Assembly (NCBI GenBank): GCA_045660045.1
Contig: JAZRDB010000007.1
Location: 5,180 to 69,179 of the forward strand
Length of the DNA stretch: 64,000 nucleotides
Direction: 5' to 3'
Source: Alphaproteobacteria bacterium
GTDB taxonomy: Bacteria; Pseudomonadota; Alphaproteobacteria; CAAHEQ01; UBA3637
The notes under the pieces were generated by a model, which saw only the letters and a list, made by a program, of their open reading frames with translations, ran no database searches and was not told the origin of the DNA. This document shows positions 1-64,000 of the stretch, in pieces; the first letter of the stretch is position 1, and the number at the start of each line of letters is the position of its first letter. Made by a program: the position numbers and the translations under genes.

Positions 1-1410
1 ATATCCCAGGTGATTTAAGAGCATTGGATTTTCTGGACTCAATTCCAACGCTTTTTTTAAATCCGATTCGGCCAAGGCGTCTTGCTGTTGTTGGCTGTAA
101 ATAAAGGAACGCGCAAAATAAATATCCGACGCATAACTCCGATTCGATTCGCCCTCGATTTCTAATATACGCGTATACGCACGTAAAGCCGCCGGCCAAT
201 TTTTAAGTTTTTGATAAACATTTGCCAGAGCAAGCCACAACGGCGTTGATTCCCGATTCGCGCGCTTTAATTGCCGCAACAATGGCAAAGCTTCTTCTTC
301 ATGTCCGCAGGAAATCATATTAGAAGCTCGTTTAAATTCTACTGTCTGAGTCAAAGGCCCTTTCAACTGTTTATAGTAATGCGCCGCTAATTGAGGCTTT
401 CCCGCTTGTTCCAAAATCTCTGCGTTCCAAATTTTGGGCAAATCTTGATCTGGATTTAAATACAATGACAAAGCGCTTAAAATCAATGCACCTTCGTAAC
501 TATTTTGAGACGACCCCATCGCTGTGGATATATTATAAAAAGCTTCCGCAGCCCCACGAATCGGCGTCATTTCCTTCGATTCACGCTGCATAATCAACTC
601 TGCCGTTGCTGGTTGCTCGGCCGCAAACAATTGCCATTGTACATAGAACGGGTTTTCCAAACGCCAATTTCCTTTGCGCACAAAAAAGTCCCGAATTTCT
701 GGATAAAGCGACACGGTCAACAACTTATCTCCGGCCAAATTTTGAAAAGCCTCTTCCGCCATAAAGGAATTGCCCAAAGTCATCGCTATTAAGCCGCGGT
801 GATAATGATAGTACGGCATCAACCCTTTTTGTTTTTTTAAAGGCTCCAACGCGGCCACGGCTTCCGTCAATTTGTTTTCCCCTGCAAAGCTCCAAGCACG
901 AATCAATGGATTAATAATTTCATCCAACGGCAATGGCCGGCGATTCGCAATTTCTTCTTGCACCTTTGTCCAGTCTTTATCATGCAGGGCATAGCCCGCC
1001 CGCACATGATCCGTTAAAAACACAATTCGATGTTCCGGAGACATCTGAGCAACAATCGGACGCAACGCCTCAAAATTACCCAAAATAGCATTAAAAAAAT
1101 AGGCCTCTCGTTGTAATTTTTCATTTGTTGGATCACCCTTTAAAACCTTTAAGTACAAAGCGGCCGCTCGTTCCAAATCATCATTTAAAACGGCATTTAA
1201 AGCGGACAAATACGCTCCCGGCTCAACCGTTTTGGGCGTAGGCTTATCCGACAACCAAACTGGTTTTTCCTTGGCGACATCCTTTGTTTCAGGCAAAACG
1301 GGTAAAAAAGGCTTTTTTTCATACCAACAATATCCCATCCAAGCCCCAATGCCAAGGCCGGACAAAACCAAAATCCATGCAATTCCTTTAAACAGTTTTT
1401 TTAAATACAT
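1..1410 (-). CDS. TPR-like repeat protein with N-terminal membrane anchor; partial, C-terminus lies beyond the left window edge
   Basis: Absent from the ORF track because it is open at the window edge. Hand translation from ATG 1410 (AAGGAAAG upstream) gives MYLKKLFKGIAWILVLSGLGIGAW..., then 470 uninterrupted codons with repeated A/L/Y-rich helix-pair segments. Track ORFs 505-792, 1197-1382 and 1232-1429 are out-of-frame shadows. Confidence 0.6.
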   Translation of the reverse strand, partial: MYLKKLFKGIAWILVLSGLGIGAWMGYCWYEKKPFLPVLPETKDVAKEKPVWLSDKPTPKTVEPGAYLSALNAVLNDDLERAAALYLKVLKGDPTNEKLQREAYFFNAILGNFEALRPIVAQMSPEHRIVFLTDHVRAGYALHDKDWTKVQEEIANRRPLPLDEIINPLIRAWSFAGENKLTEAVAALEPLKKQKGLMPYYHYHRGLIAMTLGNSFMAEEAFQNLAGDKLLTVSLYPEIRDFFVRKGNWRLENPFYVQWQLFAAEQPATAELIMQRESKEMTPIRGAAEAFYNISTAMGSSQNSYEGALILSALSLYLNPDQDLPKIWNAEILEQAGKPQLAAHYYKQLKGPLTQTVEFKRASNMISCGHEEEALPLLRQLKRANRESTPLWLALANVYQKLKNWPAALRAYTRILEIEGESNRSYASDIYFARSFIYSQQQQDALAESDLKKALELSPENPMLLNHLGY

Positions 1411-1469
1411 TTTCTTTCCTTTTTATTGAAAATATGTTAAGCTATTTTTTCATAAAATGAAAGTTAAAA

Positions 1470-2153
1470 ATGGATATTAAACAAAAATTATATTGGCTTA
1501 TGCAAGCGGGCATTTCTTCTTTTTGTGCCGACACGCCTAAACGCAACGAAGTTGTCGCCCCCACAAAAGATGACACACCGGCCACAGATAAAGCTTCAGC
1601 CGTCGCCCATAAAGCCAAGGATTTATCCACCTTAAACTCGGATAAGCAATCTTTTTCATTGTCTTCGTTAAAGAAAACAGCCACACACACCGTTTTGGGA
1701 TTGGGGCCGCAAAAGCCACACCTCATGTGCATTTTAGAAACACCAGATGCACAAGCGGACAAATCTGGTCAATTATTGAACAGTTCTCAAGGAGAGCAAC
1801 TAAAGAAAATGATGGCTGCAATCCATTTGGACATAGAAAAAGACGTTTACGTTACTTTTCTAAGCCCGTGGCGTACGCCGGGCAACCGTCCATTGACCAA
1901 CGCCGAACGCGCTTTGTTTTTACCATTTTTAGCACGCGAAATAGAATTAGTCCAACCCCAAAAAATTTTATTGTTTGGCGCCGGCGTTACCCATGCTTTA
2001 TTAGACATCGAATCGGTTGCCAAAGCACGTGGCGCATGGCACAGTTGGCAACAAATTCCTGTCCGCGTCACATTACCCCTTTCCGCCCTCAAAACCACAC
2101 CCTTGCGACAACAAGCATGGGACGATTTACAAGAGGTAGAGAAATCTTTTTAA
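1470..2153 (+). CDS. Uracil-DNA glycosylase superfamily protein (family-4-like, degenerate motifs)
   Basis: 227-aa ORF. The segments LETPDAQADKSGQLL...GEQLKKMMAAIHL...FLSPWRTPGNRPLT...LLFGAG follow the family-4 UDG layout by eye. The N-terminal LYWLMQAG extension resembles alphaproteobacterial UDG-like proteins. Confidence 0.5.
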   Translation: MDIKQKLYWLMQAGISSFCADTPKRNEVVAPTKDDTPATDKASAVAHKAKDLSTLNSDKQSFSLSSLKKTATHTVLGLGPQKPHLMCILETPDAQADKSGQLLNSSQGEQLKKMMAAIHLDIEKDVYVTFLSPWRTPGNRPLTNAERALFLPFLAREIELVQPQKILLFGAGVTHALLDIESVAKARGAWHSWQQIPVRVTLPLSALKTTPLRQQAWDDLQEVEKSF

Positions 2154-2161
2154 ATCATTAA

Positions 2162-2192
2162 CAAAAAAAGAGGGCCAATGGCCCTCCTTTCT
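2162..2192. terminator. Bidirectional intrinsic terminator between convergent genes
   Basis: GAGGGCC-AAT-GGCCCTC hairpin at 2170-2186, with an A7 run on one side and a T-rich tract on the other. Confidence 0.6.
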
Positions 2193-4798
2193 TACATTGG
2201 TGTACAATTCCCCGTTCCCGAACATTTATAACGATCAATGCTAGACTTGCTTGGTTTATTAATAATCACCAAATAGCCAGAACTCGACGTCCTTTTGGCC
2301 TTAAACAGCTTCGTCGTTGTATTCCCCGGACAATAAAAATCACTCCACGTACACTTGTCCTGTATACAAATTTCACCATTCCACGTTTTCTTCACTGTCC
2401 CCGCAGAATCGGCAACTTTTCCACTAAAACGAGCGCTTGTGTCTGTTGCCGAACTAAATGTTCTGAAACATTTATTTGGGCACAACCAAACATTTGCATA
2501 TGTATCTGTGGTTGCCGTTTTACCAGATCCTTTGCACGCTTTACATGCGGTGCCATCCTTATAACATTCCGCATTGCAAGTAAAGGATGTTGCGTCCTTG
2601 CCAGAACATGTGGCACAAGATGGGCAATTTTGACACGTGCCATTAAGAATCACCTTTCCGCTTGGACAGAAACAAGCGCTTGCTGCCGTTTTGGCTGTTC
2701 CATCTGTTGTTTTCCCATTGGGGCATTTCGTGGCTCCCGTATTTGCTATCACATCTTTATACCACCCCTTTGCAACAGCCGTACATTCAGTTGCACCGCT
2801 TTTAAGTTCATATCCTTTTTGACACAGACAATTGCTTGTTGATGTGCTGCCTGTGGATGTAGTTGTTGTGTTGGCTCGCCAATCGACGCATTTTTTGGTC
2901 CCAGTGTTTCCTACAACATCTTTATACCATCCCACAGCAACAGCCGTACATGCAGTAGCACCACTTTTAAGTTCATAACCTTTTTTACAAACACAAGAAC
3001 TTGTTGATGTACTGCCTGTGGAGATTGTCGTTGTATTGGCGCGCCAATCAACACATCGTTTGGCGCCCGTGTTTCCTATAGTATTTTTGTACCACCCTGT
3101 GAAAACGGCCGTACAGACCCCTTCTACCATTTCATATCCTTTGTCACAAACACAAGACCCTACACCTTGATTGTTGCCACCATCACAAACTTTATTGGTA
3201 TCGCATGCCGTACCCGCAGCAGCGGGCGTATATACCGCATTTGTTCCCGAAGATGTACATTTTGTTGTACAAGTATCCGCCACAAATCCATCACACCCAT
3301 TTTTACAAGTTTCATCCGATCTCATCACATAACCACTATCACACACCCATGTACCCCTTTCATTATCATTATTTGGATCTCCACAATGCTTATGAGTACT
3401 TGGATTGTTGCCCCAATATCTGTCAACAGGCGCATAAGTATAAACCGCTGTGTGATTCTCTACCCTACATGCTGTTTTACACGTTGTGGCTGTAAAATTA
3501 TTACATGTTTCTATTGGTTTACATTCACCATCATCACATTGTTCGGTTCCTGCACAAGTGCTATCCGCATCACAAACGCAGGTTTGTTTGTCTTCATCCC
3601 AAAAGGGCAGTTTTGTATAACTTCCCTCACCACATTCAAAACAGGTAGACGACGCCCCACGATTATAGGCTGCACCATGGTAACCGTCATTACATTCACA
3701 TTGTTGAGTCTCTTTGTTATACGTTGACTTTCCATCGTTACAAGCCAGTTCACACATATGACTGTCCTCATTACAATATTCGTTACTACCACAGTCGCCA
3801 TCTGTTATACATTCAACACATTGTCCATTATATGCATAAGGTCTGTTGGTCGGACAAGTTGGGCAATTTTCATCGGGATCACAAGCACAGCATTGATTTC
3901 CTTCACAACACTTTTGCCCCTCTTCGCAATCATTGTCAATGTCACAGGCTCCATTGACACATGTACAGGAAGCATCATATAATCCCTTTCCAAGTTCGTT
4001 GGTGCACTGTTCGCCAACCTTCAAACAATCGCATGAGGTGTGATCACTATTCACCACCAACGGAGCCTCGCACGTGTCACAACTTGAATTTTCTGTTGTT
4101 GTTTCTTCCGTACGATATGTGTTACCCGTACAAGGTTTACATGTTTCATCACATGTGCCATATCCCGTTTTATAATACCCCGCACGGCACGTTAACACAC
4201 CATCCGAAACGGATCCTCCACTTGGGATTGTGCGTTCTGGACACCCATCTTCATTCGGATCCTCCTGACTCTGTTGGGGCCTCCACCAAGGATATAAACC
4301 ATGCAAATGATATCCTGGACTTTTTTGGAATAAATATTGCAACACATTCTTTGTTTTGTCCTTTTGGCAAGCTGTAATTTTTTTCCCTGTATCATCTGTT
4401 ATGGCTATTAACCCAATTTCGCTTGTTTTTTTCTCACTTGATTGTATTTCTCGCGACTTTTTTAACATGCTTTCACACACTTCTTGGGTCAACGCATCTG
4501 TCTTCACCCAAAAATAATTGCTCATAGGTCCATCAATACCGTTTTCCACTTCCAAGCCAATGCTGTGCGGACCCTCCCTGGAAATTTTATCTTGCGCATT
4601 TGATGGCTTTGCTTGCAAAGCGTGTTGACGAATCACAGCTTCTTCCATCACCGCCGTCGTCAAATCTTTGGCTATCACGTCAGAACGTAACAAGCCCCAA
4701 ACATGGAATCCTCCCAATGTCAACAACATTAACAGGGCTAACACCCCTAACATTTCCAACATACTGCGTCCAGATTCGTTCTTCTTGTTTTTCTTCAT
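2192..4798 (-). CDS. Cysteine-rich modular prepilin-like surface protein (868 aa)
   Basis: AAGGAG SD precedes ATG 4798. The N-terminus MKKNKKNESG/RSMLEMLGVLALLMLLTLGG has a basic tip, a Gly, a Glu at +5 and a ~20-residue hydrophobic helix, matching the class III (type IV prepilin) signal pattern. About 76 of ~78 Cys (hand count) lie after residue ~190, in CxxC, CxC and C-x-G-Y motifs. There are three 55-aa tandem units near the C-terminal third. Confidence 0.8.
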   Translation of the reverse strand: MKKNKKNESGRSMLEMLGVLALLMLLTLGGFHVWGLLRSDVIAKDLTTAVMEEAVIRQHALQAKPSNAQDKISREGPHSIGLEVENGIDGPMSNYFWVKTDALTQEVCESMLKKSREIQSSEKKTSEIGLIAITDDTGKKITACQKDKTKNVLQYLFQKSPGYHLHGLYPWWRPQQSQEDPNEDGCPERTIPSGGSVSDGVLTCRAGYYKTGYGTCDETCKPCTGNTYRTEETTTENSSCDTCEAPLVVNSDHTSCDCLKVGEQCTNELGKGLYDASCTCVNGACDIDNDCEEGQKCCEGNQCCACDPDENCPTCPTNRPYAYNGQCVECITDGDCGSNEYCNEDSHMCELACNDGKSTYNKETQQCECNDGYHGAAYNRGASSTCFECGEGSYTKLPFWDEDKQTCVCDADSTCAGTEQCDDGECKPIETCNNFTATTCKTACRVENHTAVYTYAPVDRYWGNNPSTHKHCGDPNNDNERGTWVCDSGYVMRSDETCKNGCDGFVADTCTTKCTSSGTNAVYTPAAAGTACDTNKVCDGGNNQGVGSCVCDKGYEMVEGVCTAVFTGWYKNTIGNTGAKRCVDWRANTTTISTGSTSTSSCVCKKGYELKSGATACTAVAVGWYKDVVGNTGTKKCVDWRANTTTTSTGSTSTSNCLCQKGYELKSGATECTAVAKGWYKDVIANTGATKCPNGKTTDGTAKTAASACFCPSGKVILNGTCQNCPSCATCSGKDATSFTCNAECYKDGTACKACKGSGKTATTDTYANVWLCPNKCFRTFSSATDTSARFSGKVADSAGTVKKTWNGEICIQDKCTWSDFYCPGNTTTKLFKAKRTSSSGYLVIINKPSKSSIDRYKCSGTGNCTPM
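2714..3115 (-). repeat. In-frame 165-nt tandem repeat, about 2.4 copies, inside the 868-aa gene
   Basis: Copy boundaries fall at the Cys codons at 3115, 2950 and 2785. Each unit encodes CTAV..GWYK....NTG..KCVDWRANTTT.STGSTSTS.C.C.KGYELKSGAT. (55 aa). The third copy diverges after about 24 aa. Confidence 0.85.
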
Positions 4799-4807
4799 TT
4801 TTTCTCC

Positions 4808-7249
4808 TTATGCTCGTTTCAAATATTCTTGAACCAGTTGATCTACGTCTGTAATTTCAGATTGTAATTTTTCCGCCAATAAAATATTTTTACTACCAGA
4901 TGAATAAACTTTCAAATAGGATCCTAAACCGGACAAATCTACATCTAAAATAACAGATTCATGGATGGCCGGTCGGCTGACCAAAATAGCGTATTTTCTG
5001 TCCGCCCACTCTTTGCCTAGAATAAAGTTTAATTCACGCGGTGTCAAGTTCCATGTTGCATAATCGGATGGGTTCGCCTGTGGATTTCGGAAGAAAACGA
5101 CTGTTTGACATTGACCACGAATCACATCACCCAAGCCCGCTTCATCCAAAAATTTCGGTTGCTGGAACGCACAAAGATATGCTTGACGTTTTTTACGTCC
5201 TTCTCGAAGCCCTACGATAAAGCTTTCTTTAAACATTGGGTGTTCCAACATTGGCGCCGTTTCATCGATCATAATCATACTGGGCGCACCGGTTGAACTG
5301 GCCAATTCATCAATACGGTGCATGATATAGCTGATGACCGCAGGCGCCAAAGATTTATTGCTATCATTAAAGATGCTTGTAAAATCAAACGCCACATAAC
5401 GGTTTGTTAAATCCAGATTGTCTTCAGGCGAGTTAAAAATATTACCATATTGATCCGGATCAATCCATCTGTTCAATTCACGACGCATATAACCGTTTGG
5501 CGCAAAACACGCTTTGTATAAATTCTTTAACATACGATCACTTTTCGGCAAATACTCAAAAGCCGTCACAACCGCACGAGCAATTTCAGTTTCAGAAACA
5601 GCATCCTTTCCTTCTGTGATATCGCGCAACCAACCGCGCAAAAAGGCTCTGTTCGGCAAATTATCTTCAATTAAAAATGGATTTAAAGAAACAGATTCCT
5701 CGCCATCAAACTTGATGTATGGCGCCCCATTCACCACAGCAAAAACCTTGGCACCTTTATTACGATCAAAGAAGTATGTATGCAAATCTGGGATACGCAT
5801 TGCCTGAGAGGCAATAAAGCTGAAGAATGTTGTTTTACCTTGACCGGTCGGACCAATCAAGGCGGTATGTGCCACTGCGTACTGTTCCTCTGTAACATGG
5901 AATTGGAAAGCATACGGCGTTCCGGTAATCGTCCTAAAATAAGATAACGGAACCGGACCCCAGTCTGATTTCTTGCGACCTTCGGACGGTTGATCAATCA
6001 TCGTCGCACAGGCAACCACATTGGAAAGGTATAAATATGTTCTTGGGTACACATCATAGGTTGGGAATTGGTTAAAGAAAACAGCCTGTGCGGACCATCC
6101 CTCACGCACCGGTGTCACGTTATGAATACGACAAATACGCTCTACCTCTTCTTGACCAAACTTCAATTCGTCAGGCGAATCTCCATATAAAATCATGGAC
6201 ATTGCATATTCATTTAATGTTTGGCTGTCCGCGTCCGTGGCATCCAACGACGCCAACGCTTCATTATATTGGTCCAACACGTTTTGAGAAAAACTTGTCA
6301 TATAGGCCATTTTACGTTGGTTAAGTAAAAGTGCTGTCGACTTGGACATTGGAACAGCTTTAATATTATGCAAAAAGACCATTTCCATATCAATGCTCAA
6401 CAAATCCGCCACCATTTGTTCGTCCATATAATCACCCGGCTTTCTTATCCCCATCATGATGGCTAATTTTTCTCGATCACCCGCAAAGAAACGCACAATT
6501 CCTTCGTCCTTGGTAAAATGAACGTAATCTGATGTTAAAAGCACATTCAAATAATCGCCTTGTTCTCCATGAATAAGCGGCTTTGGACGAGAAAGCGGAC
6601 TTGCCAACCGAGCAAACACCCATAAAGGACTTCTATCTTCTTGATTTACACCTTCTTTTTCTGTTAACAAAACGGGATTATACATATCCAAAATGGAAGT
6701 CAACGCATTGGATGCCTGTTCTAAATCACGCATAGCTTCCTTACGATCGTTCACGCTGATAATAATGTAGTGACGATTTTTAAAGATACGATGCATATTT
6801 TCCATCCACAATTCATCGATCTTGTGTAATAATTTGTTATCTTGAAAGGCCTCCATTGTGTCTAATTGAACTTTATCGCGCACCGTCATCATGCGCACAA
6901 CAATTTCCAATTCTGCCATAGAATCAATCCAGCGTTTTCTGGCACTTGTCAAGGATACACGATCTTCCGGAGCCATCAAGGTGCTGTCTACACCTTTTAC
7001 CTCAAACACACGCGCCAACGCACCATTTCTCAGATGAATAGTTGCGCCATCTTCATCTAATTTTTCAAACGGCAAAAAGTCGGAAAGACGTGTTTCTTTT
7101 GGCTTTGGCAATACCCACTCACCAATTTTTGTCACGGATGCAAACGCCAACAACACGGCAGATATCAACCCCAAAACCGCCAAAACCATCGGAGTCGAGG
7201 TAGCGCTCGTCAAGATAAAATCAATTATGTTCGCGTCTATATTATTCAT
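4808..7249 (-). CDS. virB4: Type IV secretion system ATPase VirB4/TrbE/CagE family
   Basis: 813 aa with an N-terminal TM segment. It has Walker A LIGPTGQGKTT, Walker B-like MIMIDETAP and GRKKRQAYLCAFQQP. AAGGA SD. The start lies 12 nt after the virB3 stop. Confidence 0.85.
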   Translation of the reverse strand: MNNIDANIIDFILTSATSTPMVLAVLGLISAVLLAFASVTKIGEWVLPKPKETRLSDFLPFEKLDEDGATIHLRNGALARVFEVKGVDSTLMAPEDRVSLTSARKRWIDSMAELEIVVRMMTVRDKVQLDTMEAFQDNKLLHKIDELWMENMHRIFKNRHYIIISVNDRKEAMRDLEQASNALTSILDMYNPVLLTEKEGVNQEDRSPLWVFARLASPLSRPKPLIHGEQGDYLNVLLTSDYVHFTKDEGIVRFFAGDREKLAIMMGIRKPGDYMDEQMVADLLSIDMEMVFLHNIKAVPMSKSTALLLNQRKMAYMTSFSQNVLDQYNEALASLDATDADSQTLNEYAMSMILYGDSPDELKFGQEEVERICRIHNVTPVREGWSAQAVFFNQFPTYDVYPRTYLYLSNVVACATMIDQPSEGRKKSDWGPVPLSYFRTITGTPYAFQFHVTEEQYAVAHTALIGPTGQGKTTFFSFIASQAMRIPDLHTYFFDRNKGAKVFAVVNGAPYIKFDGEESVSLNPFLIEDNLPNRAFLRGWLRDITEGKDAVSETEIARAVVTAFEYLPKSDRMLKNLYKACFAPNGYMRRELNRWIDPDQYGNIFNSPEDNLDLTNRYVAFDFTSIFNDSNKSLAPAVISYIMHRIDELASSTGAPSMIMIDETAPMLEHPMFKESFIVGLREGRKKRQAYLCAFQQPKFLDEAGLGDVIRGQCQTVVFFRNPQANPSDYATWNLTPRELNFILGKEWADRKYAILVSRPAIHESVILDVDLSGLGSYLKVYSSGSKNILLAEKLQSEITDVDQLVQEYLKRA

Positions 7250-7261
7250 TCAATTCCTTTG

Positions 7262-7555
7262 TTATGGCGCCAGCTTTACACCCCGCTGCTTGTAAATGTT
7301 ATGGCTTGTCGCTGGACCGTTTGTTCCCCACGCTTGCAACATATGGGATAGGTGGGGTTCTCGTGTGCCTGCAATAACCAAAAAAATATGTCCAAGTAAA
7401 ATTGTAATCAATGAAACCAATGGGTTTACATTAAACATACCAATCAAGATAAACATCCACGCCGCCTGAATTACAAAGTTAGCCATGGCGGGAATAAATG
7501 GTGCCAAGAAAATACGGGGCGGCATAGCAACTGCTCTTAAAATTGGTTCGCGCAT
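7262..7555 (-). CDS. virB3: VirB3-like small inner-membrane T4SS protein
   Basis: 97 aa with two hydrophobic segments. The pattern EPILRAVAMPPRIF...ANFVIQ...GHIFLVIAGTREPHL matches the VirB3 layout, and the gene sits directly upstream of virB4. GGAGA SD. Confidence 0.65.
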   Translation of the reverse strand: MREPILRAVAMPPRIFLAPFIPAMANFVIQAAWMFILIGMFNVNPLVSLITILLGHIFLVIAGTREPHLSHMLQAWGTNGPATSHNIYKQRGVKLAP

Positions 7556-7620
7556 TTTAATCTCCTGATTCTATTCATACAATAAATTCTTGCAAATGAA
7601 AAGAAAAAAATGCTTTTTTC

Positions 7621-7649
7621 TTGACTTTTTTTATCTTTTTTGGCATAAT
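7621..7649 (+). promoter_or_regulatory. sigma70-type promoter of gatCAB
   Basis: TTGACT (7621-7626), 17-nt spacer, CATAAT (7644-7649). The track ORF starting at 7621 begins on the TTG of the -35 box. Confidence 0.55.
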
Positions 7650-7674
7650 TTTACCATTCATAAAGGAGAAAAAA

Positions 7675-7962
7675 ATGGCCTTAAATCAAGAAACAATTAA
7701 AAATCTTTCTACTTTGGCCCGTTTGCGCTTGCCCGCTGAACGCGAAGAAAAGATCTTATCCGACTTACAAAGCATTTTGGACTGGGTAGAACAATTAAAA
7801 GAAGTTGATATTGAAGGGGTAGAACCTTTAGTTTCTGTGACTCAAGGAAATGCGCCAATGCGTCAAGATATTGTCACAGACGGTGGTTTACAAAAAGAAT
7901 TGATGTTGAATGCGCCCGAGGAAATTCAGGGCTTTTATGTGGTACCAAAGGTGGTGAAATAA
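7675..7962 (+). CDS. gatC: Glutamyl/aspartyl-tRNA amidotransferase subunit C
   Basis: Start refined to ATG 7675, with AAGGAG 8 nt upstream. The 95-aa product begins [25 protein letters not shown]. The stop overlaps the gatA start (ATGA). Confidence 0.9.
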
Positions 7963-9428
7963 TGACTGATTTAGTGAACTTGACCATCGCCGAAGCGTTG
8001 GAATTATTGAATAAAAAAGAAATTACTTCTGTGGATTTAACAAAGGCACATATTGCCGAAATGGAAAAAGGGCACATCTTAAATGCCTTTATTACCGAAA
8101 CGCCAGACTTGGCTTTAGAACAAGCAAAAGCGAGTGATGAAAAACGGGCAAATGGGTCGCCTTTGGGGACGTTGGAAGGTATTCCTATTGCCAACAAAGA
8201 TTTATATTGCACAAAGGGCGTCAAAACAACTGCGGCCAGCAAGATTTTATCCAACTTTGTGCCACCGTATGAATCCACGGTATCACAAAAATTAAAAGAT
8301 GCCGGCACAGTGATGCTCGGTAAATTAAATACAGACCAATTTGCAATGGGCGGTTCCACATTGACCAGTTATTTTGGCGTAACTAAAAACCCTTGGAATT
8401 TGGACTTGGTGCCAGGGGGGTCCTCTGGTGGTTCCGCCGCCGCTGTGTCTGCCGGATTATGCATGGGGGCCACAGGTTCCGATACAGGTGGTTCCATTCG
8501 TCAGCCAGCCAGTTTTTGCGGTGTAACAGGCATTAAACCAACCTATGGTCGTTGCTCGCGCTATGGTATCGTGGCTTTTGCCAGTTCATTGGACCAAGCG
8601 GGTCCGATGGCGCGCACTGTAAAAGATTGTGCTTTGATGTTAGGCGCTATGGCTGGCGCGGATGATAAAGATTCCACCGTTGCCACTATTCCTGTGCCAG
8701 ACTACACCAAGGCGTTGACGGGTAATATTAAAGGCAAAAAAATCGGTATCCCAAAAGAGTATCGTTTGGATGGTTTAAACGAAGATGTGCAAGCCATCTG
8801 GGATAAGGGAATTCAGCTTTTAAAAGATGCTGGCGCAGAAATTGTGGATATTTCTTTGCCACACACAAAATACGCTTTACCAGTTTATTACATTGTGGCT
8901 TGTGCAGAAGCCAGTTCCAACCTTTCTCGCTATGATGGTGTGCGCTATACCACACGTGTCGAAGGCAATTCCTTGGATGAAATGTATGAAAACACCCGCA
9001 CAGATGGTTTTGGTGACGAAGTCGTGCGCCGTATTTTATTGGGCACATTTGTGTTGTCAGCGGGCTTTTATGACGCCTATTACACACGCGCTCAACGGGT
9101 ACGCCGTTTAATTTACAATGACTTTGTGGAAGCGTTTAAGCAAGTGGATGCTATTTTAGTGCCAGCTGCACCAACGCCTGCACTTTCTGCTGAAGACATG
9201 AAGAACATGAAACCTGTGGATGTGTATGCGGGTGACGTATTTACAACACCGGCCAGTTTGGCGGGCGTTCCTGGCTTGTCTTTACCAATTGGACTATCTT
9301 CAAACGGATTGCCTGTTGGCTTACAGGTGATTGGTAAGCACTTTGATGAAAACACGGTTTTCCAAGTGGCGGATGTACTGGAAAAAATGGCGAACTTTGA
9401 CAAGACTCCCCACAGAGTGAAAGGATAA
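7962..9428 (+). CDS. gatA: Glutamyl/aspartyl-tRNA amidotransferase subunit A
   Basis: 488 aa with the amidase signature [11 protein letters not shown] and [11 protein letters not shown]. Confidence 0.95.
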
Positions 9429-9431
9429 AAG

Positions 9432-10880
9432 ATGTACACGATTGAAGGAAAAACAGGCAAGTGGGAATTAGTTATTGGATTGGAAGTCCACTGTGAGATT
9501 TTATCCAAATCCAAAGTCTTTTCGGGCGCCAGCGCGGCTTTTGGCGGAGAACAAAATACACAGGTGTCTTTTATTGACGCCGCTTTCCCTGGTATGTTGC
9601 CAAAAGTCAATGAATATTGTATCGAACAATGTGTAAAAACGGGTATGGGCTTAAATGCTCAAATCAACAAATACTCTCGTTTTGATCGCAAAAACTATTT
9701 CTATGCGGACTTGCCACAGGGGTATCAGATTTCTCAATTATATCATCCGATTGTTGGTGAAGGCTTTATTGAAGTCACCACCGCCGATGGCACACGCAAG
9801 ATTGGGGTGGAACGGTTGCATTTGGAGCAGGATGCGGGCAAATCCATCCACGATATGCACCCTAGCAAGACTTTGATTGACCTGAACCGTTCGGGTGTAG
9901 GCTTAATGGAAATTGTGTCTAAACCCGATATGCACAGCCCCGAGGAAGCAGGCGAATATTTGCGCCAACTTCGCGCGATCGTGCGTGCTTTGGGCACCTG
10001 TGATGGCAACATGGATGAAGGTTCTATGCGTTGCGACGTGAATATTTCTGTGCGTCCTGTGGGTGAAACAGGACTTCGTGCCAGAGCGGAAGTTAAAAAC
10101 GTGAACTCTGTGCGTTTTGTGATGCATGCCATTGAGGTGGAAGCCGAACGCCAAATTGAAGTTTATGAAAATGGTGGCACAATTCGTCAGGAAACACGCC
10201 TTTATGATTCCGAAAATGGCGAAACACGCCCTATGCGAACAAAAGAAAATGCCAATGATTACAGATACTTCCCAGATCCAGACTTATTGCCTGTGGTCTT
10301 GACGGACGAGTATATTGAAAACATTCGCAAGAATCTGCCTGAATTACCGGAAGTCAAGAAAAAACGTTATATCGAACAGTTGGGACTGCCCGAATATGAC
10401 GCCGGCATTTTAACCGCAGACAACGAAACTTCCGCTTATTTTGAGGCGGCGGCCAAAGAGCATGATGCCAAGAAAGTGGCCAACTGGGTCATGGGTGATT
10501 TATTTGCTTATTTGAACAAGGAATGCCTGCCGATTACCAAAAGTCCTATCTCTGCTGAAAATTTGGGTGCATTAGTTGGTTTAATTGAAGACAACACGAT
10601 TTCTGGCAAAATTGCCAAAGATGTGTTTGTGTTTATGATCGAGTCTGGTAAAGATCCTGCCGCCATCGTGGAAGAAAAAGGCCTGAAACAAACGACCGAT
10701 ACAGGCGCCATTGAAGCCATCATAGATGAAGTGTTGGCCGCAAATCCCGATAAAGTTGCCGAAATCAAAGCTGGTAAAGACAAATTAAAAGGGTGGTTTG
10801 TCGGTCAAATTATGAAGGCCAGTCAAGGCAAGGTCAATCCTGCTATGGCGAATGAACTGTTGGAAAAGAAATTACAATAA
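9432..10880 (+). CDS. gatB: Glutamyl/aspartyl-tRNA amidotransferase subunit B
   Basis: 482 aa containing [17 protein letters not shown] and the C-terminal GatB/YqeY region. It starts 3 nt after gatA. Confidence 0.95.
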
Positions 10881-10893
10881 TAAGAGGTGAAAA

Positions 10894-11397
10894 ATGAATC
10901 AAATGATAAACATATTCAAACAAGCTCGTGAAAAAGAGGATGTAACCTTTTTTGATGCAAGGCAAAAAGCCACCGCTTTGGTCCGCGCGCCGCTTTCTTT
11001 TGATCAACGTAAAGAAGGGTGGTTAAATGTTTTCGGACGCGAAAACCCTAACACTGGCAAAAAAGAAACAACTGATGATTTTTGGATTGAACGCAGTGCC
11101 AATGATACGACAGCTTTGTTTTTGTGTTTTTCAAACGGATTAAAAATTGAAGATAGAGATCACACTGTTTCCTTTGGTGCCTATGTCAGCAAGGCAACCG
11201 TTGACCAACCGAGAGCCGTTCAAGCTGTGCGGATGGCCGCAAATCATTTATATCGCCGCGGAGACCGTTTAGAGATTGGCAGCAACTATACTGGTTCTGG
11301 TCCTTATATGCAAGCCTTTGAAAAAGCTTCCTTGGAAGCTCGGAAAATAATTACTCAAGAACAGTTAAAAAAGATAGCAGAGGCCACGAAAGAATAA
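10894..11397 (+). CDS. Hypothetical protein (167 aa) co-oriented with gatCAB
   Basis: GAGGTG SD. No motif that I recognise. Terminator immediately downstream. Confidence 0.6.
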   Translation: MNQMINIFKQAREKEDVTFFDARQKATALVRAPLSFDQRKEGWLNVFGRENPNTGKKETTDDFWIERSANDTTALFLCFSNGLKIEDRDHTVSFGAYVSKATVDQPRAVQAVRMAANHLYRRGDRLEIGSNYTGSGPYMQAFEKASLEARKIITQEQLKKIAEATKE

Positions 11398-11400
11398 CAA

Positions 11401-11426
11401 AAAGCTCGTCCATTTGGGCGAGCTTT
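11401..11426. terminator. Bidirectional intrinsic terminator
   Basis: AAAGCTCGTCC-ATTT-GGGCGAGCTTT hairpin of 11 bp including one G-U pair. T-rich tracts follow on both strands. Confidence 0.65.
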
Positions 11427-11446
11427 CTCTTACTCGGGGTTTTAAA

Positions 11447-11647
11447 TTATTTTTTCATCTTCATGCCCGCATAGGCAAAAATACACCATAGAGCTGATAC
11501 GCCTACAAGATCATAAACTATCATGGCTAAAAAGCTGCCCATTCCAAACAAAAAGGCAACCAAATCAAAATTAAAAAAGCCCACTAATCCCCAGTTCAAT
11601 GCACCAATAATCACCAAGGCACATGCAATTTTATTCACTATTTCCAT
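11447..11647 (-). CDS. DUF378-family small membrane protein
   Basis: Start refined to ATG 11647 (AGGAGG SD). The 66-aa product contains IIGALNWGLVGFFNFDLVAFLFG, the DUF378 pattern. Confidence 0.7.
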   Translation of the reverse strand: MEIVNKIACALVIIGALNWGLVGFFNFDLVAFLFGMGSFLAMIVYDLVGVSALWCIFAYAGMKMKK

Positions 11648-11759
11648 TTGTTCCTCCTTTTTTTGAACAAGGTTCATTTGGGCGCACCTTCTTCGTTTGT
11701 CAATATATACAAAAAACCGGAGCGCTGAGGCCCCGGCTTTTGTTTTTGTACTTCTCGAA

Positions 11760-11951
11760 TTATTTCCGACCAAGATAGCCCAAAATGGCTAATACTGCGG
11801 AAATACCGATTAAGTCATATGTTACCTTTGTGGCCAATGTACCGGCGCCAAACATTTTGACAACCAAGTCCATTCCAAACATGCCAACAAAACCCCAGTT
11901 CAATGCACCAAACAAAACCAGGATACTTGCAATTAACGCGACTAATCTCAT
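11760..11951 (-). CDS. DUF378-family small membrane protein (tandem paralog)
   Basis: 63 aa containing LFGALNWGFVGMFGMDLVVKMFG. AAGGAG SD. Confidence 0.7.
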   Translation of the reverse strand: MRLVALIASILVLFGALNWGFVGMFGMDLVVKMFGAGTLATKVTYDLIGISAVLAILGYLGRK

Positions 11952-11972
11952 GTTATTCTCCTTTCTTTAATG

Positions 11973-13244
11973 TTAAAATTTATACTGAACCTGCACACCC
12001 AAAATATGGGATTGCATATTTTTGTACTTAGCATGAACAGGCTTTATATTAAGCTCAGGAATACCCTTGTCTTCCGTGGCACGAGACGTTCTTGCTATCA
12101 TGTGAGCATAACCCACATCAAATTGCCAGTTATTCTTCATATAGCTGGCACCCACACTCATCCACCAACGGTCATTGTCTGGAATACGAATGGTACGACG
12201 ATCTGGTTTATGTGTTGGACTTTCATCCCAACCACCACCAAAACGGAAGGTCAAGTTTTTGCAGTAGTAATAATCTACACCTGCCGACAAAGTCCATGTG
12301 TTTTGATAACGATAATACGTCGTCTTTTTGTTTCCTGGCAAAGCGTTGCTACGAATTACAAAATCTGGGAAGGAAGATGTCCAGTGTGTCCAACGCGCTG
12401 TGCCCGAGAAACCAACGTCTTTGTAACGATGATAAGCTGAAAACGTAAATGTTTCCGGCAAATCAGGGTTTGCACGAACAGTGTACATACCATTATGCAA
12501 AAATGGCATCGCTATGTCCAGATTGTTATCTGAAACCTTCAATTTCCCTTTTGCCCGCTGAGCAGAACGCAAACGCCAAGATAACCCAAAGCGTGTATTT
12601 TTGTCCACTTCATACATGGCGCCAAAGGCCGCTGTTTGTGTCCATCCATGAACATTAAAGTTCACAAAGCCACCACCAACATTTCCATACGGGCTTTGAA
12701 CAGTTGGAGCCATCTGTGTCATGCGGCCATAGATGTAACGCAAAATACCACTTACACCCAAAGACAAATGATCTGTCACTTTATAGGCTGCAGACAAGTT
12801 AAAATCCACGATGTCCAACTTGGATAAAATTGCGGCTTCGTTTCCATACCAATTTTTATCGTATTGGGTTTTTAAACCAAATGGGGCATAAATACCTATA
12901 CCGACCTTAAAACGATCGTTGACATTATATTGTGCAAAACCTGCTGGCACTGGTTGCCAAAAGTTCATCTTTTTATGCTTACCGGCATGTTGTCCCATAC
13001 CATCCACATCTGCACGCAAATTAATAAAATTAAAGGTTTGTTGAACGCCCGATTTTTCCATCAAGGTCATTCCGGCTGGGTTATAAGCAATGGCAGAATA
13101 GTCATCCCCCACAACACCTTGACCAGCATAGGAACGTCCCAAACCTGTCACGGAATAATCGTTCAATTGATAGCTTCCTGCGTGGGCAGAACAAACACCA
13201 AGGGTGGCTCCCAGCAATAAGGCCATTTTTGTTAGTTTTGTCAT
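11973..13244 (-). CDS. Outer-membrane transporter, FadL/OmpP1/TodX family
   Basis: Start refined to ATG 13244. Signal peptide MTKLTKMALLLGATLGVCSAHA, then GSYQLNDYSVTGLGRSYAGQG...AIAYNPAGM (FadL N-terminal motif). The protein ends in a terminal Phe. Confidence 0.8.
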   Translation of the reverse strand: MTKLTKMALLLGATLGVCSAHAGSYQLNDYSVTGLGRSYAGQGVVGDDYSAIAYNPAGMTLMEKSGVQQTFNFINLRADVDGMGQHAGKHKKMNFWQPVPAGFAQYNVNDRFKVGIGIYAPFGLKTQYDKNWYGNEAAILSKLDIVDFNLSAAYKVTDHLSLGVSGILRYIYGRMTQMAPTVQSPYGNVGGGFVNFNVHGWTQTAAFGAMYEVDKNTRFGLSWRLRSAQRAKGKLKVSDNNLDIAMPFLHNGMYTVRANPDLPETFTFSAYHRYKDVGFSGTARWTHWTSSFPDFVIRSNALPGNKKTTYYRYQNTWTLSAGVDYYYCKNLTFRFGGGWDESPTHKPDRRTIRIPDNDRWWMSVGASYMKNNWQFDVGYAHMIARTSRATEDKGIPELNIKPVHAKYKNMQSHILGVQVQYKF

Positions 13245-13335
13245 TTTTATTCCTTTTGTTAAAAAGTTTACAAAAGGCATTATACCCCGTGCTTCACAAA
13301 AATGCAATAAAAATGTCAAAAAAACGTCATAAATA

Positions 13336-13572
13336 TTATTTTATTTCTTCGTATTCAACATCAATTATTTGATTTTCTTGATTTTTTTGATGATGAACTC
13401 TGTGTATTTTTTCTTTTTTATCGGGCACAAATCCGCTGATTAAAGAAATGATTGCGGACAACAACATAAAGAACAAAACAATGGGCAGTACAACATAAAT
13501 TCCAACCCAAAAGATTGAAATCAAAATTACAGCAAAAACAACCATGCTGATTAATAATGTTAGAATGCTCAT
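13336..13572 (-). CDS. Small hypothetical membrane protein (78 aa)
   Basis: Two hydrophobic helices followed by a charged tail. The start overlaps the mutS stop by 4 nt, consistent with translational coupling. Confidence 0.5.
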   Translation of the reverse strand: MSILTLLISMVVFAVILISIFWVGIYVVLPIVLFFMLLSAIISLISGFVPDKKEKIHRVHHQKNQENQIIDVEYEEIK

Positions 13573-16151
13573 TCTTCTGTCTCCTTTTTCAAATCATATA
13601 ACAATGACAACGCCTCCCGCGGAGATAATGCATCTACATCCAATTCTTTCAGATGTTTTGACACTTTCGATTCTGTCATATGTTGATATGTAGGAGCGGA
13701 TGTAGCAGAAAACAAGGGTAAATCGTCAAAAAGTGGTTTTTGTGCCTTCTTTTTTTCTTCTAATTCGCCAAGAATCGTTTCGGCACGAGCCACAACTTCA
13801 CTTGGCAATCCCGCCAATTTAGCCACATGAATACCGTATGAACGCGCCACCGCGCCTTCTGTCACTTCGTGCAAAAACACGACGTCCCCTTGCCATTCTT
13901 TTGTTTTCATTGTATGTAAAGAGAGATTCTTTAAGCGTCCGGTAAGTCCTGTTAATTCGTGATAATGCGTGGCAAACAAAGCACGTGCTCGCACTTTATC
14001 ATGTAAATATTCCACCACCGCCCAAGCAATTGAAAGGCCATCATAGGTTGCCGTCCCACGTCCAACCTCATCTAAAATAACCAGTGATCGTGCTGTGGCA
14101 TTATTCAAAATAGTTGCCACTTCTACCATTTCCACCATAAACGTGGATCGTCCACGCGCCAAATCATCACTGGCACCAACGCGCGAAAACACTTTATCTA
14201 CAATACCAATCACCGCTGATTCTGCTGGCACATAAGAACCCATTTGTGCTAAAATAACAATCAACGCATTTTGTCTTAAATAAGTACTTTTACCCGCCAT
14301 ATTGGGTCCTGTTAAAAGCCACAAATTATCTTTATCCGTCATTACACAATCGTTCGGAATAAAGGCCACGTTGTCCTTTTTTAACGCTGATTCTACAACA
14401 GGATGCCGCCCCCCAATAATATTTAAATCTGTGCTTTCGTTCAACACGGGGCGTGTCCAATGATTTTCCAATGCTAAATCAGCCAGAGCTGAGGCCACAT
14501 CCAACTCAGCCAACGCACCGGCCGCCATTAAAATGGGTTCTGCTTCGGCTAAAATTTCTTGTCTTAATTGTTCATACAATTCCAATTCTAGCGCCAATTT
14601 TTTGTCTTCTGCATGCAGGATTTTATCGGCTTCTTCCGCTAACTCTGTTGTTGTAAAGCGCACCACATTCGTCATCGTTTGACGATGAATAAAATCAGGA
14701 TTATTAAACAACACCTCTGATTGTTTGGCGGGCACTTCCACATAATATCCCACCAAGTTATTAAAGGAAACTTTCAGGTTTTGAATGCCTGTTTGTTGCA
14801 CATATTTGTATTGTAAATCCATCAGAAATTTCTTGGATCCAGCACGCATGTTTTCAAATTCGTCCAAAGTCGCACTGGCGCCGGCTTTAATAAACCCACC
14901 ATCACGCGCAAACAGTGGCGCATCATCACGAATAAAGCGCTTAATCCTGTCACACAATTCACTATGAACACCAAGCCTATGGGCCGTTTCTTGTAAGGAA
15001 GCCGGTAATTCTTCGGTCATCAGGTTTCTTAAAGAGGGTATTTTATCTAAACTGTGAGCCACAGCTAACATGTCACGTGGACCACCACGATTAGAGGCCA
15101 GCCGGCTGAAACATCTTTCAACATCCGCTACTTCTTTTAAAACAACGCGCACATTGTCTTTGATAATGGAATTGTCCACAAAATAATTTATTTTATCCAA
15201 TCTGGCGTTGATTTCGTCTATTTGAACCAACGGTGAAGACAAATAGGAAAGCAACAATCGTGCACCCGCACCAGTCATTGCGCGATCAATCGTATTTAAT
15301 AAACTTTTCGCACCTCTCTCGTCGGACAATGTTGAGGTAAGTTCCAAGCTACGACGCGTTGCCCCATCAATGCTCATATACTTTTTTTCTACAAACTGTT
15401 GTGGTTCCGCCAGAGACGGCATCCCCTTCAATTGTGTTTCTTTTAAATAATTGATAACCACGCCCGCCGCAATTTGCTCTGACTTAGAAAAAGATGGATA
15501 TTTGCTCATAACCTCCACTTGATTGATGGAAGAAAATTCATCTTTAGGCCGCATGGTTTGCAAACCAAAAGAATCGTCCAAAGAGATGGGATAATTAGCC
15601 ATATCCTCTGGCACAAGTAATTCGGATGCCTCCAGACGACTTAAAACGGAAGGAACGTGGGCAAAACTTACCTCCTCCACAAAAAAATCCCCCGTAGAAA
15701 TATCAACCCAAGCAATGCCACAACCAGCAGCCATCGGTGCCAACGCCACAAGATAGTTATGTGTTTTGGCGTTCAACAAAGCGTCCTCGGTTAATGTCCC
15801 CGCCGTCACAACTCGAATCACTTCACGTTTCATTACCGCTGTTGAACCGCGTTTTTTGGCTTCCTCAGGCGTTTCCATTTGTTCACAAATAGCAACCTTA
15901 AACCCCGCCTTGATCAAACGAACGAGATAATTCTCATACGCATGAAACGGGATACCGCACATTGGCACTTCTTTATCTTCAAATTCGCCACGATGTGTCA
16001 AAACTAAATCAAGCGCGCGGGAAGCTTGTTTTGCGTCTTCAAAAAACAGCTCATAAAAATCGCCCAACCGGAAAAACAAAAGGCAGTCCGGGTATTCTTT
16101 CTTGATCTCAAAATATTGAGCAAGCATTGGCGATGTTTTCTTTTTTGCCAT
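13569..16151 (-). CDS. mutS: DNA mismatch repair protein MutS
   Basis: 860 aa with N-terminal TPMLAQYFEIK, Walker A GPNMAGKSTYLRQ, and STFMVEM. Confidence 0.95.
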   Translation of the reverse strand: MAKKKTSPMLAQYFEIKKEYPDCLLFFRLGDFYELFFEDAKQASRALDLVLTHRGEFEDKEVPMCGIPFHAYENYLVRLIKAGFKVAICEQMETPEEAKKRGSTAVMKREVIRVVTAGTLTEDALLNAKTHNYLVALAPMAAGCGIAWVDISTGDFFVEEVSFAHVPSVLSRLEASELLVPEDMANYPISLDDSFGLQTMRPKDEFSSINQVEVMSKYPSFSKSEQIAAGVVINYLKETQLKGMPSLAEPQQFVEKKYMSIDGATRRSLELTSTLSDERGAKSLLNTIDRAMTGAGARLLLSYLSSPLVQIDEINARLDKINYFVDNSIIKDNVRVVLKEVADVERCFSRLASNRGGPRDMLAVAHSLDKIPSLRNLMTEELPASLQETAHRLGVHSELCDRIKRFIRDDAPLFARDGGFIKAGASATLDEFENMRAGSKKFLMDLQYKYVQQTGIQNLKVSFNNLVGYYVEVPAKQSEVLFNNPDFIHRQTMTNVVRFTTTELAEEADKILHAEDKKLALELELYEQLRQEILAEAEPILMAAGALAELDVASALADLALENHWTRPVLNESTDLNIIGGRHPVVESALKKDNVAFIPNDCVMTDKDNLWLLTGPNMAGKSTYLRQNALIVILAQMGSYVPAESAVIGIVDKVFSRVGASDDLARGRSTFMVEMVEVATILNNATARSLVILDEVGRGTATYDGLSIAWAVVEYLHDKVRARALFATHYHELTGLTGRLKNLSLHTMKTKEWQGDVVFLHEVTEGAVARSYGIHVAKLAGLPSEVVARAETILGELEEKKKAQKPLFDDLPLFSATSAPTYQHMTESKVSKHLKELDVDALSPREALSLLYDLKKETEE

Positions 16152-16194
16152 TTTTATCCTTTCTTTTTTTCTTGATTTCTATTATACTAAATTT

Positions 16195-17571
16195 ATGAAA
16201 AAAAAGAAAGCATTAAATGTCCATATGCGCGTTTTAAAAACGATCGCCCGCGTTTTAATTATAAACATCCCTGCGGTCATTATTTTGTTGTGTTTATTGG
16301 TAGCAAATCAATTGTCCTGGATTTCCGCTGGTATCGCTTTGTTGGCCTTTTGGGGGATCAGTGGCATTATCGTCTTTTATGTCTTTAAAGATTTAGACGA
16401 TTTTATGAATTATTTAAGAAAACTGGCTCAAGGTTTCGAACCCGAATTGCCAAAGCTTCATTGGGGTATTTTTTCATCCGCACGCCTTACAAAAACATTT
16501 TTAAGCGTTAAAAATTTATGGTCAAACCAATTTGCTTCCGCCGAAAGTGTATTGGAAAACCTGCCCAATCCAATGTTGATGATTGATGAAAATCAAAAAA
16601 TTGTTTTTACCAATTTTAGTGCTAAAAATCTTTTAGGAAACAAGCTTTTGGGCAGAAAATTATCCTCACTTTTTAATGATGCTCTTTTATTGGATACTGT
16701 TAAAAGTGTCATTACAAAAGCACAAACATCCAAAACCATCGCTGAGTTTGATATTAAAAATAAAACGGAACAAATTCAAACTTTTCAGGTAAAAGTCGAT
16801 CATTTGCCTGTTCCCACAAAAGATGGGGCCATTGTTGTGCTTTCATTTTTTGATATCACTCCATTTAAGTTATTTAAAGTACAGCAGGCCGACTTTTTTG
16901 CCAACGCCAGTCACGAACTGAAAACACCTTTGGCCATTATTAATGGGAGTGTTGAAACATTACAAGGTCCCGCTAAAAATGACGCTGCTGCTCATGATAA
17001 ATTCTTACCCTTAATCGCCGAACAAACCGTTCGAATGACTGATTTAGTCCAAAAGATGTTACAATTATCTAGACTTCAAATGGACGTACCATTAAACCGT
17101 AAAAATTCATTTTCTTTAAATGATTTAGTCCAAAAGGTCGTCAATGATTTTGACGTGCGTGCAAAGGCAATGCATAAGAAAATTATTTTAAATAAACAAG
17201 CCCATTTACCTTTGTTCCGTGCGGATCGTAATGATTTATACCATGTGTTTCAAAACCTTGTCGACAACGCTTTAAAATATAGCGCGCCAAAATCTGATAT
17301 ACATATCAATACATACTTGGATACAACAGGAAAATCTGCATTAGTCGTCGCTATACATAACTCTGGTAATCCTATTTCGCCCGAACACTTGGATCGGATT
17401 TGGGACAAATTTTATCGTATTCATTCGTCTGGTACGCAGTCTGTTGAAGGCAGTGGTTTGGGGTTAGGCATTGTGCAAAATATCGTCCGAAAATATCAAG
17501 GACATGTTGATGTTGTTAGCACCGAAGAGGCGGGAACAACGTTTACAGTTTACTTGCCCGTCGCTCCATAA
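16195..17571 (+). CDS. Sensor histidine kinase, PhoR-like
   Basis: 458 aa with two N-terminal TM helices, a PAS-like middle region, the H-box DFFANASHELKTPL and the G-box GSGLGLGIV. Confidence 0.8.
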   Translation: MKKKKALNVHMRVLKTIARVLIINIPAVIILLCLLVANQLSWISAGIALLAFWGISGIIVFYVFKDLDDFMNYLRKLAQGFEPELPKLHWGIFSSARLTKTFLSVKNLWSNQFASAESVLENLPNPMLMIDENQKIVFTNFSAKNLLGNKLLGRKLSSLFNDALLLDTVKSVITKAQTSKTIAEFDIKNKTEQIQTFQVKVDHLPVPTKDGAIVVLSFFDITPFKLFKVQQADFFANASHELKTPLAIINGSVETLQGPAKNDAAAHDKFLPLIAEQTVRMTDLVQKMLQLSRLQMDVPLNRKNSFSLNDLVQKVVNDFDVRAKAMHKKIILNKQAHLPLFRADRNDLYHVFQNLVDNALKYSAPKSDIHINTYLDTTGKSALVVAIHNSGNPISPEHLDRIWDKFYRIHSSGTQSVEGSGLGLGIVQNIVRKYQGHVDVVSTEEAGTTFTVYLPVAP

Positions 17572-17870
17572 CAAAACATTTCTTTTAAGATACGATTAAG
17601 TTCATTTTGTAGGCTTTCGGGCAACGCACCTATACGATTTATCAAATCAGACTTTGGAACTGCATGTAACATATCGGGCGCAATCTGGCCTTGTTTTCCC
17701 CGCATTTTAACCCCTAACCGAAAAGGTAAATTTCTTTCCGCTGTGGTAATTGGAGCAATCAAAACATATGGCATCGTTTCAGCCATCTCATCTGGCGACA
17801 AAACAACACAGGGTTTTTCAATACCGTGTGATTCGCATAAATATACATCTCCGCGCTTTACCATTCCCAT
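17550..17870 (-). CDS. mazF: MazF/PemK-family toxin (mRNA interferase)
   Basis: 106 aa containing KRGDVYL...KPCVVLSPDE...VLIAPITT...LPF, the PemK pattern. The 3' end overlaps the kinase gene's 3' end by 22 nt (convergent). Confidence 0.8.
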   Translation of the reverse strand: MGMVKRGDVYLCESHGIEKPCVVLSPDEMAETMPYVLIAPITTAERNLPFRLGVKMRGKQGQIAPDMLHAVPKSDLINRIGALPESLQNELNRILKEMFCYGATGK

Positions 17871-18076
17871 TCTCCTAAATATCTTAAAGGTTTCGAATTA
17901 ATTTCATCTTTAATGGCCTCTTGCCATCCTTGACGAGGTTGTTTTTCGGCAGATAAAACAACGCTTTTTCCTTTTACTGTCAGGTCTAAATCCGATGAAA
18001 ATTCACACGCATCGATTACGGCTTTTGGTAAGCGCACACCATACGAATTGCCTATTTTAACTAACTTTACTTGCAT
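17858..18076 (-). CDS. mazE: MazE/AbrB-type antitoxin
   Basis: 72 aa. MQVKLVKIGNSYGVRLPKAVID is a SpoVT/AbrB swapped-hairpin motif. The gene overlaps mazF by 13 nt. Confidence 0.8.
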   Translation of the reverse strand: MQVKLVKIGNSYGVRLPKAVIDACEFSSDLDLTVKGKSVVLSAEKQPRQGWQEAIKDEINSKPLRYLGEWEW

Positions 18077-19340
18077 GTTTATCTCCCTTGAATAATGTTG
18101 CTAAAACCATATAAAGGCGCCCAGGATCAGAGCCCACCAAAACACCCAACCACGGACTGTCCTCCAGCCCACGGGTTAAATCTTCAAATGTATTCATATA
18201 AGCACTGATATTCTCTTGAAATTTTGGATCCAACAAGGCTACATCCAGCACTTTTTGACGCTTTGCTTGATTTAACATCGCTTTTATATGCCGCATAAAA
18301 ACAGTCTTGTCGCCCGCATAATATTGATTCCAAAGTTCTTCCTCATTTTTGGGTTCAAAAACCGACATCATCTCAACAGAAAGTCCTTGTAATTTATCCA
18401 AAATTTGTTGCATCCGTTCGGTAAATTCTTTTGCAGAAAATGCGGCAGACATTTCTGGCAAACGGACAACATCTTCTTTTCTCGCTTGTTTTAACGCTTT
18501 CAGACGCATATCCAAAGTGGTTCCAATTTCTTTAAATCTTAGCAAAACTTTATCTGTATCCGCCAAAAAACCTTGCATCACATCCGTTGTTTTCATTGCT
18601 TTTTCAATGCGTTGTGTGTTTTCAGACAATGTGCCAATCCATTGGCTTGATTTATCCAGCGTGTTTCCTATGCTTTTTTCGGCCTGTGCCACAGCGTGTA
18701 CATTTTGGGTAATTTCCTCGGTTTGAGTTTTTAATTGTTTGGATGTGTTTTCTAAACGTGCTTGAGCTTCTTCCGTCACTTTGACCAAAATATCCGCCTG
18801 TGCCACCAAATTTTGCCCAGCTTTTGCAGATTGTTCGTGCGCGGTTGTGGCGGCCAAACCTAATTGTTGTACATAATTGGCCATGTTTTTTGTTTGCTCA
18901 TCCATATGTATAATGATTTTATTCAAATCTTCAATCCAATCTCCCAAATCCTCTCGCACTTGATTTGTTTGCTTTGTTACCTCTGTAAAAGAAGATCTAA
19001 ATGTTTGAATTTGTTGCTTTAAATCCGCATTCAATTCCTGAACACGTTTTGCCCCCAAATCAGAAGGATAAACCAACTCTTCCAAATACGCTTTTGCAGA
19101 CGCCATTTCCATTGAGGCTAATTGGTTTCTATCAATGTAGCTCCCCAATAGGTAAAAAACCGTTATGGGAAACAGCAAGGCGCCCAATTGTACCACCATT
19201 TCGGCCGGCGTTAAATCTGGCAGACGCCCTAACCAACCATATGTTGCAAATCCATAGATGGCAAAAATGCCCCACAAAACAGACAAGCCAATAAAAACAT
19301 AATGGCCCGTCCAAGCAATTTTTCCTTTTCTTTTCGTCAT
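18057..19340 (-). CDS. Hypothetical membrane-anchored coiled-coil protein (427 aa)
   Basis: Two N-terminal TM helices, then a long heptad-like Q/E/K-rich region. GGAGG SD. The 3' end overlaps the mazE start by 20 nt. Confidence 0.65.
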   Translation of the reverse strand: MTKRKGKIAWTGHYVFIGLSVLWGIFAIYGFATYGWLGRLPDLTPAEMVVQLGALLFPITVFYLLGSYIDRNQLASMEMASAKAYLEELVYPSDLGAKRVQELNADLKQQIQTFRSSFTEVTKQTNQVREDLGDWIEDLNKIIIHMDEQTKNMANYVQQLGLAATTAHEQSAKAGQNLVAQADILVKVTEEAQARLENTSKQLKTQTEEITQNVHAVAQAEKSIGNTLDKSSQWIGTLSENTQRIEKAMKTTDVMQGFLADTDKVLLRFKEIGTTLDMRLKALKQARKEDVVRLPEMSAAFSAKEFTERMQQILDKLQGLSVEMMSVFEPKNEEELWNQYYAGDKTVFMRHIKAMLNQAKRQKVLDVALLDPKFQENISAYMNTFEDLTRGLEDSPWLGVLVGSDPGRLYMVLATLFKGDKHASKVS

Positions 19341-19361
19341 TTATGAGCCTCCATTGCCTTT

Positions 19362-19390
19362 ATTCTAAAAGACTTTTGAACAAAAGTCAA
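19362..19390 (-). promoter_or_regulatory. sigma70-type promoter of the coiled-coil protein/mazEF operon
   Basis: On the minus strand: TTGACT (19390-19385), 17-nt spacer, TAGAAT (19367-19362). Confidence 0.5.
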
Positions 19391-19395
19391 GAAGA

Positions 19396-19486
19396 AATTA
19401 CTTTGTAATTACGTTCTTTTTTAATATTTTTTAAATTGTTTTATAACTTGTTGATTTTATTTTGTTTTTATATGTAATTACTTTGT
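19396..19486 (+). repeat. Two copies of the 11-mer AATTACTTTGT (19396-19406 and 19476-19486)
   Basis: The two copies are identical. They are embedded in partly palindromic contexts (ATTACTTTGTAAT and GTAATTAC) upstream of the 19362-19390 promoter. Confidence 0.7.
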
Positions 19487-20332
19487 AATATTTTGAATTT
19501 TTATTTTACTTGGATCTTTGATCACATGTTGGGGGGTGCCATGATGACGGAACCATGTCATTTGGCGTTTGGCATATTGTCGCGTCGCGGTGATGGCCTT
19601 TTCTATCATTGTTTTTTCATCTATCTCATTGTTTAAAAAGGATTTTATTTCCGAAACCCCTATAGCTTTTAATACCCCACCGGTTGCTTTTAGCTTGTTT
19701 AACTTTTCAACTTCTTTGATGGCGCCCTCTTTCAGCATTTCCTCAAATCGTTTTGCACAATTTTCATAAACCCGTTCTCTTTCAGGCAGAACATGGATTA
19801 AACAAAAATCGGCATCCAGTGCTTTTATTTTTGGCTGATTATGAAAATATTTCAAAGACTTACCCGTTGCCAATTGAACTTCCAGTGCGCGCCTGATACG
19901 TTGCGAATCTTGAAAAGGATAGTCCTTCATCATTTTTCTGACATCTTCTAATGGCATCTCTCGAACTTTTTGTCGAATCTCGTCGGGAATCTGAGGAATA
20001 TCATTAACCCCGTTAATAAGTGCATCCAAATACATGCCTGTTCCGCCAACAATGATTGGATTTTCCACATGAGCTAGTGTCTTTTTTACATCAGACAACC
20101 ATTCTATCATTGAATAATTTGTCCATGCGTCCACAAAACCGAATAAGTGGTGAGGGATGTCTTTTTGTTCTTCCAGACTGGGACGCGCCGATAAAATCCT
20201 TAAATCCTTATAAACTTGGATGGCATCCCCATTCACAATAGAACCGCCTATATGTTCCGCCAACTGTATAGCAAGTGCAGATTTACCACTTGCTGTTGGA
20301 CCGCCTATAACAAAAATCCGTTGTTTTTTCAT
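19478..20332 (-). CDS. miaA: tRNA dimethylallyltransferase
   Basis: Start probably ATG 20332 (MKKQRIFVIGGPTASGKSALA, P-loop). The track ORF extends to 20371. Confidence 0.9.
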   Translation of the reverse strand: MKKQRIFVIGGPTASGKSALAIQLAEHIGGSIVNGDAIQVYKDLRILSARPSLEEQKDIPHHLFGFVDAWTNYSMIEWLSDVKKTLAHVENPIIVGGTGMYLDALINGVNDIPQIPDEIRQKVREMPLEDVRKMMKDYPFQDSQRIRRALEVQLATGKSLKYFHNQPKIKALDADFCLIHVLPERERVYENCAKRFEEMLKEGAIKEVEKLNKLKATGGVLKAIGVSEIKSFLNNEIDEKTMIEKAITATRQYAKRQMTWFRHHGTPQHVIKDPSKIKIQNITK

Positions 20333-20424
20333 ATGGATATTATACTGAAATTTCCTTTTAAAATCTATCATTTTTCTTGTTTTTTATAAAAAAAAGATAT
20401 ACTATCTAATAAGAGGTGTTTTAC

Positions 20425-20883
20425 ATGAGATATGTATTTTTAACTTTGCTATTCCTAACCGCATGTCAGTTTCATCCACTATATAAAGATCAAACTTACA
20501 AGTCCGTTTGTATTCAATCTATCCCGGAAGCATCTGGTTATTTGTTATATCAAGCCCTTACAAAACGTTTTGCTGAAAAGGAAAATTGCACTTATCGTTT
20601 AAAAGTGTCTGCGCCGGAGTTTACAGTATCGGACCAAAGTATTTCCAACAAAGACTTTATTACCATGCAACGCGTTCGTGCAAATACATCATTTAAATTG
20701 TTAAATAAAGACAATCAACAAATTTTAGCTAATTCCGTGACGGCAGAAGGGTCGTCTGCGGTTGTTGACAATCCTTATTCAACCGTTGTTTCTATTGAAA
20801 AAACTCAAAAAGATTTAATCCCTATTTTGGCAGAACAAATTTCATTGCATGTCGGTGCTTATTTAGACAGGAATCAACCGTGA
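20425..20883 (+). CDS. lptE: LPS-assembly lipoprotein LptE-like
   Basis: Start refined to ATG 20425 (AAGAGG SD). The lipobox is LFLTAC followed by QFHPLY. The position directly upstream of holA matches the conserved lptE-holA pairing. Confidence 0.6.
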   Translation: MRYVFLTLLFLTACQFHPLYKDQTYKSVCIQSIPEASGYLLYQALTKRFAEKENCTYRLKVSAPEFTVSDQSISNKDFITMQRVRANTSFKLLNKDNQQILANSVTAEGSSAVVDNPYSTVVSIEKTQKDLIPILAEQISLHVGAYLDRNQP

Positions 20884-21905
20884 AAGCCAAATCTTTTCAA
20901 ATTAAAGCTTTAACTTCTCAATTAAAACATGGTTTTGACGCTATTATACTTTACGGAACGGACGATGGCGAAATCGATTTTGCATTAACTCAATTAAAGC
21001 AAGAACTTGGGCTTGATAACAAAGGGGCTAATGTTTCTACCTTAACAAAAGAAGCACTTAAAAAAACACCGCTTTTGGCAACAGATGAAGCCAACACAGC
21101 CTCTTTAATTGCCGAACGCCGCTTTTTATTTGTGCCAGAAGATGCCTCTTTTTCCGCCCCCGCATTGGTTCATTTTTTGGAAAATAAACAAACAGACGCC
21201 TTGCTTATTATTCAAGCGGGAAACCTGACAAAATCAAATGCTTTACGCATTGAAGCGGAAAAAAATCCGCGTGTTTTGGCTGTTGCTTGTTACCAACCAA
21301 CACTTCAGGATATTCAACGCAATATTTCAGCATTTTTGCTGAATCATCATAAAAAAATCAAGCCTTCTGTATTAAATGAACTTTGCCAAAAAATTCCTTT
21401 TAATCAACAAATTATCGAAAAGGAATTAGATAAATTACTTCTTTATTTGGGGGATGATCAAGAGGTAACATCTGCCGCCATTCAAGAATGTTTAACAGAT
21501 GGTGCTCAGGCCTCTCTTGAACGTTTGTGTATAGACTTGGCCGACGGTAAAGCGGATGATGTTCAACATGCTATTTCTCTCTTTTTAGCTTCCGGAGAAC
21601 CGGAAACAACTCTTTTGCGAGCAGTTCGAGATTACTTTGAATTACTTTTTGTAATCATTTCAGATACTTCCGAAACAGTAAGTGCGATTGTTAAACAACA
21701 TTTGAAACCGGCACAATTTCGGCTTGAAGATCCGTTGATTCGACAGGCTTCTCGTTGGCAAAAAAGAGATATTTTATTCGTTTTAGAAAAACTTTCTCAA
21801 CTGGAACAACGTACTCGTACTACTGGACTGCCAACAGAAACGGTTGTAGGTCAGGCTTTTTTAAGTTTAGCTCGGTTTGCCCAAAAATTAGTTGGACTGC
21901 GTTAA
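20880..21905 (+). CDS. holA: DNA polymerase III subunit delta
   Basis: 341 aa. The GTG start overlaps the lptE stop. The N-terminal segment ...FDAIILYGTDDGEI, the length and the synteny fit HolA. Confidence 0.6.
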   Translation: MKAKSFQIKALTSQLKHGFDAIILYGTDDGEIDFALTQLKQELGLDNKGANVSTLTKEALKKTPLLATDEANTASLIAERRFLFVPEDASFSAPALVHFLENKQTDALLIIQAGNLTKSNALRIEAEKNPRVLAVACYQPTLQDIQRNISAFLLNHHKKIKPSVLNELCQKIPFNQQIIEKELDKLLLYLGDDQEVTSAAIQECLTDGAQASLERLCIDLADGKADDVQHAISLFLASGEPETTLLRAVRDYFELLFVIISDTSETVSAIVKQHLKPAQFRLEDPLIRQASRWQKRDILFVLEKLSQLEQRTRTTGLPTETVVGQAFLSLARFAQKLVGLR

Positions 21906-22763
21906 TTTTTGCAAAATTGCATCTAATTTTCCAAGACTATCATAGTGGATAGTCATACTGCCTTTGCGACCGTTCCATTTAATAGATACTTGAGCGCCCA
22001 ACATTTTAGACAAATCGTTTTCCAGCGCCAAAACATCCGTGTCTTTTGTTGATTTTATTGGATTTTCTTTGACTTTTGGTTCAGCAACAAGCTTTTCTGT
22101 TTCACGAACGCTCAGGCCTTTTTTCACAATTTCCTTGGCTAATTTTTCAGGATTTTTAGCCGTTAATAAACTGCGCGCATGACCAACCGTCATTTGTTTT
22201 TCAATTAACAATTTTTTGACGCTTTCTGGCAACGATAAAAGGCGCATCATATTTGTTACATAACTACGACTTTTACCCACAACGCGAGATAATTCTTCCT
22301 GTGTGTATTTGAATTCATTCAAAAGACGCACATAGGCTTCTGCCTCTTCAATAGCGTTCAAATCTTCTCGTTGTAAGTTTTCAATTAAAGCAACTTCCAA
22401 GGCTGCTTTATCATCAAAATCTTTAACAATAACAGGCACTTGAGTTAAACCAGCCTTTTGTGAGGCACGGAAACGGCGTTCACCTGCAATAATTTCATAA
22501 CCACCTTTCTTTTTGGAATTTGGACGCACCAAAAGAGGTTGTAAAACGCCTTTTTCACGAATGGATTCCACTAAATCATTTAAAGCACTTTCATCAAAAA
22601 CACGGCGAGGTTGAAAGGGACTTGGTACTAATGCATCCAACATCACCATTACAATTTTATCCAACAAAACTGCTGGGGTTTCCTCTACGTTTGTATCCAA
22701 GGCGACAACATCGTCCCCCATTAAAGCGCTTAAACCTTTTCCTAAACCTAAATTTTTATCCAT
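21888..22763 (-). CDS. parB: Chromosome partitioning protein ParB
   Basis: Start refined to ATG 22763 (GGAG SD). Contains GLGKGLSALMG, IIAGERRFRA and an HTH region. The gene overlaps the parA stop. Confidence 0.95.
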   Translation of the reverse strand: MDKNLGLGKGLSALMGDDVVALDTNVEETPAVLLDKIVMVMLDALVPSPFQPRRVFDESALNDLVESIREKGVLQPLLVRPNSKKKGGYEIIAGERRFRASQKAGLTQVPVIVKDFDDKAALEVALIENLQREDLNAIEEAEAYVRLLNEFKYTQEELSRVVGKSRSYVTNMMRLLSLPESVKKLLIEKQMTVGHARSLLTAKNPEKLAKEIVKKGLSVRETEKLVAEPKVKENPIKSTKDTDVLALENDLSKMLGAQVSIKWNGRKGSMTIHYDSLGKLDAILQKLTQSN

Positions 22764-23538
22764 TTTTATTCTCCTTTTCACGATCTAATACTTCTTTTGC
22801 CAAAAGCACATACCTTTGTGCGCCAACACTTTTAAAATCATATAACATCACGGGCTTTCCATGGGAAGGCGCCTCTGGAATACGCACATTTCTTGGGACA
22901 ATTGTATCAAAAACAAGAGGACCAAAGTAAGAACGTACATCCTGCACCACCGACTTTGACAGGTTGGATCGCCCATCAAACATCGTTAAGCAAATCCCTT
23001 TTATTTTTAAATCTGGATTGAAATTTTTCTTAACCTTTTCAATGGTTTTTAATAAATCCGCCACACCTTCCAAAGCCAAATATTCGCATTGAATTGGAAT
23101 AATCACATCTGTTGCTGCCACCAAAGCGTTCATCGTCAACATCCCAACCGCCGGCGGACAATCCAAAAAGATATAATCAAAATCATCTAACTCAGATAAC
23201 GCTTTTTTCAAAAAGAATTGACACTCTTCAACGCCAGCTAATTCCAAATCAACACCCAATAATTCCTGACTTGCAGGCAATATATATAAATAAGGAATTC
23301 CTGTATCCAATAAACTTTCTTGAATTTTATGACGTCCCAATAATACACTATACGAGCTTTTACCTCCCATTTGACGCTTTAAGCCAAGGCTTGTTGTGGC
23401 ATTTCCTTGTGGATCTAAATCGATAATCAATATCTTTTTACGAAGGGCGGACAAAGCCGTTGCCAAATTCACAACAGTCGTTGTTTTACCCACACCGCCT
23501 TTTTGATTTGATACAGCAAAAATTGTTGGTTTAGACAT
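22756..23538 (-). CDS. parA: Chromosome partitioning ATPase ParA/Soj
   Basis: 260 aa with the deviant Walker A NQKGGVGKTTT. Confidence 0.95.
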   Translation of the reverse strand: MSKPTIFAVSNQKGGVGKTTTVVNLATALSALRKKILIIDLDPQGNATTSLGLKRQMGGKSSYSVLLGRHKIQESLLDTGIPYLYILPASQELLGVDLELAGVEECQFFLKKALSELDDFDYIFLDCPPAVGMLTMNALVAATDVIIPIQCEYLALEGVADLLKTIEKVKKNFNPDLKIKGICLTMFDGRSNLSKSVVQDVRSYFGPLVFDTIVPRNVRIPEAPSHGKPVMLYDFKSVGAQRYVLLAKEVLDREKENKNG

Positions 23539-24142
23539 GTTCTACCCCCTTAATTTTAAGAATACAACCTTCTGAATTGACAATATTTTTTATTTTTTCA
23601 ACTTCATATTTCCATTGTGTCTGATTTAATTCTTCGTCAACGGATTTTCCCTTTGGTAATAATAAAATTGTTTCACGTGAAACATTGTGTCGAACCAAAG
23701 TAAGAAGTTCGTCAAGAGGGGCAAAAGCACGAGCCGTAATAACATCCGGTGTCTGCTTCACATTTTCAACACGTTCACGTAAAACTGTAAAATTCAAGTG
23801 TAATGTTCGGGCACATTCTTGTAAAAACAAACTTTTCTTTAAGTCTGATTCTACTAATGTAATAGAAGTTAAGGGGCCTTGAAGTGTCTGATTTAAGATA
23901 GCTATAACAACGGCCGGCAAACCACCGCCACTCCCTACATCCATCAAACTATGTGCTTGATTTTCCAATAAAAAATAAAGTTGAGCCGAATCTAAAATAT
24001 GTCGATTCCAACTATCCTCAATTGTCTTTGAGGAAATTAAATTGACCGTCTTTTGCCACTTTAACAAAAGATCCCAGTATTGTTTTAACATGGGGATTGC
24101 CGGCTCAATTTTTTGTTCAAGTTCTTTTTTTGTTGTAATCAT
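23531..24142 (-). CDS. rsmG: 16S rRNA (guanine527-N7)-methyltransferase RsmG/GidB
   Basis: 203 aa containing WNRHILDSAQL and the SAM motif DVGSGGGLPAVV. One parS site lies within the gene and encodes NVSRET. Confidence 0.9.
   Translation of the reverse strand: MITTKKELEQKIEPAIPMLKQYWDLLLKWQKTVNLISSKTIEDSWNRHILDSAQLYFLLENQAHSLMDVGSGGGLPAVVIAILNQTLQGPLTSITLVESDLKKSLFLQECARTLHLNFTVLRERVENVKQTPDVITARAFAPLDELLTLVRHNVSRETILLLPKGKSVDEELNQTQWKYEVEKIKNIVNSEGCILKIKGVEHV
23669..23684. other. parS: parS centromere-like site (perfect consensus TGTTTCACGTGAAACA), inside rsmG
   Basis: Exact 16-bp palindrome. It is flanked by the further inverted repeat CTTTGGT...ACCAAAG. Confidence 0.85.
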
Positions 24143-24221
24143 ATTATTCTTTTTTTTATATTTTTATCAGAATAATTGTCATTATATATAGAAAAAAATT
24201 AAATTCAAGAACTTTTTTATA

Positions 24222-24247
24222 AAAAATGTTTCACGTGAAACATTTTT
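24222..24247. other. parS: parS site in the dnaQ-rsmG intergenic region (26-bp perfect palindrome)
   Basis: AAAAATGTTTCACGTGAAACATTTTT, which contains the 16-bp parS consensus. Confidence 0.85.
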
Positions 24248-24267
24248 GCATATTTTTTATTACTTTT

Positions 24268-24969
24268 TTATGCTTTTTCATCCATTTGAGATGGATTTAT
24301 TCCCCACAAATTATTTTTTATTTTTTGAACAAATGCTGTATGGGCGGCTTCTTCTTCCGGTAATATTTCAAAGACTCTTGGCGCCAATGTTTCACGTGAA
24401 ACATTTTGGCTTACAGTTTTTTTCTCTTTTTTTTCAGATACTTGAGAAAATTTTAATTCTTTATCAAGTATCATAGCAAGATAAACATCCGCCAATAATT
24501 CACTATCTAATAAGGCTCCATGAACGGTTCGCCGTGAAGCATCAACACTAAACCTTTTACATAATTCATTTAAATTCACACGTGATCCGGGATATTTTTG
24601 ACGCGCCATCACTAACGTATCTAACACATGATCATAACTTAATAAAGGTCTATTTGCCTTTTTCAGTTCAAAATTTAAAAATTTCATATCAAAGGGCGCA
24701 TTATGAATCACAAGCGTGTCTTCACCAACAAACGCCAAAAAGTCATCTGCAATTTCGGCAAATTTGGGTTTGTCAGACAAAAATTCTTCCGTCAAACCAT
24801 GCACTGCTATAACTTCCTCGCTCATAGATCTCTCTGGATTCAGGTATTGATGATAGGTTTTCCCCGTTGGAATATGGTTTACCAACTCAACGCAACCAAT
24901 CTCAACGATCCGATCACCTGTATCGGGATCTAAGCCTGTTGTTTCGGTATCTAATACAATTTCTCTCAT
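24268..24969 (-). CDS. dnaQ: DNA polymerase III epsilon subunit (3'-5' exonuclease)
   Basis: REIVLDTETTGLDP (ExoI), plus the ExoII and ExoIII motifs (HGALLDSELLADVY). The start is either ATG 24969 or 25020. The C-terminal tail contains a parS site encoding NVSRET. Confidence 0.85.
   Translation of the reverse strand: MREIVLDTETTGLDPDTGDRIVEIGCVELVNHIPTGKTYHQYLNPERSMSEEVIAVHGLTEEFLSDKPKFAEIADDFLAFVGEDTLVIHNAPFDMKFLNFELKKANRPLLSYDHVLDTLVMARQKYPGSRVNLNELCKRFSVDASRRTVHGALLDSELLADVYLAMILDKELKFSQVSEKKEKKTVSQNVSRETLAPRVFEILPEEEAAHTAFVQKIKNNLWGINPSQMDEKA
24386..24405. other. parS: parS site inside the 3' part of dnaQ (20-bp perfect palindrome)
   Basis: AATGTTTCACGTGAAACATT. Confidence 0.85.
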
Positions 24970-25022
24970 ACATATAAGTATATCAGATTTTGCAAAATGA
25001 ATCAAGAATAAGTTTTGCATAA

Positions 25023-25031
25023 TGTGGATAA
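25023..25031. promoter_or_regulatory. Perfect DnaA box (TGTGGATAA = TTATCCACA)
   Basis: Exact 9-mer at the left edge of a 330-bp AT-rich non-coding gap. A one-mismatch box, TTATCCCCA, lies at 25213-25221. Confidence 0.5.
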
Positions 25032-25299
25032 CTGAACACTTTGTCCAAAGTTTTGCCGTCAGTCTAGAAAGTATACAAAACTATGCTTTGACAATGCAAT
25101 GGACAAAAAAAGTTAACCGATTCGTTTTTAAGGTCTATAAAAATGTGCTTCTGTTGAATTTGCAACGATTCGTCATTTTTTGCATTTTCGCGTCAAGAAA
25201 AATTTTAAAAATTTATCCCCATCATCCCCAAGATAACAACAACAATATTTATATATTAAATAATAGAAAGTTTTTATTAGGATAAGTTTTTTTAATAAT

Positions 25300-25333
25300 A
25301 AATCGGCCCTCCAGTATATACTGAAAAGCCGAT
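25300..25333 (-). terminator. Probable greA terminator
   Basis: AATCGGC...GCCGATT stem enclosing the palindrome CAGTATATACTG, directly downstream of the greA stop. A T/A-rich tract follows on the minus strand. Confidence 0.45.
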
Positions 25334-25350
25334 TCTTAATTACTAATATA

Positions 25351-25827
25351 TTAGATATAACGAACCGCTAAAACTTCGTAGGCTTTATCGCCCTTTGGTG
25401 TTTTAACTTCCACAATATCACCCAATTGTTTACCAATCAAAGCCTTTGCCAAAGGGGAAATAAAGGAGATTAATCCTTTTTCCAAATTAGCTTCATATTG
25501 GCCAACGATTTGATAGGTAGCTTTTGCTTCTGTATCACAATCAGAAACATCCACGGTTGCACCAAAAAGGATTTTGTCACCAGACAATTCTGTTGTATCA
25601 ACAACCTGAGCATGAGAAAGAGCGCCTTCTAAATCTTGAATACGTCCCTCAATAAAGCTTTGTTGTTCACGCGCTGAGTGATATTCAGCATTTTCGGATA
25701 AATCACCACGGCTGCGCGCTTCTTCAATAGCTGCAATAATATGAGGACGATCCTCATACTTTAATTTTTTTAATTCTTCTGTTAAAGTGGCAAAGCCAAC
25801 TTTTGTCATTGGAACTTTATCTTCCAT
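25351..25827 (-). CDS. greA: Transcription elongation factor GreA
   Basis: 158 aa containing [18 protein letters not shown]...[15 protein letters not shown]. Confidence 0.95.
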
Positions 25828-25849
25828 GTATAACTCCTTTCATTCAAAG

Positions 25850-25891
25850 AAAAAAAAGATACCGCGGTCAAAATCACCGCAGCTTTTTTTT
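25850..25891 (-). terminator. Intrinsic terminator/attenuator inside the greA 5' leader
   Basis: Minus strand reads A8-GCTGCGGT-GATTTTG-ACCGCGGTATC-T8. The U-run ends 23 nt upstream of the greA ATG and downstream of the predicted greA promoter. Confidence 0.55.
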
Positions 25892-25907
25892 ATCAAAGAA
25901 CAGGATA

Positions 25908-25936
25908 AGTATAATACATTTTTCTTTAAAAGTCAA
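25908..25936 (-). promoter_or_regulatory. sigma70-type promoter of greA
   Basis: Minus strand: TTGACT (25936-25931), 17-nt spacer, TATACT (25913-25908). Confidence 0.55.
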
Positions 25937-25966
25937 GCAATTTTTAAAAAGCAATAATTTAACAGT

Positions 25967-26010
25967 AATTACTTTGTGTATACATAACAAAAATAGTGTA
26001 ATTACTTTGT
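25967..26010 (+). repeat. Two further copies of AATTACTTTGT (25967-25977 and 26000-26010)
   Basis: Both are identical to the copies at 19396 and 19476 and share their orientation. They lie upstream of the greA promoter. The distal copy overlaps the xseA stop codon. Confidence 0.7.
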
Positions 26011-27267
26011 ATATATGTATGACAAGAGGTCTGGTTCATCTTGTTTAGAATAGTTTTCTTTCTTTTTGTTATTTTTCAATGGGATAGTGTCAATACTTCC
26101 ATCTGAAAAACGTACCTGTAATTTCGGTTGATTTTGGGCCTCAAGAGCACTTGTAATGACTTTTGATCCATTTGAAATGAGGGCAAAACCACGTTCCAAA
26201 ATTCCTTGATACGAAAAAGATTGTAGCAAGCGCGCCATAGATTTTGTTTTTTCTTGATATTGTTTCAGGTAAGATTTGATGGCAAGCGCCAATCTTTCAG
26301 TTTTATCATCAGTTTTTTGAATAAATCCTTGAATTATTTCATTTAAATTCGGAAAACGTCCTGTTAATGTTTGAATTTTAAGACGTGATTCAATGAGTGT
26401 TTGATTCAGGGCAGATTTTAAATTATTTTCTTTTGTATTCAATGTGTTATAAAGTTCAAGTCGAACAGGAACGGCTTTCTCTGCCGCACCTGTTGGGGTG
26501 GGCGCCCGCAAATCGGACACGAAATCGATTAGAGTTGTATCTGTTTCATGACCAACGGCAGAGATGACAGGAATCTGTGAATCATAAACAGCGCGCACAA
26601 CGCATTCTTCGTTGAATCCCCAAAGGTCCTCTAACGATCCCCCTCCCCGTGCCACAATCAAAACATCTGGCTTTGGAATTTTGCTATTTTCAGGCAGCGC
26701 ATTAAAGCCACGCACAGCGGCAGCCACTTGTGCGGCGCATTCTTCTCCCTGCACTGCTACAGGCCAAACAATAATATGACGCGGAAAGCGGTCAGTCACA
26801 CGGTGAATAATATCACGAATGACAGCACCAGTTGGGCTTGTTACCACACCTATTACCTCTGGTAAAAATGGAATTGGTTGTTTGTGAGAGGGGTCAAACA
26901 ATCCCTCTTTTTCCAATTTTTCTTTGCGTTCGTTTAAAAGTTTAAGTAAAGCTCCTACGCCAGCCGGTTCAGCTGCCTCTACAATCATTTGATAGTTGGA
27001 ACGCCCCGGATAAGTGGAAAGTTTCCCTGTGCAGATGATTTCAAGGCCTTCTTGAATATGTGCTGCACATTGACGGGAAGAACCTTTCCAACAAATAGCC
27101 GATAGCACCGAATCTTTGTCTTTTAATGAAAAATAAATATGGCCAGAAGTGGCACGTTTGACGTCTGATACTTCACCGCGTACTTTGATGTGGTTAAACA
27201 CTTGTTCCACACAGCTTTTTAAGGAAAGCGATAATTCAGTAACAGATAAAACGGGTTGTTCGGTCAT
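26002..27267 (-). CDS. xseA: Exodeoxyribonuclease VII large subunit
   Basis: 421 aa with an N-terminal OB fold ([18 protein letters not shown]) and [12 protein letters not shown]. Confidence 0.9.
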
Positions 27268-27725
27268 TTACGTTTTCCTTTAAAAAATTGTGTCATCAAG
27301 GCACCACATTCCAAATTAGCCCATTTTTCAATTTTTAACTTATGGTGAGTTTGGCTGTGAGAAAAGACTTTTGCCCCCTGCTCTATCGCTCCCGTTTTAG
27401 GATCAGAAGCGCCATAATAAAGTCCATCCAATCTTGCCCAAGCGATAGCTCCGGCGCACATGACACAGGGTTCTAATGTAATAAATATAGAATAGCCACT
27501 CAAGAACTTGTCATTTAACTTTTTTAATGATTTTTCAATTACTTGCATCTCGGCATGTTGAAGCGGATTTTTTTTCTTTTCCACTAAATTATGTGCTTTT
27601 GCGACAATTTCACCCGTTTGGGAATTAAAAACAACAGCGCCCACAGGTACCTCGTCCAACTCAAAGGCTTTATGGGCTTCAGTTAAAGCAGTTAAAATAA
27701 TCTTTTTTCTTTGCTTTTCTTCCAT
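27264..27725 (-). CDS. tadA: tRNA adenosine(34) deaminase
   Basis: 153 aa with the HAEM and PCVMCAGA zinc motifs. Confidence 0.9.
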
Positions 27726-27746
27726 AACTCGTATAGTATCATAAAT

Positions 27747-28454
27747 ATGACAGAAAAGAAAGAACGAATTGCAAAAAAAATGGCCGATGCAGGCCTGTGT
27801 TCCCGACGCGAAGCAGAAAGATGGATTGCGGCTGGGCGTGTTGTTGTTAATGGTAAAAAGTTGGAAACCCCAGCTTGTGTTGTGGGGGATGAGGATATTG
27901 TACTTGTTGACAATAAGTTATTAAAAACAAAAGAAAAAACGCGTGTTTGGATTTATCACAAGCCTGTTGGATTGGTGACAACTGCGCGAGATCCACAGGG
28001 GCGACCAACCGTGTTTGAAAAATTGCCAAAAACCTTACCTCGAGTAATTTCTGTTGGACGATTAGATTTGAATTCTGAAGGGCTTTTGTTGTTGACCAAC
28101 GACGGTGAATGGGCACGTAAGATGGAACTCCCCTCCTCGCATTTAGAAAGGACTTATCGCGTGAAAGTACATGGCAATTTAACGGGTGAAGTGCTGTCAC
28201 GGCTTGCCAAAGGCGTAAAAATTGATGGGATTCAATATGCCCCTGCCCGTGTTTTGGTTGAGAAAAAGCAAGGAACAAATACATGGATTCAAATGACTTT
28301 AACGGAAGGAAAAAATAGGGAAATCAGACGCTTGATGGCTTTTTTCGGACTTGAAGTAGCCAAGCTTATTCGTATTTCCTATGGCCCCTATGAAATGGGC
28401 GATTTAAAGGTGGGTGACGTGAAGGAGGTACCATGCGTATTATTTCAGGAATAG
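27747..28454 (+). CDS. RsuA/RluB-family rRNA pseudouridine synthase
   Basis: Start refined to ATG 27747. It has an S4 domain (RIAKKMADAGLCSRREAERWIAAGRV) and the catalytic GRLDLNSEGLLLLTNDG. Confidence 0.85.
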   Translation: MTEKKERIAKKMADAGLCSRREAERWIAAGRVVVNGKKLETPACVVGDEDIVLVDNKLLKTKEKTRVWIYHKPVGLVTTARDPQGRPTVFEKLPKTLPRVISVGRLDLNSEGLLLLTNDGEWARKMELPSSHLERTYRVKVHGNLTGEVLSRLAKGVKIDGIQYAPARVLVEKKQGTNTWIQMTLTEGKNREIRRLMAFFGLEVAKLIRISYGPYEMGDLKVGDVKEVPCVLFQE

Positions 28455-29002
28455 CCAGAGGCAAAAAACTCTTTTCTCCAGTAACAGAGACAACCCAACC
28501 GACAATGGATCGTGCCAAAGAGACTTTATTTAATATGTTGGAATCTTGGCGTTTGAAAGAAGGTAAAGGTTGGGGGCAACTCAGTTTTTTGGATGTGTTT
28601 GCAGGATCTGGTTCTATCGGAATAGAGGCGTGGTCGCGGGGTGTAAAATGCCCCTATTTTATGGAAAATGATGCGGATGCTTTGAAAATTTTAAATCAAA
28701 ATCTTGCACTTGTAAAATTACCAAAAACGGTTGCTGTGGATGCTTTAAATCCACCACTGGCGCCGCGGGCGGTTAGTATTGCCTTTATGGACGCGCCTTA
28801 TGGTAAAGGATTATGGGCGGCAGCACTGCCAAAGCTTATTCAAGCAGGATGGATTGACAAAGAAACATTAATTATAGTAGAAACAGATAAAAACGCCCCC
28901 GAAATTGTGCCGGATGGTTTCTATGAAATAAAAGAGCGAGCAGCTGGTAGAAATTTATTTTTATTTATAAAACAAGGAGATAAAGATGAGACAGAACTTT
29001 AA
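28433..29002 (+). CDS. rsmD: 16S rRNA (guanine966-N2)-methyltransferase RsmD
   Basis: 189 aa containing MRIISGIARGKKL, LDVFAGSGSIGIEA and DAPY. Confidence 0.85.
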   Translation: MRIISGIARGKKLFSPVTETTQPTMDRAKETLFNMLESWRLKEGKGWGQLSFLDVFAGSGSIGIEAWSRGVKCPYFMENDADALKILNQNLALVKLPKTVAVDALNPPLAPRAVSIAFMDAPYGKGLWAAALPKLIQAGWIDKETLIIVETDKNAPEIVPDGFYEIKERAAGRNLFLFIKQGDKDETEL

Positions 29003-30956
29003 AAAAATGGCAACGGCGGCTCGTGTATTGGCGGCTGATATGGTTGAGCAAGCCAAATCTGGCCATCCAGGTGCGCCACTTGGTATGGCGGATATTGCTA
29101 CGGTTTTGTATGCTAAATTTCTGAAGTTTAATCCTGATTGTCCTCATTGGTTTAATCGAGACAGAATTGTATTTTCGAATGGGCACGCGTCAGCGTTGGT
29201 GTATGCGTTGTTGCATTTAACTGGTTACCCCAAAATGACGATGGATGAATTAAAACATTTTCGTCAGGCAGGTTCTTTAACACCAGGGCATCCAGAAACC
29301 ACAACAGATGGTGTAGATTTTACAACAGGACCGCTGGGACAAGGGATTGCAGGTGCGGTCGGAATGGCGCTTGCTGAAAGGATGATGAATACTGAATTCG
29401 GAAAAGATTTAGTGAATCATAAAACCTATTGTTTTGTGGGTGATGGGTGTTTAATGGAAGGTATTTCCGAAGAAGCAATTAGCTTGGCGGGTATATTAAA
29501 TCTGAAAAACCTTATTGTCCTTTGGGATGATAACACGGTAACAATTGATGGGCATACAGATATTTCCACAAAAACAAATATGAAAAAGCGTTTTGAGGCA
29601 AATGGGTGGCAAGTATTAAAATGTAATGGGCACAATTATAAATCCATTGAAAAAGCGCTTAAAAAAGCCCAAAAAGCGAAATATCCAACAATGATTGATT
29701 GTAAGACAACAATTGGTTTCGGGGCAGGTGAGTTAGCCAATACACCAAAGGTTCATGGAACACCATTGGGAGATATGATGTCAACATTTAAAGTAAACAT
29801 GAAATGGACTTTGCCGCCCTTTGAGATGTCAGAGGATATTTATAAAATGTGGCATATGTGTGCTGATAAAGGTAAATCAGCTCACGATAAATGGTTACAA
29901 TTAGCCAAAAAAAATCCAAATTTAATGGCACGGATTAAAGGTGAAGTACCAAAAGAATTAACAACCGCACTCAAAGAATTAAAAAAGCAATTTTTAAAAG
30001 AACAACCGAATTTAGCAACTCGTAAAGCAGGTCAAATAGTTTTGGAAAAAATGTTGGAAAATTGTCCTTGTTTAATTGGTGGTTCGGCCGATTTAGGAGC
30101 AAGTAACTTAACAAAAACAGAGGCCTCAAAACCTATTTCGGCTAAAAATTATAATGGTAACTATATTAACTTTGGCATTCGGGAGCATGCGATGGGTGCA
30201 ATGACAAACGGGATTGCGGTGCATGGTGGTTTTATTCCATATGCAAGTACATTCTTTGTGTTTTCAGATTATATGAGACCAGCGCTTCGAATGGCTGCTT
30301 TGATGAATTTAAAAGAGTTGTTTATTTTTACCCATGATTCCATCGGAGTAGGGGAAGATGGTCCAACGCATCAACCCGTGGAACATTTAGCGGCTTTAAG
30401 AGCTATTCCTAACATGCATGTGTTTCGACCGGCTGGTGCGGTGGAAACGTTGGAATGTTATGAAACAGCTATGCAATTGAACGGGCCTTCTTGTATTGTT
30501 TTGTCCCGCCAAAACTTACCAACAGTGCGACGTGATATGAGTGAAAACCTAGTTTCGAAAGGTGCTTACGTTGTTCGTTCTCCATTAAAGAAAAGACAAC
30601 TTACTTTTGTGGCAAGCGGATCGGAAGCCAGCTTGGCAATTCAGGCTTTTGGTATCTTAGCGGAAGAAGGAATTGATGTGGCGGTTGTTTCTGTGCCATG
30701 TTTAGATTTATTCATGCAGCAACCAGAAAAAGATCGTGAAAAGATTTTAGGTTCAGCGCCGCGATTGTTTATCGAGGCGGGTAGCCGTATGTCTTGGTAT
30801 CCATTCAAGCGGGAACAAGATGAGATTTTGGGAATGGACACCTTTGGACAAAGCGCTCCGGCAAAAGACAATTTTGTTCACTTTGGATTTACCAAAGAAA
30901 ATGTTGTAAAAATTGCCAGACGGATGATAAAACCTCTTGACAGAACAGGACAATAG
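28986..30956 (+). CDS. tkt: Transketolase
   Basis: 656 aa containing AKSGHPGAPLGMADIA and GDGCLMEG. AAGGAG SD. Confidence 0.95.
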   Translation: MRQNFKKMATAARVLAADMVEQAKSGHPGAPLGMADIATVLYAKFLKFNPDCPHWFNRDRIVFSNGHASALVYALLHLTGYPKMTMDELKHFRQAGSLTPGHPETTTDGVDFTTGPLGQGIAGAVGMALAERMMNTEFGKDLVNHKTYCFVGDGCLMEGISEEAISLAGILNLKNLIVLWDDNTVTIDGHTDISTKTNMKKRFEANGWQVLKCNGHNYKSIEKALKKAQKAKYPTMIDCKTTIGFGAGELANTPKVHGTPLGDMMSTFKVNMKWTLPPFEMSEDIYKMWHMCADKGKSAHDKWLQLAKKNPNLMARIKGEVPKELTTALKELKKQFLKEQPNLATRKAGQIVLEKMLENCPCLIGGSADLGASNLTKTEASKPISAKNYNGNYINFGIREHAMGAMTNGIAVHGGFIPYASTFFVFSDYMRPALRMAALMNLKELFIFTHDSIGVGEDGPTHQPVEHLAALRAIPNMHVFRPAGAVETLECYETAMQLNGPSCIVLSRQNLPTVRRDMSENLVSKGAYVVRSPLKKRQLTFVASGSEASLAIQAFGILAEEGIDVAVVSVPCLDLFMQQPEKDREKILGSAPRLFIEAGSRMSWYPFKREQDEILGMDTFGQSAPAKDNFVHFGFTKENVVKIARRMIKPLDRTGQ

Positions 30957-31022
30957 AGTATATTGGCCATATGGAACGTAGAAATGTTTCATGAATAACA
31001 AGCGAAAATAAAAGGAGAAAAA

Positions 31023-31796
31023 ATGAAAAAAATATTCTTAATGGCATGTGCTGCGGCGATGATTATTGCCGCGGGTAGTGTGTGCGCGGCTCAACAAAAG
31101 GCATTAAAAGGATCACAGGCTTCTGAGCAAGCTACAGCCATGACGACAAAGGCATCCACTCAAAAGGCTGTCGCGGTAAAGGAAACCGCACAAGAGGAAG
31201 AAGATCAAATAGTTGTAGCGGTAAAGAAAACCGCACAAAAGGAAGCAGATCAAATAGTTGTAGCGGGAAAAGCGTCTTGTAAAGTTGGTTCCCATGAAAG
31301 CCATCAATGGATCAAAGCTCGCAACAAAAATTGTACAAAGTGTGGAACACAAAAAGATTCCAAAGGCAAAAAAGTGTTTTATTGCTATTGTGACTGTGCC
31401 AAAGCTGAACCACAAGATACAAAATGTCCAAAGGGGACAGAGTTTGATAAGAAAACGCAGAAATGTGTTTCAAAAAAATGCGCAAAGAACCAATATATTG
31501 CAGGAACAAAGTGTGTGGATTGCCCAGCCAACGCAACGTGTGATGGGAAAACAGCAAAGTGCAATGCTGGATATCAGGATGTAGCTAAAAATATCCATGA
31601 AGCAGTTTGTAAAAAAACGGGTCTAGTATGCAAGAAAAACCAATATATTGCAGGAGCGAAGTGTGTGGATTGTCCAGCCAACGCAACGTGTGACGGTGCG
31701 AAAGCAACATGCAAAAAAGGTTTAGTTGCTTCAGTAAAGAATGGAAAAGTCAGTTGTGCAAGGTCGCAGGCTAATGTAAACACCATTAAGAAGTAA
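31023..31796 (+). CDS. Secreted cysteine-rich repeat protein (257 aa, Sec signal)
   Basis: Signal peptide MKKIFLMACAAAMIIAAGSVCAAQQ, then a Q/E/K-rich region with 15-aa tandem repeats. The final ~170 aa hold about 20 Cys, including two copies of KKNQYIAG.KCVDCPANATCDG..A.C. Confidence 0.8.
   Translation: MKKIFLMACAAAMIIAAGSVCAAQQKALKGSQASEQATAMTTKASTQKAVAVKETAQEEEDQIVVAVKKTAQKEADQIVVAGKASCKVGSHESHQWIKARNKNCTKCGTQKDSKGKKVFYCYCDCAKAEPQDTKCPKGTEFDKKTQKCVSKKCAKNQYIAGTKCVDCPANATCDGKTAKCNAGYQDVAKNIHEAVCKKTGLVCKKNQYIAGAKCVDCPANATCDGAKATCKKGLVASVKNGKVSCARSQANVNTIKK
31170..31271 (+). repeat. 45-nt in-frame tandem repeat, about 2.3 copies
   Basis: Encodes VAVKETAQEEEDQIV / VAVKKTAQKEADQIV / VAGK... 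A separate duplication of about 85 nt occurs at ~31485-31570 and ~31632-31715. Confidence 0.85.
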
Positions 31797-31912
31797 GACA
31801 AAAACAGTGGTAATTGTGGAACTGCAAATATCCACATGGGTCGATGTAAAAAAATAAAAAGATCCACAAACATTATTACTGTACGTGCGATTGCTAAACA
31901 ACTAAGCCAAAA

Positions 31913-31944
31913 ATCTCCCGCCTTAAATGGTGGGGGATTTTTTG
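31913..31944 (+). terminator. Intrinsic terminator
   Basis: ATCTCCCGCC-TTAAAT-GGTGGGGGAT hairpin (two G-U pairs) followed by T6. Confidence 0.65.
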
Positions 31945-31966
31945 TTGTTAAAAACGGAAAATATCC

Positions 31967-31995
31967 TTGATTTTTATCTTTTCTTTTTATAGAAT
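31967..31995 (+). promoter_or_regulatory. sigma70-type promoter of fba-rpe-phoB
   Basis: TTGATT, 17-nt spacer, TAGAAT. Confidence 0.5.
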
Positions 31996-32030
31996 AAAAG
32001 CACCATTAAAAATAAAGGAAAGGATGAAAA

Positions 32031-33095
32031 ATGGCATTAGTTTCTTTAAGACAATTATTAGATGACGCAGCGGAACATTCCTATGGGATCCCTGCATTTA
32101 ACGTAAACAACATGGAACAAGTCTTGGCTATTTTGGCGGCCGCCAACGAAGTCAATGCTCCTGTGATTATTCAAATGAGTAAAGGTGCTCGTCAATACGC
32201 CAATGACGCCGTGTTGAAGCACTTGATGATGGCGGGTGTGGAAATGTATCCGCATTTACCAATTTGTGTGCACCAAGACCATGGTTCAAGCCCTGATGTA
32301 TGCTATTCCGCTATGGCTTCCGGTTTTACATCCGTGATGATGGATGGTTCTTTGGATCCAGAAGGCAAGCCGGCGACATATGAATACAATGCTCAGGTGA
32401 CCGGCGAAGTTTCCCAAAAAGCACATGCAAACGGTGTGTCCGTTGAGGGTGAATTGGGTTGCATCGGTTCTTTGGAATCTGGCAAAGGCGAAAAGGAAGA
32501 TGGTCACGGATTTGAAGGCTCCATTGATAAATCCAAATTACTCACAGATCCAGATCAAGCTGTGGATTTTGTGCGTCAAACAAAGGTGGACGCTTTGGCG
32601 GTTGCCATTGGAACAAGCCATGGTGCTTATAAATTTACACGCAAGCCAGATGGCGCGATTTTGTCCATTGACACAGTGAAGAAAATTCATGAAAAATTGC
32701 CATACACCCATTTGGTGATGCATGGTTCTTCCTCTGTGCCACAAGATTTGCAAGACATTATTAACGCTCACGGTGGACAAATGCCACAAACCTATGGTGT
32801 GCCTGTGGAAGAAATTCAAGAAGCCATTAAACACGGTGTGCGTAAAGTCAATGTGGACACAGACTTGCGTATGGCGATGACGGGGGCAATTCGGACAGTG
32901 TTTACAGAAAAACCAGCCGAATTTGATCCACGTAAATATTTAAAGCCAGCCATGGCAGCTATGTCCAAAGTGTGTAAAGAACGCTATGAACAATTTGGTG
33001 CCGCAGGGCAGGCCGCTCATATCACGCCAATTTCATTGGAAGATATGGCGAAACGCTATGCCTCTGGCGAGTTAGATCCAAAGATTGTGGGGTAA
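32031..33095 (+). CDS. fba: Fructose-bisphosphate aldolase, class II
   Basis: 354 aa containing GIPAFNVNNMEQ, HQDHG and GTSHGAYKF. Confidence 0.95.
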   Translation: MALVSLRQLLDDAAEHSYGIPAFNVNNMEQVLAILAAANEVNAPVIIQMSKGARQYANDAVLKHLMMAGVEMYPHLPICVHQDHGSSPDVCYSAMASGFTSVMMDGSLDPEGKPATYEYNAQVTGEVSQKAHANGVSVEGELGCIGSLESGKGEKEDGHGFEGSIDKSKLLTDPDQAVDFVRQTKVDALAVAIGTSHGAYKFTRKPDGAILSIDTVKKIHEKLPYTHLVMHGSSSVPQDLQDIINAHGGQMPQTYGVPVEEIQEAIKHGVRKVNVDTDLRMAMTGAIRTVFTEKPAEFDPRKYLKPAMAAMSKVCKERYEQFGAAGQAAHITPISLEDMAKRYASGELDPKIVG

Positions 33096-33096
33096 G

Positions 33097-33741
33097 ATGG
33101 TCCAAGTTGCCGCCAGCATTTTATCGGCAGATTTTGCCAAACTGGGAGCCGAGGTGAAAGTCTTGGACAAGGCTGGTAGCGATTGGATTCATATAGATGT
33201 AATGGACGGATGTTTTGTGCCGAATTTAACCATGGGTCCCATGGTGGTGCAAAGCATTCGCCCATATACAAAAAAGCCATTGGATGTGCATTTGATGGTA
33301 AAAAGGCCATCCGTTTTGATTCCAGCTTTTGCGCAAGCCGGAGCGGATTTAATTACTGTACATTTGGAATGTGGTGAAAAGATGGAGAACTTGATTTCTC
33401 TTATCAAGAAATTTCATAAAAAAGTGGGCATTTCTATTAAACCAAAAACAAAAGTAGCGGATATAATTCCGTATTTACCAATGATTGATTTGGTGTTGGT
33501 GATGAGTGTTGAACCTGGTTTTGGCGGACAAGCATTTATTCCAACCGCGCTCAAAAAAATGGCCGAATTACGTGCATTAATCGGACACAAAAAAGTGTTG
33601 ATAGAGGTGGATGGTGGTGTCAATGATATCACAGCGCCAGCCTGCCGTTTAGCGGGCGCTGATGTATTGGTGGCTGGCAATTATATTTTAAAAAACAAGT
33701 CTAAAGCAGGAGCTATCAAAAAACTGAAAGGAAAGTCATGA
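33097..33741 (+). CDS. rpe: Ribulose-phosphate 3-epimerase
   Basis: Start refined to ATG 33097, 1 nt after the fba stop. Contains SILSADFAKLG, HIDVMDG.FVPNLT and VMSVEPGFGGQ. Confidence 0.95.
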   Translation: MVQVAASILSADFAKLGAEVKVLDKAGSDWIHIDVMDGCFVPNLTMGPMVVQSIRPYTKKPLDVHLMVKRPSVLIPAFAQAGADLITVHLECGEKMENLISLIKKFHKKVGISIKPKTKVADIIPYLPMIDLVLVMSVEPGFGGQAFIPTALKKMAELRALIGHKKVLIEVDGGVNDITAPACRLAGADVLVAGNYILKNKSKAGAIKKLKGKS

Positions 33742-34415
33742 CAAAAATACTGATCGTAGAAGATGAAGCAGGATTGGTGACTCTCCTGAAATACAATTTG
33801 GAAAAACATGGCTATGAAACCGCCGAAGTCATGGATGGCAAGCTGGTGATGCAGGCTGTTTTAACCGAAAAACCAGATTTAATTTTAATGGATTGGATGT
33901 TGCCCAATGTTTCTGGTGTGGATTTGTGTCGTGAAGTTCGTCAACATCCAGATGTGAAATTAACGCCGATTATTATGGTAACGGCACGTGCCGAAGAAGC
34001 CGATAAAGTGCGGGGGCTTTCTTATGGTGCGGATGATTATATGACTAAACCATTTTCCGTCCCAGAGTTAATTGCGCGGATCCAGGCGCTTTTGCGACGT
34101 GTTGTGGTTAAACCCAATACAAAGATTTTAAAAGCAGGCGTGCTTTCTTTGGATTTTGATAAAAAAATGGTTTTAAAAGAAGGGGAGGCCATGCATATGG
34201 GACCAACGGAGTTCCGTTTGCTGGCAATTTTAATGGAGCAACCTGGCCATGTGTTTTCACGGGAAGAGCTGCTGAAGTTGGTATGGGGAGATAGTGTCTT
34301 TGTTGAACCCAGAACGGTGGATGTTCATATTCGCCGGCTTCGGCGCAATCTGAAAGACGATGATTCCGAGCTTATTCGGACGGTACGTTCTTCTGGCTAT
34401 GCAGTAAAGGTATAA
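33738..34415 (+). CDS. phoB: Phosphate regulon response regulator PhoB (OmpR family)
   Basis: 225 aa. Close by eye to E. coli PhoB: ILIVEDE, LILMDWMLP..SG, MVTAR.EE.DKVRGL..GADDYMTKPFS. Confidence 0.85.
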   Translation: MTKILIVEDEAGLVTLLKYNLEKHGYETAEVMDGKLVMQAVLTEKPDLILMDWMLPNVSGVDLCREVRQHPDVKLTPIIMVTARAEEADKVRGLSYGADDYMTKPFSVPELIARIQALLRRVVVKPNTKILKAGVLSLDFDKKMVLKEGEAMHMGPTEFRLLAILMEQPGHVFSREELLKLVWGDSVFVEPRTVDVHIRRLRRNLKDDDSELIRTVRSSGYAVKV

Positions 34416-34416
34416 A

Positions 34417-35544
34417 ATGTTACATACAACAATCAATTCTGCTGAGAAAAGATATAAAAAATCCAAAGATGTAAAGAAAAATATTGTTTTAAGTTTTCGT
34501 ACATGTGAAAATGGTTGTCCAAAGGAATCCTATTTTTTGAATTTAAAAGGAGTGCAAGAAAAGCCCTCAAAACGGCGGAACAGATATGTTGTTAAACAAT
34601 TTGCGAAAATGGGCAAATTGGATGAGATTTTATCTCCCGAGACATTGAAACAAGCAACGGAAGAAGGTGTTTTGCCGCCCCCGTATGTGGTAGATTATAA
34701 AGTGCCGTTAGATTTGGGCGGTTCAAGCAATGTGAGCAATATGTATGTTGTGGATAGAAATGTGGCGGAATTGATGGATGTCCTTTATTGGCGTCAGATT
34801 CGTCTGGAAGTGAATGCGGCTTGTCACGATCGTGATCAAAAACACCAAAAGCCACCAAGAATTATAGTTTCTTTTGCACAATTGCCGCGACTTTTTACTC
34901 AAGAAAAATTTTTAGAGTATATTTTGCCGCATGAACGTAAGGGGTTGCAAAAATACTTGAATCAGAAAGCGACACAAGAAGCGATAAAAAATGAAAAAGT
35001 TTCTGTGCAGGTTTTGCCAGACGGAAGCGAACTATGGCGTCTTTTAGCGCAAGAAATGTTGCCAAGCGGTTTAAGACGAGCCATTATAAAGGTTGCGCCT
35101 CGTTTGTGGGTGGAACGCAATCGGTTGCGTGGAGAATATATCAAAATGCGCCCTAAAATTGTTTTGGCGTCATTGCGGCGGGGTGATTTTAAAGATTTGC
35201 CCATTGCAACACAGCGTCAAATTCGAACGAGGGAGCGTGTGCCTGGTTATGTTGGTCGAACCTGTCACCACATTTTGCCATTAGCATTGGGTGGTGAAAA
35301 TGAAATGACAAATATCTGTTGGTTGAATGAGCGCGTTCATACATTGCTTCATCAAAAGTTCATTTCGCCGTATGAAACCCATATGCATGGAATGGTTGAT
35401 GTGCCACAAAATTTGTTTTTTGAAATACCAATTCCTTCGGATGCAAAAATTCAAACATATACCATATCACGCCATGGTGCAGTTGTTCTAAACAAGCTTC
35501 CTGCAACAGAAAAGAAAGCTTCAAAACCACAGAATACCCATTGA
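34417..35544 (+). CDS. Hypothetical HNH-motif protein with a second, degenerate HNH-like segment
   Basis: 375 aa starting 1 nt after the phoB stop. The C-terminal CHHILPLALGGENEMTNICWLNERVHTLLH is an HNH motif. VVDYKVPLDLGGSSNVSNMYVV near residue 95 looks like an inactivated copy. Confidence 0.65.
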   Translation: MLHTTINSAEKRYKKSKDVKKNIVLSFRTCENGCPKESYFLNLKGVQEKPSKRRNRYVVKQFAKMGKLDEILSPETLKQATEEGVLPPPYVVDYKVPLDLGGSSNVSNMYVVDRNVAELMDVLYWRQIRLEVNAACHDRDQKHQKPPRIIVSFAQLPRLFTQEKFLEYILPHERKGLQKYLNQKATQEAIKNEKVSVQVLPDGSELWRLLAQEMLPSGLRRAIIKVAPRLWVERNRLRGEYIKMRPKIVLASLRRGDFKDLPIATQRQIRTRERVPGYVGRTCHHILPLALGGENEMTNICWLNERVHTLLHQKFISPYETHMHGMVDVPQNLFFEIPIPSDAKIQTYTISRHGAVVLNKLPATEKKASKPQNTH

Positions 35545-35569
35545 CTTTAAGGTCTATTTTTGCTATAAT
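35541..35569 (+). promoter_or_regulatory. sigma70 consensus-like promoter of thrS
   Basis: TTGACT, 17-nt spacer, TATAAT. The -35 box overlaps the stop codon of the HNH gene. Confidence 0.6.
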
Positions 35570-35624
35570 AAAGCCGTTGTCGGACAGGGGTTGTCCGGCT
35601 TAAATTTAACAAAAAGGAAATAAA

Positions 35625-37565
35625 ATGATAGAAATCAAGTTGCCCGATGGGTCAAAATTGCCCTTTGAAGCACCCGTGAACGGACTTCAAATCGCAGAAA
35701 AAATTAGTGTCAATTTAGCAAAAGCTGCCTTAGCCACAATCGTGGATGGTACACTCACTGATTTAATGACTCCTATCACAACAGATGCAACAGTTTCTAT
35801 CGTGACAACTAAAACCCCTGAGGCTTTAGAAATTTTGCGTCACTCCACAGCGCATGCCTTGGCTCAAGCCGTGGAAGCGTTGTATCCAAAAGCAAAGGCG
35901 ACCATTGGTCCGGCCATTGAAAATGGTTTTTACTATGATTTTCATGGGATTATTTTAAAGGAAGAAGATCTGCCAAAAATTGAAGCCAAAATGGCCGAAA
36001 TTGTGGCGGCAGATTTGCCAATTGTTCGTTCTGTTGTATCTCGCGCTGAAGCTCGTGAGATTTTTACAAAACGTGGCGAAAACTTTAAGGTGGAATTGAT
36101 TGACGATTTGCCCGAAAACGTCAAGGAAGTGTCTTTGTATACGCAAGGCGATTATGTTGAATTATGCCGGGGACCACACTTGCCGCGTACTGGTTTAATC
36201 GGAAAAGCATTTAAATTGACGAAAGTGGCCGCTGCTTACTGGCGAGGCGATTCTAATCGCGAATCTTTGCAACGCGTGTATGGCACCGCTTTTTGGTCCG
36301 ATAAAGAATTGAAAGCTTACTTCACTTTGCTGGAAGAAGCCGAAAAACGGGATCACCGCAAAATTGGTAAGGCATTGGATTTATTCTATTTTGATCCAAC
36401 CGCACCTGGTTGCCCTTATTGGTTGCCAAAGGGTCTTAAAATGTACAACATTTTGTTGGACTATTGGCGCAAAGAACACGAAAAGGCGGGCTATCAAGAA
36501 TTTGCTGGCCCATTGATGAACTCAAAAGTGTTATGGGAAACCTCGGGTCACTGGTCACACTATAAAGACGATATGTATCTGTTGACGGCGACAGAAATGG
36601 CCGAAAACGAGGTCTATGCGTTAAAACCAATGAGTTGTCCATCGACCATGTTGTTGTTTAATTTAAAAACACGTTCCTATCAAGATTTGCCTATCCGTTT
36701 TTCTGATGTGGATATGATTCATCGTAATGAAGCATCTGGCGCTTTGAATGGCATGTTCCGTGTGCGTGAGTTCCACCAAGATGATGCACACATCTTTATC
36801 ACGGAAGATCAAATTGAGGAAGAATATGAACGCCTGTTCGCATTGGCAGATAAATTCTATAACTTATTCGGTTTGAGATATGAAATGAAGCTTTCCACGC
36901 GTCCTGATGATTTTATTGGTGACATTGAAACATGGAATCGTGCCGAGGATGCATTACGTCGTATTTTGGACAAGCATTGTGGTAAGGGTAATTATGCTTT
37001 GAAAGAAAAAGATGGTGCCTTCTATGGTCCAAAAGTGGATATTGCCATGAAAGATGCTTTGGGACGCGAATGGCAAACAGGCACTTTCCAGTTGGATTTC
37101 CAATTGGCAGGCCGTTTTGGGTGTAAGTATGTTGATAAAGATGGCAGCCAAAAGACACCCGTGGTAATTCACCGCGTGTTGTATGGATCTTTGGAACGCT
37201 TTATGGGCATTTTGACGGAACACTTTGCGGGCGCTTTCCCTGTGTGGATTTGCCCTGTTCAGGTGCGTTTATTGCCAGTGTCCGATAAACACCGCGAAGC
37301 CGCGCAAAAGATTTTAGAAAAATTGGAAGCGGCGGGTATTCGTGCCGAGATGGAACGTCAATCCAACACAATCGGCTATCAAATCCGTGAAGCCCACAAT
37401 GCCAAGATTCCATACGCTGTAATCGTTGGAGACAAGGAAATTGAATCGGGTACAATCTCTGTGCGTGATCGTACTGGCGCCCAAAAGAACGCTATTTCGC
37501 TGGACGATTTTATTGCCACAGTGAAGAGGGTGAACGATATACGGTCATTGGAATTGTGGAAATAA
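35625..37565 (+). CDS. thrS: Threonyl-tRNA synthetase
   Basis: 646 aa with an N-terminal TGS domain, the editing motif HSTAHALA, and class II core motifs. Confidence 0.95.
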   Translation: MIEIKLPDGSKLPFEAPVNGLQIAEKISVNLAKAALATIVDGTLTDLMTPITTDATVSIVTTKTPEALEILRHSTAHALAQAVEALYPKAKATIGPAIENGFYYDFHGIILKEEDLPKIEAKMAEIVAADLPIVRSVVSRAEAREIFTKRGENFKVELIDDLPENVKEVSLYTQGDYVELCRGPHLPRTGLIGKAFKLTKVAAAYWRGDSNRESLQRVYGTAFWSDKELKAYFTLLEEAEKRDHRKIGKALDLFYFDPTAPGCPYWLPKGLKMYNILLDYWRKEHEKAGYQEFAGPLMNSKVLWETSGHWSHYKDDMYLLTATEMAENEVYALKPMSCPSTMLLFNLKTRSYQDLPIRFSDVDMIHRNEASGALNGMFRVREFHQDDAHIFITEDQIEEEYERLFALADKFYNLFGLRYEMKLSTRPDDFIGDIETWNRAEDALRRILDKHCGKGNYALKEKDGAFYGPKVDIAMKDALGREWQTGTFQLDFQLAGRFGCKYVDKDGSQKTPVVIHRVLYGSLERFMGILTEHFAGAFPVWICPVQVRLLPVSDKHREAAQKILEKLEAAGIRAEMERQSNTIGYQIREAHNAKIPYAVIVGDKEIESGTISVRDRTGAQKNAISLDDFIATVKRVNDIRSLELWK

Positions 37566-37568
37566 CTC

Positions 37569-37597
37569 TTGACTTTTGTTTAAAAAAAGGATATCAT
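37569..37597 (+). promoter_or_regulatory. Promoter of the leader peptide and leuA-like gene
   Basis: TTGACT, 17-nt spacer, TATCAT. The -10 box ends 7 nt before the leader ATG, so the leader ORF may be translated from a nearly leaderless mRNA. Confidence 0.5.
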
Positions 37598-37604
37598 CAC
37601 CCCC

Positions 37605-37676
37605 ATGTTTAACAGAATAGATAACATTATTTCCCTGATTGTGTTGTTGCGTGGGTCAAACCACCGAAGGGGCTGA
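37605..37676 (+). CDS. Attenuation leader peptide, 23 aa, rich in Ile/Leu/Val
   Basis: Hand translation gives MFNRIDNIISLIVLLRGSNHRRG*. Seven of the eight residues IISLIVLL are branched-chain. GTTGTTG within those codons can pair with CAACAAC at 37692-37698. A terminator follows. Confidence 0.6.
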   Translation: MFNRIDNIISLIVLLRGSNHRRG

Positions 37677-37704
37677 CGTTATCTAAGAAAACAACAACGT
37701 AAAG

Positions 37705-37730
37705 ACCACCCCTTCTGGGGTGGTTTTTTG
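37705..37730 (+). terminator. Attenuator terminator upstream of the leuA-like gene
   Basis: ACCACCCC-TTCT-GGGGTGGT hairpin followed by T6, ending 12 nt before ATG 37742. Confidence 0.7.
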
Positions 37731-37741
37731 ATAGGAAAAGT

Positions 37742-38929
37742 ATGGAAAAGATATGGATTTGTGATTCGACACTACGTGATGGGGAACAAGCTCCTGATGC
37801 AGGTATGACTTTTGATCAAAAAATTACTCTAGGCAATGCCTTAATAGATTTAGGCGTAGATATATTGGAAGCTGGCTTTCCAAGAACTTCGTCCTTGGAT
37901 GCCGATGTTGTTTATCGGTTGGCGCGAGAGGCTCAAAATAGAGATGTTATTATCAGTTCTGTTGCGCGTTGTTGTCAGGCTGATATCGATGTGTCTGTAA
38001 AAGTTCTTGAGCCGGTAATAAACGATAAAAAAGGACATCTTCATCTTTTTACGCCAACAAGTTTTACCCATGCAGCGAATAAGTTGCATAAAACTCCTGA
38101 AGAAATTCTGAATATGACGCGAGAGGGTATCGAATATGCAAAGAATTTTGCGCCCATTAAGTGGTCGGCAGAGGATGCAACACGCTCAGATAAAGATTTC
38201 CTGGTAAAATGTGTTCAAACAGCGATTGATGCAGGAGCAACCACTATTAACTTGGCGGACACGGTTGGACAAATGGTGGATACACAAATGCAACAATTGT
38301 TTGAGTATGTTATTCAAAAAACAACGCACGAAGGGGTTATTTTTTCTGTTCATTGTCATAATGATAAAGGTTTGGCGACCGCAAATTCGCTTTTTGCGAT
38401 TAAGGGGGGTGCCAGAGAAGTGGATTGTTGTATGAATGGTTTAGGCGAAAGAGCAGGCAATGCAGCATTGGAAGAAATTGTAATGACTATTAAAACAACG
38501 CCAGAGGTTTATCCGTTTGAAACAAAAATTGATACAAAAAAAATCATGGAAGTGTCTCGATTGGCAGAAAATTTTTCAGGATTTCAAGTGTCCAGAAACA
38601 AAGCAATTATTGGCAAAAACGCCTTTTTGAACGCATCTGGCATTCATCAGGATGGTATTATAAAAGGACAAGCGGCCAATATAAAAACAATGTATAACGC
38701 CATTCCTCCAGAATTGCTGGGTCGAAAAAATGAAATTGTAATTACGCGACATAGTGGTTCTTGTGCAATTGTCTATGTGCTACAGCAGGAAGGTGTAGAG
38801 GTGAATCAAGAAATTGCGCGTGAGCTTTTACAGCATATCAAAGAGCGGGCAGATCATCCGAAAAGTTTCACCCGAGAAGAATTGGTTGCATTATACCAAG
38901 AGCTGGCGGAAAACCATAAAAATTCTTGA
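37742..38929 (+). CDS. Short 2-isopropylmalate/citramalate/homocitrate synthase family protein (HMGL-like, no LeuA regulatory domain)
   Basis: 395 aa containing DSTLRDGEQ, HCHNDKGLATANS and GLGERAGNAALEE. Confidence 0.8.
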   Translation: MEKIWICDSTLRDGEQAPDAGMTFDQKITLGNALIDLGVDILEAGFPRTSSLDADVVYRLAREAQNRDVIISSVARCCQADIDVSVKVLEPVINDKKGHLHLFTPTSFTHAANKLHKTPEEILNMTREGIEYAKNFAPIKWSAEDATRSDKDFLVKCVQTAIDAGATTINLADTVGQMVDTQMQQLFEYVIQKTTHEGVIFSVHCHNDKGLATANSLFAIKGGAREVDCCMNGLGERAGNAALEEIVMTIKTTPEVYPFETKIDTKKIMEVSRLAENFSGFQVSRNKAIIGKNAFLNASGIHQDGIIKGQAANIKTMYNAIPPELLGRKNEIVITRHSGSCAIVYVLQQEGVEVNQEIARELLQHIKERADHPKSFTREELVALYQELAENHKNS

Positions 38930-38954
38930 CTTATTTGTTCATTTTTGCTATTAT
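38926..38954 (+). promoter_or_regulatory. Promoter of tRNA-Ser
   Basis: TTGACT, 17-nt spacer, TATTAT, ending about 20 nt before the tRNA 5' end. Confidence 0.55.
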
Positions 38955-38973
38955 GCTCGCATTATCATTTGAA

Positions 38974-39062
38974 GGAGCGTTGGCAGAGTGGTAATGCAGC
39001 GGATTGCTAATCCGTCATCCTGTTAAAGGGATGCACAGGTTCGAGTCCTGTACGCTCCGCCA
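38974..39062 (+). tRNA. tRNA-Ser (anticodon GCU), CCA encoded
   Basis: Folded by hand: acceptor GGAGCGT/ACGCTCC, 3-bp D stem, anticodon arm GCGGA-TTGCTAA-TCCGT, long variable arm CATCC...GGATG, T arm ACAGG-TTCGAGT-CCTGT, discriminator G plus CCA. Confidence 0.9.
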
Positions 39063-39071
39063 AATTGGACA

Positions 39072-39096
39072 AGTCGTCAGAAATGACGACTTTTTT
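39072..39096 (+). terminator. Intrinsic terminator after tRNA-Ser
   Basis: AGTCGTCA-GAAA-TGACGACT hairpin followed by T5. Confidence 0.75.
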
Positions 39097-39332
39097 AATA
39101 CTTATCAGCGCCTTAAATCGGTTCAATTAGAACGTAAATCAAAGGCACATATTTTGTCCAATAATCGAACCATAAATGCGTTAACCATTTGATTTTGTTA
39201 TGTTTCATTTTTTTTCTGTTTAAAAGGCTTACAGCCACTCGAATTTTTTTATAAAATCATACTTTTTTATGTTGTATTTCAAATTTAGATGAACTACAAC
39301 CAACGTAGTTTTACATTCGGGAGAATTTTATT

Positions 39333-39470
39333 GTGAAATTAGAAAAAGTAAAAGTTGATAAAAAATATAGAATATCTTTTAAGGATGAGGATAAGTTGTC
39401 CACCGTCAGTGCGCCAATTACCCACAATAATGATCCCTCAGAATTCATTTGGTTGGAATTAATAAAATAA
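39333..39470 (+). other. 45-codon ORF whose last 10 codons and downstream promoter duplicate the truB 3' end (possible gene remnant)
   Basis: GTG start with a GGGAGA SD. It ends ...DPSEFIWLELIK*, compared with TruB ...IRPEFIWLELK*. A 21-nt stretch is identical (39441-39461 = 58453-58473). Confidence 0.35.
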
Positions 39471-39474
39471 CTGC

Positions 39475-39503
39475 TTGATTCTTTGTGGAATAAGGTGTAC
39501 TAT
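39475..39503 (+). promoter_or_regulatory. Promoter of the 39529 gene (its -35 box lies in the duplicated truB/rpsO segment)
   Basis: TTGATT, 17-nt spacer, TACTAT. Confidence 0.5.
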
Positions 39504-39528
39504 ATGCACAAGCATAGGAGGTATGAGT

Positions 39529-40299
39529 ATGTTCAAGAAAAAGTTAACGCCAGGAATAAAAAGTTTGCTTGCTTCTTTGGTGTTGTCTAGTGTGGCAGCA
39601 TTGTCTGCGAAGGAGGCTTCTGCAGAAACACATCCTCAAGTAGGTGTTGATTTAGTGAAAACAGTAGTGAGAAGTGATAGAACGGCACAGATTGATTATT
39701 CAAATCATTTGTTTGGGGAAGAATTAGCTTCGACAGACAATTTAGATATTGTGTCACAATATTATGTCTGGAATTTATTCGAGGCAGATGAAAATGGTGT
39801 TATTCCTGGATTGTTAACGGACGGGTCGGTGTCTGTTTCCAAAGAAAAATCTAACAACATGGACAAGGATGGTATTCAAAACAATGCCTCCAAGAAAACA
39901 ACGACATCGCGTGTTTATTTGCATGAGCCAACAGGGACAGCTTTTCTGGGGTTAGATTATCATGATGTTTCTATAGATATGGGTTCTGAGCGTTCTGCCA
40001 GCACATTGTCAGATCATATGTTGCTTCGTATACGCGATCAATCAGAACTTCGTAAGGTTCAAGATTGGCTGGTTGCCAGTATGAATAAAATTGGCCAAAA
40101 GAATGAAGCAACAGAAGCACTTTTTTCACTTTTTAAGGCAACACAATCGCCATTATTTCAAAATTTGCCTCAGGGAAATGTTAAGCCCTATCACCTAAGT
40201 CCGTTACAAATGAAATCTGTTGAAGCGACCTTTGTTAGAACGGGGCATTTTTCATTGCCAGGTGGTTTGACCATGCGCAAAGGAAGGGGCCTGGATTAA
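39529..40299 (+). CDS. Secreted hypothetical protein (256 aa)
   Basis: AGGAGG SD 7 nt upstream of ATG 39529 (ATG 39523 is also possible). Signal peptide MFKKKLTPGIKSLLASLVLSSVAALSAKEASA. No recognisable domain. Confidence 0.65.
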   Translation: MFKKKLTPGIKSLLASLVLSSVAALSAKEASAETHPQVGVDLVKTVVRSDRTAQIDYSNHLFGEELASTDNLDIVSQYYVWNLFEADENGVIPGLLTDGSVSVSKEKSNNMDKDGIQNNASKKTTTSRVYLHEPTGTAFLGLDYHDVSIDMGSERSASTLSDHMLLRIRDQSELRKVQDWLVASMNKIGQKNEATEALFSLFKATQSPLFQNLPQGNVKPYHLSPLQMKSVEATFVRTGHFSLPGGLTMRKGRGLD

Positions 40300-40321
40300 G
40301 ATAATAGATCGCTTAATTAAG

Positions 40322-40615
40322 GTGGATGCATATTGTGGTTGTCCGGATGGTGGTAAACCATCGGAAGCATTTTTAAAGGACAAATATCACCATCCATGCT
40401 GTAAAGGAAAGTATATGTACAACCCAAAAACAAAACGCTATGATAAGGAAAACAATTTGGCATGTAATCCAGAAGGAGCTAAGAAAATGGTAAAATCTAT
40501 TGAGTGGTCTTTGATAAAGCATTCGAAAAAACCTGGATTGGATCCTCTTGTACATGCAGCGGCAGAAAACCCGGATGCTTTGCGAGAGAGCATGGATATA
40601 ACAGAACTTTATTAA
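40322..40615 (+). CDS. Small hypothetical Cys/Lys-rich protein (97 aa)
   Basis: GTG start without a clear SD. The ORF follows the secreted-protein gene by 22 nt. Coding status is uncertain. Confidence 0.35.
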   Translation: MDAYCGCPDGGKPSEAFLKDKYHHPCCKGKYMYNPKTKRYDKENNLACNPEGAKKMVKSIEWSLIKHSKKPGLDPLVHAAAENPDALRESMDITELY

Positions 40616-40923
40616 AGTTGTGTCATTTTTTTACTGATTTAGCTCTCATTATGCACAGAATGGCCCGCCATTTTTAACTTAAATTTAATTTTTTCTATAT
40701 ATAATGACAATTACTTTAATAAAAATATAAAAAAAGAATAAGTAGAAAGAATAACAAATGAAAATAAAAGATAAATTTTTGAATCCCAAGCTCTATGGCT
40801 TTATCACAAGTGGTAAAGTTGACGTTGAAAGCTTTAGGCCTGATGGGAATTCTAGCATCTTCTTTTATCAAGAACATACAGGCTTTATCAAAGCCAAGTA
40901 TAATTTCTAACAAGGAGATAAGT

Positions 40924-41640
40924 ATGCAAAAAACAATGATTACATCGGCTGCATTAGTAGGAATGGGGTTATTATTGGCAGGCTTTTTTCCAGGATATTA
41001 TTACTATCATACACAAATGGACAATCGTACCGTTACGGTTAAAGGATTAGCCGAACAAGATGTGGTGGCTGATTTGGCGATTTGGACGATCCGCTTTCAA
41101 ACAGCGGGTAATGATATTTTGCTTGCCAAAAAAGACATTGAAAATCAACAAAAAATGATCACTGATTTTTTGGTGAAAGCTGGTTTTACCTCTGATGAAA
41201 TTGGGATACAGGGCTTAACGATGCAAGATGCCTATGCAGACAGTTATCGCGATAAATCATCCATTTCCGCGCGCTATACTTTGAACCAAACAATGCTTGT
41301 CAGAACGGACAAAGTGGCGTTGGTGCAAAATACCTATCCCAACATTGGGGATTTGGTGTCCAAAGGCGTGACATTTAATCCATATGGTAACGGAGTATCG
41401 TATGTTTATACAAAATTGAACGAAATTAAGCCACAAATGTTGAATGCTGCCATTGTAAACGCCAAAGCGGCGGCGGACGAATTTGCAAAAACATCCGGAT
41501 CTAAGGTGGGCGATATTCGTCATGCAAATCAAGGCGTCTTTTCCATCACAGCACGGGAAGAAAATCCCGACTCAAGTGAATCGGGACAAATCAATAAAAA
41601 AGTGCGCGTCGTTTCTACAATTGAATACTTTTTAAAATAG
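40924..41640 (+). CDS. SIMPL/DUF541-family periplasmic protein (YggE-like)
   Basis: Start refined to ATG 40924 (AAGGAG SD). It has an N-terminal anchor helix, then RTVTVKGLAE...IRFQT... and a C-terminal ...VRVVSTIEYFLK, typical of SIMPL proteins. Confidence 0.65.
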   Translation: MQKTMITSAALVGMGLLLAGFFPGYYYYHTQMDNRTVTVKGLAEQDVVADLAIWTIRFQTAGNDILLAKKDIENQQKMITDFLVKAGFTSDEIGIQGLTMQDAYADSYRDKSSISARYTLNQTMLVRTDKVALVQNTYPNIGDLVSKGVTFNPYGNGVSYVYTKLNEIKPQMLNAAIVNAKAAADEFAKTSGSKVGDIRHANQGVFSITAREENPDSSESGQINKKVRVVSTIEYFLK

Positions 41641-41643
41641 CAC

Positions 41644-43416
41644 TCATTCCAATATGGCTTTAATCCGACGCACACCCGCGGAAGAAGATTCCTCTTTCAA
41701 GATGCGAAAGCGTCCCAAATCTCCTGTGTTGGTCGCATGGGGGCCACCACACACTTCTTTGGAAAAATCGCCCATGGTGTAAACTTTTACCAATTCGGCG
41801 TCATAGCGGTCTTTAAATAGGGCTGTTGCGCCTTCCGATACTGCCTTATCAAGGGGCATCTCTTCGCATGTAATCGGCATCTTTTTGTTGATGGCTTCAT
41901 TGACAAGATCTTCCACTTGTTTTACCTCTTCCGGCGTCATTTTGCGGCCAAAAGAAAAGTCAAAACGCAAGCGTTCTGGGGTAATATTGCTGCCTTTTTG
42001 AGCCACTTCTGATCCTAAAACTTTGCGTAAAGCGGCGTGCAACAGGTGTGTTGCAGAGTGCAAATTCGTTGTTTCAACGGAGTGATCACTCAAACCGCAT
42101 TTGAATTTTTGCTCTGACCCAGCCCGAGATAAAGCTTGATGTGCTTCAAAACACTTGTTAAATCCATCTACATCCACCGAAATGCCATTTTCTGTGGCAA
42201 TTTCTTGCGTGAATTCCAACGGGAAGCCATAAGTGTCATACAAATGAAAAGCAGTTTGTCCATCAATGGTTTTATTTTGTAAATTGGACATCACTTTATC
42301 CATTTCTTTAAGACCTATTGTCAAAGTGCGGCTAAACAATTTTTCTTCTTTCGTCAGTTCATCCAAAATAAAGGCGCGATTCCGACCCAATTCAGGATAA
42401 TCTGGCGCATAGCGATTAATAATTGTTTCTGCTAAATGAGGCAGCTCAGCTGGTTCAACACCTAACTTTTTCATATTCCGAATAGCAATACGAATCAAGC
42501 GGCGCAAAATATAGCCTTGATCGGTGTTGGAGGGGGTTAAGCCGCGATCATCACCCAAGATAAACACGCCTGTACGAAGGTGATCGGCGATTTTGCGGAA
42601 CGCCTTTAAATCATCATCATATTTTTTGCCGGAAAGTGTTTCCAGCTGTTTAATTGTATCAGAAAAAAGTTCTGTGGAATATACATCTTGGATTCCGTTC
42701 AAAAAACAAAGTGTGCGTTCCAACCCCATTCCTGTGTCCACATTTTTTTGTGCTAACAGCTCATAGGTGCCATCTTCTTTTTTGTTGTATTGCATAAAAA
42801 CGTCATTCCAAACCTCAGTATATTTGCCACAATGACACCCTGGTCTACAATCTGGACCACATTTTGGTTGGCCGTTATCAATAAACATTTCGGTATCGGG
42901 ACCACAAGGGCCTGTTTGACCAGCGGGGCCCCACCAGTTGTCTTCTTTACCATTAAAAAAGATCTGATCATCACGAAGCCCTTGTTCTTTCCAATAGCCA
43001 GCTGTTTCTTCGTCACGAGGTGCGTTTTCATCCCCCGCAAAACATGTCACAGCCAATTGTTCTTTTTTAAAGCCCAGTTTTTGGGTTAAGAATTCAAAGC
43101 TCCAAGCCACCATTTCTTTTTTGAAATAATCACCCAAAGACCAGTTGCCCATCATCTGGAAGAAAGTCAAATGGCAATAATCTCCCACATCAGCAATATC
43201 ATTTGTGCGAATGCACTTTTGTACGTCTGTTAAGCGTGTGCCTGCAGGATGCTTTTGTCCCATCAAATATGGAACCAATGGATGCATTCCGGCGGTTGTG
43301 AACAACACCGTTGGATCATTTTCAGGGAACACGGAAGCGGATGGAATTTCCACATGTCCCTTGCTTTTAAAAAAGTTAATCCATAAATCACGTAATTCAT
43401 GATAGGTAAATGGCAT
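41644..43416 (-). CDS. alaS: Alanyl-tRNA synthetase, short form ending after the editing domain (590 aa)
   Basis: Start refined to ATG 43416 (AAGGAG SD). The N-terminus reads FFKSKGHVEIPSASV...FTTAGMHP. The editing motifs HSATHLLH and CGGPH are present. The stop falls right after GVRRIKAILE, so no C-Ala/DHHA1 region is encoded. Confidence 0.9.
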   Translation of the reverse strand: MPFTYHELRDLWINFFKSKGHVEIPSASVFPENDPTVLFTTAGMHPLVPYLMGQKHPAGTRLTDVQKCIRTNDIADVGDYCHLTFFQMMGNWSLGDYFKKEMVAWSFEFLTQKLGFKKEQLAVTCFAGDENAPRDEETAGYWKEQGLRDDQIFFNGKEDNWWGPAGQTGPCGPDTEMFIDNGQPKCGPDCRPGCHCGKYTEVWNDVFMQYNKKEDGTYELLAQKNVDTGMGLERTLCFLNGIQDVYSTELFSDTIKQLETLSGKKYDDDLKAFRKIADHLRTGVFILGDDRGLTPSNTDQGYILRRLIRIAIRNMKKLGVEPAELPHLAETIINRYAPDYPELGRNRAFILDELTKEEKLFSRTLTIGLKEMDKVMSNLQNKTIDGQTAFHLYDTYGFPLEFTQEIATENGISVDVDGFNKCFEAHQALSRAGSEQKFKCGLSDHSVETTNLHSATHLLHAALRKVLGSEVAQKGSNITPERLRFDFSFGRKMTPEEVKQVEDLVNEAINKKMPITCEEMPLDKAVSEGATALFKDRYDAELVKVYTMGDFSKEVCGGPHATNTGDLGRFRILKEESSSAGVRRIKAILE

Positions 43417-43478
43417 TTCGTTCTCCTTTGTTAAAATTGGAACTATTTTATCAAAAAAGCCTTTGAAAGTCAAGGTAT

Positions 43479-43507
43479 TTGACAAAAACAAAAAAGGGGT
43501 ATAAAAT
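43479..43507 (+). promoter_or_regulatory. Promoter of the small lipoprotein gene
   Basis: TTGACA, 17-nt spacer, TAAAAT. Confidence 0.5.
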
Positions 43508-43538
43508 GGCGACGCAAAACAAAAGAAAGGATTTTAAC

Positions 43539-43820
43539 ATGCGTAAATTATTAGTTGTTGGTTTAGCCTTGGCTTTGTCCGCTTGTGGAACAACCGCCAA
43601 TACATCCAATGCCTCTTTGAACACCTGTTTAACACAAAAAGCCTATGCTACATTGAATGATGGTTCTTTGTTTACAACAGAAATTAAAACCTTGGCCAAA
43701 AATATTTCCACGGCTTGCTTGAAGCAATTAGCTTTGGAAAAATCTGGTTTAAGTGAAGAATCTGTGACAGCTGCCGCCAATGTATTGAATGCATTGAAGG
43801 CTGCCAAAACAGCAGAATAA
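43539..43820 (+). CDS. Small lipoprotein, hypothetical (93 aa)
   Basis: Start refined to ATG 43539. The lipobox is LALSAC. Confidence 0.6.
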   Translation: MRKLLVVGLALALSACGTTANTSNASLNTCLTQKAYATLNDGSLFTTEIKTLAKNISTACLKQLALEKSGLSEESVTAAANVLNALKAAKTAE

Positions 43821-43840
43821 GTCAATTCTAACAATTTAAA

Positions 43841-43875
43841 CCCCCGCCCAAATCGGACGGGGATTTTTTATTTTT
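43841..43875. terminator. Bidirectional terminator between the lipoprotein gene and recA
   Basis: CCCCGCC-CAAATC-GGACGGGG hairpin followed by ATTTTTTATTTTT. An A/T-rich tract precedes it for the opposite strand. Confidence 0.6.
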
Positions 43876-43883
43876 ATAACGGA

Positions 43884-44927
43884 TTATTCCGCTTCTGTTG
43901 AGGCGTCATGATCGCCAACAATCATATCCTTGGAAATATCCTTGGCATGATCGCGGATGGCTTTTTCCAGTTCGCCGGCTTCCTTGGTGTGTTCTTTCAG
44001 CCAAGATTTTGCGGCTTCACGGCCTTGACCAATACGTTCGTCTTTATATGAGAACCAAGCCCCAGCTTTTTCCACTAAGCCGGCCTTGATACCTAAGTCC
44101 AACAATTCGCCCATCTTGGAAATACCTTCTCCATATAAGATATCAAAGTCAACAGTTTTAAATGGCGGGGCGACTTTGTTTTTCACAATCTTGACACGTG
44201 TTTGGTTGCCAATGACATCTTCGTGATCCTTGACGGAGCCAATGCGGCGAATATCAATACGCACAGACGCATAGAATTTCAATGCATTGCCGCCTGTTGT
44301 TGTTTCTGGGTTGCCGAACATCACGCCAATTTTCATACGAATCTGGTTGATAAAGATGACCAATGTGTTGGCTCTGGCCACAGAGGCTGTCAATTTTCGT
44401 AAGGCTTGGCTCATCAAGCGAGCTTGCAATCCCATGTGCGAATCGCCCATGTCGCCTTCCAACTCGGCTTTTGGTACCAAAGCGGCCACAGAGTCAACCA
44501 CCAACACCGAAAGTGTGCCAGAACGCACCAATGTATCGGCAATTTCTAAGGCTTGTTCGCCGGTATCTGGCTGAGAAATCAATAAATCATCAATGTTGAC
44601 ACCTAACTTGCGGGCATAACTTGGATCCATGGCGTGTTCGGCATCGATATAAGCGCAGACGCCACCTTGTTTTTGAGCTTCCGCCACAACGTGTAAGGCC
44701 AAAGTTGTTTTACCTGAACTTTCAGGTCCATAGATTTCAATAATGCGGCCTTTTGGTAAACCGCCAATACCCAAAGCCAAATCCAAGCCCAAAGAACCCG
44801 TAGAAATGGCAGGAATTTCAACAGCGTTATCTTGTTGGCCCAAACGCATAATGGATCCTTTTCCAAACGCGCGTTCAATTTGTGCTACAGCGGCTTCTAA
44901 TGCTTTATCTTTTTCCATATTTTTCAA
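43884..44927 (-). CDS. recA: Recombinase RecA
   Basis: 347 aa containing [12 protein letters not shown] and the L1/L2 loop regions. Confidence 0.97.
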
Positions 44928-44943
44928 CTCCTTGTTAAAATTC

Positions 44944-44958
44944 GTTCTCGTTTTGTTC
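44944..44958. promoter_or_regulatory. LexA (SOS) box of the alphaproteobacterial type, GTTC-N7-GTTC
   Basis: GTTCTCGTTTTGTTC lies 17-31 nt upstream of the recA ATG and immediately downstream of the predicted -10 box. Confidence 0.7.
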
Positions 44959-44962
44959 TCAT

Positions 44963-44991
44963 ATCATAAAACAGAAAAAATTTATTTGCAA
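44963..44991 (-). promoter_or_regulatory. recA promoter
   Basis: Minus strand: TTGCAA (44991-44986), 17-nt spacer, TATGAT (44968-44963). Confidence 0.55.
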
Positions 44992-45248
44992 CAACTTTTT
45001 TATGTTTTTATGATAAATTTGACAAGAATCTGATTTTATGATGAAATCTGAATATTTTTATGAGAAAAACGCTTGATGGAGGATGAAGAGCGTAAAATTT
45101 GGAAAAAAAGACAACGAACAAATCATTGATTCTTTGATGACGAACAAAATGAGTGCTTTATGTTGCGTTACAATTTTTCGCCATATTCCATCGGTGAAAT
45201 TGGTCATGGCAATTTGGCTTAGCGTGCAATTCATTCAATGTTTCCAAA

Positions 45249-45277
45249 TTGACAAAAAGAAAAAAGAAGTGTATACT
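45249..45277 (+). promoter_or_regulatory. Promoter of the 45306 gene
   Basis: TTGACA, 17-nt spacer, TATACT. Confidence 0.55.
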
Positions 45278-45305
45278 GTATAAGAACACGTCGAAAGGAT
45301 CATAT

Positions 45306-45737
45306 ATGTCACGCAAAACTTCAAGTGCTTTACAAAACAAGGATGCGGCGGCTACCATATTAGGAAATAAAACCCTTCAAGAAATGGAGCGCTGTTTGAT
45401 GCAAAAATTCAAACATCAAAAACAAATGTTGGGTGATGAAAAAATGGCTGAATATGTTGAACAAAAATTCTTGTTGCCTGCAATCAAAAATAAGGCAAAC
45501 ATTAAAACACCCGAAACATTTCAATATCTACAAGCTATTTATGGTGCTGCCTATCGCGCCAAAATTCCATTAAATCCATCGGAATTTTGGTATGTCCAGA
45601 ATCAAGCTGAACAGGTCGGCGCCCAGGAATTAGCTGATTTTGTTAAAGGACAATATGAAAAATTTAAGCGCGTTCACATTTGGTTGAAATGCAATCCCTT
45701 AGCGAAATTCAAACGTTTTTGGTTTATGAAAGATTAG
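45306..45737 (+). CDS. Hypothetical protein (143 aa)
   Basis: Start refined to ATG 45306 (AAAGGA SD). No recognisable motif. Confidence 0.55.
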   Translation: MSRKTSSALQNKDAAATILGNKTLQEMERCLMQKFKHQKQMLGDEKMAEYVEQKFLLPAIKNKANIKTPETFQYLQAIYGAAYRAKIPLNPSEFWYVQNQAEQVGAQELADFVKGQYEKFKRVHIWLKCNPLAKFKRFWFMKD

Positions 45738-45754
45738 CTTTTGAAAGAATTTTC

Positions 45755-45783
45755 TTGACTTTTCATTCCGTTTTAGCTACAAT
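45755..45783 (+). promoter_or_regulatory. rpsB operon promoter
   Basis: TTGACT, 17-nt spacer, TACAAT. A ~140-nt leader follows, containing the TGCCAAAA/TTTTGGCA hairpin. Confidence 0.55.
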
Positions 45784-45929
45784 AATGTTGTTTTGATGTA
45801 AATCGAAGCATAACACATGTGGGGCAGGCGCCCTTTGGGTGTTCCAGAGGATCGCTTCCGGTGTGCCAAAAAATGAGTTTTGGCATATTATCCCCGCAGA
45901 GGAATAACTGGAAGAAGAAAGGATTTAAA

Positions 45930-46697
45930 ATGTCTATTCCAACAATTACTATGCGTCAGCTGATTGAAGCTGGTGTTCACTTTGGGCATAATGCCCGCAG
46001 ATGGAACCCAAAGATGGCTCCTTATATTTATGGTACACGTGAAGGTGTGCATATCATGGATTTGAACCAAACAGTGCCGATGCTCTATCGCGCCATGGAA
46101 GCAGTTCGTGATGTTGCCGCCAAAGGTGGTAAAATCTTGTTTGTTGGCACAAAGGCTCAGGCTCGTGAGTTGGTCGCGGATGCTGCGGGTCGTTGTGGTC
46201 AGTTCTATGTCAATCAACGTTGGTTGGGCGGTATGTTGACCAACTGGAAAACAATTTCTGCCAGCATTAAACGCTTGAAAGATATTGAATCTAAACAAGA
46301 AAAGGGTGCCTACGAAGGTTTAACAAAGAAAGAAAAGTTAAACATTGAACGCGAACGTGAAAAATTGATGGCCTCTTTTGGCGGTATCAAAGATATGAAC
46401 GGTCGTCCAGACATTGTGTTTGTGATTGATGTGCCACACGAAAGTTTGGCCGTTTCCGAAGCCAAGAAGTTGGGCATTCCTGTGGTTGCTATTTGCGATT
46501 CCAATGCTAACCCAGATGGTATTGCTTACCCAATTCCGGGTAACGATGATGCCGGCAAAGCAATTGCTTTGTACTGCAACTTGATGGCCGGTGCTGCTTT
46601 GGATGGTATCCAAGCTGAACTGAAAGCCGCTGGCGTTGATGTCGGTGCTGCCGAAGAAGTCAAAGAAGAGGTTGTTGAGGCAGAAGAGAAGGCATAA
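45930..46697 (+). CDS. rpsB: 30S ribosomal protein S2
   Basis: Start refined to ATG 45930. The product begins [27 protein letters not shown]. Confidence 0.97.
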
Positions 46698-46698
46698 T

Positions 46699-47277
46699 AT
46701 GCTTGATGAGTCTGTAAAAAGAATTTTGGATTCTCCCGTGAATTTGCTTCGTCCCTCAAGCGAAACAGAAAGGCAATTACTTTTTCCAAAGAACTGCAAG
46801 GGTGTTTTTTATACCATAGGATTGCAATCTGGACAAAGTTTTGTGGCACAGTTTCCGGGACACAATGAACAGGATGATCCATTTTCTTTGGACAACTTTG
46901 CTTTTTTGTTGCGCCCGTTGAAAAATTTAGTGCCGCAATTAGAGGAAGTTAAGTGGTTATTTACGGGTAGCATTGCTGGGTCTGGAACACGGACGATTTG
47001 TGAGTTGACTCCTGAAACAACAAAGCAAGAAAGAGTGGTTTTGGAGAATATATTTGCATCACATGAGGTGCAATCGAATTATTCCGGCAGACGATCTTAT
47101 AGTCATCATGAAATGTTTGTTAAGTTGCACGATGTATATAATCAATTGATGGAAAACGATCGCTTGAAACATGCATTGATGGTGGGACAACAAAGACTTC
47201 ATGATTTAATGATAGAAAAAAAAGATAATAATCCAGCAAATCCAGTGATCCGACGCACAGAGAACGAAAGGGGCTAA
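46699..47277 (+). CDS. Hypothetical protein, paralog 1 (192 aa), inside the rpsB-tsf operon
   Basis: The ATG lies 1 nt after the rpsB stop. The N-terminus MLDESVKRILDSPVNLLRPSSETERQL...GVFYTIGLQSGQSFV parallels the next gene. Confidence 0.7.
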   Translation: MLDESVKRILDSPVNLLRPSSETERQLLFPKNCKGVFYTIGLQSGQSFVAQFPGHNEQDDPFSLDNFAFLLRPLKNLVPQLEEVKWLFTGSIAGSGTRTICELTPETTKQERVVLENIFASHEVQSNYSGRRSYSHHEMFVKLHDVYNQLMENDRLKHALMVGQQRLHDLMIEKKDNNPANPVIRRTENERG

Positions 47278-47283
47278 GCAAAA

Positions 47284-47910
47284 ATGGCAGAACAATCTGT
47301 AAAACAAATTTTAACAGCTCCCATTGTTTTTCTTCGCCCTTCAAACGAAGAAGAGAGAAGGCTTTATTGTGATCAGCCGAATGGTGGATGGTTTTATACG
47401 TTTGGTTTAAAATCTGGTATCAATTATGTAACGCGCATTGATAAAAAAAGAGATGTGTTTACATTTCGTCCTTTAGATAGAACTATCACGACTCCGTTGG
47501 TGCAATTTCAGTGGAAGTCTACACGTACAGAATTTCCTGCGCTTTTCCCTGAGTTTGATGTTGTTTGTCAAACAGCTCCCGGAACATCGCAAAAAGAGAC
47601 AGAATGGTTTGAAAAAATTTTGGGACCGTCAGCGGAAGAATTAAAAGTTAAAGCAGCATTTGGTCTTTTGCAAACAACGTGCTATCGTTTTCATTACCCA
47701 GAAGTATTGACGAAAGTGGTGGCCATAAAGAAACAAATAAAAGAAAATGAATACTGGCAACGACAAGCATTGAAACAGGAAAAAGAGATAAAAAGAATAT
47801 TGCTAAAGGGGCACGCAAAATTACAAGAATTGATGATCCCGAATAACTCTACACAAAACAAAATCGTTCAACAAAAAACAATACAAGAAAGGAGAAAACA
47901 AAATGGCTGA
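47284..47910 (+). CDS. Hypothetical protein, paralog 2 (208 aa), inside the rpsB-tsf operon
   Basis: The N-terminus reads MAEQSVKQILTAPIVFLRPSNEEERRL...GWFYTFGLKSGINYV. The stop overlaps the tsf start by 8 nt. Confidence 0.7.
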   Translation: MAEQSVKQILTAPIVFLRPSNEEERRLYCDQPNGGWFYTFGLKSGINYVTRIDKKRDVFTFRPLDRTITTPLVQFQWKSTRTEFPALFPEFDVVCQTAPGTSQKETEWFEKILGPSAEELKVKAAFGLLQTTCYRFHYPEVLTKVVAIKKQIKENEYWQRQALKQEKEIKRILLKGHAKLQELMIPNNSTQNKIVQQKTIQERRKQNG

Positions 47911-48787
47911 AATTACAGCAAAATTAGTTGGCGAACTGCGTGAAAAAACAGGCGCCGGAATGATGGAATGCAAAAAAGCATTGGTGGAAACAAATGGTGA
48001 TTTGGAAGCTGCTATCGACTTTTTGCGTAAAAAGGGTATGTCCGTGGCCGAAAAGAAAGCCGGTCGTGTGGCGAACCAAGGTGCTGTCGGTGTAAAGGTT
48101 GCTGGTAACAAAGGTGCTATGGTGGAAGTCAATATTGAAACAGACTTCGCTGCAAAGAACGCCGATTTCCAAAAGTTTGTACAAGATGTGACCGAGGTGG
48201 CTTTGAATGGCTCCAATGACGTGGAAGCATTAAAAGCAACAGCGATGAATGGTTCCACTGTTCAAGAAAACGTAGTCGCTTTGATTGCCAAAATTGGCGA
48301 AAACATGAGCTTGCGTCGTGTCGCCGTTGTGGAAGGAGAAACAGTTGTCCCTTACTTGCATACAACATTAGGCGATGATTTATGCAAAATTGGTGTGTTG
48401 GTTGGCGCAAGTGGTGCAAACGCCGCCGAAGTTGCTAAACAAGTGGCTATGCACATTGCCGCAACAGCTCCAAAATTCTTGAGCGTAGCGGATGTGGATG
48501 CTGAAACAGCGGCCCATGAACGCGGTATCTATGCCGAACAAGCCAAAGCCAGTGGCAAACCAGAAGCCATTATTGAAAAAATGGTGGAAGGCCGTATGCA
48601 AAAGTTCTATCAAGAAGCAGTGTTGTTGGAACAACCCTTTGTGATGGATCCAGACAAGAAGGTCAAAGACGTGTTGGCTGCGGCCGGCGTGACTGTGACA
48701 TCTTTTGCTCGTTTTGCTTTGGGCGAAGGCATTGAAAAGAAGCAAGAAGATTTTGCCGCCGAAGTGGCTGCGCAAATGAATGGTTAA
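47903..48787 (+). CDS. tsf: Elongation factor Ts
   Basis: 294 aa beginning MAEITAKLVGELREKTGAGMMECKKAL. Confidence 0.97.
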   Translation: MAEITAKLVGELREKTGAGMMECKKALVETNGDLEAAIDFLRKKGMSVAEKKAGRVANQGAVGVKVAGNKGAMVEVNIETDFAAKNADFQKFVQDVTEVALNGSNDVEALKATAMNGSTVQENVVALIAKIGENMSLRRVAVVEGETVVPYLHTTLGDDLCKIGVLVGASGANAAEVAKQVAMHIAATAPKFLSVADVDAETAAHERGIYAEQAKASGKPEAIIEKMVEGRMQKFYQEAVLLEQPFVMDPDKKVKDVLAAAGVTVTSFARFALGEGIEKKQEDFAAEVAAQMNG

Positions 48788-48807
48788 TTAAACGGAAAGG
48801 GGATCAC

Positions 48808-49362
48808 ATGAGTTGGGAACAAATTAAAACCGATATGCAAAACAATATGACAAAGGCCGAGGAAGCTTTGAAAAAAGAATTTGCTGGCCTGCGTACAGGA
48901 CGTGCTAGCACCGCCTTGTTAGATGGCATTATGGTGGAAGCCTATGGCTCGGTGGTCCCCTTGAACCAAGTGGGAAATGTCAGTGTGCCAGATGCGCGTA
49001 CCCTGTCCATTTCCGTTTGGGATAAAAGTTTAATTAAAGCCGTGGAAAAAGCAATTACTGAGGCCAATTTGGGTTTGAATCCCATGAATGATGGCCAATT
49101 GATTCGCTTGCCAATTCCACCACTTTCCGAAGAACGCCGTATGGAAATTGTGAAGATTGCGGGACGCTACACTGAAGAAGTGCGTGTTTCCGTCCGCAAC
49201 TATCGCCGCGAAGCCTTGGATGCTTTGAAAGCAATTAAAGATGGCGTGTCTGAGGACGATTACAAACGTTATGAAAAAGAAATCCAAGATTTGACAGACA
49301 AGACAATTGCCAAATTGGATGAAAATTTGAAAAACAAAGAAACAGAAATCAAGCAGGTCTAA
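48808..49362 (+). CDS. frr: Ribosome recycling factor
   Basis: 184 aa containing LRTGRAS..LLD and IRLPIPPLSEERR. Confidence 0.95.
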   Translation: MSWEQIKTDMQNNMTKAEEALKKEFAGLRTGRASTALLDGIMVEAYGSVVPLNQVGNVSVPDARTLSISVWDKSLIKAVEKAITEANLGLNPMNDGQLIRLPIPPLSEERRMEIVKIAGRYTEEVRVSVRNYRREALDALKAIKDGVSEDDYKRYEKEIQDLTDKTIAKLDENLKNKETEIKQV

Positions 49363-50081
49363 TGACAACGAAGCCCGAAAACGATAAATTACCAAAACAT
49401 ATTGCTATCATCATGGATGGCAATGGGCGTTGGGCCACCGAAAAAGGGTTGCCACGTACCGAGGGGCATAAGGCCGGCGCCGAAAACGTGCGCGTGATTT
49501 TGGATCATGCTCGGGCACGTGGTATTAAATATGTGACGCTGTATGCATTTTCTTCTGAAAACTGGAAACGGCCAAAAGAAGAAGTCAAAGTTTTGATGGA
49601 TTTGTTTCGTAAATATATGAAAGAAGACGTGGCTGAACTTCAAAAGAAAAAAGTCCGCGTGTCGTTTATTGGTGATCGGGCGCGCTTTCCTGAGGATATG
49701 CAAGAACGCATGAACGAAGTGGAACGCGAAACGGCTGAATACAATGATTTCCATGTGATTTTGGCGCTTTCTTATGGGGCGCGGGATGATATGATTGCCG
49801 CCATTAAACGTATTGCTATGGATGTCATGGATCGGCAATGTATGATTTCCAATATTGACGAAGAAGTGGTGAATAATGCCCTTTCAACACATGGGATTCC
49901 GTATCCGGATTTGGTGATTCGCACAAGCGGTGAGCAACGGATCAGCAATTTCTTGTTGTGGGAAATTGCCTATGCCGAACTTTACTTTACACCAATTTAT
50001 TGGCCTGATTTTAACGAGCAAGATTTAGATATTGCGATTGAGGCCTATGGTCGCCGTGAACGCCGTTTCGGCAAGGTTTAA
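49362..50081 (+). CDS. uppS: Undecaprenyl diphosphate synthase
   Basis: 239 aa containing HIAIIMDGNGRWA, AFSSENW.RP and RTSGEQRISNFLLW. Confidence 0.95.
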   Translation: MTTKPENDKLPKHIAIIMDGNGRWATEKGLPRTEGHKAGAENVRVILDHARARGIKYVTLYAFSSENWKRPKEEVKVLMDLFRKYMKEDVAELQKKKVRVSFIGDRARFPEDMQERMNEVERETAEYNDFHVILALSYGARDDMIAAIKRIAMDVMDRQCMISNIDEEVVNNALSTHGIPYPDLVIRTSGEQRISNFLLWEIAYAELYFTPIYWPDFNEQDLDIAIEAYGRRERRFGKV

Positions 50082-50106
50082 TTTATCGTTTATTTGTGCC
50101 AGATTA

Positions 50107-52300
50107 TTAGTATGGACATTGGCTTATAGATGCCCATTTAAAGCATTCGCCACTGCTGTTTGCACTAGACCAACCATTTTTGCCGCAGGTTCCATTGTGT
50201 TGATTGTTATCTGTTCTGCATTGGTTTCCATCCGCTTTCCAGTTGCTATTATACTTTGCCCGGCATGCAGCATTTAAGGTCATACAGCCTCCGCTTCCAT
50301 CTGAGCAATAGGTACAACCGCAGGTTTGATTGACACAGACTTCGCAAGTTCCACTGCTGTTACATGTATATGCTGTACTACATCCATTTCTCGTGTTGGG
50401 TTCGCAGGCATAACATGATGTGGCACTTGCAACACCATAAGTACAATATTGGCAAGCACCATTAATAAGTGCGTAGTTGGCCTGACATGAACATAATAGC
50501 GTGTTGTCATTATGAGTGGCATTTGTATAACAGTCGCAGTCGGTATGATTACTGTTTGCTGTTCCGGCACCACAATTAACACAAGAACTACCAGCTTTGC
50601 TTATTGTATTGTTTTGACAAGGAGAACAAGTCGTGCCAACCAATTCATATCCCGCTGGACATACACAGACACTGTCTTGTAATTCGAAATTATCTGGAAC
50701 TGGAGCCTTACCAACAACGACACCACGCACAAGAATAGTCTGAATTTCCCCAAAAGAATGCCTCTCCATCGGATTGACGGCGAGGTGGTACACCATTGAC
50801 ACATAATCCAGAAACAGTTGTTCCAGGATTTTTGCCAGCCAAGTGAGTGCAATATCCTTGATAGCAACGGTATTCGCCAGCACCGTGTACGCAGCCATCG
50901 CCATTAGTTCCTTTAGAAAAGCAAGAATGAAATGGCGAGCAACAGTGACCGGAACAACTTGTGTCATCTGATTTGTTCCAACACCACTCTTTACAAGTGT
51001 GCGTTGTCGTGTCACAAACTGTGCGTCCATCCGTTTTGTTGGCACAATTAGCATTGGAAAGACATTCAACGCAGGTGGTTTTAAAGATTTGAGGATATCC
51101 ATTATTGCAAACACAACTGCCATTCGTGAGAGGGCTAGCATTTGTGTAGCAGGTACAAGCTGTTTGTGTCCCGTTCGGCGTGCCAGCCCCACAAGAAATC
51201 GAGATGTTGTTTGGACAGATGGTGCCGGCTGGACACGATGTTTGTTCCGATGATCCTTCTGGACAATATTTTCCGGGATCACACGCTGTTGGCTCAATGG
51301 ATCCTTCTGGGCAATAAGATCCCTGTGGACAATTTTCGGGGATAGTCGTGTTGTCTTCGTCACAGAAGCTTCCGGCGGGGCAGGGTGTACAAGTTTTGTT
51401 AACTGGATCTAATACATAGCCAGCTGGGCAATAACATCCCGATTCGTCTGACGTCTTTAAAAAAGGAGCCGTGCAGTTGAAAGTATCGCCAGATCCCCCT
51501 GGACAAGTGGCATATTCTGGACATTCAATGCAAACGCCATCGACCAGATAATATCCGGATTGGCACTTGGTGCAAACATCCTCGGCTTGGTCACATTCGG
51601 AACATGACTCGGGACAACAATTTCCCTTTTTACATCCACCTTTTGTGACGCATTCGCCTTGGAAGCAAACTTGATCGTCAGTACAATCACACGACGGCGG
51701 ATCAACACAGATACCGTTTTGACAAGAACGTGAGGCAGGACAATCGGAATTGCTTGAGCAGGTCTTTGGAATATAACTGCCTTTTGCCCCTGTGTTTTTT
51801 GAAAAAGTAACTTGAATAGTGTTGGTGCTATCACATTCTGGTGCCCCGACAATTTGGCCTTTTGTGTTTTGTTCCGTTGATATTTTATAGGTTGTATTAT
51901 TAACCTTAATTCGATCAGCCCCAGCCCAAGATTGTCTTAACAATCTTTTGCAGGTTGGTTCATTAATGTCCCCTACAAAATAAGAATAATAATAACCATC
52001 AGCTTCTTCTGAAGCGGTTATTTCTTTGCCATTTCTTGTGGCCGTCACAAATTGACCTTCTACATTTTTTTTGGCGTTCTTATCAAATAAATCGGTTGCA
52101 AATAATTTTTTTTGACCTGGTTTGCCCTCCTGATTTAATTTGCCTCTGGCCATCAAATCGTCGTGAATAATTGCGGCATCGTGGGAAGCCATAGCCCATT
52201 GGTAAATTTTAAGACCACCTAATGATATTAGCGTCATAAGCGCAAAAATGGCAATCATTTCCAACAAACTGCGCCCAGATTCATTTAAAGATTTTTGCAT
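50107..52300 (-). pseudogene. Second cysteine-rich modular prepilin-like gene, split by a 1-nt frameshift (about 730 aa if repaired)
   Basis: True start ATG 52300 (AGGGAGA SD), with leader MQKSLNESG/RSLLEMIAIFALMTLISLGG. The Cys-rich frame of track ORF 50708-52444 continues in the frame of ORF 50107-51363. Deleting one base in the TTTTGGGG tract (50748-50755) joins ...DGEAFF to GEIQTILVRGVVVGK... Contains repeats of the type CPAGSFC, CPQGSYCPEGS and CDPGKYCPEGS. Confidence 0.7.
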
Positions 52301-52322
52301 GATTTTTCTCCCTGTTAATTTC

Positions 52323-52351
52323 AGATTAATCAATTTTGTACGAGAAATCAA
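52323..52351 (-). promoter_or_regulatory. Candidate promoter of the second prepilin-like gene
   Basis: Minus strand: TTGATT (52351-52346), 17-nt spacer, TAATCT (52328-52323). Confidence 0.4.
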
Positions 52352-52361
52352 GAAAAAGTTG

Positions 52362-52390
52362 TTGACAAGACGGAATTTTTTCGCTATAAT
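52362..52390 (+). promoter_or_regulatory. Perfect sigma70 consensus promoter of rimP-nusA-infB
   Basis: TTGACA (52362-52367), 17-nt spacer, TATAAT (52385-52390). Confidence 0.7.
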
Positions 52391-52466
52391 AGGCACATAC
52401 TTCCTGAATAAATGAAATCGGGTGGGGCTCCAAAAGAGCTCCACTTAAATTTTAAAAGGAGAAAAA

Positions 52467-52952
52467 ATGGAGTTAATTGAAACAATTACAAAGGCTGTTG
52501 AACCTGCGTTGACCGATATGGGATACGAATTGGTACGTGTGGCGATTAATGGGGCGGAAATGAAAACCGTTCAAATTATGGCCGAACGTGTTGATCGCCA
52601 AGATATGACCGTCGACGATTGTGAGAAAATCAGCCATACGGCGAGTGCCTTATTGGACGTTGCCGATCCATTTAATGGTCGGTGGGTGTTGGAGGTTTCT
52701 TCCCCGGGTATTGATCGCCCATTGGTGAAATTGGCCGACTATGAACGCTTTAGGGGCGAAGAAGCCAAAGTCGAGTTGGTAACCGACATTGATGGCCGTA
52801 AACGCTTTAAAGGCATTCTTAAGGATGTGCAAGGTTCCACAATTACAATGGATTTTGAAGGATCGGATATTTCTTTTGACTTTGCCGATGTGGCCAAAGC
52901 AAAGCTGACTTTTAAAGATGAAACATTAGATAACAAGAAAGGAAAAAAATAA
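52467..52952 (+). CDS. rimP: Ribosome maturation factor RimP
   Basis: 161 aa containing LEVSSPGIDRPL, directly upstream of nusA. Confidence 0.9.
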   Translation: MELIETITKAVEPALTDMGYELVRVAINGAEMKTVQIMAERVDRQDMTVDDCEKISHTASALLDVADPFNGRWVLEVSSPGIDRPLVKLADYERFRGEEAKVELVTDIDGRKRFKGILKDVQGSTITMDFEGSDISFDFADVAKAKLTFKDETLDNKKGKK

Positions 52953-52953
52953 A

Positions 52954-54471
52954 ATGCAAAACGCAACATTACCAAGACCAGAACTGATTCAAATGGCTGA
53001 TGTGTTGGCCCATGAAAAAGGAATTGAAAAAGAAGCCGTCTTACATGCTATGGAGGAAGGTATTTCCAAGGCAGGGCGCTCTAAATATGGCCCCGAATAT
53101 GATATTCGTACCACGATTGATCCGAACAACGGATCGATCAGTATGGCTCGTTATGTGACTGTGGTGGAAGAAGTGATGGATGAATTCCGCGAAATCAGTT
53201 TGGCCGAAGCTCGCAAAGACAATAAGTTTGCCAAAGTGGGGGACGAAATTGTGGATGAATTGCCCCCAATGGACTTTGGTCGTATTGCGGCCCAAACAGC
53301 CAAACAAGTGATTACACAAAAGGTGCGTGAAGCCGAACGTAGCCAACAATTTGAAGAAATGAAGGACAAAAAAGGCGAAATCGTTCATGGTGTTGTGAAA
53401 CGTGTCGAAGCCGGCAACGTTATTGTTGAATTGGGGCGTGCCGAAGCATTATTGCGCCGTGATGAAATGATTCCCAGAGAGATGTATCGTCCGGGCGATC
53501 GCATTCGTGCTTTGGTGTTGGATGTTAGAAACGAAGTGCGTGGCCCGCAGATTTTCTTGACCCGTTCTCATCCAAATTTCTTGGCGGCTTTGTTTAAAGC
53601 TGAAGTGCCTGAAATTTATGATGGTATTATTGATATCAAAGCGGTGGCACGTGATCCAGGATCTCGGGCAAAGATTGCTGTTTATTCCAACGATTCCACA
53701 TTGGATGCCCGTGGTGCCTGTATCGGTATGCGCGGTATTCGTGTGCAAGCCGTTGTCAATGAATTACAAGGTGAAAAAATTGATGTGGTGACATGGTCCA
53801 ATGACCCAGCCACATTCATTATCAATGCTTTGGCTCCAAACGAAGTGTTGAAGATTGTTATTGATGAAGAAGCCAAAAATGTGGAAGTGGTGTTACCAGA
53901 AGAACAACTTTCTTTGGCAATTGGTCGTCGTGGACAAAATATTCGTCTTGTCAGCCAATTGACAGGATGGCATATTGACATGATGACAGAAGCTCAAGAA
54001 TCTGAACATCGTCAAGCCGAAACAAAAGGTCGCGTGGATTTGTTCATGTCTGCTTTGGATGTGGATGATATGATGGCTCACTTATTGGTGCAAGAAGGCT
54101 TTGCCAAAGTGGAAGACATTGCTTACATTGGCTTGGATGAATTAGCCAGCATTGAAGGTTTTGATGCCGATTTGGCAACAGAATTGCAAAATCGTGCCAA
54201 AGCTTATTTGGTGGCAAAAGAAGCTGAGGTTTCTCAAAAATTAAAAGAATTGAGGCTGGCCGAAGATTTGACCAAGTTTGAAGGTTTGACCTCTGAAATG
54301 TTGGTAAAATTAGGTGAAGCTGGTGTAAAGACATTGGATGATTTGGCCGATTTGGCGGGCGACGAGTTGCGCGAAATTGTTGGAGATGAATTGTCCGAAG
54401 AAAACGCTAACGCCTTAATTATGAAAGCACGGGAGCATTGGTTTAGTGAAGAAACACAATCACAAAAATAA
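52954..54471 (+). CDS. nusA: Transcription termination/antitermination factor NusA
   Basis: 505 aa with S1 and KH domains plus C-terminal duplicated acidic HhH repeats. Confidence 0.95.
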   Translation: MQNATLPRPELIQMADVLAHEKGIEKEAVLHAMEEGISKAGRSKYGPEYDIRTTIDPNNGSISMARYVTVVEEVMDEFREISLAEARKDNKFAKVGDEIVDELPPMDFGRIAAQTAKQVITQKVREAERSQQFEEMKDKKGEIVHGVVKRVEAGNVIVELGRAEALLRRDEMIPREMYRPGDRIRALVLDVRNEVRGPQIFLTRSHPNFLAALFKAEVPEIYDGIIDIKAVARDPGSRAKIAVYSNDSTLDARGACIGMRGIRVQAVVNELQGEKIDVVTWSNDPATFIINALAPNEVLKIVIDEEAKNVEVVLPEEQLSLAIGRRGQNIRLVSQLTGWHIDMMTEAQESEHRQAETKGRVDLFMSALDVDDMMAHLLVQEGFAKVEDIAYIGLDELASIEGFDADLATELQNRAKAYLVAKEAEVSQKLKELRLAEDLTKFEGLTSEMLVKLGEAGVKTLDDLADLAGDELREIVGDELSEENANALIMKAREHWFSEETQSQK

Positions 54472-54493
54472 TAATCCCAAAACAGAGGTTGGT

Positions 54494-54787
54494 ATGAAGA
54501 CCTGTTTTGTGTGTAAGACGATTGCTCCGCGCGCCCAGATGTTGCGTTTTGTTGGGGGCGTAGGGCAGGTTGTCCAATTTGATGCACAAGAAAGGTTGCC
54601 CGGTCGCGGTATGTGGTTGCATGCGGATAAAGAATGTTTGCAAAAAGCCATTGATAAACGGTTGTTTTATAAAGCCGCCAAGGGAACCGTGACCATCCCT
54701 GAGGATTTAATGCAAGTGGTTGAACAAAAACTTCAAAACTATCCACAGAAACAGAAACTCTTTTTAAAAGGAGCAATTCATGAGTGA
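54494..54787 (+). CDS. YlxR/DUF448-family RNA-binding protein
   Basis: Start refined to ATG 54494. The product begins [19 protein letters not shown]...LPGRGMWLH. Its position between nusA and infB is the usual one. Confidence 0.8.
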
Positions 54788-57191
54788 AGATAAAAAATTG
54801 ACCTTATCTGGTAAAACTTTGTCATTGGGCGGCACATTGCGTCCGAACATGGGTACACACAGCGGTGTTCAAGTTGAAGTGCGCAAACAACGTCGCATTA
54901 TTACACCGGAACAAAAACCGGCAGCGATGACACAAGATGCTGCCCAAAAATTAAAACTGTTGCAGGAAGCACAACGTGTGGCAGAACATGCTAAGCAATT
55001 AGAGGCGGAACGCCAAGCTCAAGCGGAAAAGGCGCGTCAAGAACAAGAACGTCGGGCGGCCGAAGAAGCCAAACGCCAAGCCGAAATTGAACAACAAGCG
55101 GCAGAGGCAATTGTTGAATCACAACAAGATAAGCCCCAAAAAACATTTAATGAAAATAAGAAAAAAGATTTAGATGAAATTTTAGCGGCAAAGAAACAAA
55201 AAGAAATGGAACAAGCCATGAATCGTGGCAAGGGTTCTTTCGAAGAAAAACGCGCCAATAAAATGAATCTGAACGCCTATAAACAATATTCCGCTGGGGA
55301 TGATGAAGATTCTGATGATGAGGCGGGTCCGCACCATCACAGACGGTCGTTGGCATCCATCAAACGCGCTCGTGAAAAGCAATATCAAAAGTTTTTGAAT
55401 GCCCAAAAAGGACCGGCTGAAAAAGTTATTCATGATGTGATTATTCCAGAAACAATCACTGTGCAAGAATTGGCCTCTCGTATGGCCGAAAAAGGTGCGG
55501 ATGTTGTGAAAACATTGATGAAATTGGGCATGATGGTGACTATTACTCAGACAATCGATGCTGATACAGCTGAATTGGTTGTGACGGAAATGGGACACCG
55601 TGTCAAACAACGTGTGGCCGAATCTGATGTGGAAAATGTGTTGAAACACGATGATATTCCGGAATCTGAATTTGAGCCACGTCCACCTGTTGTAACCGTG
55701 ATGGGACACGTGGATCATGGTAAAACATCTTTATTAGATGCTTTGCGTTCCACAAACGTGGCGGCCAAAGAATCCGGCGGTATTACCCAACATATCGGTG
55801 CTTATCAGGTTGTGTTGGAAAGTGGTAAAAAAATCACCTTTATTGATACACCGGGGCACGAAGCCTTTACTGCTATGCGTGCGCGTGGCGCTCAGGTAAC
55901 GGATATCGTTATTTTGGTGGTTGCGGCGAATGACAGTGTGATGCCTCAAACCATTGAAGCGATCAACCATGCCAAAGCAGCCAATGTGCCTTTAATCGTT
56001 GCTATCAACAAGATGGATGTGCCGGGCGCTAACCCCAACAAAGTGCGCACAGATTTGTTGCAACATGGCGTTGCGGTGGAATCCATGGGCGGTGACGTGT
56101 TGGAAGTGGAAGTTTCTGCCAAACAAAAAACAAACTTAGATAAGTTGGTGGAAGCTATTTTATTGCAGGCCGAAATGTTGGATTTAAAGGCTCCAAAGAA
56201 ATGTCCAGCCGAAGGTGTTGTGGTGGAAGCCCGTATGGAAAAAGGACGTGGCTCTGTGGCAACTATTTTGGTGAAAAAGGGCACACTTCATATCGGCGAT
56301 CTGTTTGTGACGGGTCAAGAATGGGGACGTGTGCGCTCTATGTCTAATGCCAAAAATCAAGTGTTGGAAACGGCCGAACCCGCTCAACCTGTGGAAGTCA
56401 TTGGACTCAACGGAACACCATCTGCTGGTGATGACTTTGTGGTTGTTGAAGACGAACAAACGGCGCGCGATATTTCCGCCTATCGTCAAAGAAAAGCCCG
56501 CGAATTATTGAACGTCAAACGCATGGGCGGAACGGAAGGCTTGTTGGCTCAAATCAAAGCAGGTCAAATCAAGGAAGTGCCTGTCTTAATCAAAGCTGAC
56601 GTGCAAGGTTCTGTGGAAGCGTTGATTGGTATTTTAAGTAAAATTAAGAATGACGAAATTAAAGTCAATATCGTACACAGTGCTGTGGGTGGTATCAACG
56701 AAACGGATATCGCGTTGGCTCGGGCCAGTAATGCATTGGTTGTCGGCTTTAACGTACGCGCAAACCAAGGTGCTCGCAATGCCGCCAAACGTGATGGGGT
56801 AGATATCCGTTATTATTCCATCATCTATGATGTTGCTGATGATATCAAGAAAGTGGTGGAAGGTATGTTGACGCCAGAAGAACACGAAAAGATTATCGGT
56901 TATGCCGAAGTGCGCCAAGTAATTTCCATCTCCAAGGTCGGCAAGATTGCTGGTTGTATGGTGACAGAAGGCGTGATTAAACGTGGTGCAAAGGTTCGCT
57001 TGCTGCGCAACGATACCGTGATTTACACAGGTGATTTGGAACAATTAAAACGCATGAAAGACGATGTGCGTGAAGTGAAAGAATCATTTGAGTGCGGTGT
57101 GAAATTGGCCAAGTTTGACGATATCAAAGAAGGCGACATTGTGGAATGCTTTGAAATGGAGCAAACCGCGGTGAAGTTTGTGGCAAATTAA
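54780..57191 (+). CDS. infB: Translation initiation factor IF-2
   Basis: 803 aa with a charged E/K/Q-rich N-terminal region and the G domain [22 protein letters not shown] and NKMD. Confidence 0.97.
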
Positions 57192-57200
57192 GGAGCATTT

Positions 57201-57587
57201 ATGAGAAGCAAAAAAGCCCCATCGGAAAGACAATTGCGTGTAGCAGAGGAAATCCAACATGTGTTGGCGATGTTATTGATTCACAATAACTTTTTCATTA
57301 CGGGTTTGAAGGCGCCGTACATTATGCTGACCGAGGTGGATATCTCGTCCGACTTGTCTTTTGCGCGGATTTTTGTGCGGGCAATTCCGCCTGTTGATAC
57401 AAAAGAACAGGTTGCACTTTTACGGGAACATAAGGGGCTTTTTCGCAAAGAAATTGGTCAAAAAATTCGCTTGCGGATTGTACCGGATTTGGACTTTGTG
57501 GCGGATACGCGCCGCGAAAATGCCGATCGCATTGAAGAATTGTTGAATTCTCCAAAAGTAAAGGCCGACCTTGAACACAAAGAATAA
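57201..57587 (+). CDS. rbfA: Ribosome-binding factor A
   Basis: 128 aa containing RVAEEIQHVL and the KH-like core. Confidence 0.9.
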   Translation: MRSKKAPSERQLRVAEEIQHVLAMLLIHNNFFITGLKAPYIMLTEVDISSDLSFARIFVRAIPPVDTKEQVALLREHKGLFRKEIGQKIRLRIVPDLDFVADTRRENADRIEELLNSPKVKADLEHKE

Positions 57588-58479
57588 CCTGAATGGTTTT
57601 TTGGTGATTGATAAGCCCTATGAGATGGGCTCGACAAAGGTTGTTTCTGTTCTAAAACATTTTTTACATCCCACAAAAATCGGTCATGCGGGGACTTTGG
57701 ATCCGTTGGCAACGGGTGTTTTGCCGATTGCATTTGGTAAGGCAACACGCCTGATTCCTTATGTGATGGCAGGCAAAAAGACCTATCAATTCACTATTAA
57801 ATGGGGCGTGGAGACGGACAGTGATGATTTGGCAGGTAAAGAAATTGCAACCAGTGATAAGATTCCATCAGAAGATGAAATTAAGTCCATTTTGCCCAAA
57901 TTTATCGGCGAAATCATGCAAACGCCGAGTGCTTTTTCGGCTCTAAAAGTTGATGGCAAGCGCGCCTATGAGTTGGCGCGAGAAGGAAAAGAAGTTGAAA
58001 TAAAACCGCGATACATTACGATTTATGGATTAAAAATCTTGGAAATTCAACAAGATAATGCCACCTTTGAAGTCGTGTGCAGTAAAGGCACTTATGTGCG
58101 CACTTTGGCACATGATATGGCTCATGCTTTGGGAACGATTGGTGTTGTAACAATGCTCCGTCGCACCTCTTGTTTGCCGTTTGATTTATCACAAGCGGTG
58201 GTACTAGATGACATTAAAACCGAAAAAATCACCACAGAAAATATCAATTTGGTCCCAATGGAAAAGGTAGTACAAAATATGCCAGAACTAACTTTTTCTG
58301 AAACGGAAATAAAACGTTTGTCACAGGGGCAACGTCTTTCTTGGAACAAATTAGAAACAACTCAGCCCAATGTGCCAGACGGCATTTATTGTGTCAAAAT
58401 GGATCAAAAAACACTAGGTCTTGTCAAAAAAGATGGTTCTGTTATTCGCCCCGAATTCATTTGGTTGGAATTAAAATAA
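57571..58479 (+). CDS. truB: tRNA pseudouridine(55) synthase TruB
   Basis: Contains NGFLVIDKP, HAGTLDPLATGVLPI and a PUA-like C-terminus. There is no in-frame ATG, so the start is TTG 57571 (track) or TTG/GTG at 57601/57604. Confidence 0.9.
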   Translation: MNTKNNLNGFLVIDKPYEMGSTKVVSVLKHFLHPTKIGHAGTLDPLATGVLPIAFGKATRLIPYVMAGKKTYQFTIKWGVETDSDDLAGKEIATSDKIPSEDEIKSILPKFIGEIMQTPSAFSALKVDGKRAYELAREGKEVEIKPRYITIYGLKILEIQQDNATFEVVCSKGTYVRTLAHDMAHALGTIGVVTMLRRTSCLPFDLSQAVVLDDIKTEKITTENINLVPMEKVVQNMPELTFSETEIKRLSQGQRLSWNKLETTQPNVPDGIYCVKMDQKTLGLVKKDGSVIRPEFIWLELK

Positions 58480-58483
58480 TCAC

Positions 58484-58512
58484 TTGATTTTTGTAAAAAA
58501 ATCGTGTATAAT
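58484..58512 (+). promoter_or_regulatory. rpsO promoter
   Basis: TTGATT, 17-nt spacer, TATAAT. A leader of about 105 nt follows. Confidence 0.6.
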
Positions 58513-58622
58513 AACTCCGTTGTTTTCGATGAAAGCAAGATTGACCTAACTGACCGATATCTCGGTTAAGTGCCGGTTTTGTGGGAGAAAACAGCTGATT
58601 AACAATAAAGAAAGGATATACG

Positions 58623-58892
58623 ATGTCGTTGACAAAAGAAGCTAAACAAAAGCTGATTGCTGAATTTGCAGTCACAAAAGGCGATACAGGTTCACCTGAA
58701 GTACAAATCGCTGTTTTAACAGAAAAGATCAATGCTTTAGCAGAACACATGAAGACACACGCCAAGGATTTTCACTCCCGTCGCGGATTGAATTCTATGG
58801 TGACAAAACGTCGTCAATTGTTGGCTTATGTTAAAAAGCAAGACAATGCTCGTTATGAGGATTTGATTGCCCGCTTGAAATTGCGGAAATAA
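58623..58892 (+). CDS. rpsO: 30S ribosomal protein S15
   Basis: 89 aa beginning [15 protein letters not shown]...[11 protein letters not shown] and containing DFHSRRGL. Confidence 0.97.
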
Positions 58893-58898
58893 TTTCTC

Positions 58899-58929
58899 GG
58901 CTTGGGGTGTCAAGGGACACCCTAAAGCC
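58899..58929 (+). terminator. rpsO-pnp intergenic hairpin (terminator or processing site)
   Basis: GGCTT-GGGGTGTC-AAGG-GACACCC-TAAAGCC nested stem with a weak T-tract. The equivalent E. coli hairpin serves as the rpsO terminator and as an RNase III/PNPase autoregulation site. Confidence 0.55.
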
Positions 58930-58967
58930 TCTTGTATGTATGAATGATGATGAAAGGAAAAAATTAT

Positions 58968-61157
58968 ATGTCAATTTTTACAACATTTAAGAAGGAAATC
59001 ACTTGGGGAGGCAAAACCCTGTCAATTGAAACAGGTAAAATCGGTCGTCAAGCCGATGGATCCGTGATTGTCCGTTATGGAGATACAATGATTCACGCCA
59101 CAGTGTGTGCGGCGAAGACAAAACCAGAAACTTTTGAAGACTTTATTCCGCTGACAGTGAATTACCAGGAAAAAACATATTCTGCTGGTCGAATTCCTGG
59201 CGGCTTTTTCAAACGCGAAGGCAAACCCAGCGAACACGAAGTGTTGGTCAGCCGTTTAATTGACCGTCCAATTCGCCCGTTGTTTGTGAAGGGCTTCAAC
59301 AATGAAACTCAGGTCGTTTGTACTTTGATTTCTTATGACAAAAAAACGCAAGCCGATATTGTGGCTATGATTGCGGCTTCCGCTGCCATCACGATTTCCG
59401 GTTTGCCATTCTTGGGCCCAATTGCTGGTGCCCGCGTTGGATATATCGATGGTCAATATGTGTTGAACCCAGACATTCAACAAATGAAAAACACCGATTT
59501 GGATTTGGTTGTTGCTGGTACAAAAGAAGGTGTGTTGATGGTTGAATCCGAAGCTCAAGAATTATCCGAAGAGGTTATGTTGGGTGCTGTGGAATTTGGT
59601 CATGAAAGCTTGAAGCCGGTCATTGATCTGATCATCTCTTTGGCTGAAGAATGTGCCAAAGAACCATGGGAAGTTCAACAAGAACCTGCCGAATACGAAG
59701 CTGTTCGCACAGAAATCAAGGAAAAGTTGGGCGACAAGATTGCGGATGCTTATAAAATCCACAATAAATTGGAACGCCAAACAACTTTGGATGCTATTCG
59801 TGAAGAAGCCAAAGCCTTGTTTGAAGGTAAAGAAGTGGAATTGTCCATTTATGAAAAGGTGTTCCATGAAATTGAATATCGTACCGTGCGTGATTCCATT
59901 TTGGCCGGTAATCCACGTATTGACGGACGCGATACAAAGACCGTGCGTGTAATTGAAACAGAAGTTGGTTTGTTGCCAAAGGCCCATGGTTCCGCGTTAT
60001 TCACACGTGGTGAAACACAGGCAATGGTGGTAACCACTTTGGGCACAGAAGATGATGAACAAATCATTGATTCTTTGGATGGCGAACAAAGTGAACACTT
60101 TATGTTGCATTACAACTTCCCGCCATATTCAGTGGGCGAAGTGGGGCGTTTAGGATCCCCAGGTCGTCGTGAAATTGGTCACGGTAAATTGGCTTGGCGC
60201 GCAATCCATACAATGTTGCCAAGCAAGGAAGAATTCCCATACACAATTCGCGTTGTGTCTGATATTATGGAATCTAATGGATCTTCTTCTATGGCGACGG
60301 TTTGTGGTTCCACATTGTCCTTGATGGACGCTGGTGTGCCGATGAAGAAACCAGTGGCCGGTATTGCAATGGGACTTATCAAAGAAGGCGACAAATTTGC
60401 AGTCTTAACCGACATCTTGGGTGATGAAGATCACTTGGGTGATATGGACTTTAAGGTTGCTGGTACAAAAGATGGTGTGACCGCTTTGCAGATGGATATT
60501 AAGATTACATCCATTACAAAAGAAATCATGAAGATCGCTTTGGAGCAAGCTCACGAAGGTCGTATGCACATTTTGGGCAAAATGGCTGAATCCATTGCCG
60601 AACCTCGTGCAGAAGTCAGCCCGAACGCTCCACGTATTCAATCTTTCCAAATTGATAAGGAAAAGATTCGCGACGTGATCGGTTCCGGTGGTAAGACCAT
60701 TCGTGAAATCACAGAAAAAACAGGCGCAACTGTCAACATCAATGAAGATGGTATCGTGTCTGTGGCTGCTGTGGATGGTGAAGTGGCTCAAGCTGCTATC
60801 GATTGGATCAAGGGTATTGTTGCCGAACCAGAAAAAGGTAAAGTGTACGATGGTACTGTTGTAAAAATCATGGACTTTGGTGCGTTCGTGAACTTTATGC
60901 CAAACCGCGATGGCTTGGTCCATGTATCCGAAATTAAACCGGAACGCGTGGAAAAAGTGACAGACGTGTTGAAGGAAGGCGACAAGGTCAAGGTTTTGTG
61001 CCAAGGTGCTGATAACCGTGGCAAGATCAAATTGTCTATGAAGCGTGTCAATCAAGAAACAGGCGAAATCATTGAATTGCCTGAAAAGAAAAAGCACGCC
61101 GAAGGTGAAAAAGAGGCAAAGCCCGCCGAGGATCCTGCTGAAACACCAGCTGAATAA
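58968..61157 (+). CDS. pnp: Polyribonucleotide nucleotidyltransferase (PNPase)
   Basis: Start refined to ATG 58968 (AAAGGA SD). It has two RNase PH domains, then KH and S1 domains and an acidic/Pro tail. Confidence 0.97.
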
Positions 61158-61172
61158 GGAAAAACAATAAAA

Positions 61173-61203
61173 AGCGCCCCCGGTTTTACGGGGCGTTTTT
61201 TTG
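61173..61203 (+). terminator. Intrinsic terminator after pnp
   Basis: GCGCCCC(CG)-GTTTTA-CGGGGCG hairpin followed by T8. Confidence 0.8.
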
Positions 61204-61275
61204 TGTGCTGTCCATAAAAACTTCTTGCAAAATATTCAGAAAAAGGTAATGATAAAGAAAAAGAGGAGGTTTCTT

Positions 61276-62682
61276 ATGTTTGAACGCTTTTTACATGGGG
61301 TATCAAAAACAACAGCGGAAAAGCCAACATCCGCGCCAAAAGCACCATCAAGCGCGCCTGTGCGTCCAGCTATGACAGCCCCTGTACAGCCCGTATCAAC
61401 ACCTGTTGCTGAACCTTCTGCAGCGCCAACCGAACCGATGATTGATTCTACCAATCCAACGGCTCGTCCACCGATGGCACACACTCCAATGCAAGGAAAT
61501 GAAATGCCGTCTGCAAATATTGTGCCAGAATTACCGGACGAAGAGGAAGCTCCAGAAGATGCTTTGCCTGTCAACGAAGAACCAGATAGTACGCCAGCGC
61601 CAGAGCCTCCGTCATTTTTAAAAACGCCAGAACAGACGAAAGTAGGAGATAGTGAAGTAGTTGAAAAAAAGGCGCCAGTAGTGCAGCCATCCATAGGGGC
61701 AGTTAAAGAACCAGAAACGGTTAAAGGCGAATCATTGCATACCGTCGATTTTGCGGATATTTGGTATACGCCAGAAGGAAAGGCTTATGTGCGGGACAGG
61801 ACAACACGATTTGCTTTGACACCTATTGAAACGGATGATTTGGAAGATTTTCATAAAGTCTTGGAACAAGGTTATACAGGGATATCAAGCTATGCTGTTC
61901 GTTTTGCGGGTGATTCCTATCGTGTGGAACGCGTCAATACCTTGGACGGCATTCAATTTAACTGTCGTAAAATGCCAACCACAACGCCGGAAATCGAAAC
62001 ACTTGGATTTGAACCTGCAATTGTGAAACATTTAACAAGTTTAGGACGATCTTCTGGTTTGTTATTGTTTGCCGGTCCAACGGGACAAGGAAAAACGACG
62101 ACAGTATCTTCCTTAATGAAGCGTTTTTTGGACACGGACGGTGGTTTTTTGTATACGATTGAGGATCCTCCCGAAATGCCATTGTCCGGAATTTACCATT
62201 CTAAAAATGGTGGTTTAGGTCTTTGTAAGCAATCGCCCGTGGAGAACGATCAGTGGGGAGCAGGGTTGAGATCTGCCCTGCGTTCTAAGCCACGGTATAT
62301 CTTGGTGGGCGAAATCAGAACACCAGAAACGGCGAGCCAATGTTTAATTGCGGCAACGTCCGGACACTTGGTGTTGTCCACTATTCACGCAAATGGCGTG
62401 GAAGATGCTTTGAATTCTATCATTAAATATGCGGCATCGACGGGACTGGATAACAGCCTTGTGGCAGACCTTTTGGCTCGGGGTATCTTAGGGGTTGTTT
62501 ACCAACGTTTAGAGGGAACATCAAAATTAAAATTGGTGTATCAATCGGCTTTTGCAAATCCTAATGCTCAAGCAGCCGATCAAATGAGAATGGCCATTCG
62601 TGATACGAATATTAATTTGGCCACATTTATGGAACAACAAAAAACCCGCATGGAGCGTGGGTTGCCAATGTTTAGGGAGTAA
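61276..62682 (+). CDS. PilT/GspE-family (T2SSE) secretion ATPase with a ~190-aa Pro/Ala/Glu-rich N-terminal extension
   Basis: Start refined to ATG 61276 (AGAGGAGG SD). The core carries Walker A GPTGQGKTTT, the Asp box TIEDPPE, Walker B YILVGEIR, the His box GHLVLSTIHAN, and a PilT-like N-domain (YRVERVN...CRKMP). Confidence 0.8.
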   Translation: MFERFLHGVSKTTAEKPTSAPKAPSSAPVRPAMTAPVQPVSTPVAEPSAAPTEPMIDSTNPTARPPMAHTPMQGNEMPSANIVPELPDEEEAPEDALPVNEEPDSTPAPEPPSFLKTPEQTKVGDSEVVEKKAPVVQPSIGAVKEPETVKGESLHTVDFADIWYTPEGKAYVRDRTTRFALTPIETDDLEDFHKVLEQGYTGISSYAVRFAGDSYRVERVNTLDGIQFNCRKMPTTTPEIETLGFEPAIVKHLTSLGRSSGLLLFAGPTGQGKTTTVSSLMKRFLDTDGGFLYTIEDPPEMPLSGIYHSKNGGLGLCKQSPVENDQWGAGLRSALRSKPRYILVGEIRTPETASQCLIAATSGHLVLSTIHANGVEDALNSIIKYAASTGLDNSLVADLLARGILGVVYQRLEGTSKLKLVYQSAFANPNAQAADQMRMAIRDTNINLATFMEQQKTRMERGLPMFRE

Positions 62683-62686
62683 GAAA

Positions 62687-62869
62687 ATGAATGGTATTTC
62701 AGAATTTTTTGCGTTTATTTTAAGTCCTGTGACAACGTTTTTGTCCGAGGTAGCGGCTCAATTCCAATCAGCATCAAGCTATGTATTAACGTTCTTGATG
62801 TCCTTTTTAAAAGGCATTGTGAACGTGTTGCAAGCCATTGTGAATTTGTTGAATATTGGTAATTATTAA
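62687..62869 (+). CDS. Small hydrophobic/helical hypothetical protein (60 aa)
   Basis: The ATG lies 4 nt after the ATPase stop, with a GGGAG SD. The product begins MNGISEFFAFILSPVTTFLSEV... Confidence 0.45.
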   Translation: MNGISEFFAFILSPVTTFLSEVAAQFQSASSYVLTFLMSFLKGIVNVLQAIVNLLNIGNY

Positions 62870-63204
62870 CGGCGTTCTTTAACTTGATGATGGACGGGTT
62901 GATATCTGTTTTGCAAGGTATCTTGCACCTCTTGCATCATTTCGCTTAAATAAGGCACGTTCAAGTTAATAAGTGCGCTGATAATTTTGAAAATAATGGC
63001 AATAACCAAAGTAGCGCCAATTGTTAGGCCGACACCGCGTGCAATACCGCTGACAAGGTTTAACCAAATAAGTCGAGATGTTTTATTCAGGTTGGTGACA
63101 TATTCGCCCACGCGCATCCGTTCCAGCCGATCTGCCAATTTTTCCAATTGGGTAATTTTTTCTTTTTGTTCTGGTGTTATTTGTTCTGGTTGTTTTTTGG
63201 TCAT
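62866..63204 (-). CDS. Hypothetical small membrane protein (112 aa)
   Basis: A charged N-terminal helix is followed by LIWLNLVSGIARGVGLTIGATLVIAIIF. The start overlaps the stop of the glycosyltransferase gene. Confidence 0.55.
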   Translation of the reverse strand: MTKKQPEQITPEQKEKITQLEKLADRLERMRVGEYVTNLNKTSRLIWLNLVSGIARGVGLTIGATLVIAIIFKIISALINLNVPYLSEMMQEVQDTLQNRYQPVHHQVKERR

Positions 63205-64000
63205 TTTAAAATCTCCTTATACAATTTTAAAGTTTTATCACACATCGTTTGAATAGAAAAGTGTTCATGGGTGTTGTGTGCCGCCGCTTCTTCCATCTTT
63301 TTCCGTTGAGTTGGGGACATATCTAACGCCTTATCTAAAGTTCGAGCGAGGGCCTTGATATCGTTGACAGGGGTTAAGAAGCCAGTTTTACCATCTATGA
63401 TCGTTTCTGTTGGCCCGCCATGGTTAAAAGCAATAACAATTCTGTGCATGGCATTGGCTTCTGTTATGGTACGCCCAAAGGCCTCGGGGGTTGTTCTGGC
63501 GGAAACAACGAAATCGGATAACATATATATGATGGGTATTTTTTCACTTGGAACAGATATGATTTTGACGTTTGTTTCTTTTGGTAAAGTCCGCATGGTA
63601 TCGTTCAGTTCTTTTTGATATTCAGGCGTTGCTTCTCCGCCTACCAAAAGGCAGGTAATTTCCGTGTGTTTCATTTGCTTTGCGGCTTGCAAAAATTCAA
63701 GTTGCCCTTTTATTTTTGACAAACGTCCAACCAATGTGATAATAGGTTTATCCACAGGAATTTGATTTTTTTCGATAAATTCATCAAGTTGTTTTTGCGT
63801 GATTTTTGAGGGATCAAAACGATTCAAATCAGCCCCGCGGTGAATGACATGAATTTTGTTTTCTGGGTAATGATACACATCCATTAAGTGTTTTTTGACA
63901 TAATTGGAAACAGCGATTGTGCAGACGCCTTTTAACATAGCGCTGTTATATAATTTTTTGATCGAGGGCTTAATGCCATAGATACCATGATAGGAAGCAA
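63201..64000 (-). CDS. Glycosyltransferase family 1 (GT4-like); partial, N-terminus lies beyond the right window edge
   Basis: Contains EAFGRTITEANAMHRIVIAFNHGGPTETIIDGKTGFL (GT1 EX7E region). Hand translation shows the frame stays open upstream of the track start, from 63938 to base 63998. Confidence 0.8.
   Translation of the reverse strand, partial: ASYHGIYGIKPSIKKLYNSAMLKGVCTIAVSNYVKKHLMDVYHYPENKIHVIHRGADLNRFDPSKITQKQLDEFIEKNQIPVDKPIITLVGRLSKIKGQLEFLQAAKQMKHTEITCLLVGGEATPEYQKELNDTMRTLPKETNVKIISVPSEKIPIIYMLSDFVVSARTTPEAFGRTITEANAMHRIVIAFNHGGPTETIIDGKTGFLTPVNDIKALARTLDKALDMSPTQRKKMEEAAAHNTHEHFSIQTMCDKTLKLYKEILK

Follow-up and report, generated by a model that had tools for sequence, protein, structure and literature searches.

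A gene for a putative modular type IVb-like pilin occupies a variable slot behind conserved virB3-virB4 genes in an alphaproteobacterium

What is a gene for a cysteine-rich, pilin-like protein doing directly behind two genes of a type IV secretion system (T4SS), and do the three belong to one system? A first-pass annotation of the 64-kb stretch of alphaproteobacterial DNA analyzed here (the window) had described the trio as a three-gene module and put forward the working hypothesis that VirB3 and VirB4 energize the surface display or fiber incorporation of a pilin-adhesin. Its gene map holds at the level of coordinates, gaps, ribosome-binding sites and flanks: three minus-strand ORFs, each with its own Shine-Dalgarno motif, are bracketed by the divergent gatC and by one terminator hairpin. 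The features are as follows.

7568-7596, minus strand: promoter-like site (TTTGCA-17-TAGAAT) in the divergent gatC/virB3 intergenic region, upstream of virB3
7555-7262, minus strand: virB3 (97 aa), from the ORF list
7249-4808, minus strand: virB4 (813 aa), T4SS ATPase, from the ORF list and profile matches
4798-2192, minus strand: putative modular type IVb-like pilin (868 aa), stop codon included
2170-2186, strand undefined: G+C-rich hairpin in the intergenic region where the pilin gene and udg converge

The genes are arranged head to tail with gaps of 12 nt (7250-7261) and 9 nt (4799-4807), and the Shine-Dalgarno-like motifs are AGGAG before the 97-aa ORF, AAGGA before virB4 and AAGGAG before the 868-aa ORF. 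Upstream of virB3 lies the divergent gatC-gatA-gatB and downstream of the 868-aa gene the convergent uracil-DNA glycosylase gene (udg); on the minus strand, the 868-aa ORF stop is followed by GAGGGCC-ATT-GGCCCTC and then by seven T. No terminator-like sites were found at the virB3/virB4 and virB4/pilin junctions. The promoter-like site comes from a consensus scan only (9 of 12 matches), which is no evidence of function. We consider co-transcription of virB3, virB4 and the pilin gene plausible. The earlier statement that no virB1, virB2, virB5-virB11 or virD4 is adjacent also holds: no other vir genes were recognized in the 64-kb window, whose ORFs were judged ordinary chromosomal genes by their N-termini (some were scanned), and the adjacent virB2, virB5-virB11 and virD4 of a complete VirB/D4 locus were not recognized among them.

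To judge how the three genes relate, their identities have to be established. The virB4 product matches TIGR00929 over residues 171-811 (E 1.1e-105; 354 bits, under the curated cut-off of 643), PF03135 (CagE_TrbE_VirB; E 1.7e-9, over the gathering score) and TrwK/VirB4 of R388 (E 1.8e-34), and its Walker A (G466-T474, GPTGQGKTT) and Walker B (D662-E663) motifs are invariant in 13 diverse orthologues; by these matches it is certainly a genuine VirB4 T4SS ATPase. The 97-aa protein has two hydrophobic segments, and its size and hydrophobic pattern agree with VirB3. The window copy itself gave no match to PF05101 (VirB3) or elsewhere in Pfam at E 0.1 and none among PDB sequences, and 19 of 36 orthologues reach PF05101 (best E 3.7e-5). 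Its identification as VirB3 is therefore supported through orthologues, so that of the two names first proposed, VirB4 stands on its own profile matches and VirB3 on those of its relatives, not on the window copy's own Pfam search.

The virB3-virB4 pair is kept in about 80 species, and where the contig covers the region in these ~80 loci, virB3 lies immediately 5′ of virB4 with few exceptions. VirB4 is 54-96% identical across these species, and the pair reaches ~70% identity where GatA/GatB reach ~80%, which indicates strong purifying selection. In most species the two genes stand alone, with other vir genes absent within 10 kb; virB2 accompanies them in about 25 loci, only in more distant relatives, and virB8 and virB9 adjoin them only in one locus (L063). 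In this lineage virB3-virB4 are vertically inherited core genes.

The gene behind them does not share this history. A pilin gene comes next after virB4 only in the closest clade (the window, L001, L003, L005, L068 and L171) and, independently, in L053; in ~70 other species unrelated genes follow virB4. Within the nearest clade, pilin genes in the slot number 0, 1 or 2 and encode products of 729 to >2367 aa. L006 and L010, which are nested in the clade, have no gene there; their virB4 stop codon directly adjoins udg at its 3′ end, showing clean insertion boundaries. The spacing between pilin and virB4 is kept at 9-18 nt in six genomes. Between the window and the L001 genome, identity is 97.9% for VirB4, 97.9% for VirB3 and 97.5% for GatB; for the pilin it is 62-71%. 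Because the protein diverges fast and varies in copy number and size, these sequences point to diversifying selection on a surface-exposed protein. The slot behind the conserved virB3-virB4 is thus variable, and there is no fixed hybrid system: the pair is co-conserved in relatives, the downstream gene is not, and the notion of a dedicated module is not supported, given the empty slots and the narrow distribution.

The third gene appears to encode a protein of several modules.

4769-4798, minus strand: leader peptide, aa 1-10 (MKKNKKNESG), with predicted prepilin-peptidase cleavage after Gly10
4304-4768, minus strand: putative pilin module, aa 11-165 (α1 helix and β-sheet head)
2570-4243, minus strand: Cys-rich repeat region, aa 186-743 (EGF, ephrin-receptor-like and TNFR-like)
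2714-3097, minus strand: 165-nt (55-aa) tandem repeat present in 2.2 copies with 79% identity, coding for ephrin-receptor-like units
2195-2569, minus strand: conserved C-terminal all-β domain, aa 744-868

The N-terminus, MKKNKKNESG↓RSMLEMLGVLALLMLLTLGG (arrow, predicted cleavage), comprises a short basic leader ending in Gly, a Glu at +5 and a hydrophobic stretch of about 20 residues, as in a class III signal. Gly10 (G-1) and Glu15 (E+5) are invariant and Arg11 is nearly invariant in 65 members of the protein's family, and Arg occupies +1 in 172 of 176 members; to our knowledge, no prepilin peptidase substrate with Arg at this position has been described before. The family profile aligns GRSilE in register with GFTLIE of solved pilins, and among the seven best PDB sequence matches listed, six are type IV pilins, with the three highest-ranking ones included. 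The window copy lacks a hydrophobic +1 residue and matches neither PF07963 (N_methyl) nor the NCBIfam pilin models, apart from NF007800 at E 0.01; PF07963 is reached by four family members. The invariant G-1 and E+5 and the in-register pilin alignment support the class III (prepilin) signal that had been proposed for this N-terminus and disfavor a plain Sec anchor; cleavage would then fall after Gly10.

In an AF2 model (pLDDT 83.7), the head consists of a helix of 51 residues (13-63) followed by five strands. Its invariant residues are G87, C108, C144 and F157, with C108-C144 as a conserved pair. When the N-module profile (window protein included) was compared by hhalign with short PilS/Bundlin-type pilins of the same family, the probability was 99.7% (E 3e-25, 188 columns), and these short pilins match PF08805 (PilS; E 6e-22) and PF05307 (Bundlin; E 9e-11). 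Homology of the head to PilS/Bundlin type IVb pilins is supported by these profiles, in a transitive manner, via the short pilins, the window protein having no direct PilS or Bundlin match. A Foldseek search of the head model against the PDB returned nothing significant and no solved pilin.

The rest of the protein is Cys-rich with eukaryote-like repeats, in agreement with the initial description. Cysteines make up 9.0% of the 868 residues and, apart from C108 and C144, start at residue 186, and three stretches match PF07699 (Ephrin_rec_like); other family members match EGF_TEN, TNFR_ELAPOR1, NCD3G and Giardia VSP models. The C-terminal domain is common to P0005/L003 and P0006 (by phmmer) and P0003 (by alignment). 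It is modeled by AF2 as all β (pLDDT 79) and had no significant match in the PDB, with a weak resemblance to carbohydrate-binding or CUB-like sandwiches. This succession of a pilin module, Ephrin_rec_like repeats and a C-terminal β domain is that of a modular pilin (PMC8179133).

If the protein is a pilin, which machine would assemble it? The family, which we denote G↓R[ST]xxE after its signature, has members of 77 to >2300 aa, makes up ~2% of genes in the loci examined (about 18-30 per Mb), and is found in uncultured gut and rumen Alphaproteobacteria; standard pilin signatures (InterPro/Pfam) mostly miss it when run on these sequences. The window holds a further member, of the kind (NESGRSxLEM) that the first-pass annotation had proposed to look for and had itself missed, as it had missed a filament-type ATPase.

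50708-52300, minus strand: second family member (~530 aa, MQKSLNESGRSLLEM..., ~10% Cys), family profile E 3.7e-18
61201-62682, plus strand: T2SSE-superfamily (PilT/PilU-like) ATPase, 493 aa, PF00437 E 3.2e-30

The second copy (NESGRSLLEM) has uppS on one side and rimP/nusA on the other, at a long distance from vir genes. Single copies are likewise scattered among housekeeping genes; one of them, P0006, with a C-terminal domain as in the window pilin, adjoins tig-clpP. No VirB3/VirB4 was found near 97 family copies in 532 kb of metagenome loci. The ATPase, which matches TIGR01420 (pilT_fam) at E 1.4e-33, under the cut-off, is the sole type-IV-filament machinery gene seen in the 64-kb window and may be linked to the pilins; no type IVb machine set, prepilin peptidase or short major pilin was seen within it.

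Evidence for the machine comes from relatives, with VirB4 proteins 54-67% identical to that of the window. In one locus (L121), four family pilins in tandem accompany PilO, a 306-aa gene, a T2SSE ATPase (E 3e-69) and a T2SSF platform, and an A24 prepilin peptidase is present in another (L079). In 18 related species a pilus cluster (ATPase, PilP-like, PilO, secretin, TcpQ and X) is divergent from and abuts virB2-virB3-virB4, and in L053 a single 14.7-kb contig carries the pilus cluster, virB2-3-4 and a modular pilin right behind virB4. As read from gene content, the machine cognate to the family is, in relatives, a type IVb pilus that has an ATPase and a platform of its own. Because the family is dispersed and has this type IVb ATPase and platform, VirB3/VirB4 are unnecessary to explain pilin display.

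We consider it reasonably probable that the locus is a conserved virB3-virB4 operon with a hypervariable modular type IVb pilin gene placed between the virB4 stop and the convergent udg, and that the product is a PilV/CofB-like tip adhesin assembled by a type IVb pilus. Transcription of the pilin gene would probably start at the virB3 promoter and read through virB4. The 868-aa protein would be synthesized as a prepilin, 10-residue leader included, and anchored in the inner membrane through its hydrophobic α1 helix. An A24 prepilin peptidase would cut after Gly10, so that the mature protein would begin with Arg, an unusual residue at +1, and have Glu at +5. The type IVb machine of the lineage (PilO, PilP-like, T2SSE ATPase, T2SSF platform, secretin and TcpQ) would then load the protein into a PilS-like filament, most likely at the tip or in low copy, compare PilV, CofB/TcpB and S. 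sanguinis PilB. There, ~700 residues of disulfide-rich EGF/ephrin-receptor-like repeats and the C-terminal β domain may be displayed as a ligand-binding adhesin. VirB3/VirB4 would not be its assembly motor. With dozens of disulfides, a protein of 868 aa (>2300 aa in relatives) would be exceptionally bulky cargo for a secretin, which counts against the pilus-adhesin reading, as does the lack, in the 64 kb covered here, of a type IVb machine set, a prepilin peptidase and a short major pilin.

Other explanations have to be set against the pilus-assembled adhesin. The protein may be no pilin at all, retaining an uncleaved signal-anchor as a bitopic inner-membrane or periplasmic Cys-rich protein, or being released by another route. 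The lack of a significant N_methyl or pilin-model match in the window copy, the empty Foldseek comparison with pilins and the atypical Arg at +1, all of which also count against a pilus adhesin, speak for this, as does a size awkward for filament incorporation; we give it little credence nonetheless, given the G-1 and E+5 that are invariant across 176 members, the register with solved pilins and the profile homology to PilS/Bundlin-type pilins whose tandem genes follow those of a pilus ATPase and a platform. The reading put forward first, in which VirB3/VirB4 themselves pull the pilin-like protein out of the membrane and power its surface display or fiber incorporation, seems to us slightly more doubtful still. 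VirB4 dislocates the VirB2 pilin from the membrane, and this background, the tight operon-like linkage and the strong purifying selection on a virB3-virB4 pair mostly alone within 10 kb agree with it. However, a dedicated pilus ATPase and platform adjoin family pilins, virB3-virB4 are equally conserved where no pilin lies downstream, VirB3/VirB4 are absent from all family loci found from the pilin side, and virB2 in ~25 loci and virB8/virB9 in L063 indicate an ordinary T4SS role.

A partnership of the IncI/PAPI-1 type is unlikely in our view, yet clearly more credible than either of these: the pilus-assembled pilin would serve the T4SS as a variable adhesin for cell contact, similar to PilV, bringing a bacterial or eukaryotic target cell near the VirB machine, and would be deliberately co-expressed with virB3-virB4. 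The 9-18 nt coupling retained in six genomes, the insertion in L053, which unites all the parts on 14.7 kb, and the pilus/virB2-4 adjacency in 18 species agree with it and hint, against chance placement, at more than accident; there is also the precedent of TP114/R64 and PAPI-1, in which the PilV pilus sets T4SS target specificity (PMC9045228, PMC5297154). However, the adjacency is statistically unremarkable: because the family makes up ~2% of genes, a pilin is expected as the next gene in ~2% of independent lineages, and two independent events were seen among dozens. In addition, L006 and L010 have nothing behind virB4 in this slot, most family genes lie far from vir genes, and neither a shufflon nor a recombinase was found near the window pilin (no inverted-repeat system in 1400-8000, only the 165-nt tandem repeat, and no adjacent recombinase gene). 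Finally, in a speculative reading to which we attach hardly any weight, VirB2/VirB3/VirB4 are no longer a classical T4SS and have been recruited with the type IVb pilus (secretin, TcpQ, PilO and ATPase) into a composite envelope machine, with giant G↓R modular pilins as substrates or fiber components. If true, this would explain the core status of virB3-virB4, little less conserved than GatA/GatB, the usual absence of neighboring channel genes, and both the pilus adjacency and the modular pilin in two independent lineages.

These results have implications beyond this locus. They define a large pilin family of probable type IVb ancestry that standard pilin signatures barely detect, many members of which carry eukaryote-like Cys-rich ectodomains and are candidates for adhesins that bind hosts or cells and evolve under diversifying selection. 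Prepilin peptidases would have a wider substrate range than is known today if Arg at +1 is truly processed and methylated. In part of the lineage, virB2-4 and the genes of the type IVb pilus are conserved together as a super-locus, which may be viewed as the chromosomal equivalent of the IncI and PAPI-1 design, a T4SS combined with an adhesive thin pilus.

Comparison with known systems places the locus among several precedents. In the rvh system of Rickettsiales, virB3, virB4 and virB6 paralogues share one locus and the remaining vir genes lie elsewhere. Here, too, virB3-virB4 are chromosomal, vertically inherited and apart from other vir genes, and large, lineage-specific, duplicated genes occupy the position after virB4; the likeness is one of layout. 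The protein encoded after virB4 is single-pass and pilin-like, not a polytopic VirB6, and the slot is filled only in one small clade. The repeats resemble Giardia VSP and eukaryotic EGF, ephrin-receptor and TNFR ectodomains in CxxC-rich composition and Pfam matches, by homology or convergence, but they occur in bacteria, joined to a pilin module. The modular pilin is an established concept, and the family shares with S. sanguinis PilB/PilC and CofB/TcpB an N-terminal pilin module with grafted functional modules, presumed tip-exposed and ligand-binding (PMC8179133). It differs in its EGF/ephrin-receptor/TNFR-like modules, its far larger proteins (to >2300 aa) and its massive expansion to ~2% of genes. 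A signature-based census such as that of PMC8179133 would probably miss most of it.

Like PilV and PilS of the IncI1/IncI2 thin pilus, the family joins a type IVb pilin module to a variable C-terminal adhesin part. As in R64, the machine of the relatives has PilO, an ATPase, a platform, a secretin and a lipoprotein or TcpQ-like partner, and family pilins match the PilS Pfam model; as in R64 and PAPI-1, the pilus genes of relatives lie beside a T4SS. The T4SS of IncI plasmids is type IVB (Dot/Icm-like), in contrast to the VirB (type IVA)-like system here. In R64 variation stems from the shufflon, with its inverted sfx repeats and Rci recombinase, whereas here it consists of many dispersed paralogues and a variable slot, and unlike R64 PilV the C-terminal part comprises ~700 residues of Cys-rich repeats behind the G↓R[ST]xxE signature. 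The first-pass annotation knew of no described locus of such composition; it had overlooked IncI R64/TP114 and PAPI-1, in which a T4SS works together with a type IVb pilus carrying the PilV adhesin (PMC9045228, PMC5297154), on a plasmid or ICE there and as chromosomal, vertically inherited core genes here.

The three minus-strand ORFs, their short gaps, separate Shine-Dalgarno motifs and 3′ hairpin, all reported in the first-pass annotation, were recovered as follows:

7555-7262, minus strand: virB3, ORF of 97 aa
7249-4808, minus strand: virB4, ORF of 813 aa
4798-2192, minus strand: modular pilin gene, ORF of 868 aa
5047-5019: promoter-like site TTGACA-17-TATTCT within the 3′ end of virB4 (consensus match only)

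Gaps of 12 nt (virB3/virB4) and 9 nt (virB4/868-aa gene) separate the ORFs, and AGGAG, AAGGA and AAGGAG lie upstream of the start codons of the 97-aa ORF, virB4 and the 868-aa ORF, respectively. Another promoter-like site, also a consensus match only, lies 5′ of virB3, and the divergent gatCAB genes are upstream of the trio. On the minus strand 3′ of the 868-aa gene's stop codon is GAGGGCC-ATT-GGCCCTC followed by seven T, a hairpin common to the convergent uracil-DNA glycosylase gene (udg); a sequence scan revealed no terminator-like site at either internal junction. No shufflon or inverted-repeat switch was found around the 868-aa gene. The remaining window is ordinary chromosome (mutS, parAB, tkt, thrS, recA, alaS, tsf, frr, uppS, nusA, infB and pnp, named from N-termini and the Pfam labels of syntenic loci). 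The minimum of the cumulative GC skew falls at ~24000-28000, where GC drops to 0.33 and gene orientation changes from mostly minus to mostly plus beside parAB and rsmG; this looks like a replication origin region, with virB3-virB4 then ~20 kb away. In addition, two small ORFs that overlap (72 and 106 aa; MQVKLVKIGNSYGVRLPK... and ...KRGDVYLC...; 17550-18076, minus strand) resemble, by eye only, an antitoxin of the MazE/AbrB type paired with a toxin of the PemK/MazF type.

The assignments of the two upstream genes also held. The 813-aa protein matches TIGR00929 (E 1e-105, residues 171-811; 354 bits, below the NCBI cut-off of 643), exceeds the gathering score of PF03135, and has TrwK as its nearest solved relative (E 1.8e-34); these matches, together with Walker A and B residues that are invariant in the ortholog alignment, identify it as VirB4. 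For the 97-aa protein of the window alone there is no Pfam match, and a PDB profile search with VirB3 found nothing; 19 of its 36 orthologues match PF05101 VirB3, and the orthologues sit 5′ of virB4 in nearly all loci. On this family evidence, we accept it as the predicted VirB3. A profile scan of GTDB species representatives yielded 80 virB4 loci, nearly all labelled Alphaproteobacteria MAGs, from the rumen and gut of goat, yak, sheep, buffalo, roe deer, rabbit, horse and human; their titles give no rank below ‘Alphaproteobacteria bacterium’. The lineage may belong to the order RF32; a literature search on RF32 and type IV secretion found no papers, and one on RF32/CAG-239 returned community-survey and MAG-announcement papers only. 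The virB3-virB4 pair is present in essentially all loci with a complete region, and VirB4 identity across loci is 54-96%. In the same genome pairs GatA/GatB exceed VirB4 by only ~10 points (for example, 80% versus 70%), which argues strongly that virB4 is a slowly evolving, vertically inherited core gene in this lineage.

An exact-sequence look-up of the 868-aa protein returned no record, and a word-indexed homologue search with its N-terminal 190 aa gave only four weak matches; exhaustive HMMER with residues 1-190 as the query was used instead and gave 62 cluster representatives, between 77 and 2356 aa long. All aligned family members have Gly10 and Glu15, and nearly all have Arg11; of 176 distinct members, 172 have Arg directly after the Gly and 175 have Ser or Thr at the position that follows, and leaders are mostly 5-14 residues. 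When the N-module profile was compared with the PDB, type IV pilins were the three best matches and made up six of the seven listed, with GRSilE aligned on the GFTLIE of the pilins. The invariant residues and these matches bear out the class III signal-like N-terminus described at first pass, with a predicted G-1, E+5 geometry; no papers on a GRSMVEM-type motif were found in the literature. The pilin module extends to ~residue 165, with G87, C108, C144 and F157 invariant, and its AlphaFold2 model (pLDDT 83.7) consists of a 51-residue helix and then a small sheet; Foldseek against the PDB found no solved pilin alike (no match at E <= 0.001, TM <= 0.3). The decisive link to the type IVb pilins is a profile match: the N-module alignment matches that of short family members (127-230 aa) with 99.7% probability over 188 columns, and the short members match PF08805 PilS (E 6e-22) and PF05307 Bundlin, both type IVb pilin families. 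We infer that the 868-aa protein may be cleaved, methylated at the Arg, incorporated into a filament and exposed at the surface, where it may bind a ligand.

The Cys-rich repeats span residues 186-743 and are partly encoded by a 165-nt tandem repeat; Ephrin_rec_like is matched three times here, in line with the eukaryote-like character noted at first pass, and relatives also match EGF_TEN, TNFR-like, NCD3G and Giardia VSP. The C-terminal domain (residues 744-868) is conserved and has an all-beta model (pLDDT 79), for which Foldseek against the PDB found no match at E <= 0.001, TM <= 0.3. This architecture is that of a ‘modular pilin’, a concept defined in PMC8179133. The window has other Cys-rich ORFs without a pilin N-terminus, at 31023-31796 (plus strand; 257 aa, 8.6% Cys, Sec-type signal, no significant family match) and 40322-40615 (plus strand; 97 aa, 5.2% Cys).

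The gene behind virB4 is not conserved. Among the virB4 loci, a Cys-rich gene with the GRS-type signature of this family lies 3′ of virB4 only in the window's small clade and in L053:

L001: two tandem GRS-type genes, 931 and 1006 aa
L003: one GRS-type gene, 729 aa
L005, 12461-17173: giant family member, 1570 aa
L068, 12401->19502: giant family member, >2367 aa, 12% Cys, running off the contig
L171: GRS-type gene, 929 aa
L053, an independent case: GRS-type gene, 662 aa; VirB4 64% identical

Two loci nested in the window's clade in the virB4 tree (L006 and L010) have identical gatCAB / virB3-virB4 / udg / TPR synteny and an empty slot, the virB4 stop codon abutting the udg 3′ end. Elsewhere virB4 is followed by ppa, lgt or a lipoprotein gene, among others, and by a VirB5/TrbJ-like gene in the most distant group. 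In a comparison of the window with the L001 genome, VirB4, VirB3 and GatB are ~98% identical; the slot proteins are 62% identical overall and 71% over the N-terminal 175 residues. The trio is thus not co-conserved; in the window the slot behind the core virB3-virB4 operon holds a modular type IVb pilin that is hypervariable and Cys-rich and bears an unusual G|R signature. In L082, the 285-aa protein encoded by a gene that overlaps the virB4 end (5260-6117) has 7% Cys, an ordinary Sec-type signal and neither a pilin motif nor a Pfam match.

Pilus assembly genes accompany the family in relatives. In L121 the genes for PilO (PF06864), a protein of 306 aa, a T2SSE ATPase (E 3e-69) and the T2SSF platform are directly followed by four tandem pilins, which is the order of the R64-type pil operon, pilO-pilP-pilQ-pilR-pilS. 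These genes recur in 18 virB4 loci (T2SSE ATPases located by phmmer and Pfam), where a secretin (PF00263) and a TcpQ-like lipoprotein (PF10671) accompany them, and an A24 prepilin peptidase was found in L079. The window itself has one candidate:

61201-62682, plus strand: T2SSE/PilT-family ATPase, 493 aa; PilT/PilU family the best model, below cut-off

This protein, encoded alone after pnp and bearing a ~240-aa N-terminal extension, could serve the pilus system as its ATPase for retraction or assembly. Taken together, the ATPase and platform beside family pilins, the 18-locus cluster, the L079 peptidase and the window ATPase indicate that a type IVb pilus of its own goes with the family; pilin assembly can thus be explained without VirB4. 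With this machine in relatives and a slot that is not conserved, display of the pilin driven by VirB3/VirB4, as first proposed, is unlikely; T4SS parts mixed with a type IV pilin remains an accurate description of the genes, whereas the hybrid module finds no support.

A functional partnership of the pilin or pilus with the T4SS is the main rival to the account favoured below, and the distribution of the family argues against it. Family genes are scattered singly among housekeeping genes, beside gatB, tkt, ftsH, nusG and tig-clpP, and the window contains a second copy, a further protein of the kind for which the first pass proposed a search:

50708-52300, minus strand: second family member, MQKSLNESGRSLLEM..., ~530 aa, ~10% Cys

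Its neighbours are uppS and rimP/nusA, and no vir gene is close by. Around virB4 there are ~18 family genes per Mb, against 31 per Mb for the window (from ~1.4 Mb around virB4 and one window), or ~2% of genes; a member is thus expected as the next gene in ~2% of independent lineages, and two independent events are seen among dozens. Enrichment near virB4 is likewise unproven, the ~22 of 80 loci with a member within 10 kb fitting a background of ~18-30 per Mb. A metagenome scan with short pilins gave at least 600 matches (>600, a lower bound); 79 metagenome loci among the matches listed carry 97 family ORFs, mostly of 121-260 aa and often in tandem arrays, and neither VirB3 nor VirB4 was found in these loci (532 kb). 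The lineage has hugely expanded such modular pilins. Five metagenome and Logan loci (L090, L100, L121, L160 and L085) have tandem arrays of 2-4 short-pilin paralogues; those of L085 and L160 adjoin genes for a ComM-like Mg-chelatase and a secreted protein of ~688 aa.

Yet the partnership draws support from the pilus cluster, which in 18 of the 18 loci carrying it is divergent from and directly adjoins virB2-virB3-virB4:

~1-9500 in each of L047, L048, L050, L051, L053, L056, L057, L059, L060: super-locus
~1-9500 in each of L062, L063, L065, L066, L067, L070, L071, L077, L083: super-locus, rest of the 18

One strand carries the T2SSE ATPase, PilP-like, PilO, secretin and TcpQ genes and that of a 400-800-aa protein of no assigned family; the other carries one to five virB2 copies, then virB3 and virB4. 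In these groups VirB4 is 54-67% identical to that of the window. L053 has the pilus cluster on the same contig as virB2-3-4 and a modular pilin, and L063 has virB8, virB8 and virB9 further downstream. Weighing the adjacency evidence for and against together, we regard as best supported a modular pilin that would be assembled by the lineage's type IVb pilus and is probably co-transcribed with virB3-virB4. The 18-locus adjacency and the L063 genes suggest that in the ancestral state the T4SS and the type IVb pilus shared a super-locus. Such a side-by-side arrangement is the design of IncI plasmids and PAPI-1, a possible precedent for partnership, in which thin-pilus PilV-type adhesins choose the T4SS target (PMC9045228, PMC5297154).

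Follow-up and report, generated by a model that had tools for sequence, protein, structure and literature searches.

Does a bacterial gene that begins like a prepilin and continues into several hundred residues of Cys-rich, eukaryote-like sequence encode a pilus subunit, and if so, where in the pilus would such a protein belong? The question is raised by an open reading frame on the minus strand (2192..4798) of the window, i.e., the whole 64,000-nucleotide stretch of alphaproteobacterial DNA that was analysed. An earlier note on this DNA had interpreted the product as a pilin-like head followed by a giant eukaryote-like Cys-rich array, which proved largely right. On balance, the gene, which comes from an uncultured rumen or gut alphaproteobacterium, probably encodes a modular type IVb-like (PilS/bundlin/TcpA-like) pilin that would serve as a minor or tip subunit and as a variable adhesin.

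Architecture of the 868-residue protein

The frame is open over 868 codons, and its translation confirms the N-terminal sequence given in the earlier note, which reads MKKNKKNESG followed by RSMLEMLGVLALLMLLTLGG. A look-up of the exact protein sequence in a contig index found no entry. The gene has conserved orthologues and paralogues, among which Gly at −1, Arg at +1 and Glu at +5 relative to the predicted cleavage point are invariant (Arg and Glu being R11 and E15 in the 868-aa protein), and it is therefore more than a chance reading frame. The product is composed of a 10-residue leader, an α1 helix of ~52 residues, a small α/β head, a linker, an array of ~570 residues, and a C-terminal domain of ~100 residues:

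4769..4798, minus strand: leader peptide, residues 1–10 (MKKNKKNESG), short and positively charged with Gly at −1 (sequence read)
4610..4768, minus strand: R+1, S+2, E+5 and hydrophobic α1, residues 11–63 (AF2, alignment, hydropathy)
4274..4609, minus strand: globular pilin-like head, residues 64–175, with C108/C144 and the strand-plus-helix motif FWVKTDALTQEVCESMLKK (AF2, alignment, hhalign)
4244..4291, minus strand: linker PWWRPQQSQEDPNEDG, residues 170–185 (sequence read)
2534..4243, minus strand: Cys-rich array, residues 186–755, of small disulfide-type β-hairpin modules (Pfam, EphA2 match, AF2, Foldseek)
2621..3115, minus strand: three 55-aa repeats starting at residues 562, 617, and 672 (Tandem Repeats Finder, repeat listing, EphA2 alignment)
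2195..2491, minus strand: conserved ~100-aa C-terminal domain "type A" (CPNKCFRTFS...RYKCSGTGNC; comparison with P0003, P0005, and P0006)

The distribution of cysteines is as uneven as the earlier note had described it, with residues ~40–190 nearly devoid of Cys and roughly every ninth residue a Cys thereafter. Only three of the 78 Cys precede residue 191 (C108, C144, and C186), and the remaining 75 fall within residues 191–868, i.e., one per 9.04 residues or 11.1%. From C186 onward there are 76, an even number that makes full disulfide pairing of the tail possible. A hydropathy scan finds a single hydrophobic segment in the protein, at approximately residues 12–37. The linker is a flexible, acidic join between the head and the Cys-rich array; it differs in length among orthologues, and the AF2 confidence (pLDDT) drops below 50 at residues 164–167 and 180–182.

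Leader and pilin-like head

As for the N-terminus, the expectations for a prepilin are borne out, with a positively charged tip, Gly10 at −1, Arg11 at +1, Glu15 at +5, and a hydrophobic helix at residues 12–37. To our knowledge, Arg at +1 has not been described for characterised pilins, and the earlier note had singled it out as a departure. The residue is indeed present, but it is not a peculiarity of this protein, since Arg at +1 is the rule across the family to which the head belongs. In a motif census of 254 family proteins, R-[ST]-x-x-E followed by two hydrophobic residues occurs in 245, with Gly at −1 in 244 of these 245, and the median leader is 11 aa long. The signal peptidase I alternative for the leader is unlikely, in that the hydrophobic segment has no A-x-A-type site behind it and the predicted helix runs on to residue 63.

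The AF2 model of the head (pLDDT 79.8) contains helices at residues 12–63 and 105–121 and strands at 71–75, 81–86, 95–100, 130–134, and 152–158. An alignment of 56 sequences shows no variation at two cysteines of the head, C108 and C144. A Foldseek comparison of this model with the PDB returned no pilin and nothing at E ≤ 0.001, the best match (E 0.027) being an unrelated chaperone.

Standard signatures do not recognise the protein as a prepilin. Of the two outcomes of the Pfam comparison suggested in the earlier note, the one concerning N_methyl is negative and the one concerning Ephrin_rec_like, which exceeds its gathering score, is positive. N_methyl (PF07963) and TIGR02532 gave no match at E ≤ 1 to the 868-aa protein, nor did PilS (PF08805) or Bundlin (PF05307) in Pfam, and in the Pfam and NCBIfam scans it reaches no curated prepilin or pilin threshold. 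The NCBIfam prepilin models produce weak scores (NF007800, E 0.0016–0.01) that lie far under the cutoff.

A large family of pilin-like heads

Alignment and profile searches place the first ~175 residues in a large family that has no name, with a near-invariant leader, G/R-[ST]-x-x-E (the slash marking the predicted cleavage point), and a hydrophobic helix. The head is a clear member (HMM E down to 1e-85). An HMM built from seven such heads retrieves 3,101 representative clusters at E ≤ 1e-3, and a second, word-based search retrieves 5,075 family proteins. A literature search for the leader strings found no paper that contains them.

Several comparisons connect this family with type IV pilins. 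Among 26 aligned members, N_methyl matches 17, NF007800 matches 20, and TIGR02532 matches 13, with the N_methyl and TIGR02532 matches being weak. When the profile of these 26 sequences was compared with PDB sequences, 12 of 16 matches were type IV pilins, in register with the mature N-terminus; in the solved pilins, TcpA among them, the mature sequence is matched from residue 2 by the R+1/α1 segment (residues 11–63). These matches were obtained with the broader 26-sequence profile, and the narrow 7-sequence head profile found nothing relevant among PDB sequences. Alignment with TcpA by hhalign gave 84% probability over 108 columns, with the conserved Cys aligned.

The small, operon-encoded members of the family score 49.4 bits with PilS and 42.5 bits with Bundlin, where the gathering scores are ~22. 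An HMM made from the heads of the giant proteins alone matches these operon pilins with E values of 2e-11 to 5e-11, the match residing mostly in the leader and α1. Because the operon-encoded members match PilS and Bundlin whereas the 868-aa protein does not, its head is best described as a putative type IVb-pilin-like module of a sister or derived subfamily.

The earlier note had regarded a Cys-rich module of this size as unusual on a pilin, but within the head family it is not: at least 500 aa are found in 48 of the 254 sampled proteins, and all 48 are Cys-rich. The largest members have 2,356 aa with 281 Cys.

Association with type IVb pilus gene clusters

At four loci (L036, L085, L090, and L075), family pilins sit inside type IVb pilus clusters, with the gene order TcpQ, PilN-family secretin, PilO, PilP-like protein, GspE/PilB-type ATPase, T2SSF platform protein, a second PilS-like protein, the family pilin, and a PilT-like ATPase. 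The secretin is of the type IVb PilN family (TIGR02520, 3.3e-84). A related ATPase gene is present in the window:

61201..62682, plus strand: PilT/PilU-like T2SSE ATPase (PF00437 3e-30, TIGR01420 1.4e-33)

In a blastp comparison with the ATPases in L085, L075, L090, L086, and L045, the C-terminal domain of this protein is 55% identical to the cluster ATPase that adjoins family pilins. The association with type IV filament machinery thus holds at the family level, and it is indirect for the 868-aa gene itself, which has no adjoining pilus genes and comes after virB3–virB4. Scans of the window and of the neighbourhood loci examined revealed no Peptidase_A24 gene, and multi-transmembrane ORFs near family genes that were considered as prepilin peptidase turned out to be unrelated enzymes. 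Among the window ORFs scanned there were no Dsb genes.

It is most likely that the family decorates type IVb pili. The principal competing explanation, which is rather unlikely, is that the pilin-type leader is an export and anchoring device only. The class III signal peptide and α1 would then place Cys-rich ectodomains in the envelope, where the protein would act, unpolymerised, as a receptor or coat protein of the periplasm or cell surface, either anchored or released. Archaeal substrate-binding proteins with class III signals follow this pattern. The genomic distribution of the family is compatible with such a role, in that its many genes are dispersed among housekeeping genes at a distance from pilus operons; the very large tails of the 48 giant members, up to 2,356 aa, would be awkward to incorporate into a filament, and the absence of a pilin among the Foldseek matches of the head model points in the same direction. 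On the other hand, even the giant members retain the invariant Glu at +5 along with the conserved head domain and the Cys pair, which argues for selection on assembly contacts and not for mere anchoring. Furthermore, the small members are pilins of type IVb operons, and type IVb systems are known to possess large minor pilins located at the tip, as described in PMC8179133.

The virB3–virB4 neighbourhood

The gene lies immediately downstream of type IV secretion system (T4SS) genes, in an arrangement that suggests a second alternative:

7262..7555, minus strand: membrane protein of 97 aa at the virB3 position (assigned only by its size, its location, and two hydrophobic segments)
4808..7249, minus strand: virB4 (813 aa), directly upstream (TIGR00929 1.1e-105, PF03135)
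4799..4807, minus strand: 9-nt junction from the virB4 stop to the start codon, with the Shine-Dalgarno sequence TAAGGAGAAAAAATG (sequence read)
2170..2186, no strand assigned: GC-rich hairpin separating the Cys-rich gene from the convergent UDG gene (terminator scan)

The hairpin is likely to mark the end of the transcription unit. Identification of the 97-aa ORF as VirB3 is unsupported by Pfam, NCBIfam, and the PDB, and only the label "virB3-position" is kept for it; the protein is 98–99% identical in L001 and L005.

Co-transcription with virB3–virB4 could place the protein in a VirB-type T4SS, either as a component or as a surface adhesin, VirB5- or VirB6-like in function, a proposal that we consider very improbable. 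The 9-nt gap and the separate Shine-Dalgarno sequence right behind virB4, the lack of a terminator before the end of the gene, and the recurrence of the order virB3–virB4–Cys-rich gene(s) in L001 and L005/L006 speak for it. In relatives whose VirB4 is 78%, 73%, and 69% identical, however, virB3–virB4 are followed by unrelated housekeeping genes, the homologue P0006 adjoins tig and clpP instead, and no vir gene lies anywhere near the second paralogue of the window. The position behind virB3–virB4 is restricted to one clade. The head family, moreover, is tied to type IVb pilus genes and not to T4SS genes, and the VirB5 and VirB6 profiles of Pfam and NCBIfam did not match the 868-aa protein.

The Cys-rich tail and the C-terminal domain

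All of the Cys patterns listed in the earlier note are present in the protein, with 10 occurrences of C-x2-C, nine of C-x-C, one of CPTCP (residue 312), six of CxxGY, and two of DGDC/DNDC (D[GN]DC). The suggested resemblance to ephrin-receptor-like (GCC2/GCC3) repeats is upheld by Ephrin_rec_like (PF07699), which at 27.1 bits exceeds its gathering score of 23.1, with the best stretch at residues 607–657, and by the Cys-rich domain of EphA2, which matches the array both in sequence (phmmer E 2e-4, 28% identity over 93 columns) and in fold (Foldseek probability 1.0). The likeness to VSP, furin-like, and EGF modules did not hold up, as none of these Pfam models matched the 868-aa protein at E ≤ 1. 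EGF_2 and teneurin-EGF matches occur in a few other family members.

The AF2 model of the array (pLDDT ~70–89) consists entirely of short hairpins, and in Foldseek searches the tail model resembles only eukaryotic Cys-rich ectodomains, namely the mastigoneme protein Mst1 and the Cys-rich domains of Eph, CaSR, and TNFR. As for these domains of Eph, TNFR, and CaSR (NCD3G) and for Chlamydomonas Mst1, the predicted tail is an elongated ladder of disulfide-bonded hairpins. The protein described here differs from them in being bacterial and fused to a pilin head, and no kinase, transmembrane, or other eukaryotic context accompanies it.

Part of the array is encoded by a tandem repeat that is recognisable in the DNA (Tandem Repeats Finder, positions 2731–3097, unit of 165 nt, 2.2 copies, 79% identity). 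It corresponds to the 55-aa protein repeats, which can be read as degenerate Ephrin_rec_like units (CTAV...GWYKD...C.DWRANTTT.STGSTSTS.C.C.KGYELK). Compared with the canonical unit, two Cys have been lost in these repeats, where CTAV replaces C-x-A-C and C-x-D-W replaces C-x-E-C. A literature search for Ephrin_rec_like or GCC2_GCC3 in bacteria found nothing relevant.

The type A domain is a candidate distal or tip domain. P0003, P0005, and P0006, the last of which is otherwise divergent, share it at 38–43% identity. The domain has no Pfam match, and AF2 gives no usable model of it (pLDDT ~32).

The matches of the tail, in Pfam as well as in structure, are without exception to eukaryotic families (Ephrin_rec_like, NCD3G, TNFR, teneurin EGF, and the mastigoneme protein). 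It is nevertheless scarcely credible that the Cys-rich part represents a fragment of a eukaryotic gene, brought in by assembly chimerism or contamination or by very recent transfer from a protist or animal, because the ORF is single and uninterrupted and has a bacterial Shine-Dalgarno sequence, its GC content (0.435) is in line with that of its neighbours (0.425–0.428), the same architecture occurs in independent NCBI, ENA, and JGI assemblies, and no eukaryotic protein at E ≤ 1e-3 was found among 5.8 billion proteins searched. An ancient acquisition of this type of module is possible.

Proposed assembly and comparison with known pilins

If the protein is a modular type IVb-like pilin, α1 would insert it into the inner membrane, prepilin peptidase would cut after Gly10, and ~38 disulfides would form in the periplasm. 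The pilin head would then dock the protein into a type IVb pilus. In view of its bulk, we propose that the protein would occupy the pilus tip as a minor pilin of low abundance, comparable to TcpB, CofB, or R64 PilV, and that the rigid, disulfide-laddered stalk would keep the C-terminal domain off the cell as an adhesin or recognition module. A point against the pilin reading is that a cargo of ~690 residues would need to cross the secretin.

The closest counterparts are TcpB of Vibrio cholerae, CofB of ETEC CFA/III, and PilV of the IncI1 plasmid R64 thin pilus, which also consist of a type IVb pilin module, a linker, and binding C-terminal domains. A tip location is expected for these proteins, as proposed here, and the C-termini of PilV are variable, as are the tails in the present family. 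The TcpQ/PilN-secretin/PilO gene cluster of type IVb systems is shared by the small members of the family, which match PilS and Bundlin, and TcpA and CofA align with the family profile. Unlike in TcpB, CofB, and PilV, the tail is composed of ~690 aa of disulfide-rich eukaryote-type modules and not of β-repeat or lectin domains. Further differences are the short leader, which has 10 aa and is followed by an invariant Arg (+1), and the location of the gene outside a pilus operon. There are dozens of variants, which form a multigene family, and there is no sign of a shufflon.

Pilins onto which adhesive modules have been grafted are well established (Raynaud et al. 2021, PMC8179133). In Streptococcus sanguinis, PilB (vWA) and PilC (lectin) carry a module on a pilin carrier via a short linker, with a proposed role in adhesion, as here. 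The survey in PMC8179133 comprises more than 1,200 proteins in 264 architectures, the largest protein having 860 residues with 12 repeats. Since the survey, as its approach is described, relied on IPR012902, which the 868-aa protein does not trigger, the head family would have been invisible to it, and Cys-rich cargo of the Ephrin_rec_like, TNFR, or NCD3G type is not known to feature among its architectures.

A functional analogy can be drawn with protist surface proteins, although the 868-aa protein has no match to Pfam VSP, differs from Giardia VSPs in its anchoring, and presents no evidence for switching. Giardia variant-specific surface proteins and ciliate surface antigens form large, fast-varying families of CXXC-rich proteins at the cell surface.

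Divergence and wider significance

The gene evolves much faster than the genome around it. Between genomes in which VirB3, VirB4, GatA, and GatB are 96–99% identical, the protein is only 50–61% identical and varies in length from 729 to 1006 aa, with modules duplicated or lost among orthologues. Such extreme divergence and module shuffling between near-identical genomes point to diversifying selection on what would be a surface-exposed ligand-binding or antigenic protein.

Bacteria are known to diversify pilus binding via modular pilins, and the cargo of the present family is by far the most Cys-rich and most eukaryote-like known so far on a pilin scaffold. The head family is large, its clusters in gut and rumen metagenomes numbering in the thousands, and it has been missed because it escapes the standard prepilin signatures. 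If displayed on type IVb pili, its members would be prime candidates for host-cell, protist, or mucus adhesins of widespread uncultured gut Alphaproteobacteria, and they would make it practicable to study how eukaryote-type disulfide-ladder domains fold in the periplasm of a bacterium. More speculatively, uncultured gut and rumen Alphaproteobacteria might hold a distinct type IVb pilus branch, characterised by the G/R-S-x-x-E leader, whose minor pilins form a large, fast-diversifying family with Eph-CRD-, TNFR-, NCD3G-, and teneurin-EGF-like ectodomains (up to 2,356 aa) that would act, displayed on the pilus, as a variable coat or as mimics of host or protist receptors, with modules originally derived from eukaryotes; taken as a whole, this scenario is doubtful.

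The window itself contains a second member of the family, which begins with the same type of leader:

50107..52303, minus strand: second family member, leader MQKSLNESG followed by RSLLEM..., split by a frameshift at ~50708

A pilin-like head with an arginine at +1

2192..4798, minus strand: Cys-rich gene, encoding the 868-residue window protein

The architecture read from the bare sequence in the earlier note holds as a whole: the Cys-rich ORF opens with MKKNKKNESG|RSMLEMLGVLALLMLLTLGG, has PWWRPQQSQEDPNEDG as its linker at residues 170–185 and contains every Cys motif that had been named. The protein has a single hydrophobic segment (residues ~12–37) and 78 Cys. Ahead of residue 191 there are only three (C108, C144, C186), and the other 75 amount to one per 9.04 residues.

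The window protein belongs to a large family defined by its head and bears a class III-type motif. An exhaustive search of 1.84 billion representatives with an HMM of seven heads gave 3,101 proteins of 77 to 2,356 aa at E<=1e-3, and a word-based search gave 5,075, annotated throughout as hypothetical proteins of Alphaproteobacteria save one "pseudopilin PulG". Many members are of pilin size, ~150–200 aa. R-[ST]-x-x-E followed by two hydrophobic residues occurs in 245 of the 254 family proteins sampled, with Gly at -1 in 244 of these 245 and a median leader of 11 aa, and C108 and C144 are invariant across aligned members. The prepilin-type N-terminus proposed earlier is present as a motif, but the window protein's own profile match is weak and confined to NF007800, with no stronger prepilin-model match. 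Among 26 family members, NF007800 matched 20, N_methyl 17 and TIGR02532 13.

Compared with PDB sequences, a profile of these 26 gave 16 matches at E<=10, 12 of them type IV pilins (geopilin, PilA, PpdD, TcpA, CofA), and in all alignments to these pilins family position +2 coincides with pilin residue 2. The hhalign comparison with a partly reconstructed TcpA sequence reached 84% probability over 108 columns and takes in the strand-helix motif bearing the conserved Cys. An AlphaFold2 model of the head (56 sequences, pLDDT 79.8) has a helix at 12–63, then a sheet and one helix; Foldseek found no pilin with it.

Association with type IVb pilus machinery

When metagenomes were scanned with the canonical small members, 520 relatives came up, and 78 loci were kept. 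Family ORFs are frequently found in groups of two to four, and at four loci (L036, L085, L090, L075) a family pilin lies inside one ordered cluster: TcpQ (PF10671), a PilN-family type IVb secretin (TIGR02520, 3.3e-84), PilO (PF06864), a PilP-like protein, a GspE/PilB-type ATPase, a T2SSF platform protein, a PilS-like protein of 195–210 aa, the family pilin and a PilT-like ATPase. The family is associated with type IVb machinery at these loci, and the cluster pilins score beyond the Pfam gathering threshold for PilS (49.4 bits) as well as Bundlin (42.5 bits). In L036 (9265..9897) and L085 (9247..9834), the gene immediately preceding the family pilin also matches PilS and Bundlin, at 22–28 bits, lacks the G|R-S-x-x-E leader, and may be a non-canonical pilin-like component.

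61201..62682, plus strand: PilT/PilU-like ATPase, T2SSE family, directly after pnp

This ATPase and the PilT-like ATPase of the clusters are 55% identical, which suggests that the window's genome may have the same type IVb system. Translation from the first start codon would give it a Pro/Ala-rich N-terminal extension of ~175–240 aa; the core is the part 55% identical to the 320–324-aa ATPase beside family pilins. No Peptidase_A24 was seen among the window ORFs scanned or the fetched loci.

An HMM built solely from the heads of the giant proteins matches the cluster pilins at 2e-11 to 5e-11, chiefly over the leader and alpha1. The main rival reading has the pilin-type N-terminus serving envelope proteins solely for export or anchoring; set beside it are the clusters, in which family members lie among pilus genes. 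The reading with the most support is a minor pilin of modular, type IVb-like build, for which TcpB, CofB, R64 PilV and the modular pilins surveyed by Raynaud et al. (PMC8179133) are precedents. Such a minor pilin would be cleaved after Gly10, would form its disulfides in the periplasm and may be incorporated at the pilus tip, and its stalk and conserved C-terminal domain could have an adhesive or recognition role.

Gene neighbourhood

Upstream, same strand as the Cys-rich gene: virB4 (TIGR00929, 1.1e-105)
Same strand, preceding the Cys-rich gene together with virB4: 97-aa membrane ORF

A T4SS role is suggested by position, since the Cys-rich gene begins after a gap of only 9 nt behind virB4 and has a Shine-Dalgarno sequence of its own there, and the virB3-virB4-X arrangement is kept in three relatives, with two tandem copies in one case. 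One homologue, however, adjoins tig/clpP rather than virB genes, and relatives with VirB4 69–78% identical have unrelated genes after virB3-virB4; the link to T4SS genes is therefore confined to one clade and probably fortuitous, and a T4SS role is unlikely. A GC-rich hairpin lies between the Cys-rich gene and the convergent UDG gene.

The virB3-like/virB4 pair (4808..7555, minus strand; also L001, L005, L013, L014 and L015) is an orphan, apart from other T4SS genes at all loci seen, a scattered arrangement that recalls Rickettsiales. Its VirB4 is 68–98% identical over >100 protein clusters that come from MAGs of gut and rumen Alphaproteobacteria.

The Cys-rich tail

As for the Cys repeats, likened earlier to several eukaryotic types, the ephrin-receptor-like assignment stands (Ephrin_rec_like, 27.1 bits; gathering score 23.1), whereas VSP, furin-like and EGF models gave no match in the Pfam scan. 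The EphA2 Cys-rich domain was matched at E 2e-4 (phmmer against PDB). Three 55-aa repeats, encoded by a 165-nt tandem repeat (2731–3097, 2.2 copies), are derived units in which two of the canonical Cys have been lost. In an AlphaFold2 model of the whole protein (17 sequences, pTM 0.38), residues 190–750 form short hairpins (pLDDT ~70–89) and the last 113 residues are without a model; this pTM fits an elongated chain whose modules take no set orientation to one another. Foldseek matches of the tail are eukaryotic throughout: Chlamydomonas mastigoneme Mst1 (1.8e-6), Eph Cys-rich domains, the CaSR Cys-rich domain and TNFRs. Despite this eukaryote-type array, a eukaryotic artefact is unlikely, as is recent transfer or chimerism, because the full-length search gave no significant eukaryotic match and the composition is native, with a GC content like that of the neighbours.

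Among the sampled family proteins, the 48 that reach 500 aa or more all have a Cys content of 4–12%. Pfam identified Ephrin_rec_like in six, TNFR_ELAPOR1 and NCD3G in three each, teneurin EGF (best 1.6e-46) and EGF_2 in two each, and F5/8 type C in one; most of these tails had no Pfam match.

Hypervariability and distribution

Among 5.8 billion proteins searched, six matched, one of them the query itself, which leaves five homologues; leader and head are common to all six, and a ~100-aa C-terminal domain to four, the query among them. Of the named genomes, "Alphaproteobacteria bacterium UBA3650" and a rumen MAG are closest. Between the window and its relatives' genomes, VirB3, VirB4, GatA and GatB are 96–99% identical and UDG 77–83%, but the Cys-rich protein only 50–61%, and it is hypervariable in length as well (729 to 1006 aa) by gain and loss of modules.

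A second hypervariable gene of the neighbourhood, a 167-aa ORF without Pfam match (10894..11397, plus strand), adjoins gatB and shares only ~30% identity with the ORFs at the same position in L001 and L005, where GatA/GatB are 96–98% identical. On a rumen alphaproteobacterial contig (L003), the divergent homologue P0006 has an ankyrin-repeat protein (2578..3060) and a phage-integrase fragment nearby, which hints at a eukaryote-associated lifestyle.

Modular pilins as a kind of protein are already known. In the literature searched, the leader variant with invariant Arg at +1, the family's size, its restriction (as far as source names are given) to uncultured gut and rumen Alphaproteobacteria, and the giant, fast-evolving, eukaryote-like disulfide-rich cargo appear undescribed.

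A second family member and other loci in the window

50708..52303, minus strand: ORF A, identical to the family protein P0007, ending at a TAA codon

ORF A has the same leader and head as the window protein. Beyond its stop, Cys-rich coding runs on in another frame to 50107, is 61–67% identical to modules of the family proteins P0027, P0023 and P0044, and finishes with a C-terminal domain of the alternative "type B", as in P0008, P0014 and P0004. This second gene (50107..52303, minus strand) is broken by a frameshift, be it a pseudogene, an assembly error or slippage.

Elsewhere, tandem paralogues without Pfam match (46699..47277 and 47284..47910, plus strand; 26% identity, E 1e-17) are inserted between rpsB and tsf, which are usually adjacent. 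A 375-aa ORF (34417..35544, plus strand), flanked by a response-regulator gene and thrS, has a weak HNH endonuclease match just under threshold (E 3.7e-4).

Follow-up and report, generated by a model that had tools for sequence, protein, structure and literature searches.

An orphan protein family encoded between rpsB and tsf in a lineage of reduced-genome gut alphaproteobacteria

Introduction

The rpsB-tsf pair, which encodes ribosomal protein S2 and elongation factor EF-Ts, is among the most stable gene neighbourhoods in bacteria. In the canonical operon of E. coli, expression is subject to autoregulation by S2, and a stem-loop occupies the space between the two genes. Small factors that bind the ribosome are also well described; SmpB and ArfB each combine a small globular domain with a basic, partly helical C-terminal tail.

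Here we analyse an rpsB-tsf locus from an alphaproteobacterium, contained in a stretch of 64,000 nucleotides (the window), in which two open reading frames, ORF-A and ORF-B, separate rpsB from tsf. A literature search for genes situated between rpsB and tsf found nothing relevant. The two proteins belong to an undescribed, lineage-restricted family.

Results

ORF-A and ORF-B lie within the rpsB-tsf operon

The features of the locus are as follows.

45755..45783, + strand: sigma-70-like promoter of the rpsB operon, TTGACT-17-TACAAT, with 10 of 12 consensus positions matched
45814..45923, + strand: rpsB 5' leader, an S2 autoregulatory element like Rfam RF01815 (cmscan, full model 1-132)
45927..46697, + strand: rpsB, ribosomal protein S2, 256 aa (open reading frame list; Pfam Ribosomal_S2 on orthologues in related loci)
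46699..47277, + strand: ORF-A, 192 aa, member of the 'A' subclade (pLDDT 90.0, pTM 0.81; dN/dS 0.21-0.25)
47284..47910, + strand: ORF-B, 208 aa, member of the 'B' subclade (pLDDT 88.7, pTM 0.75; dN/dS 0.17 versus L045)
47858..47910, + strand: dual-use segment, comprising the last codons of ORF-B (..VQQKTIQERRKQNG, then the stop) and the tsf initiation region (nucleotide conservation)
47903..48787, + strand: tsf, EF-Ts, 294 aa (open reading frame list; Pfam EF_TS on orthologues in related loci)
48808..49362, + strand: frr, ribosome recycling factor (open reading frame list)
49362..50081, + strand: uppS, last gene of the co-directional run (open reading frame list)

The promoter is the best plus-strand site directly 5' of rpsB and the only good plus-strand promoter of the area. 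The leader scored 36.3 bits with cmscan (E = 1.5e-4), which is below the gathering score of 40, yet it lies at the expected position. ORF-A starts with an ATG 1 nt past the rpsB stop codon (TAA, 46695-46697), and the ATG of tsf falls inside the end of ORF-B, giving an overlap of 8 nt (ATGGCTGA); the stop/start spacings from rpsB through ORF-A and ORF-B to tsf are +1, +6, and -8 nt. A preliminary description of this DNA had given the coordinates and lengths of the two reading frames, the 1-nt gap, and the 8-nt overlap exactly. The window has no pyrH between tsf and frr.

Within ORF-A and ORF-B, promoter searches returned nothing above chance level (9/12 matches), and no plus-strand terminator-like site was found from the rpsB stop through uppS; the sole plus-strand match of that kind, at 46114, falls within rpsB. 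The preliminary description had likewise seen no promoter or terminator signals. A ribosomal protein operon thus encloses ORF-A and ORF-B, which follow rpsB and precede tsf, and neither a promoter nor a terminator was found within this interval. Since the promoter and the S2 leader both precede rpsB and no terminator intervenes, the layout indicates a single transcription unit, rpsB-A-B-tsf-frr-uppS, with junctions compatible with translational coupling, and we regard this reading of the sequence as firmly supported. Transcription would proceed from the rpsB promoter through the S2 leader, and translation appears to be chained from rpsB through ORF-A and ORF-B to tsf. Given such chaining, and a tsf Shine-Dalgarno sequence located within the last codons of ORF-B, the two proteins would be expected whenever S2 and EF-Ts are made. 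Coexpression with rpsB and tsf, also proposed in the preliminary description, is supported by this anatomy, namely, the single 5' promoter, the S2 leader, and the tight junctions.

Both reading frames are maintained by selection

ORF-A and ORF-B are paralogous over their full length (BLASTP E = 1e-17; 26% identity over 223 columns), which bears out and extends a relationship previously proposed for the N terminus, and homologues are found at the same position in 13 further species. Comparison of ORF-B with its closest orthologue, from L045, gave a dN of 0.125, a dS of 0.73, and a dN/dS of 0.17; for rpsB, tsf, frr, and uppS of the same pair, dS was 0.87-1.5 and dN/dS was 0.02-0.04. ORF-A gave dN/dS values of 0.21-0.25 with its closest relatives. 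Across ten family pairs (ORF-B/L045 plus nine from different clades; an eleventh was left out because its dS was saturated), dN/dS was 0.16-0.34, compared with 0.01-0.07 for rpsB and tsf of the same genome pairs. These ratios are clear signs of purifying selection on ORF-A and ORF-B, roughly ten times more relaxed than that on the flanking genes. The presence of homologues in 13 further species, together with the dN/dS of ORF-B, argues that the frames are not open by chance. A de novo origin, or a nonfunctional spacer, was rejected in view of the dN/dS values and the confident predicted fold described below. There is firm support for reading ORF-A and ORF-B as real protein-coding genes that belong to a new orphan family.

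In a genome with a GC content of 40.9%, the GC3 values of ORF-A and ORF-B fall in the 43rd and 5th percentiles, and those of the flanking translation genes in the 83rd to 96th. The two genes therefore do not share the composition that marks their highly expressed neighbours, and this speaks mildly against their products being abundant core components.

The family is restricted to one lineage and is absent from many of its members

The family matched no entry in Pfam, NCBIfam, PADLOC, PHROGs, or the sequences of the PDB, and the absence of a known domain in the Pfam and NCBIfam searches agrees with the earlier failure to recognize one by reading the translations. An HMMER profile scan of 1.84 billion representatives found only 54 family clusters, and a word-indexed protein search returned 11 and 14 proteins for the two ORFs.

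The distribution of the family was surveyed in 80 species of the order, from 16 genera. Most of these genomes are metagenome-assembled, with completeness of 59-99%, and absence was called only where rpsB and tsf were contiguous on one contig. Copies were found in 13 of 21 species of the window's genus, 1 of 10 species of a second genus, and none in 14 further genera. The hosts form a group of gut and rumen alphaproteobacteria with genomes of about 1 Mb; the window's own assembly comprises 0.91 Mb in 15 contigs. For one relative, the label gives an alphaproteobacterial MAG of yak-rumen origin.

No copy was detected in 8 of the 21 congeners. rpsB and tsf are directly adjacent in six of them, one of which keeps only a 30-nt remnant; a seventh likewise shows a short spacer, with its tsf divided between two contigs, and in the eighth too little of the locus is assembled to judge. 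The family is likewise undetected in nine of the ten species of the second genus and in the 14 other genera, so that it is not a lineage-wide feature. The survey of relatives for degraded sequence, which the preliminary description had suggested, came out in its favor for the family as a whole, since most relatives keep intact reading frames under selection. Loss in at least 7 of 21 congeners means that the family cannot be a core ribosomal component, and on this genomic distribution its members are best classed as dispensable accessories rather than as a fixed part of the operon.

Arrays vary in copy number and, rarely, in position

Arrays in the rpsB-tsf(-frr) region range from zero copies to three or more domains, and about 30 of 34 copies stay within the operon. 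Six species have one copy between rpsB and tsf; four genomes have two (G000, which is that of the window, G003, G004, and G013), and G015 has three. In one assembly, a single copy is followed by a natural fusion of two copies, 360 aa in length. Two monophyletic groups are exceptions to this placement. One consists of copies between tsf and frr in G015, G019, and assembly L042. The other is a trio outside the operon, in G005, G004, and one further contig; the copy on the contig overlaps an RNase_T-family gene, and one of the outside copies apparently has its own upstream region. Within the second genus, the rpsB-tsf interval of G057 holds three copies, of which two have diverged so far that they were found only by profile-profile comparison (98% and 97% probability), and L037, which groups with that genus, keeps one rpsB-tsf copy with different genes downstream of tsf.

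The window's genome contains only two family copies, ORF-A and ORF-B themselves. Three different array configurations occur in a single metagenome, JGI 3300033463, and in G007 the contigs break inside the array. In G003 and G004, abutting in-frame tblastn matches gave the appearance of a fusion between S2 and the first copy; this was discarded, as a stop and four codons intervene on translation.

The family turns over by duplication, fusion, loss, and exchange

In a tree of S2 plus EF-Ts, array-bearing and copy-less species are interleaved. G017, which has no copy, is sister to seven array-bearing genomes; G013, with two copies, is sister to G006, with none; and the copy-less G001 is sister to assembly L043, with three domains. 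If the array arose once, this pattern implies at least five losses.

The family gene tree, in which ORF-A and ORF-B form sister subclades, disagrees with the species tree. The smallest rpsB/tsf dS values to the window (0.54-0.58) are those of G008 and its kin G005 and G020, yet the copies of these three genomes fall in another clade, at about 33% identity. Single A-type or B-type copies are found in the more distant G014 and L047; although these two genomes are sisters, one has a B-type copy and the other an A-type copy. In G003 and G004, nucleotide identity is 95-100% for rpsB and tsf, 60-70% for copy 1, and 83-92% for copy 2, and dS is 1.0 for copy 1, 0.40 for copy 2, and 0.15 for tsf. Copies this much older than their flanks point either to replacement by divergent alleles through recombination in the flanks or to allelic lineages that have been maintained for a long time; relaxed constraint alone would not yield such an excess of dS. 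Taken together, the sequence comparisons give firm support to a birth-and-death mode of array evolution, with duplication, fusion, and loss, accompanied by allele exchange. Differential loss of old paralogues, instead of recombination, could also produce the conflict between gene tree and species tree.

The end of the array doubles as the tsf initiation region

The final ~40 nt of the tsf-adjacent copy double as the ribosome-binding region of tsf. This dual-use segment contains an A-rich tract, an AAGGAG Shine-Dalgarno sequence, and the ATG, and every array-bearing relative has conserved its nucleotide sequence ahead of tsf. In almost all arrays of genus g1, the tsf-adjacent copy ends with an ERRxNG-type motif and overlaps the tsf ATG; the underlying DNA reads ..gttcaacaaaaa..gaaaggaga(c/a)aaaATGG. 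Because this DNA is at once the A-rich tract, Shine-Dalgarno sequence, and start of tsf, the conserved C-terminal residues reflect a dual constraint.

Copy-less species have rpsB-tsf spacers of 0-180 nt. The copy-less congener with a remnant, G018, has kept 30 of 30 nt of the array's 3' end, which fits the loss of a former copy, although the same stretch would also be constrained as the tsf initiation region. Three other copy-less genomes (G001, G006, and G011) carry a stem-loop between rpsB and tsf together with a degenerate version of the array-end motif. Within the window, the start of ORF-B (AAAATGGCAGAA) repeats that of tsf (AAAATGGCTGAA), and the junction motif AAAATGGC(A/T)GAA is duplicated at the two starts, as expected if duplications carried the junction along.

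Both proteins are predicted to adopt a helix-grip-like fold with a C-terminal tail

AlphaFold2 gave confident models for ORF-B (22 sequences; pLDDT 88.7, pTM 0.75) and ORF-A (56 sequences; pLDDT 90.0, pTM 0.81), and the two independent models share one fold. It consists of a short helix, strand 1, a second short helix, five strands, a helix, two further strands, and a helix of 34-44 residues, followed by a C-terminal tail of lower confidence that forms a second helix in ORF-B and no regular structure in ORF-A. The tail helices are predicted at residues 138-171 of ORF-A and at residues 140-183 and 189-206 of ORF-B, in line with the coiled-coil-like, K/E/Q-rich tails that had been noticed in the translations. 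Each protein is predicted to be soluble, about 190 aa long, with a compact α+β domain and then a basic helical tail; the antiparallel sheet wraps around the start of the long C-terminal helix in the models, an arrangement that we call helix-grip-like. No hydrophobic segments were found in the family proteins. The median pI is 9.1 for the family and 9.8 for the C-terminal third; ORF-A, with a pI of 6.4, is not a basic protein as a whole. Lysine and arginine are also present in the C-terminal tails of the three copies that lie outside the operon.

Foldseek searches of the PDB with both models, and of BFVD with the ORF-B model, gave no match at E ≤ 0.001. The best PDB matches were almost wholly Bet v 1-like/START (SRPBCC) proteins, which account for 10 of the 10 best for ORF-B (among them the AHSA1-like 3f08 and 3cnw, 7tmu, PYL3, ZhuI, kirola, and thebaine synthase) and 24 of the top 25 for ORF-A (among them 3f08, Fra a 1, Bet v 1, Pru av 1, PYL10, and Hyp-1). 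These matches are nonsignificant, with best E values of 0.033 and 0.2, TM-scores of 0.22-0.40, and rmsd values of 5-10 Å. None of the 56 members matched SRPBCC-clan Pfam models (Polyketide_cyc, AHSA1, Bet_v_1, START, and others) at E ≤ 5, and a family profile search against PDB sequences gave no match. For these reasons the fold is described as helix-grip-like, and the family is not filed in SRPBCC. E. coli RatA, the sole reported link between SRPBCC proteins and the ribosome, has been traced to a mis-annotated start codon (PMC11988751); we dropped it as a precedent for an SRPBCC ribosome binder, its ribosome-toxin activity being reported as an artefact of that start.

Most of the conserved columns of the 56-sequence alignment (L, E, F, G, L, S, G, F, L) hold a hydrophobic residue or glycine, and the alignment preserves no polar constellation of a catalytic type. 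Both observations make a binding or scaffold protein likelier than an enzyme, and we consider the family members more likely to be nonenzymatic on this basis. The basic median pI, the lack of hydrophobic segments, and the lysine- and arginine-containing tails of the outside copies also speak for a binding protein.

Discussion

Two readings of the family carry most of the weight. The one we lean toward, tentatively, is that of a dispensable, nonenzymatic binder which acts on the translation machinery and is caught in an evolutionary conflict. Its partner would be encoded by the same mRNA, either S2 and the 30S subunit or EF-Ts and EF-Tu, and the basic tail may contact RNA. The rapid turnover suggests antagonistic coevolution, for instance with phages or toxins that exploit translation factors. 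The link to translation is drawn solely from gene position. Vertical inheritance within a very stable operon, together with tandem duplication, could explain a conserved position with no functional link, and the ability of the family to live outside the operon, seen in three copies, was counted against the translation-binder reading. Almost as likely is that the genes hitch-hike in the operon and have a function unrelated to translation, as intracellular defence, counter-defence, or other conflict proteins. On this second reading the position would have two causes: the site would provide strong constitutive expression in a promoter-poor, reduced genome, and the extremely conserved flanks would let divergent alleles pass between species by homologous recombination. 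The valley of divergence between near-identical flanks in G003 and G004, the decoupled genealogies of cassette and flanks, the variation in presence and copy number, the three configurations within one metagenome, the contig breaks within the G007 array, the clade of copies that persists outside the operon, and a codon composition unlike that of the flanks all fit hitch-hiking. It is less easily reconciled with the fact that, in two genera and despite a changed downstream gene order, about 30 of 34 copies have stayed in this one operon, or with the fusion of the tsf start into the last copy, which makes the array part of tsf expression and not an independent module. Nor does the family show a PADLOC or PHROG match, a nuclease, NTPase, or other effector domain, or a partner gene; PADLOC defence and toxin-antitoxin models gave only noise (E ≥ 0.039), and the two-gene architecture of a toxin and its antidote does not describe ORF-A and ORF-B, which are paralogues of each other in a family where single-copy arrays are common.

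A more specific, and unlikely, version of the translation-binder reading is that the proteins guard translation factors. They would be cytoplasmic proteins of high abundance, produced in stoichiometric amounts with S2 and EF-Ts; bound to EF-Ts/EF-Tu or to the 30S subunit, they would protect these from phage proteins or interbacterial toxins that must dock there, or they would act as decoys for such attackers. Some contact-dependent inhibition tRNase toxins depend on EF-Tu or Tu/Ts (PMC5737660, PMC9071432). An arms race of this kind would explain allele replacement, copy-number change, and repeated loss, and with tandem paralogues such as ORF-A and ORF-B a broader set of attackers would be recognized. 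We give similarly little credence to a divergent SRPBCC housekeeping carrier that would hold a hydrophobic small molecule (a lipid, quinone, or similar) in a cavity between the sheet and the long helix. The superfamily's near monopoly of the best PDB matches for both paralogues suggests such a carrier, but no structural match reaches significance, the SRPBCC Pfam models match 0 of 56 members, RatA is lost as the fold's one reported tie to the ribosome (PMC11988751), and rapid turnover, repeated loss, and allele replacement are unexpected of a housekeeping protein. It is very improbable that the copies serve only as translated spacers, functionless as proteins, across which ribosomes are passed from rpsB to tsf and the ratio of S2 to EF-Ts is tuned, in place of the usual intergenic hairpin. 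The tight stop/start junctions, the tsf Shine-Dalgarno sequence inside the last copy, and the stem-loop found instead in copy-less relatives would all suit a spacer; against it, dN/dS values of 0.16-0.34 at unsaturated dS indicate selection on the amino acid sequence, conserved motifs and covariation are strong enough to give models with pLDDT of ~90, and copies persist outside the operon. Least credible of all is a self-mobile selfish element, homing-endonuclease-like or a transposon-borne cassette, targeting the rpsB-tsf junction. Insertion/deletion polymorphism at one precise site and the duplicated junction motif at the ORF-B and tsf starts are what one might look for, but the family has no nuclease, recombinase, or transposase domain, there are no terminal repeats beyond 12- to 26-nt matches at chance level, the window's genome holds only two copies, and the dS of the ORF-B orthologue pair, similar to that of its flanks, implies vertical descent in that pair. 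With neither enzyme domains nor repeats, this explanation was rejected.

In a lineage of gut symbionts with reduced genomes, the rpsB-tsf spacer has become a hotspot for genes of an orphan family, apparently chained in translation to two essential translation genes. Should the proteins act on the translation machinery, they would offer a rare example of a translation accessory that is dispensable, specific to one lineage, and quick to evolve, and they would point to a conflict around S2 or EF-Ts that has gone unrecognised. Should they act elsewhere, the locus still shows how a genome poor in promoters and mobile elements can house and exchange variable genes between its most conserved ones. 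In both cases, structural and interaction studies have a well-defined target in this family, for which there are 54 clusters and confident models but no annotation.

Comparison with known systems

In the Bet v 1/START/SRPBCC superfamily (3f08, 3cnw, PYL, and PR-10), an antiparallel sheet curves around a long C-terminal helix, as in the family models, which also have short helices near the N terminus. The models differ by an extra helix between strands 6 and 7 and by a basic helical extension of 30-60 residues after the domain, and the similarity is nonsignificant (E ≥ 0.03, TM 0.22-0.40), with no match between sequence profiles. With SmpB and ArfB, the family shares a predicted architecture of globular domain plus basic tail and a location among translation genes. 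No similarity in sequence or structure was detected, and neither factor is among the 50 best PDB matches listed; unlike them, the family is dispensable and fast-evolving, and the overlapping tsf initiation region, rather than protein function, sets part of its tail sequence.

Hypervariable hotspots of accessory genes between conserved core genes, such as defence islands and polymorphic immunity-gene arrays, resemble the rpsB-tsf arrays in their polymorphism of presence and copy number, in the birth and death of tandem paralogues, and in divergent alleles between near-identical flanks. The arrays described here have no known defence or immunity match and no cognate toxin gene nearby; they are occupied by one protein family only, and their hotspot lies inside an essential, apparently cotranslated operon, whereas defence islands lie between operons. 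In comparison with the canonical rpsB-tsf operon, the window retains the order of promoter, S2 leader, rpsB, and tsf, and its copy-less congeners have the usual short spacer with a hairpin. In the window, by contrast, 1.2 kb with two ORFs joined by chained-type junctions stands in place of the spacer, and the coding sequence of the second ORF contains the tsf initiation region.

Putative regulatory elements of the rpsB-tsf operon

A search against Rfam identified a match to the rpsB leader RF01815 upstream of the two paralogous ORFs, ORF-A (46699-47277, + strand) and ORF-B (47284-47910, + strand), which lie between rpsB and tsf:

45814-45923: RF01815-like rpsB leader, covering the full model length (36.3 bits, E = 1.5e-4)

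The score is below the gathering score of 40 for this family. The element is a probable S2 autoregulatory leader, and ORF-A, ORF-B, and tsf would come under its control as well. Three congeneric genomes with no family copy in the operon, G001, G006, and G011 (loci L015, L017, and L019), carry a GC-rich stem-loop between rpsB and tsf, exemplified by CAGCCCGAAAAATCGGGCTG from G001, where a T-run follows. The corresponding position is coding sequence in genomes bearing the tandem array. In the copy-less congeners the stem-loop may serve as an attenuator fixing the ratio of S2 to EF-Ts.

Flanking genes

A second orphan ORF of 162 aa is found at 45249-45737, between recA and rpsB. Its identity is 68% in the congener G007 and 33% in the related locus L045, where S2 is 97-98% identical; judged by these values, this ORF is fast evolving too. 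The listed TTG start overlaps a strong promoter-like site, TTGACA-17-TATACT (11/12), which makes the ATG further downstream the probable true start.

Downstream, the tsf-frr gap (48787-48808) lacks pyrH, encoding UMP kinase. AA_kinase (PF00696) gave zero matches across the whole source assembly (0.91 Mb, 89% complete) and was present in 14/14 control genomes, which suggests either reliance on external pyrimidine nucleotides or a gap in the assembly. Two sites carry large, repetitive ORFs rich in Cys, whose products are probably pilin-like or surface proteins:

50107-51363, - strand: within the window, immediately after uppS
L032 5215-6411: near the out-of-operon family copy of the congener G004

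Arrangement of family copies in related loci

In the region 1773-3079 of the related contig L039, another out-of-operon copy shares 7 nt with the 3' end of a gene of the RNase_T family (DnaQ-like exonuclease), and from this overlap it is a second case of a family copy predicted to be translationally chained to its upstream gene. At positions 4001-5083 of locus L043 (a contig from JGI 3300033463), two family domains are naturally fused in frame into one protein of 360 aa (P0045); it is preceded by a third family copy, which likewise terminates in ..ERKQNG and has an 8-nt overlap with the start that follows. The fusion arrangement hints that adjacent family copies may function as a pair.

Follow-up and report, generated by a model that had tools for sequence, protein, structure and literature searches.

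On the minus strand of the 64-kb window (the whole stretch of DNA analysed here), from an uncultured gut-type alphaproteobacterium, a gene lies between uppS, frr and tsf at one end and rimP, nusA, ylxR and infB at the other; its coding sequence seems to be divided between two reading frames. According to the original prediction, the two frames part within a short T4G4 tract, and the break was ascribed either to a recent inactivation, or to a homopolymer sequencing error, or to an on/off switch of a surface protein. The locus raises two questions: what kind of protein is encoded there, and is the break in its frame a regulatory device, a mutation, or an error of assembly?

One gene in two reading frames

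Frame A starts at an ATG at 52300, upstream of which stands GGGAG, and ends at a TAA at 50710-50708, giving a protein of 530 aa; the mechanical ORF of this frame reaches farther upstream, to a GTG at 52444. Frame B, in +1 relative to frame A, is open from 51363 to 50107, its stop being a TAA at 50109-50107. The frame-A protein is found in a public collection as P0001, encoded on an NCBI contig of 105,940 bp, where it forms a singleton cluster. The features of the gene are as follows (the arrow stands between positions -1 and +1 of the leader).

50107-52300, minus strand: whole disrupted gene, composed of frame A and frame B; the intact orthologues P0002 and P0005 span both parts
52258-52300, minus strand: predicted class-III (prepilin-type) signal, MQKSLNESG↓RSLLE, with G9 at -1 and E14 at +5; a hydrophobic alpha1-N helix comes next
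51761-52300, minus strand: putative pilin module, type IVb-like, aa 1-180, from a profile search, an AF2 model and PDB matches
50711-51760, minus strand: Cys-rich modules of frame A, with CPxGxYCPEG repeats at about 51390-51215
50662-51251, minus strand: strain-specific middle cassette of 590 nt, its limits taken from a blastn comparison between the window and L001; the frame break falls within it
50748-50755, minus strand: T4G4 tract, present as predicted, with the frame change located elsewhere
50708-50728, minus strand: frame-change zone GCGTGGTGTCGTTGTTGGTAA, placed by change-point likelihood and calibrated frame scores, including the TAA at 50710-50708
50107-50709, minus strand: C-terminal part in frame B, 200 aa, not in the frame of the start codon; its last 184 aa are kept in P0002

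The leader reads MQKSLNESG↓RSLLEMIAIFALMTLISLGG. The first 180 residues or so hold just three Cys, and dense Cys repeats follow, among them CPAGSFCDED, CPQGSYCPEGS, CDPGKYCPEGS and CPAGTICP. The predicted architecture (a leader, a Cys-poor pilin-like domain and then dense Cys repeats) is borne out by the sequence, the Cys-poor part being about 180 aa long, and the same is true of the proposal that the gene is a paralogue in kind of the one encoding an 868-aa protein at 2192-4798 of the window.

The two ORFs overlap by about 650 nt, and dual coding in the overlap was considered. We rejected it, as the composition of the protein accounts for the open frame: Leu, Ile, Val and Met make up only 8% of its residues, so that there are few xTA or xTG codons and, in consequence, few stops in the +1 frame. 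When the codons of the overlap were shuffled, the mean number of stops was 1.9 and the probability of finding none was 0.06, while nusA, taken for comparison, gives about 10 stops per 218 codons.

The N-terminal part is a putative type IVb-like pilin module

The N-terminal sequence, NESG9↓RSLLE14MIAIFALMTLISLGG, has the Gly at -1, the Glu at +5 and the hydrophobic stretch of a class III signal. G9, R10 and E14 are invariant in an alignment of seven sequences (A3); in a larger one of 52 sequences (A4), R10, S11 and E14 are invariant and G9 nearly so (at least 90%). With E of at most 1e-3, the profile built from the N-terminal 180 aa of A3 matched more than 1400 proteins, mostly of 120-270 aa. 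The small pilins among them carry the motif NESGRSM[IL]EMLGVLAIIGVLS, also given as NESGRSM[IL]EMLGVLAIIGVLSVGG, and many of the matched proteins had already been annotated with Pfam Bundlin (PF05307) and PilS_N (PF08805). Those that bear a name come from MAGs of Alphaproteobacteria or Rickettsiales and are called Tfp pilus or PulG-like proteins. The Pfam pilin models themselves (N_methyl PF07963, PilS_N PF08805 and Bundlin PF05307) gave no match to the protein studied here even at E up to 10, and N_methyl was detected in two of seven relatives, with a best E of 6e-4.

In the AF2 model of the module (pLDDT 82, pTM 0.74) a helix of 50 residues, from 8 to 57, is followed by six strands of a beta-sheet, in agreement with the pilin fold, where a long N-terminal alpha-helix packs on an antiparallel sheet. 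The structural matches to this model are weak, all with E above 0.001 in Foldseek. The best of them is the ETEC type IVb pilus 9iuf_A (probability 1.00, TM 0.49, E 8e-3), and the next ones are TcpA of V. cholerae (8uhf) and CofA of ETEC (3s0t). The module resembles type IVb pilins (BfpA, PilS_N, CofA, TcpA) in that its profile relatives carry PF05307 and PF08805 and that the CofA and TcpA filaments are its closest structural matches. It differs from them in that identity is only 13-14%, no Pfam pilin model is reached, and the whole protein is far longer than a major pilin. Its leader is also not the usual class-III leader, which is G↓F(T/S)LIE. No genes for pilus machinery were present among the window ORFs scanned, which cover part of the 64 kb, nor next to the gene.

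A long Cys-rich part follows the pilin module

Past residue 180 the protein continues with Cys-rich modules, about 350 aa of them in frame A and 200 aa in frame B. The repeats had been likened to the ephrin-receptor-like/GCC2-GCC3 repeats of eukaryotes. The likeness of the pattern holds, the CPxGx[FY]CPxG spacing being that of the eukaryotic Ephrin_rec_like/GCC2_GCC3 family (PF07699), and, beyond the orthologues, the best database matches of the protein are eukaryotic PF07699 proteins. A match to the PF07699 model, on the other hand, did not appear with the full protein, with the repeat segment, with P0002 or with P0005, and for this gene not even at E up to 10, so what is shared is a likeness of pattern and composition only. 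No Pfam model at all reached its cut-off on this protein; the 868-aa paralogue of the window does match PF07699, scoring 27.1 bits where the cut-off is 23.1.

Pilins in which a pilin module is joined to extra modules, such as PilB and PilC of Streptococcus sanguinis and CofB of ETEC, have been described as modular pilins; more than 1200 such proteins in 264 architectures were listed, with 860 residues as the extreme, and the grafted functional modules are probably exposed at the tip of the filament (Raynaud et al. 2021, PMC8179133). Like these, the protein encoded here begins with a class-III signal and a pilin module and has bulky further modules in its C-terminal part. Unlike in them, the modules form a chain of 350-700 aa of Cys-rich EGF/furin/ephrin-receptor-like units, which in this protein are not recognised by Pfam; in addition, the leader is G↓RSLLEM and no pilus machinery adjoins the gene. 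The best explanation of the sequence and of the structural model is that the gene encodes a modular type IV(b)-like pilin with a long stalk of disulfide-rich modules, and its product is presumably an adhesin displayed by a type-4 filament. A relative in L003 has further sequence, not rich in Cys, after its Cys-rich part.

The downstream frame belongs to the same, normally continuous gene

It had been proposed that frame B is part of the same coding gene, and this is what a comparison with orthologues demonstrates: the C-terminal module of frame B is 83% identical, without a gap, to the C-terminus of P0002. This protein of 650 aa is encoded by a single ORF in a syntenic position, between a partial upstream ORF and uppS/frr. 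The first 1049 nt of its gene are 90% identical to frame A, and its last 555 nt are 84% identical, again ungapped, to the part of frame B that begins at 50661 and runs to its stop. In tblastn the matching frame passes from A to B somewhere in 50789-50661. The second syntenic orthologue, P0005 (868 aa), which adjoins rimP-nusA-ylxR-infB, is a single ORF as well, and a core CGAGTAN..HTDCDCYTNATH..TLLCSC is common to frame B, P0002 and P0005. Two further close relatives, P0003 (690 aa) and P0004 (841 aa), lie at other or unknown loci and are also intact single ORFs. The shift is absent from all four uninterrupted relatives. Since the syntenic orthologues are single ORFs covering both parts, the gene of the window is, on this comparative evidence, the disrupted form of a gene that is normally continuous.

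Over 552 nt of downstream frame B compared with P0002 there are no gaps and no stops, all Cys are kept, and dN/dS is 0.16 with a dS of 0.62; the corresponding values for 612 nt of the N-terminal part are 0.13 and 0.23. This substitution pattern shows the downstream part to have been under purifying selection in the past and argues that the break is young. Among the explanations originally offered, it is the recent inactivation that such a low dN/dS fits. The C-terminal part could also be imagined as a separately translated ORF, an idea which we rejected: around the junction frame B has no start codon with a Shine-Dalgarno sequence, and a fragment of about 200 aa with about 30 Cys, having neither leader nor signal peptide, would be cytoplasmic.

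The frame changes downstream of the T4G4 tract

The tract consists of T4 at 50755-50752 and G4 at 50751-50748. The prediction that removal of one base from it would fuse the two ORFs is correct as far as the arithmetic goes, for a one-base deletion there yields an ORF of 730 aa; the tract as the site of the break is not upheld by codon statistics. We relied on these statistics because homology could not place the break precisely. The alignment with P0005 supports frame A down to about 50789. Apart from P0005 no protein has a related cassette tail, and its alignment across the junction is not significant. Placement by homology was tried and discarded: MAFFT pairs SCAWCRC-GKAPV with LLVWCRVFDEPGKGPK of P0005, and the likeness of AWCR..GKAP to VWCR..GKGP is not significant (shuffle p about 0.2-0.4).

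A change-point scan of codon usage had its maximum for a switch at 50728-50713, placing the change at about 50728-50710, and a switch at T4G4 was about 10 nats worse. A codon model was then trained on three independent family genes, those of P0005, of the paralogue in the window and of the member from L003. The 13 codons between the tract and the stop (WGNSDYSCAWCRC, 50752-50714) score +11.6 for frame A under this model. In a calibration within the gene, true-A windows scored 13.6±5.2 and true-B windows -20.2±5.9, and none of 170 true-B windows reached the observed value. A sliding-window codon scan had the same outcome. If the frame did change in the tract, the stretch that follows would have to be read in frame B as GEIQTILVRGVVVG, which is aliphatic and free of Cys, unlike the remainder of the mature protein. 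By codon usage, the frame change is shown to lie at about 50728-50708, some 25-45 bases downstream of T4G4. The assembled sequence at the junction, within 50650-50800, is GCGTGGTGTCGTTGTTGGTAAGG, and a 36-mer of the assembled junction allele is TGTGCGTGGTGTCGTTGTTGGTAAGGCTCCAGTTCC.

Within GCGTGGTGTCGTTGTTGGTAA the longest run of one base is two. The lesion there would be a +1 shift, brought about either by the gain of 1 nt or by the loss of 3n+2 nt, within some 20 nt upstream of the TAA at 50710-50708. As P0005 has about 75 more residues around this point, a deletion seems as plausible as an insertion.

Neither a switch nor recoding is supported

If T4G4 were the lesion or the switch after all, one could invoke phase variation by slipped strands, an error in the homopolymer or a +1 slip on UUU-U. 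Besides the 730-aa ORF that a single deletion restores, such a reading could draw on UUU-U permitting tRNA-Phe to re-pair in the +1 frame and on GGAGAGG standing 5 nt upstream of the tract. We nevertheless consider it highly improbable, given the scores and the aliphatic stretch described above. Moreover, homopolymer tracts of contingency loci typically have at least 7 nt, far more than the 4-nt runs here, and runs of at least four bases occur 36 times in the gene, T4G4 being among them. The two A8 runs of the gene, both upstream, are in frame.

The on/off switch is not supported: the break is outside the tract, the tract is just 4+4 nt long, neither a repeat nor a +1 re-pairing codon is present at the site, and four relatives are intact. 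No long simple-sequence tract was found at the frame-changing position 50728-50708, where no run exceeds 2 nt. A homopolymer sequencing error has likewise lost its basis, there being no homopolymer at the site of the break.

Two pilins, of 530 aa and of about 730 aa, would come from one gene if ribosomes shifted by +1 in a programmed way or if the UAA were decoded out of frame. The geometry would suit it, as the frame changes within about 20 nt of an in-frame stop, like at +1 sites of the prfB type, and the downstream frame is under purifying selection. At UGU-UGG-UAA-G, though, neither UGG to GGU nor UGU to GUU can re-pair, no Shine-Dalgarno-like stimulator (GGAGG) is present in the 15 nt upstream of the stop, and the shift is not conserved, the four closest relatives being single-frame. 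We regard this reading as very improbable indeed. The same low standing is given to a variant in which the break is real but partly bypassed: termination at UGG-UAA-G would be slow, and Lys-tRNA would read AAG out of frame, in a Ty3-style +1 event which does not require P-site slippage. If this were true, the cell would make mostly the 530-aa pilin and a minority of full-length pilin of about 730 aa with the conserved distal module, and a filament-tip adhesin encoded at a cassette-swapping hypervariable locus would have a built-in ratio control.

What the gene shares with phase-variable contingency genes and with prfB-type +1 sites is that the coding sequence of a surface protein spans two frames and that an in-frame stop stands where they meet; what sets it apart is that long repeats, a re-pairing codon, a stimulator and conservation in orthologues are all missing. 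With neither a long repeat nor a codon able to re-pair in +1 at the site, and with relatives that do not share the shift, the sequence supports neither phase variation nor programmed frameshifting.

Mutation or error of assembly

Two readings remain to be weighed. The first is that the break is a recent, unprogrammed and genuine truncating mutation of a fast-evolving surface gene, to which we assign a probability of about one half. As assembled, the gene would then give a 530-aa pilin devoid of the conserved distal module of about 200 aa. Inactivation of genes is common at hypervariable loci of surface proteins, and the frame is disrupted relative to the intact syntenic orthologues P0002 and P0005. 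Elsewhere in the window some 60 ORFs stand close together and unbroken; as there is no second split gene among them and the two A8 runs are in frame, indel errors appear to be rare in this assembly.

The second reading, the main rival, is that the true gene is intact, with about 730 aa, and that metagenome assembly of a strain-variable cassette introduced an extra base or a small mis-join; it is tentative, and we hold it to be somewhat unlikely. It would explain why the downstream frame is perfectly preserved: a lack of decay is expected of an error and of a very recent mutation alike, so the break is either very recent or not real. The break also falls inside a cassette which differs between close relatives, consensus sequences of MAGs are least reliable in strain-variable stretches, and the sequence is a single-sample singleton. 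Against an error speak, apart from the intact ORFs and A8 runs, the lack of a homopolymer or repeat at the site of the break and of repeated k-mers in the gene that could cause a mis-join. Neither silent donor cassettes nor intragenic repeats, either of which could be a source of gene conversion or mis-joining, were found in the window.

Independent assemblies were sought as well. A scan of genome contigs for a second assembly of the strain gave only distant family members, a scan of metagenomes only the P0005 lineage (L006 and L007), and an exact-sequence contig look-up for P0001 no match. Weighing the above, we infer a biological break rather than an artefact of assembly, and a recent truncating mutation is the reading we prefer.

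The gene lies at a hypervariable locus

The flanks of the gene are 89-95% identical in DNA to those of L001 and L002 (about 92% for L001), and the gene between them is a mosaic. The cassette at 51251-50662 is 590 nt long, a length not divisible by three, and shows no homology at the DNA level to the middle stretch of 349 nt in the L001 orthologue. In L002, identity of 89% extends over 4.6 kb of infB-nusA-rimP and up to about 95 nt into the gene, and synteny ends downstream of this point. Past the shared start, the P0005 protein and the protein studied here are 32-39% identical in amino acids. The dS values of the N-terminal and C-terminal parts differ threefold.

A word-index search with A2 found no homologues of the cassette, and an exhaustive phmmer search of its segment 50711-51073 against 1.84 billion representatives returned only the query and unrelated Cys/Thr-rich repeats. 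A single tRNA-Ser was the only RNA element detected in the window.

This mosaic points to recombination and to diversifying selection acting on a protein that would be exposed at the surface. The locus is almost wholly different between genomes whose flanks are 89-95% identical, as is expected for an adhesin exposed to a host or to phages and kept under diversifying selection.

Significance for the gene family

The frameshift itself carries little weight: it affects a single surface-protein gene, disrupted or mis-assembled, in which nothing points to a switch. Of more interest is the family to which the gene belongs. Uncultured Alphaproteobacteria, among them at least one MAG from the human gut (Hadza), possess many pilins with an NESGRSxxEM leader, some of which appear to be extended to disulfide-rich proteins of 650-870 aa resembling eukaryotic modules of the ephrin-receptor/EGF type. 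They would add a so far unrecognised architecture to the catalogue of modular pilins.

The pilin locus is hypervariable between close relatives

When we compared the pilin locus (50107-52300) with the corresponding loci of two metagenomic relatives, L001 and L002, it proved hypervariable. The housekeeping DNA flanking the pilin gene is 89-95% identical to both relatives. Relative to L001, the gene itself is a mosaic in which a cassette has been replaced, with dS of 0.23 in the N-terminal part and 0.62 in the C-terminal part; its product shares only 32-39% amino acid identity with that of L002, where synteny with uppS downstream of the pilin gene is also gone.

Candidate slippage sites in the pilin gene

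A frameshift or switch had originally been proposed at a T4G4 tract (50755-50748). The longest homopolymers of the gene are two A8 runs, in frame within the pilin module, and these would be better slippage candidates than T4G4. In L001, the orthologous gene has A7 and A8 in their place.

52106-52113, minus strand, A8 run
52065-52072, minus strand, A8 run

A tandem ORF pair separates rpsB from tsf

Usually, rpsB lies directly beside tsf. Here, the interval (46636-47910, plus strand) holds a tandem pair of mutually similar ORFs of about 190-210 aa each, whose N-termini contain VKRILDSPVNLLRPSSETERQL and VKQILTAPIVFLRPSNEEERRL, respectively. A Pfam search with the second ORF gave no match.

45819-46697, rpsB, left border of the pair
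47903-48787, tsf, right border of the pair

The 868-aa paralogue follows a virB4-like gene

In T4SS operons, the slot after virB4 is usual for pilus-tip or minor-pilin genes. The paralogue gene lies 9 nt downstream of a VirB4/TrbE-like ATPase gene, in the same orientation; the 97-aa ORF upstream of the latter matched no family.

2192-4798, minus strand, 868-aa paralogue, leader NESGRSMLEM, above the Pfam Ephrin_rec_like cut-off
4808-7249, minus strand, VirB4/TrbE-like ATPase gene (PF03135)
7262-7555, minus strand, 97-aa ORF

Further family members

One family member, of 733 aa, comes from an alphaproteobacterial MAG of the Hadza gut (L003, 3673-5874); it has the leader NESGRSLLEM, as in the window gene. 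Its middle part is Cys-rich; the C-terminal ~200 aa are not, and by eye they resemble a vWA-type module, which makes them a candidate for one. Two intact close relatives are encoded outside the rimP/uppS locus:

L008, 2825-5350, P0004 gene (841 aa)
L009, 305-2377, P0003 gene (690 aa)

The gene order around the former is murJ, two unknown ORFs, a DUF192 gene, P0004 and rplM. Given these positions of P0004 and P0003, these giant pilin-like genes are dispersed among housekeeping genes, outside pilus operons.
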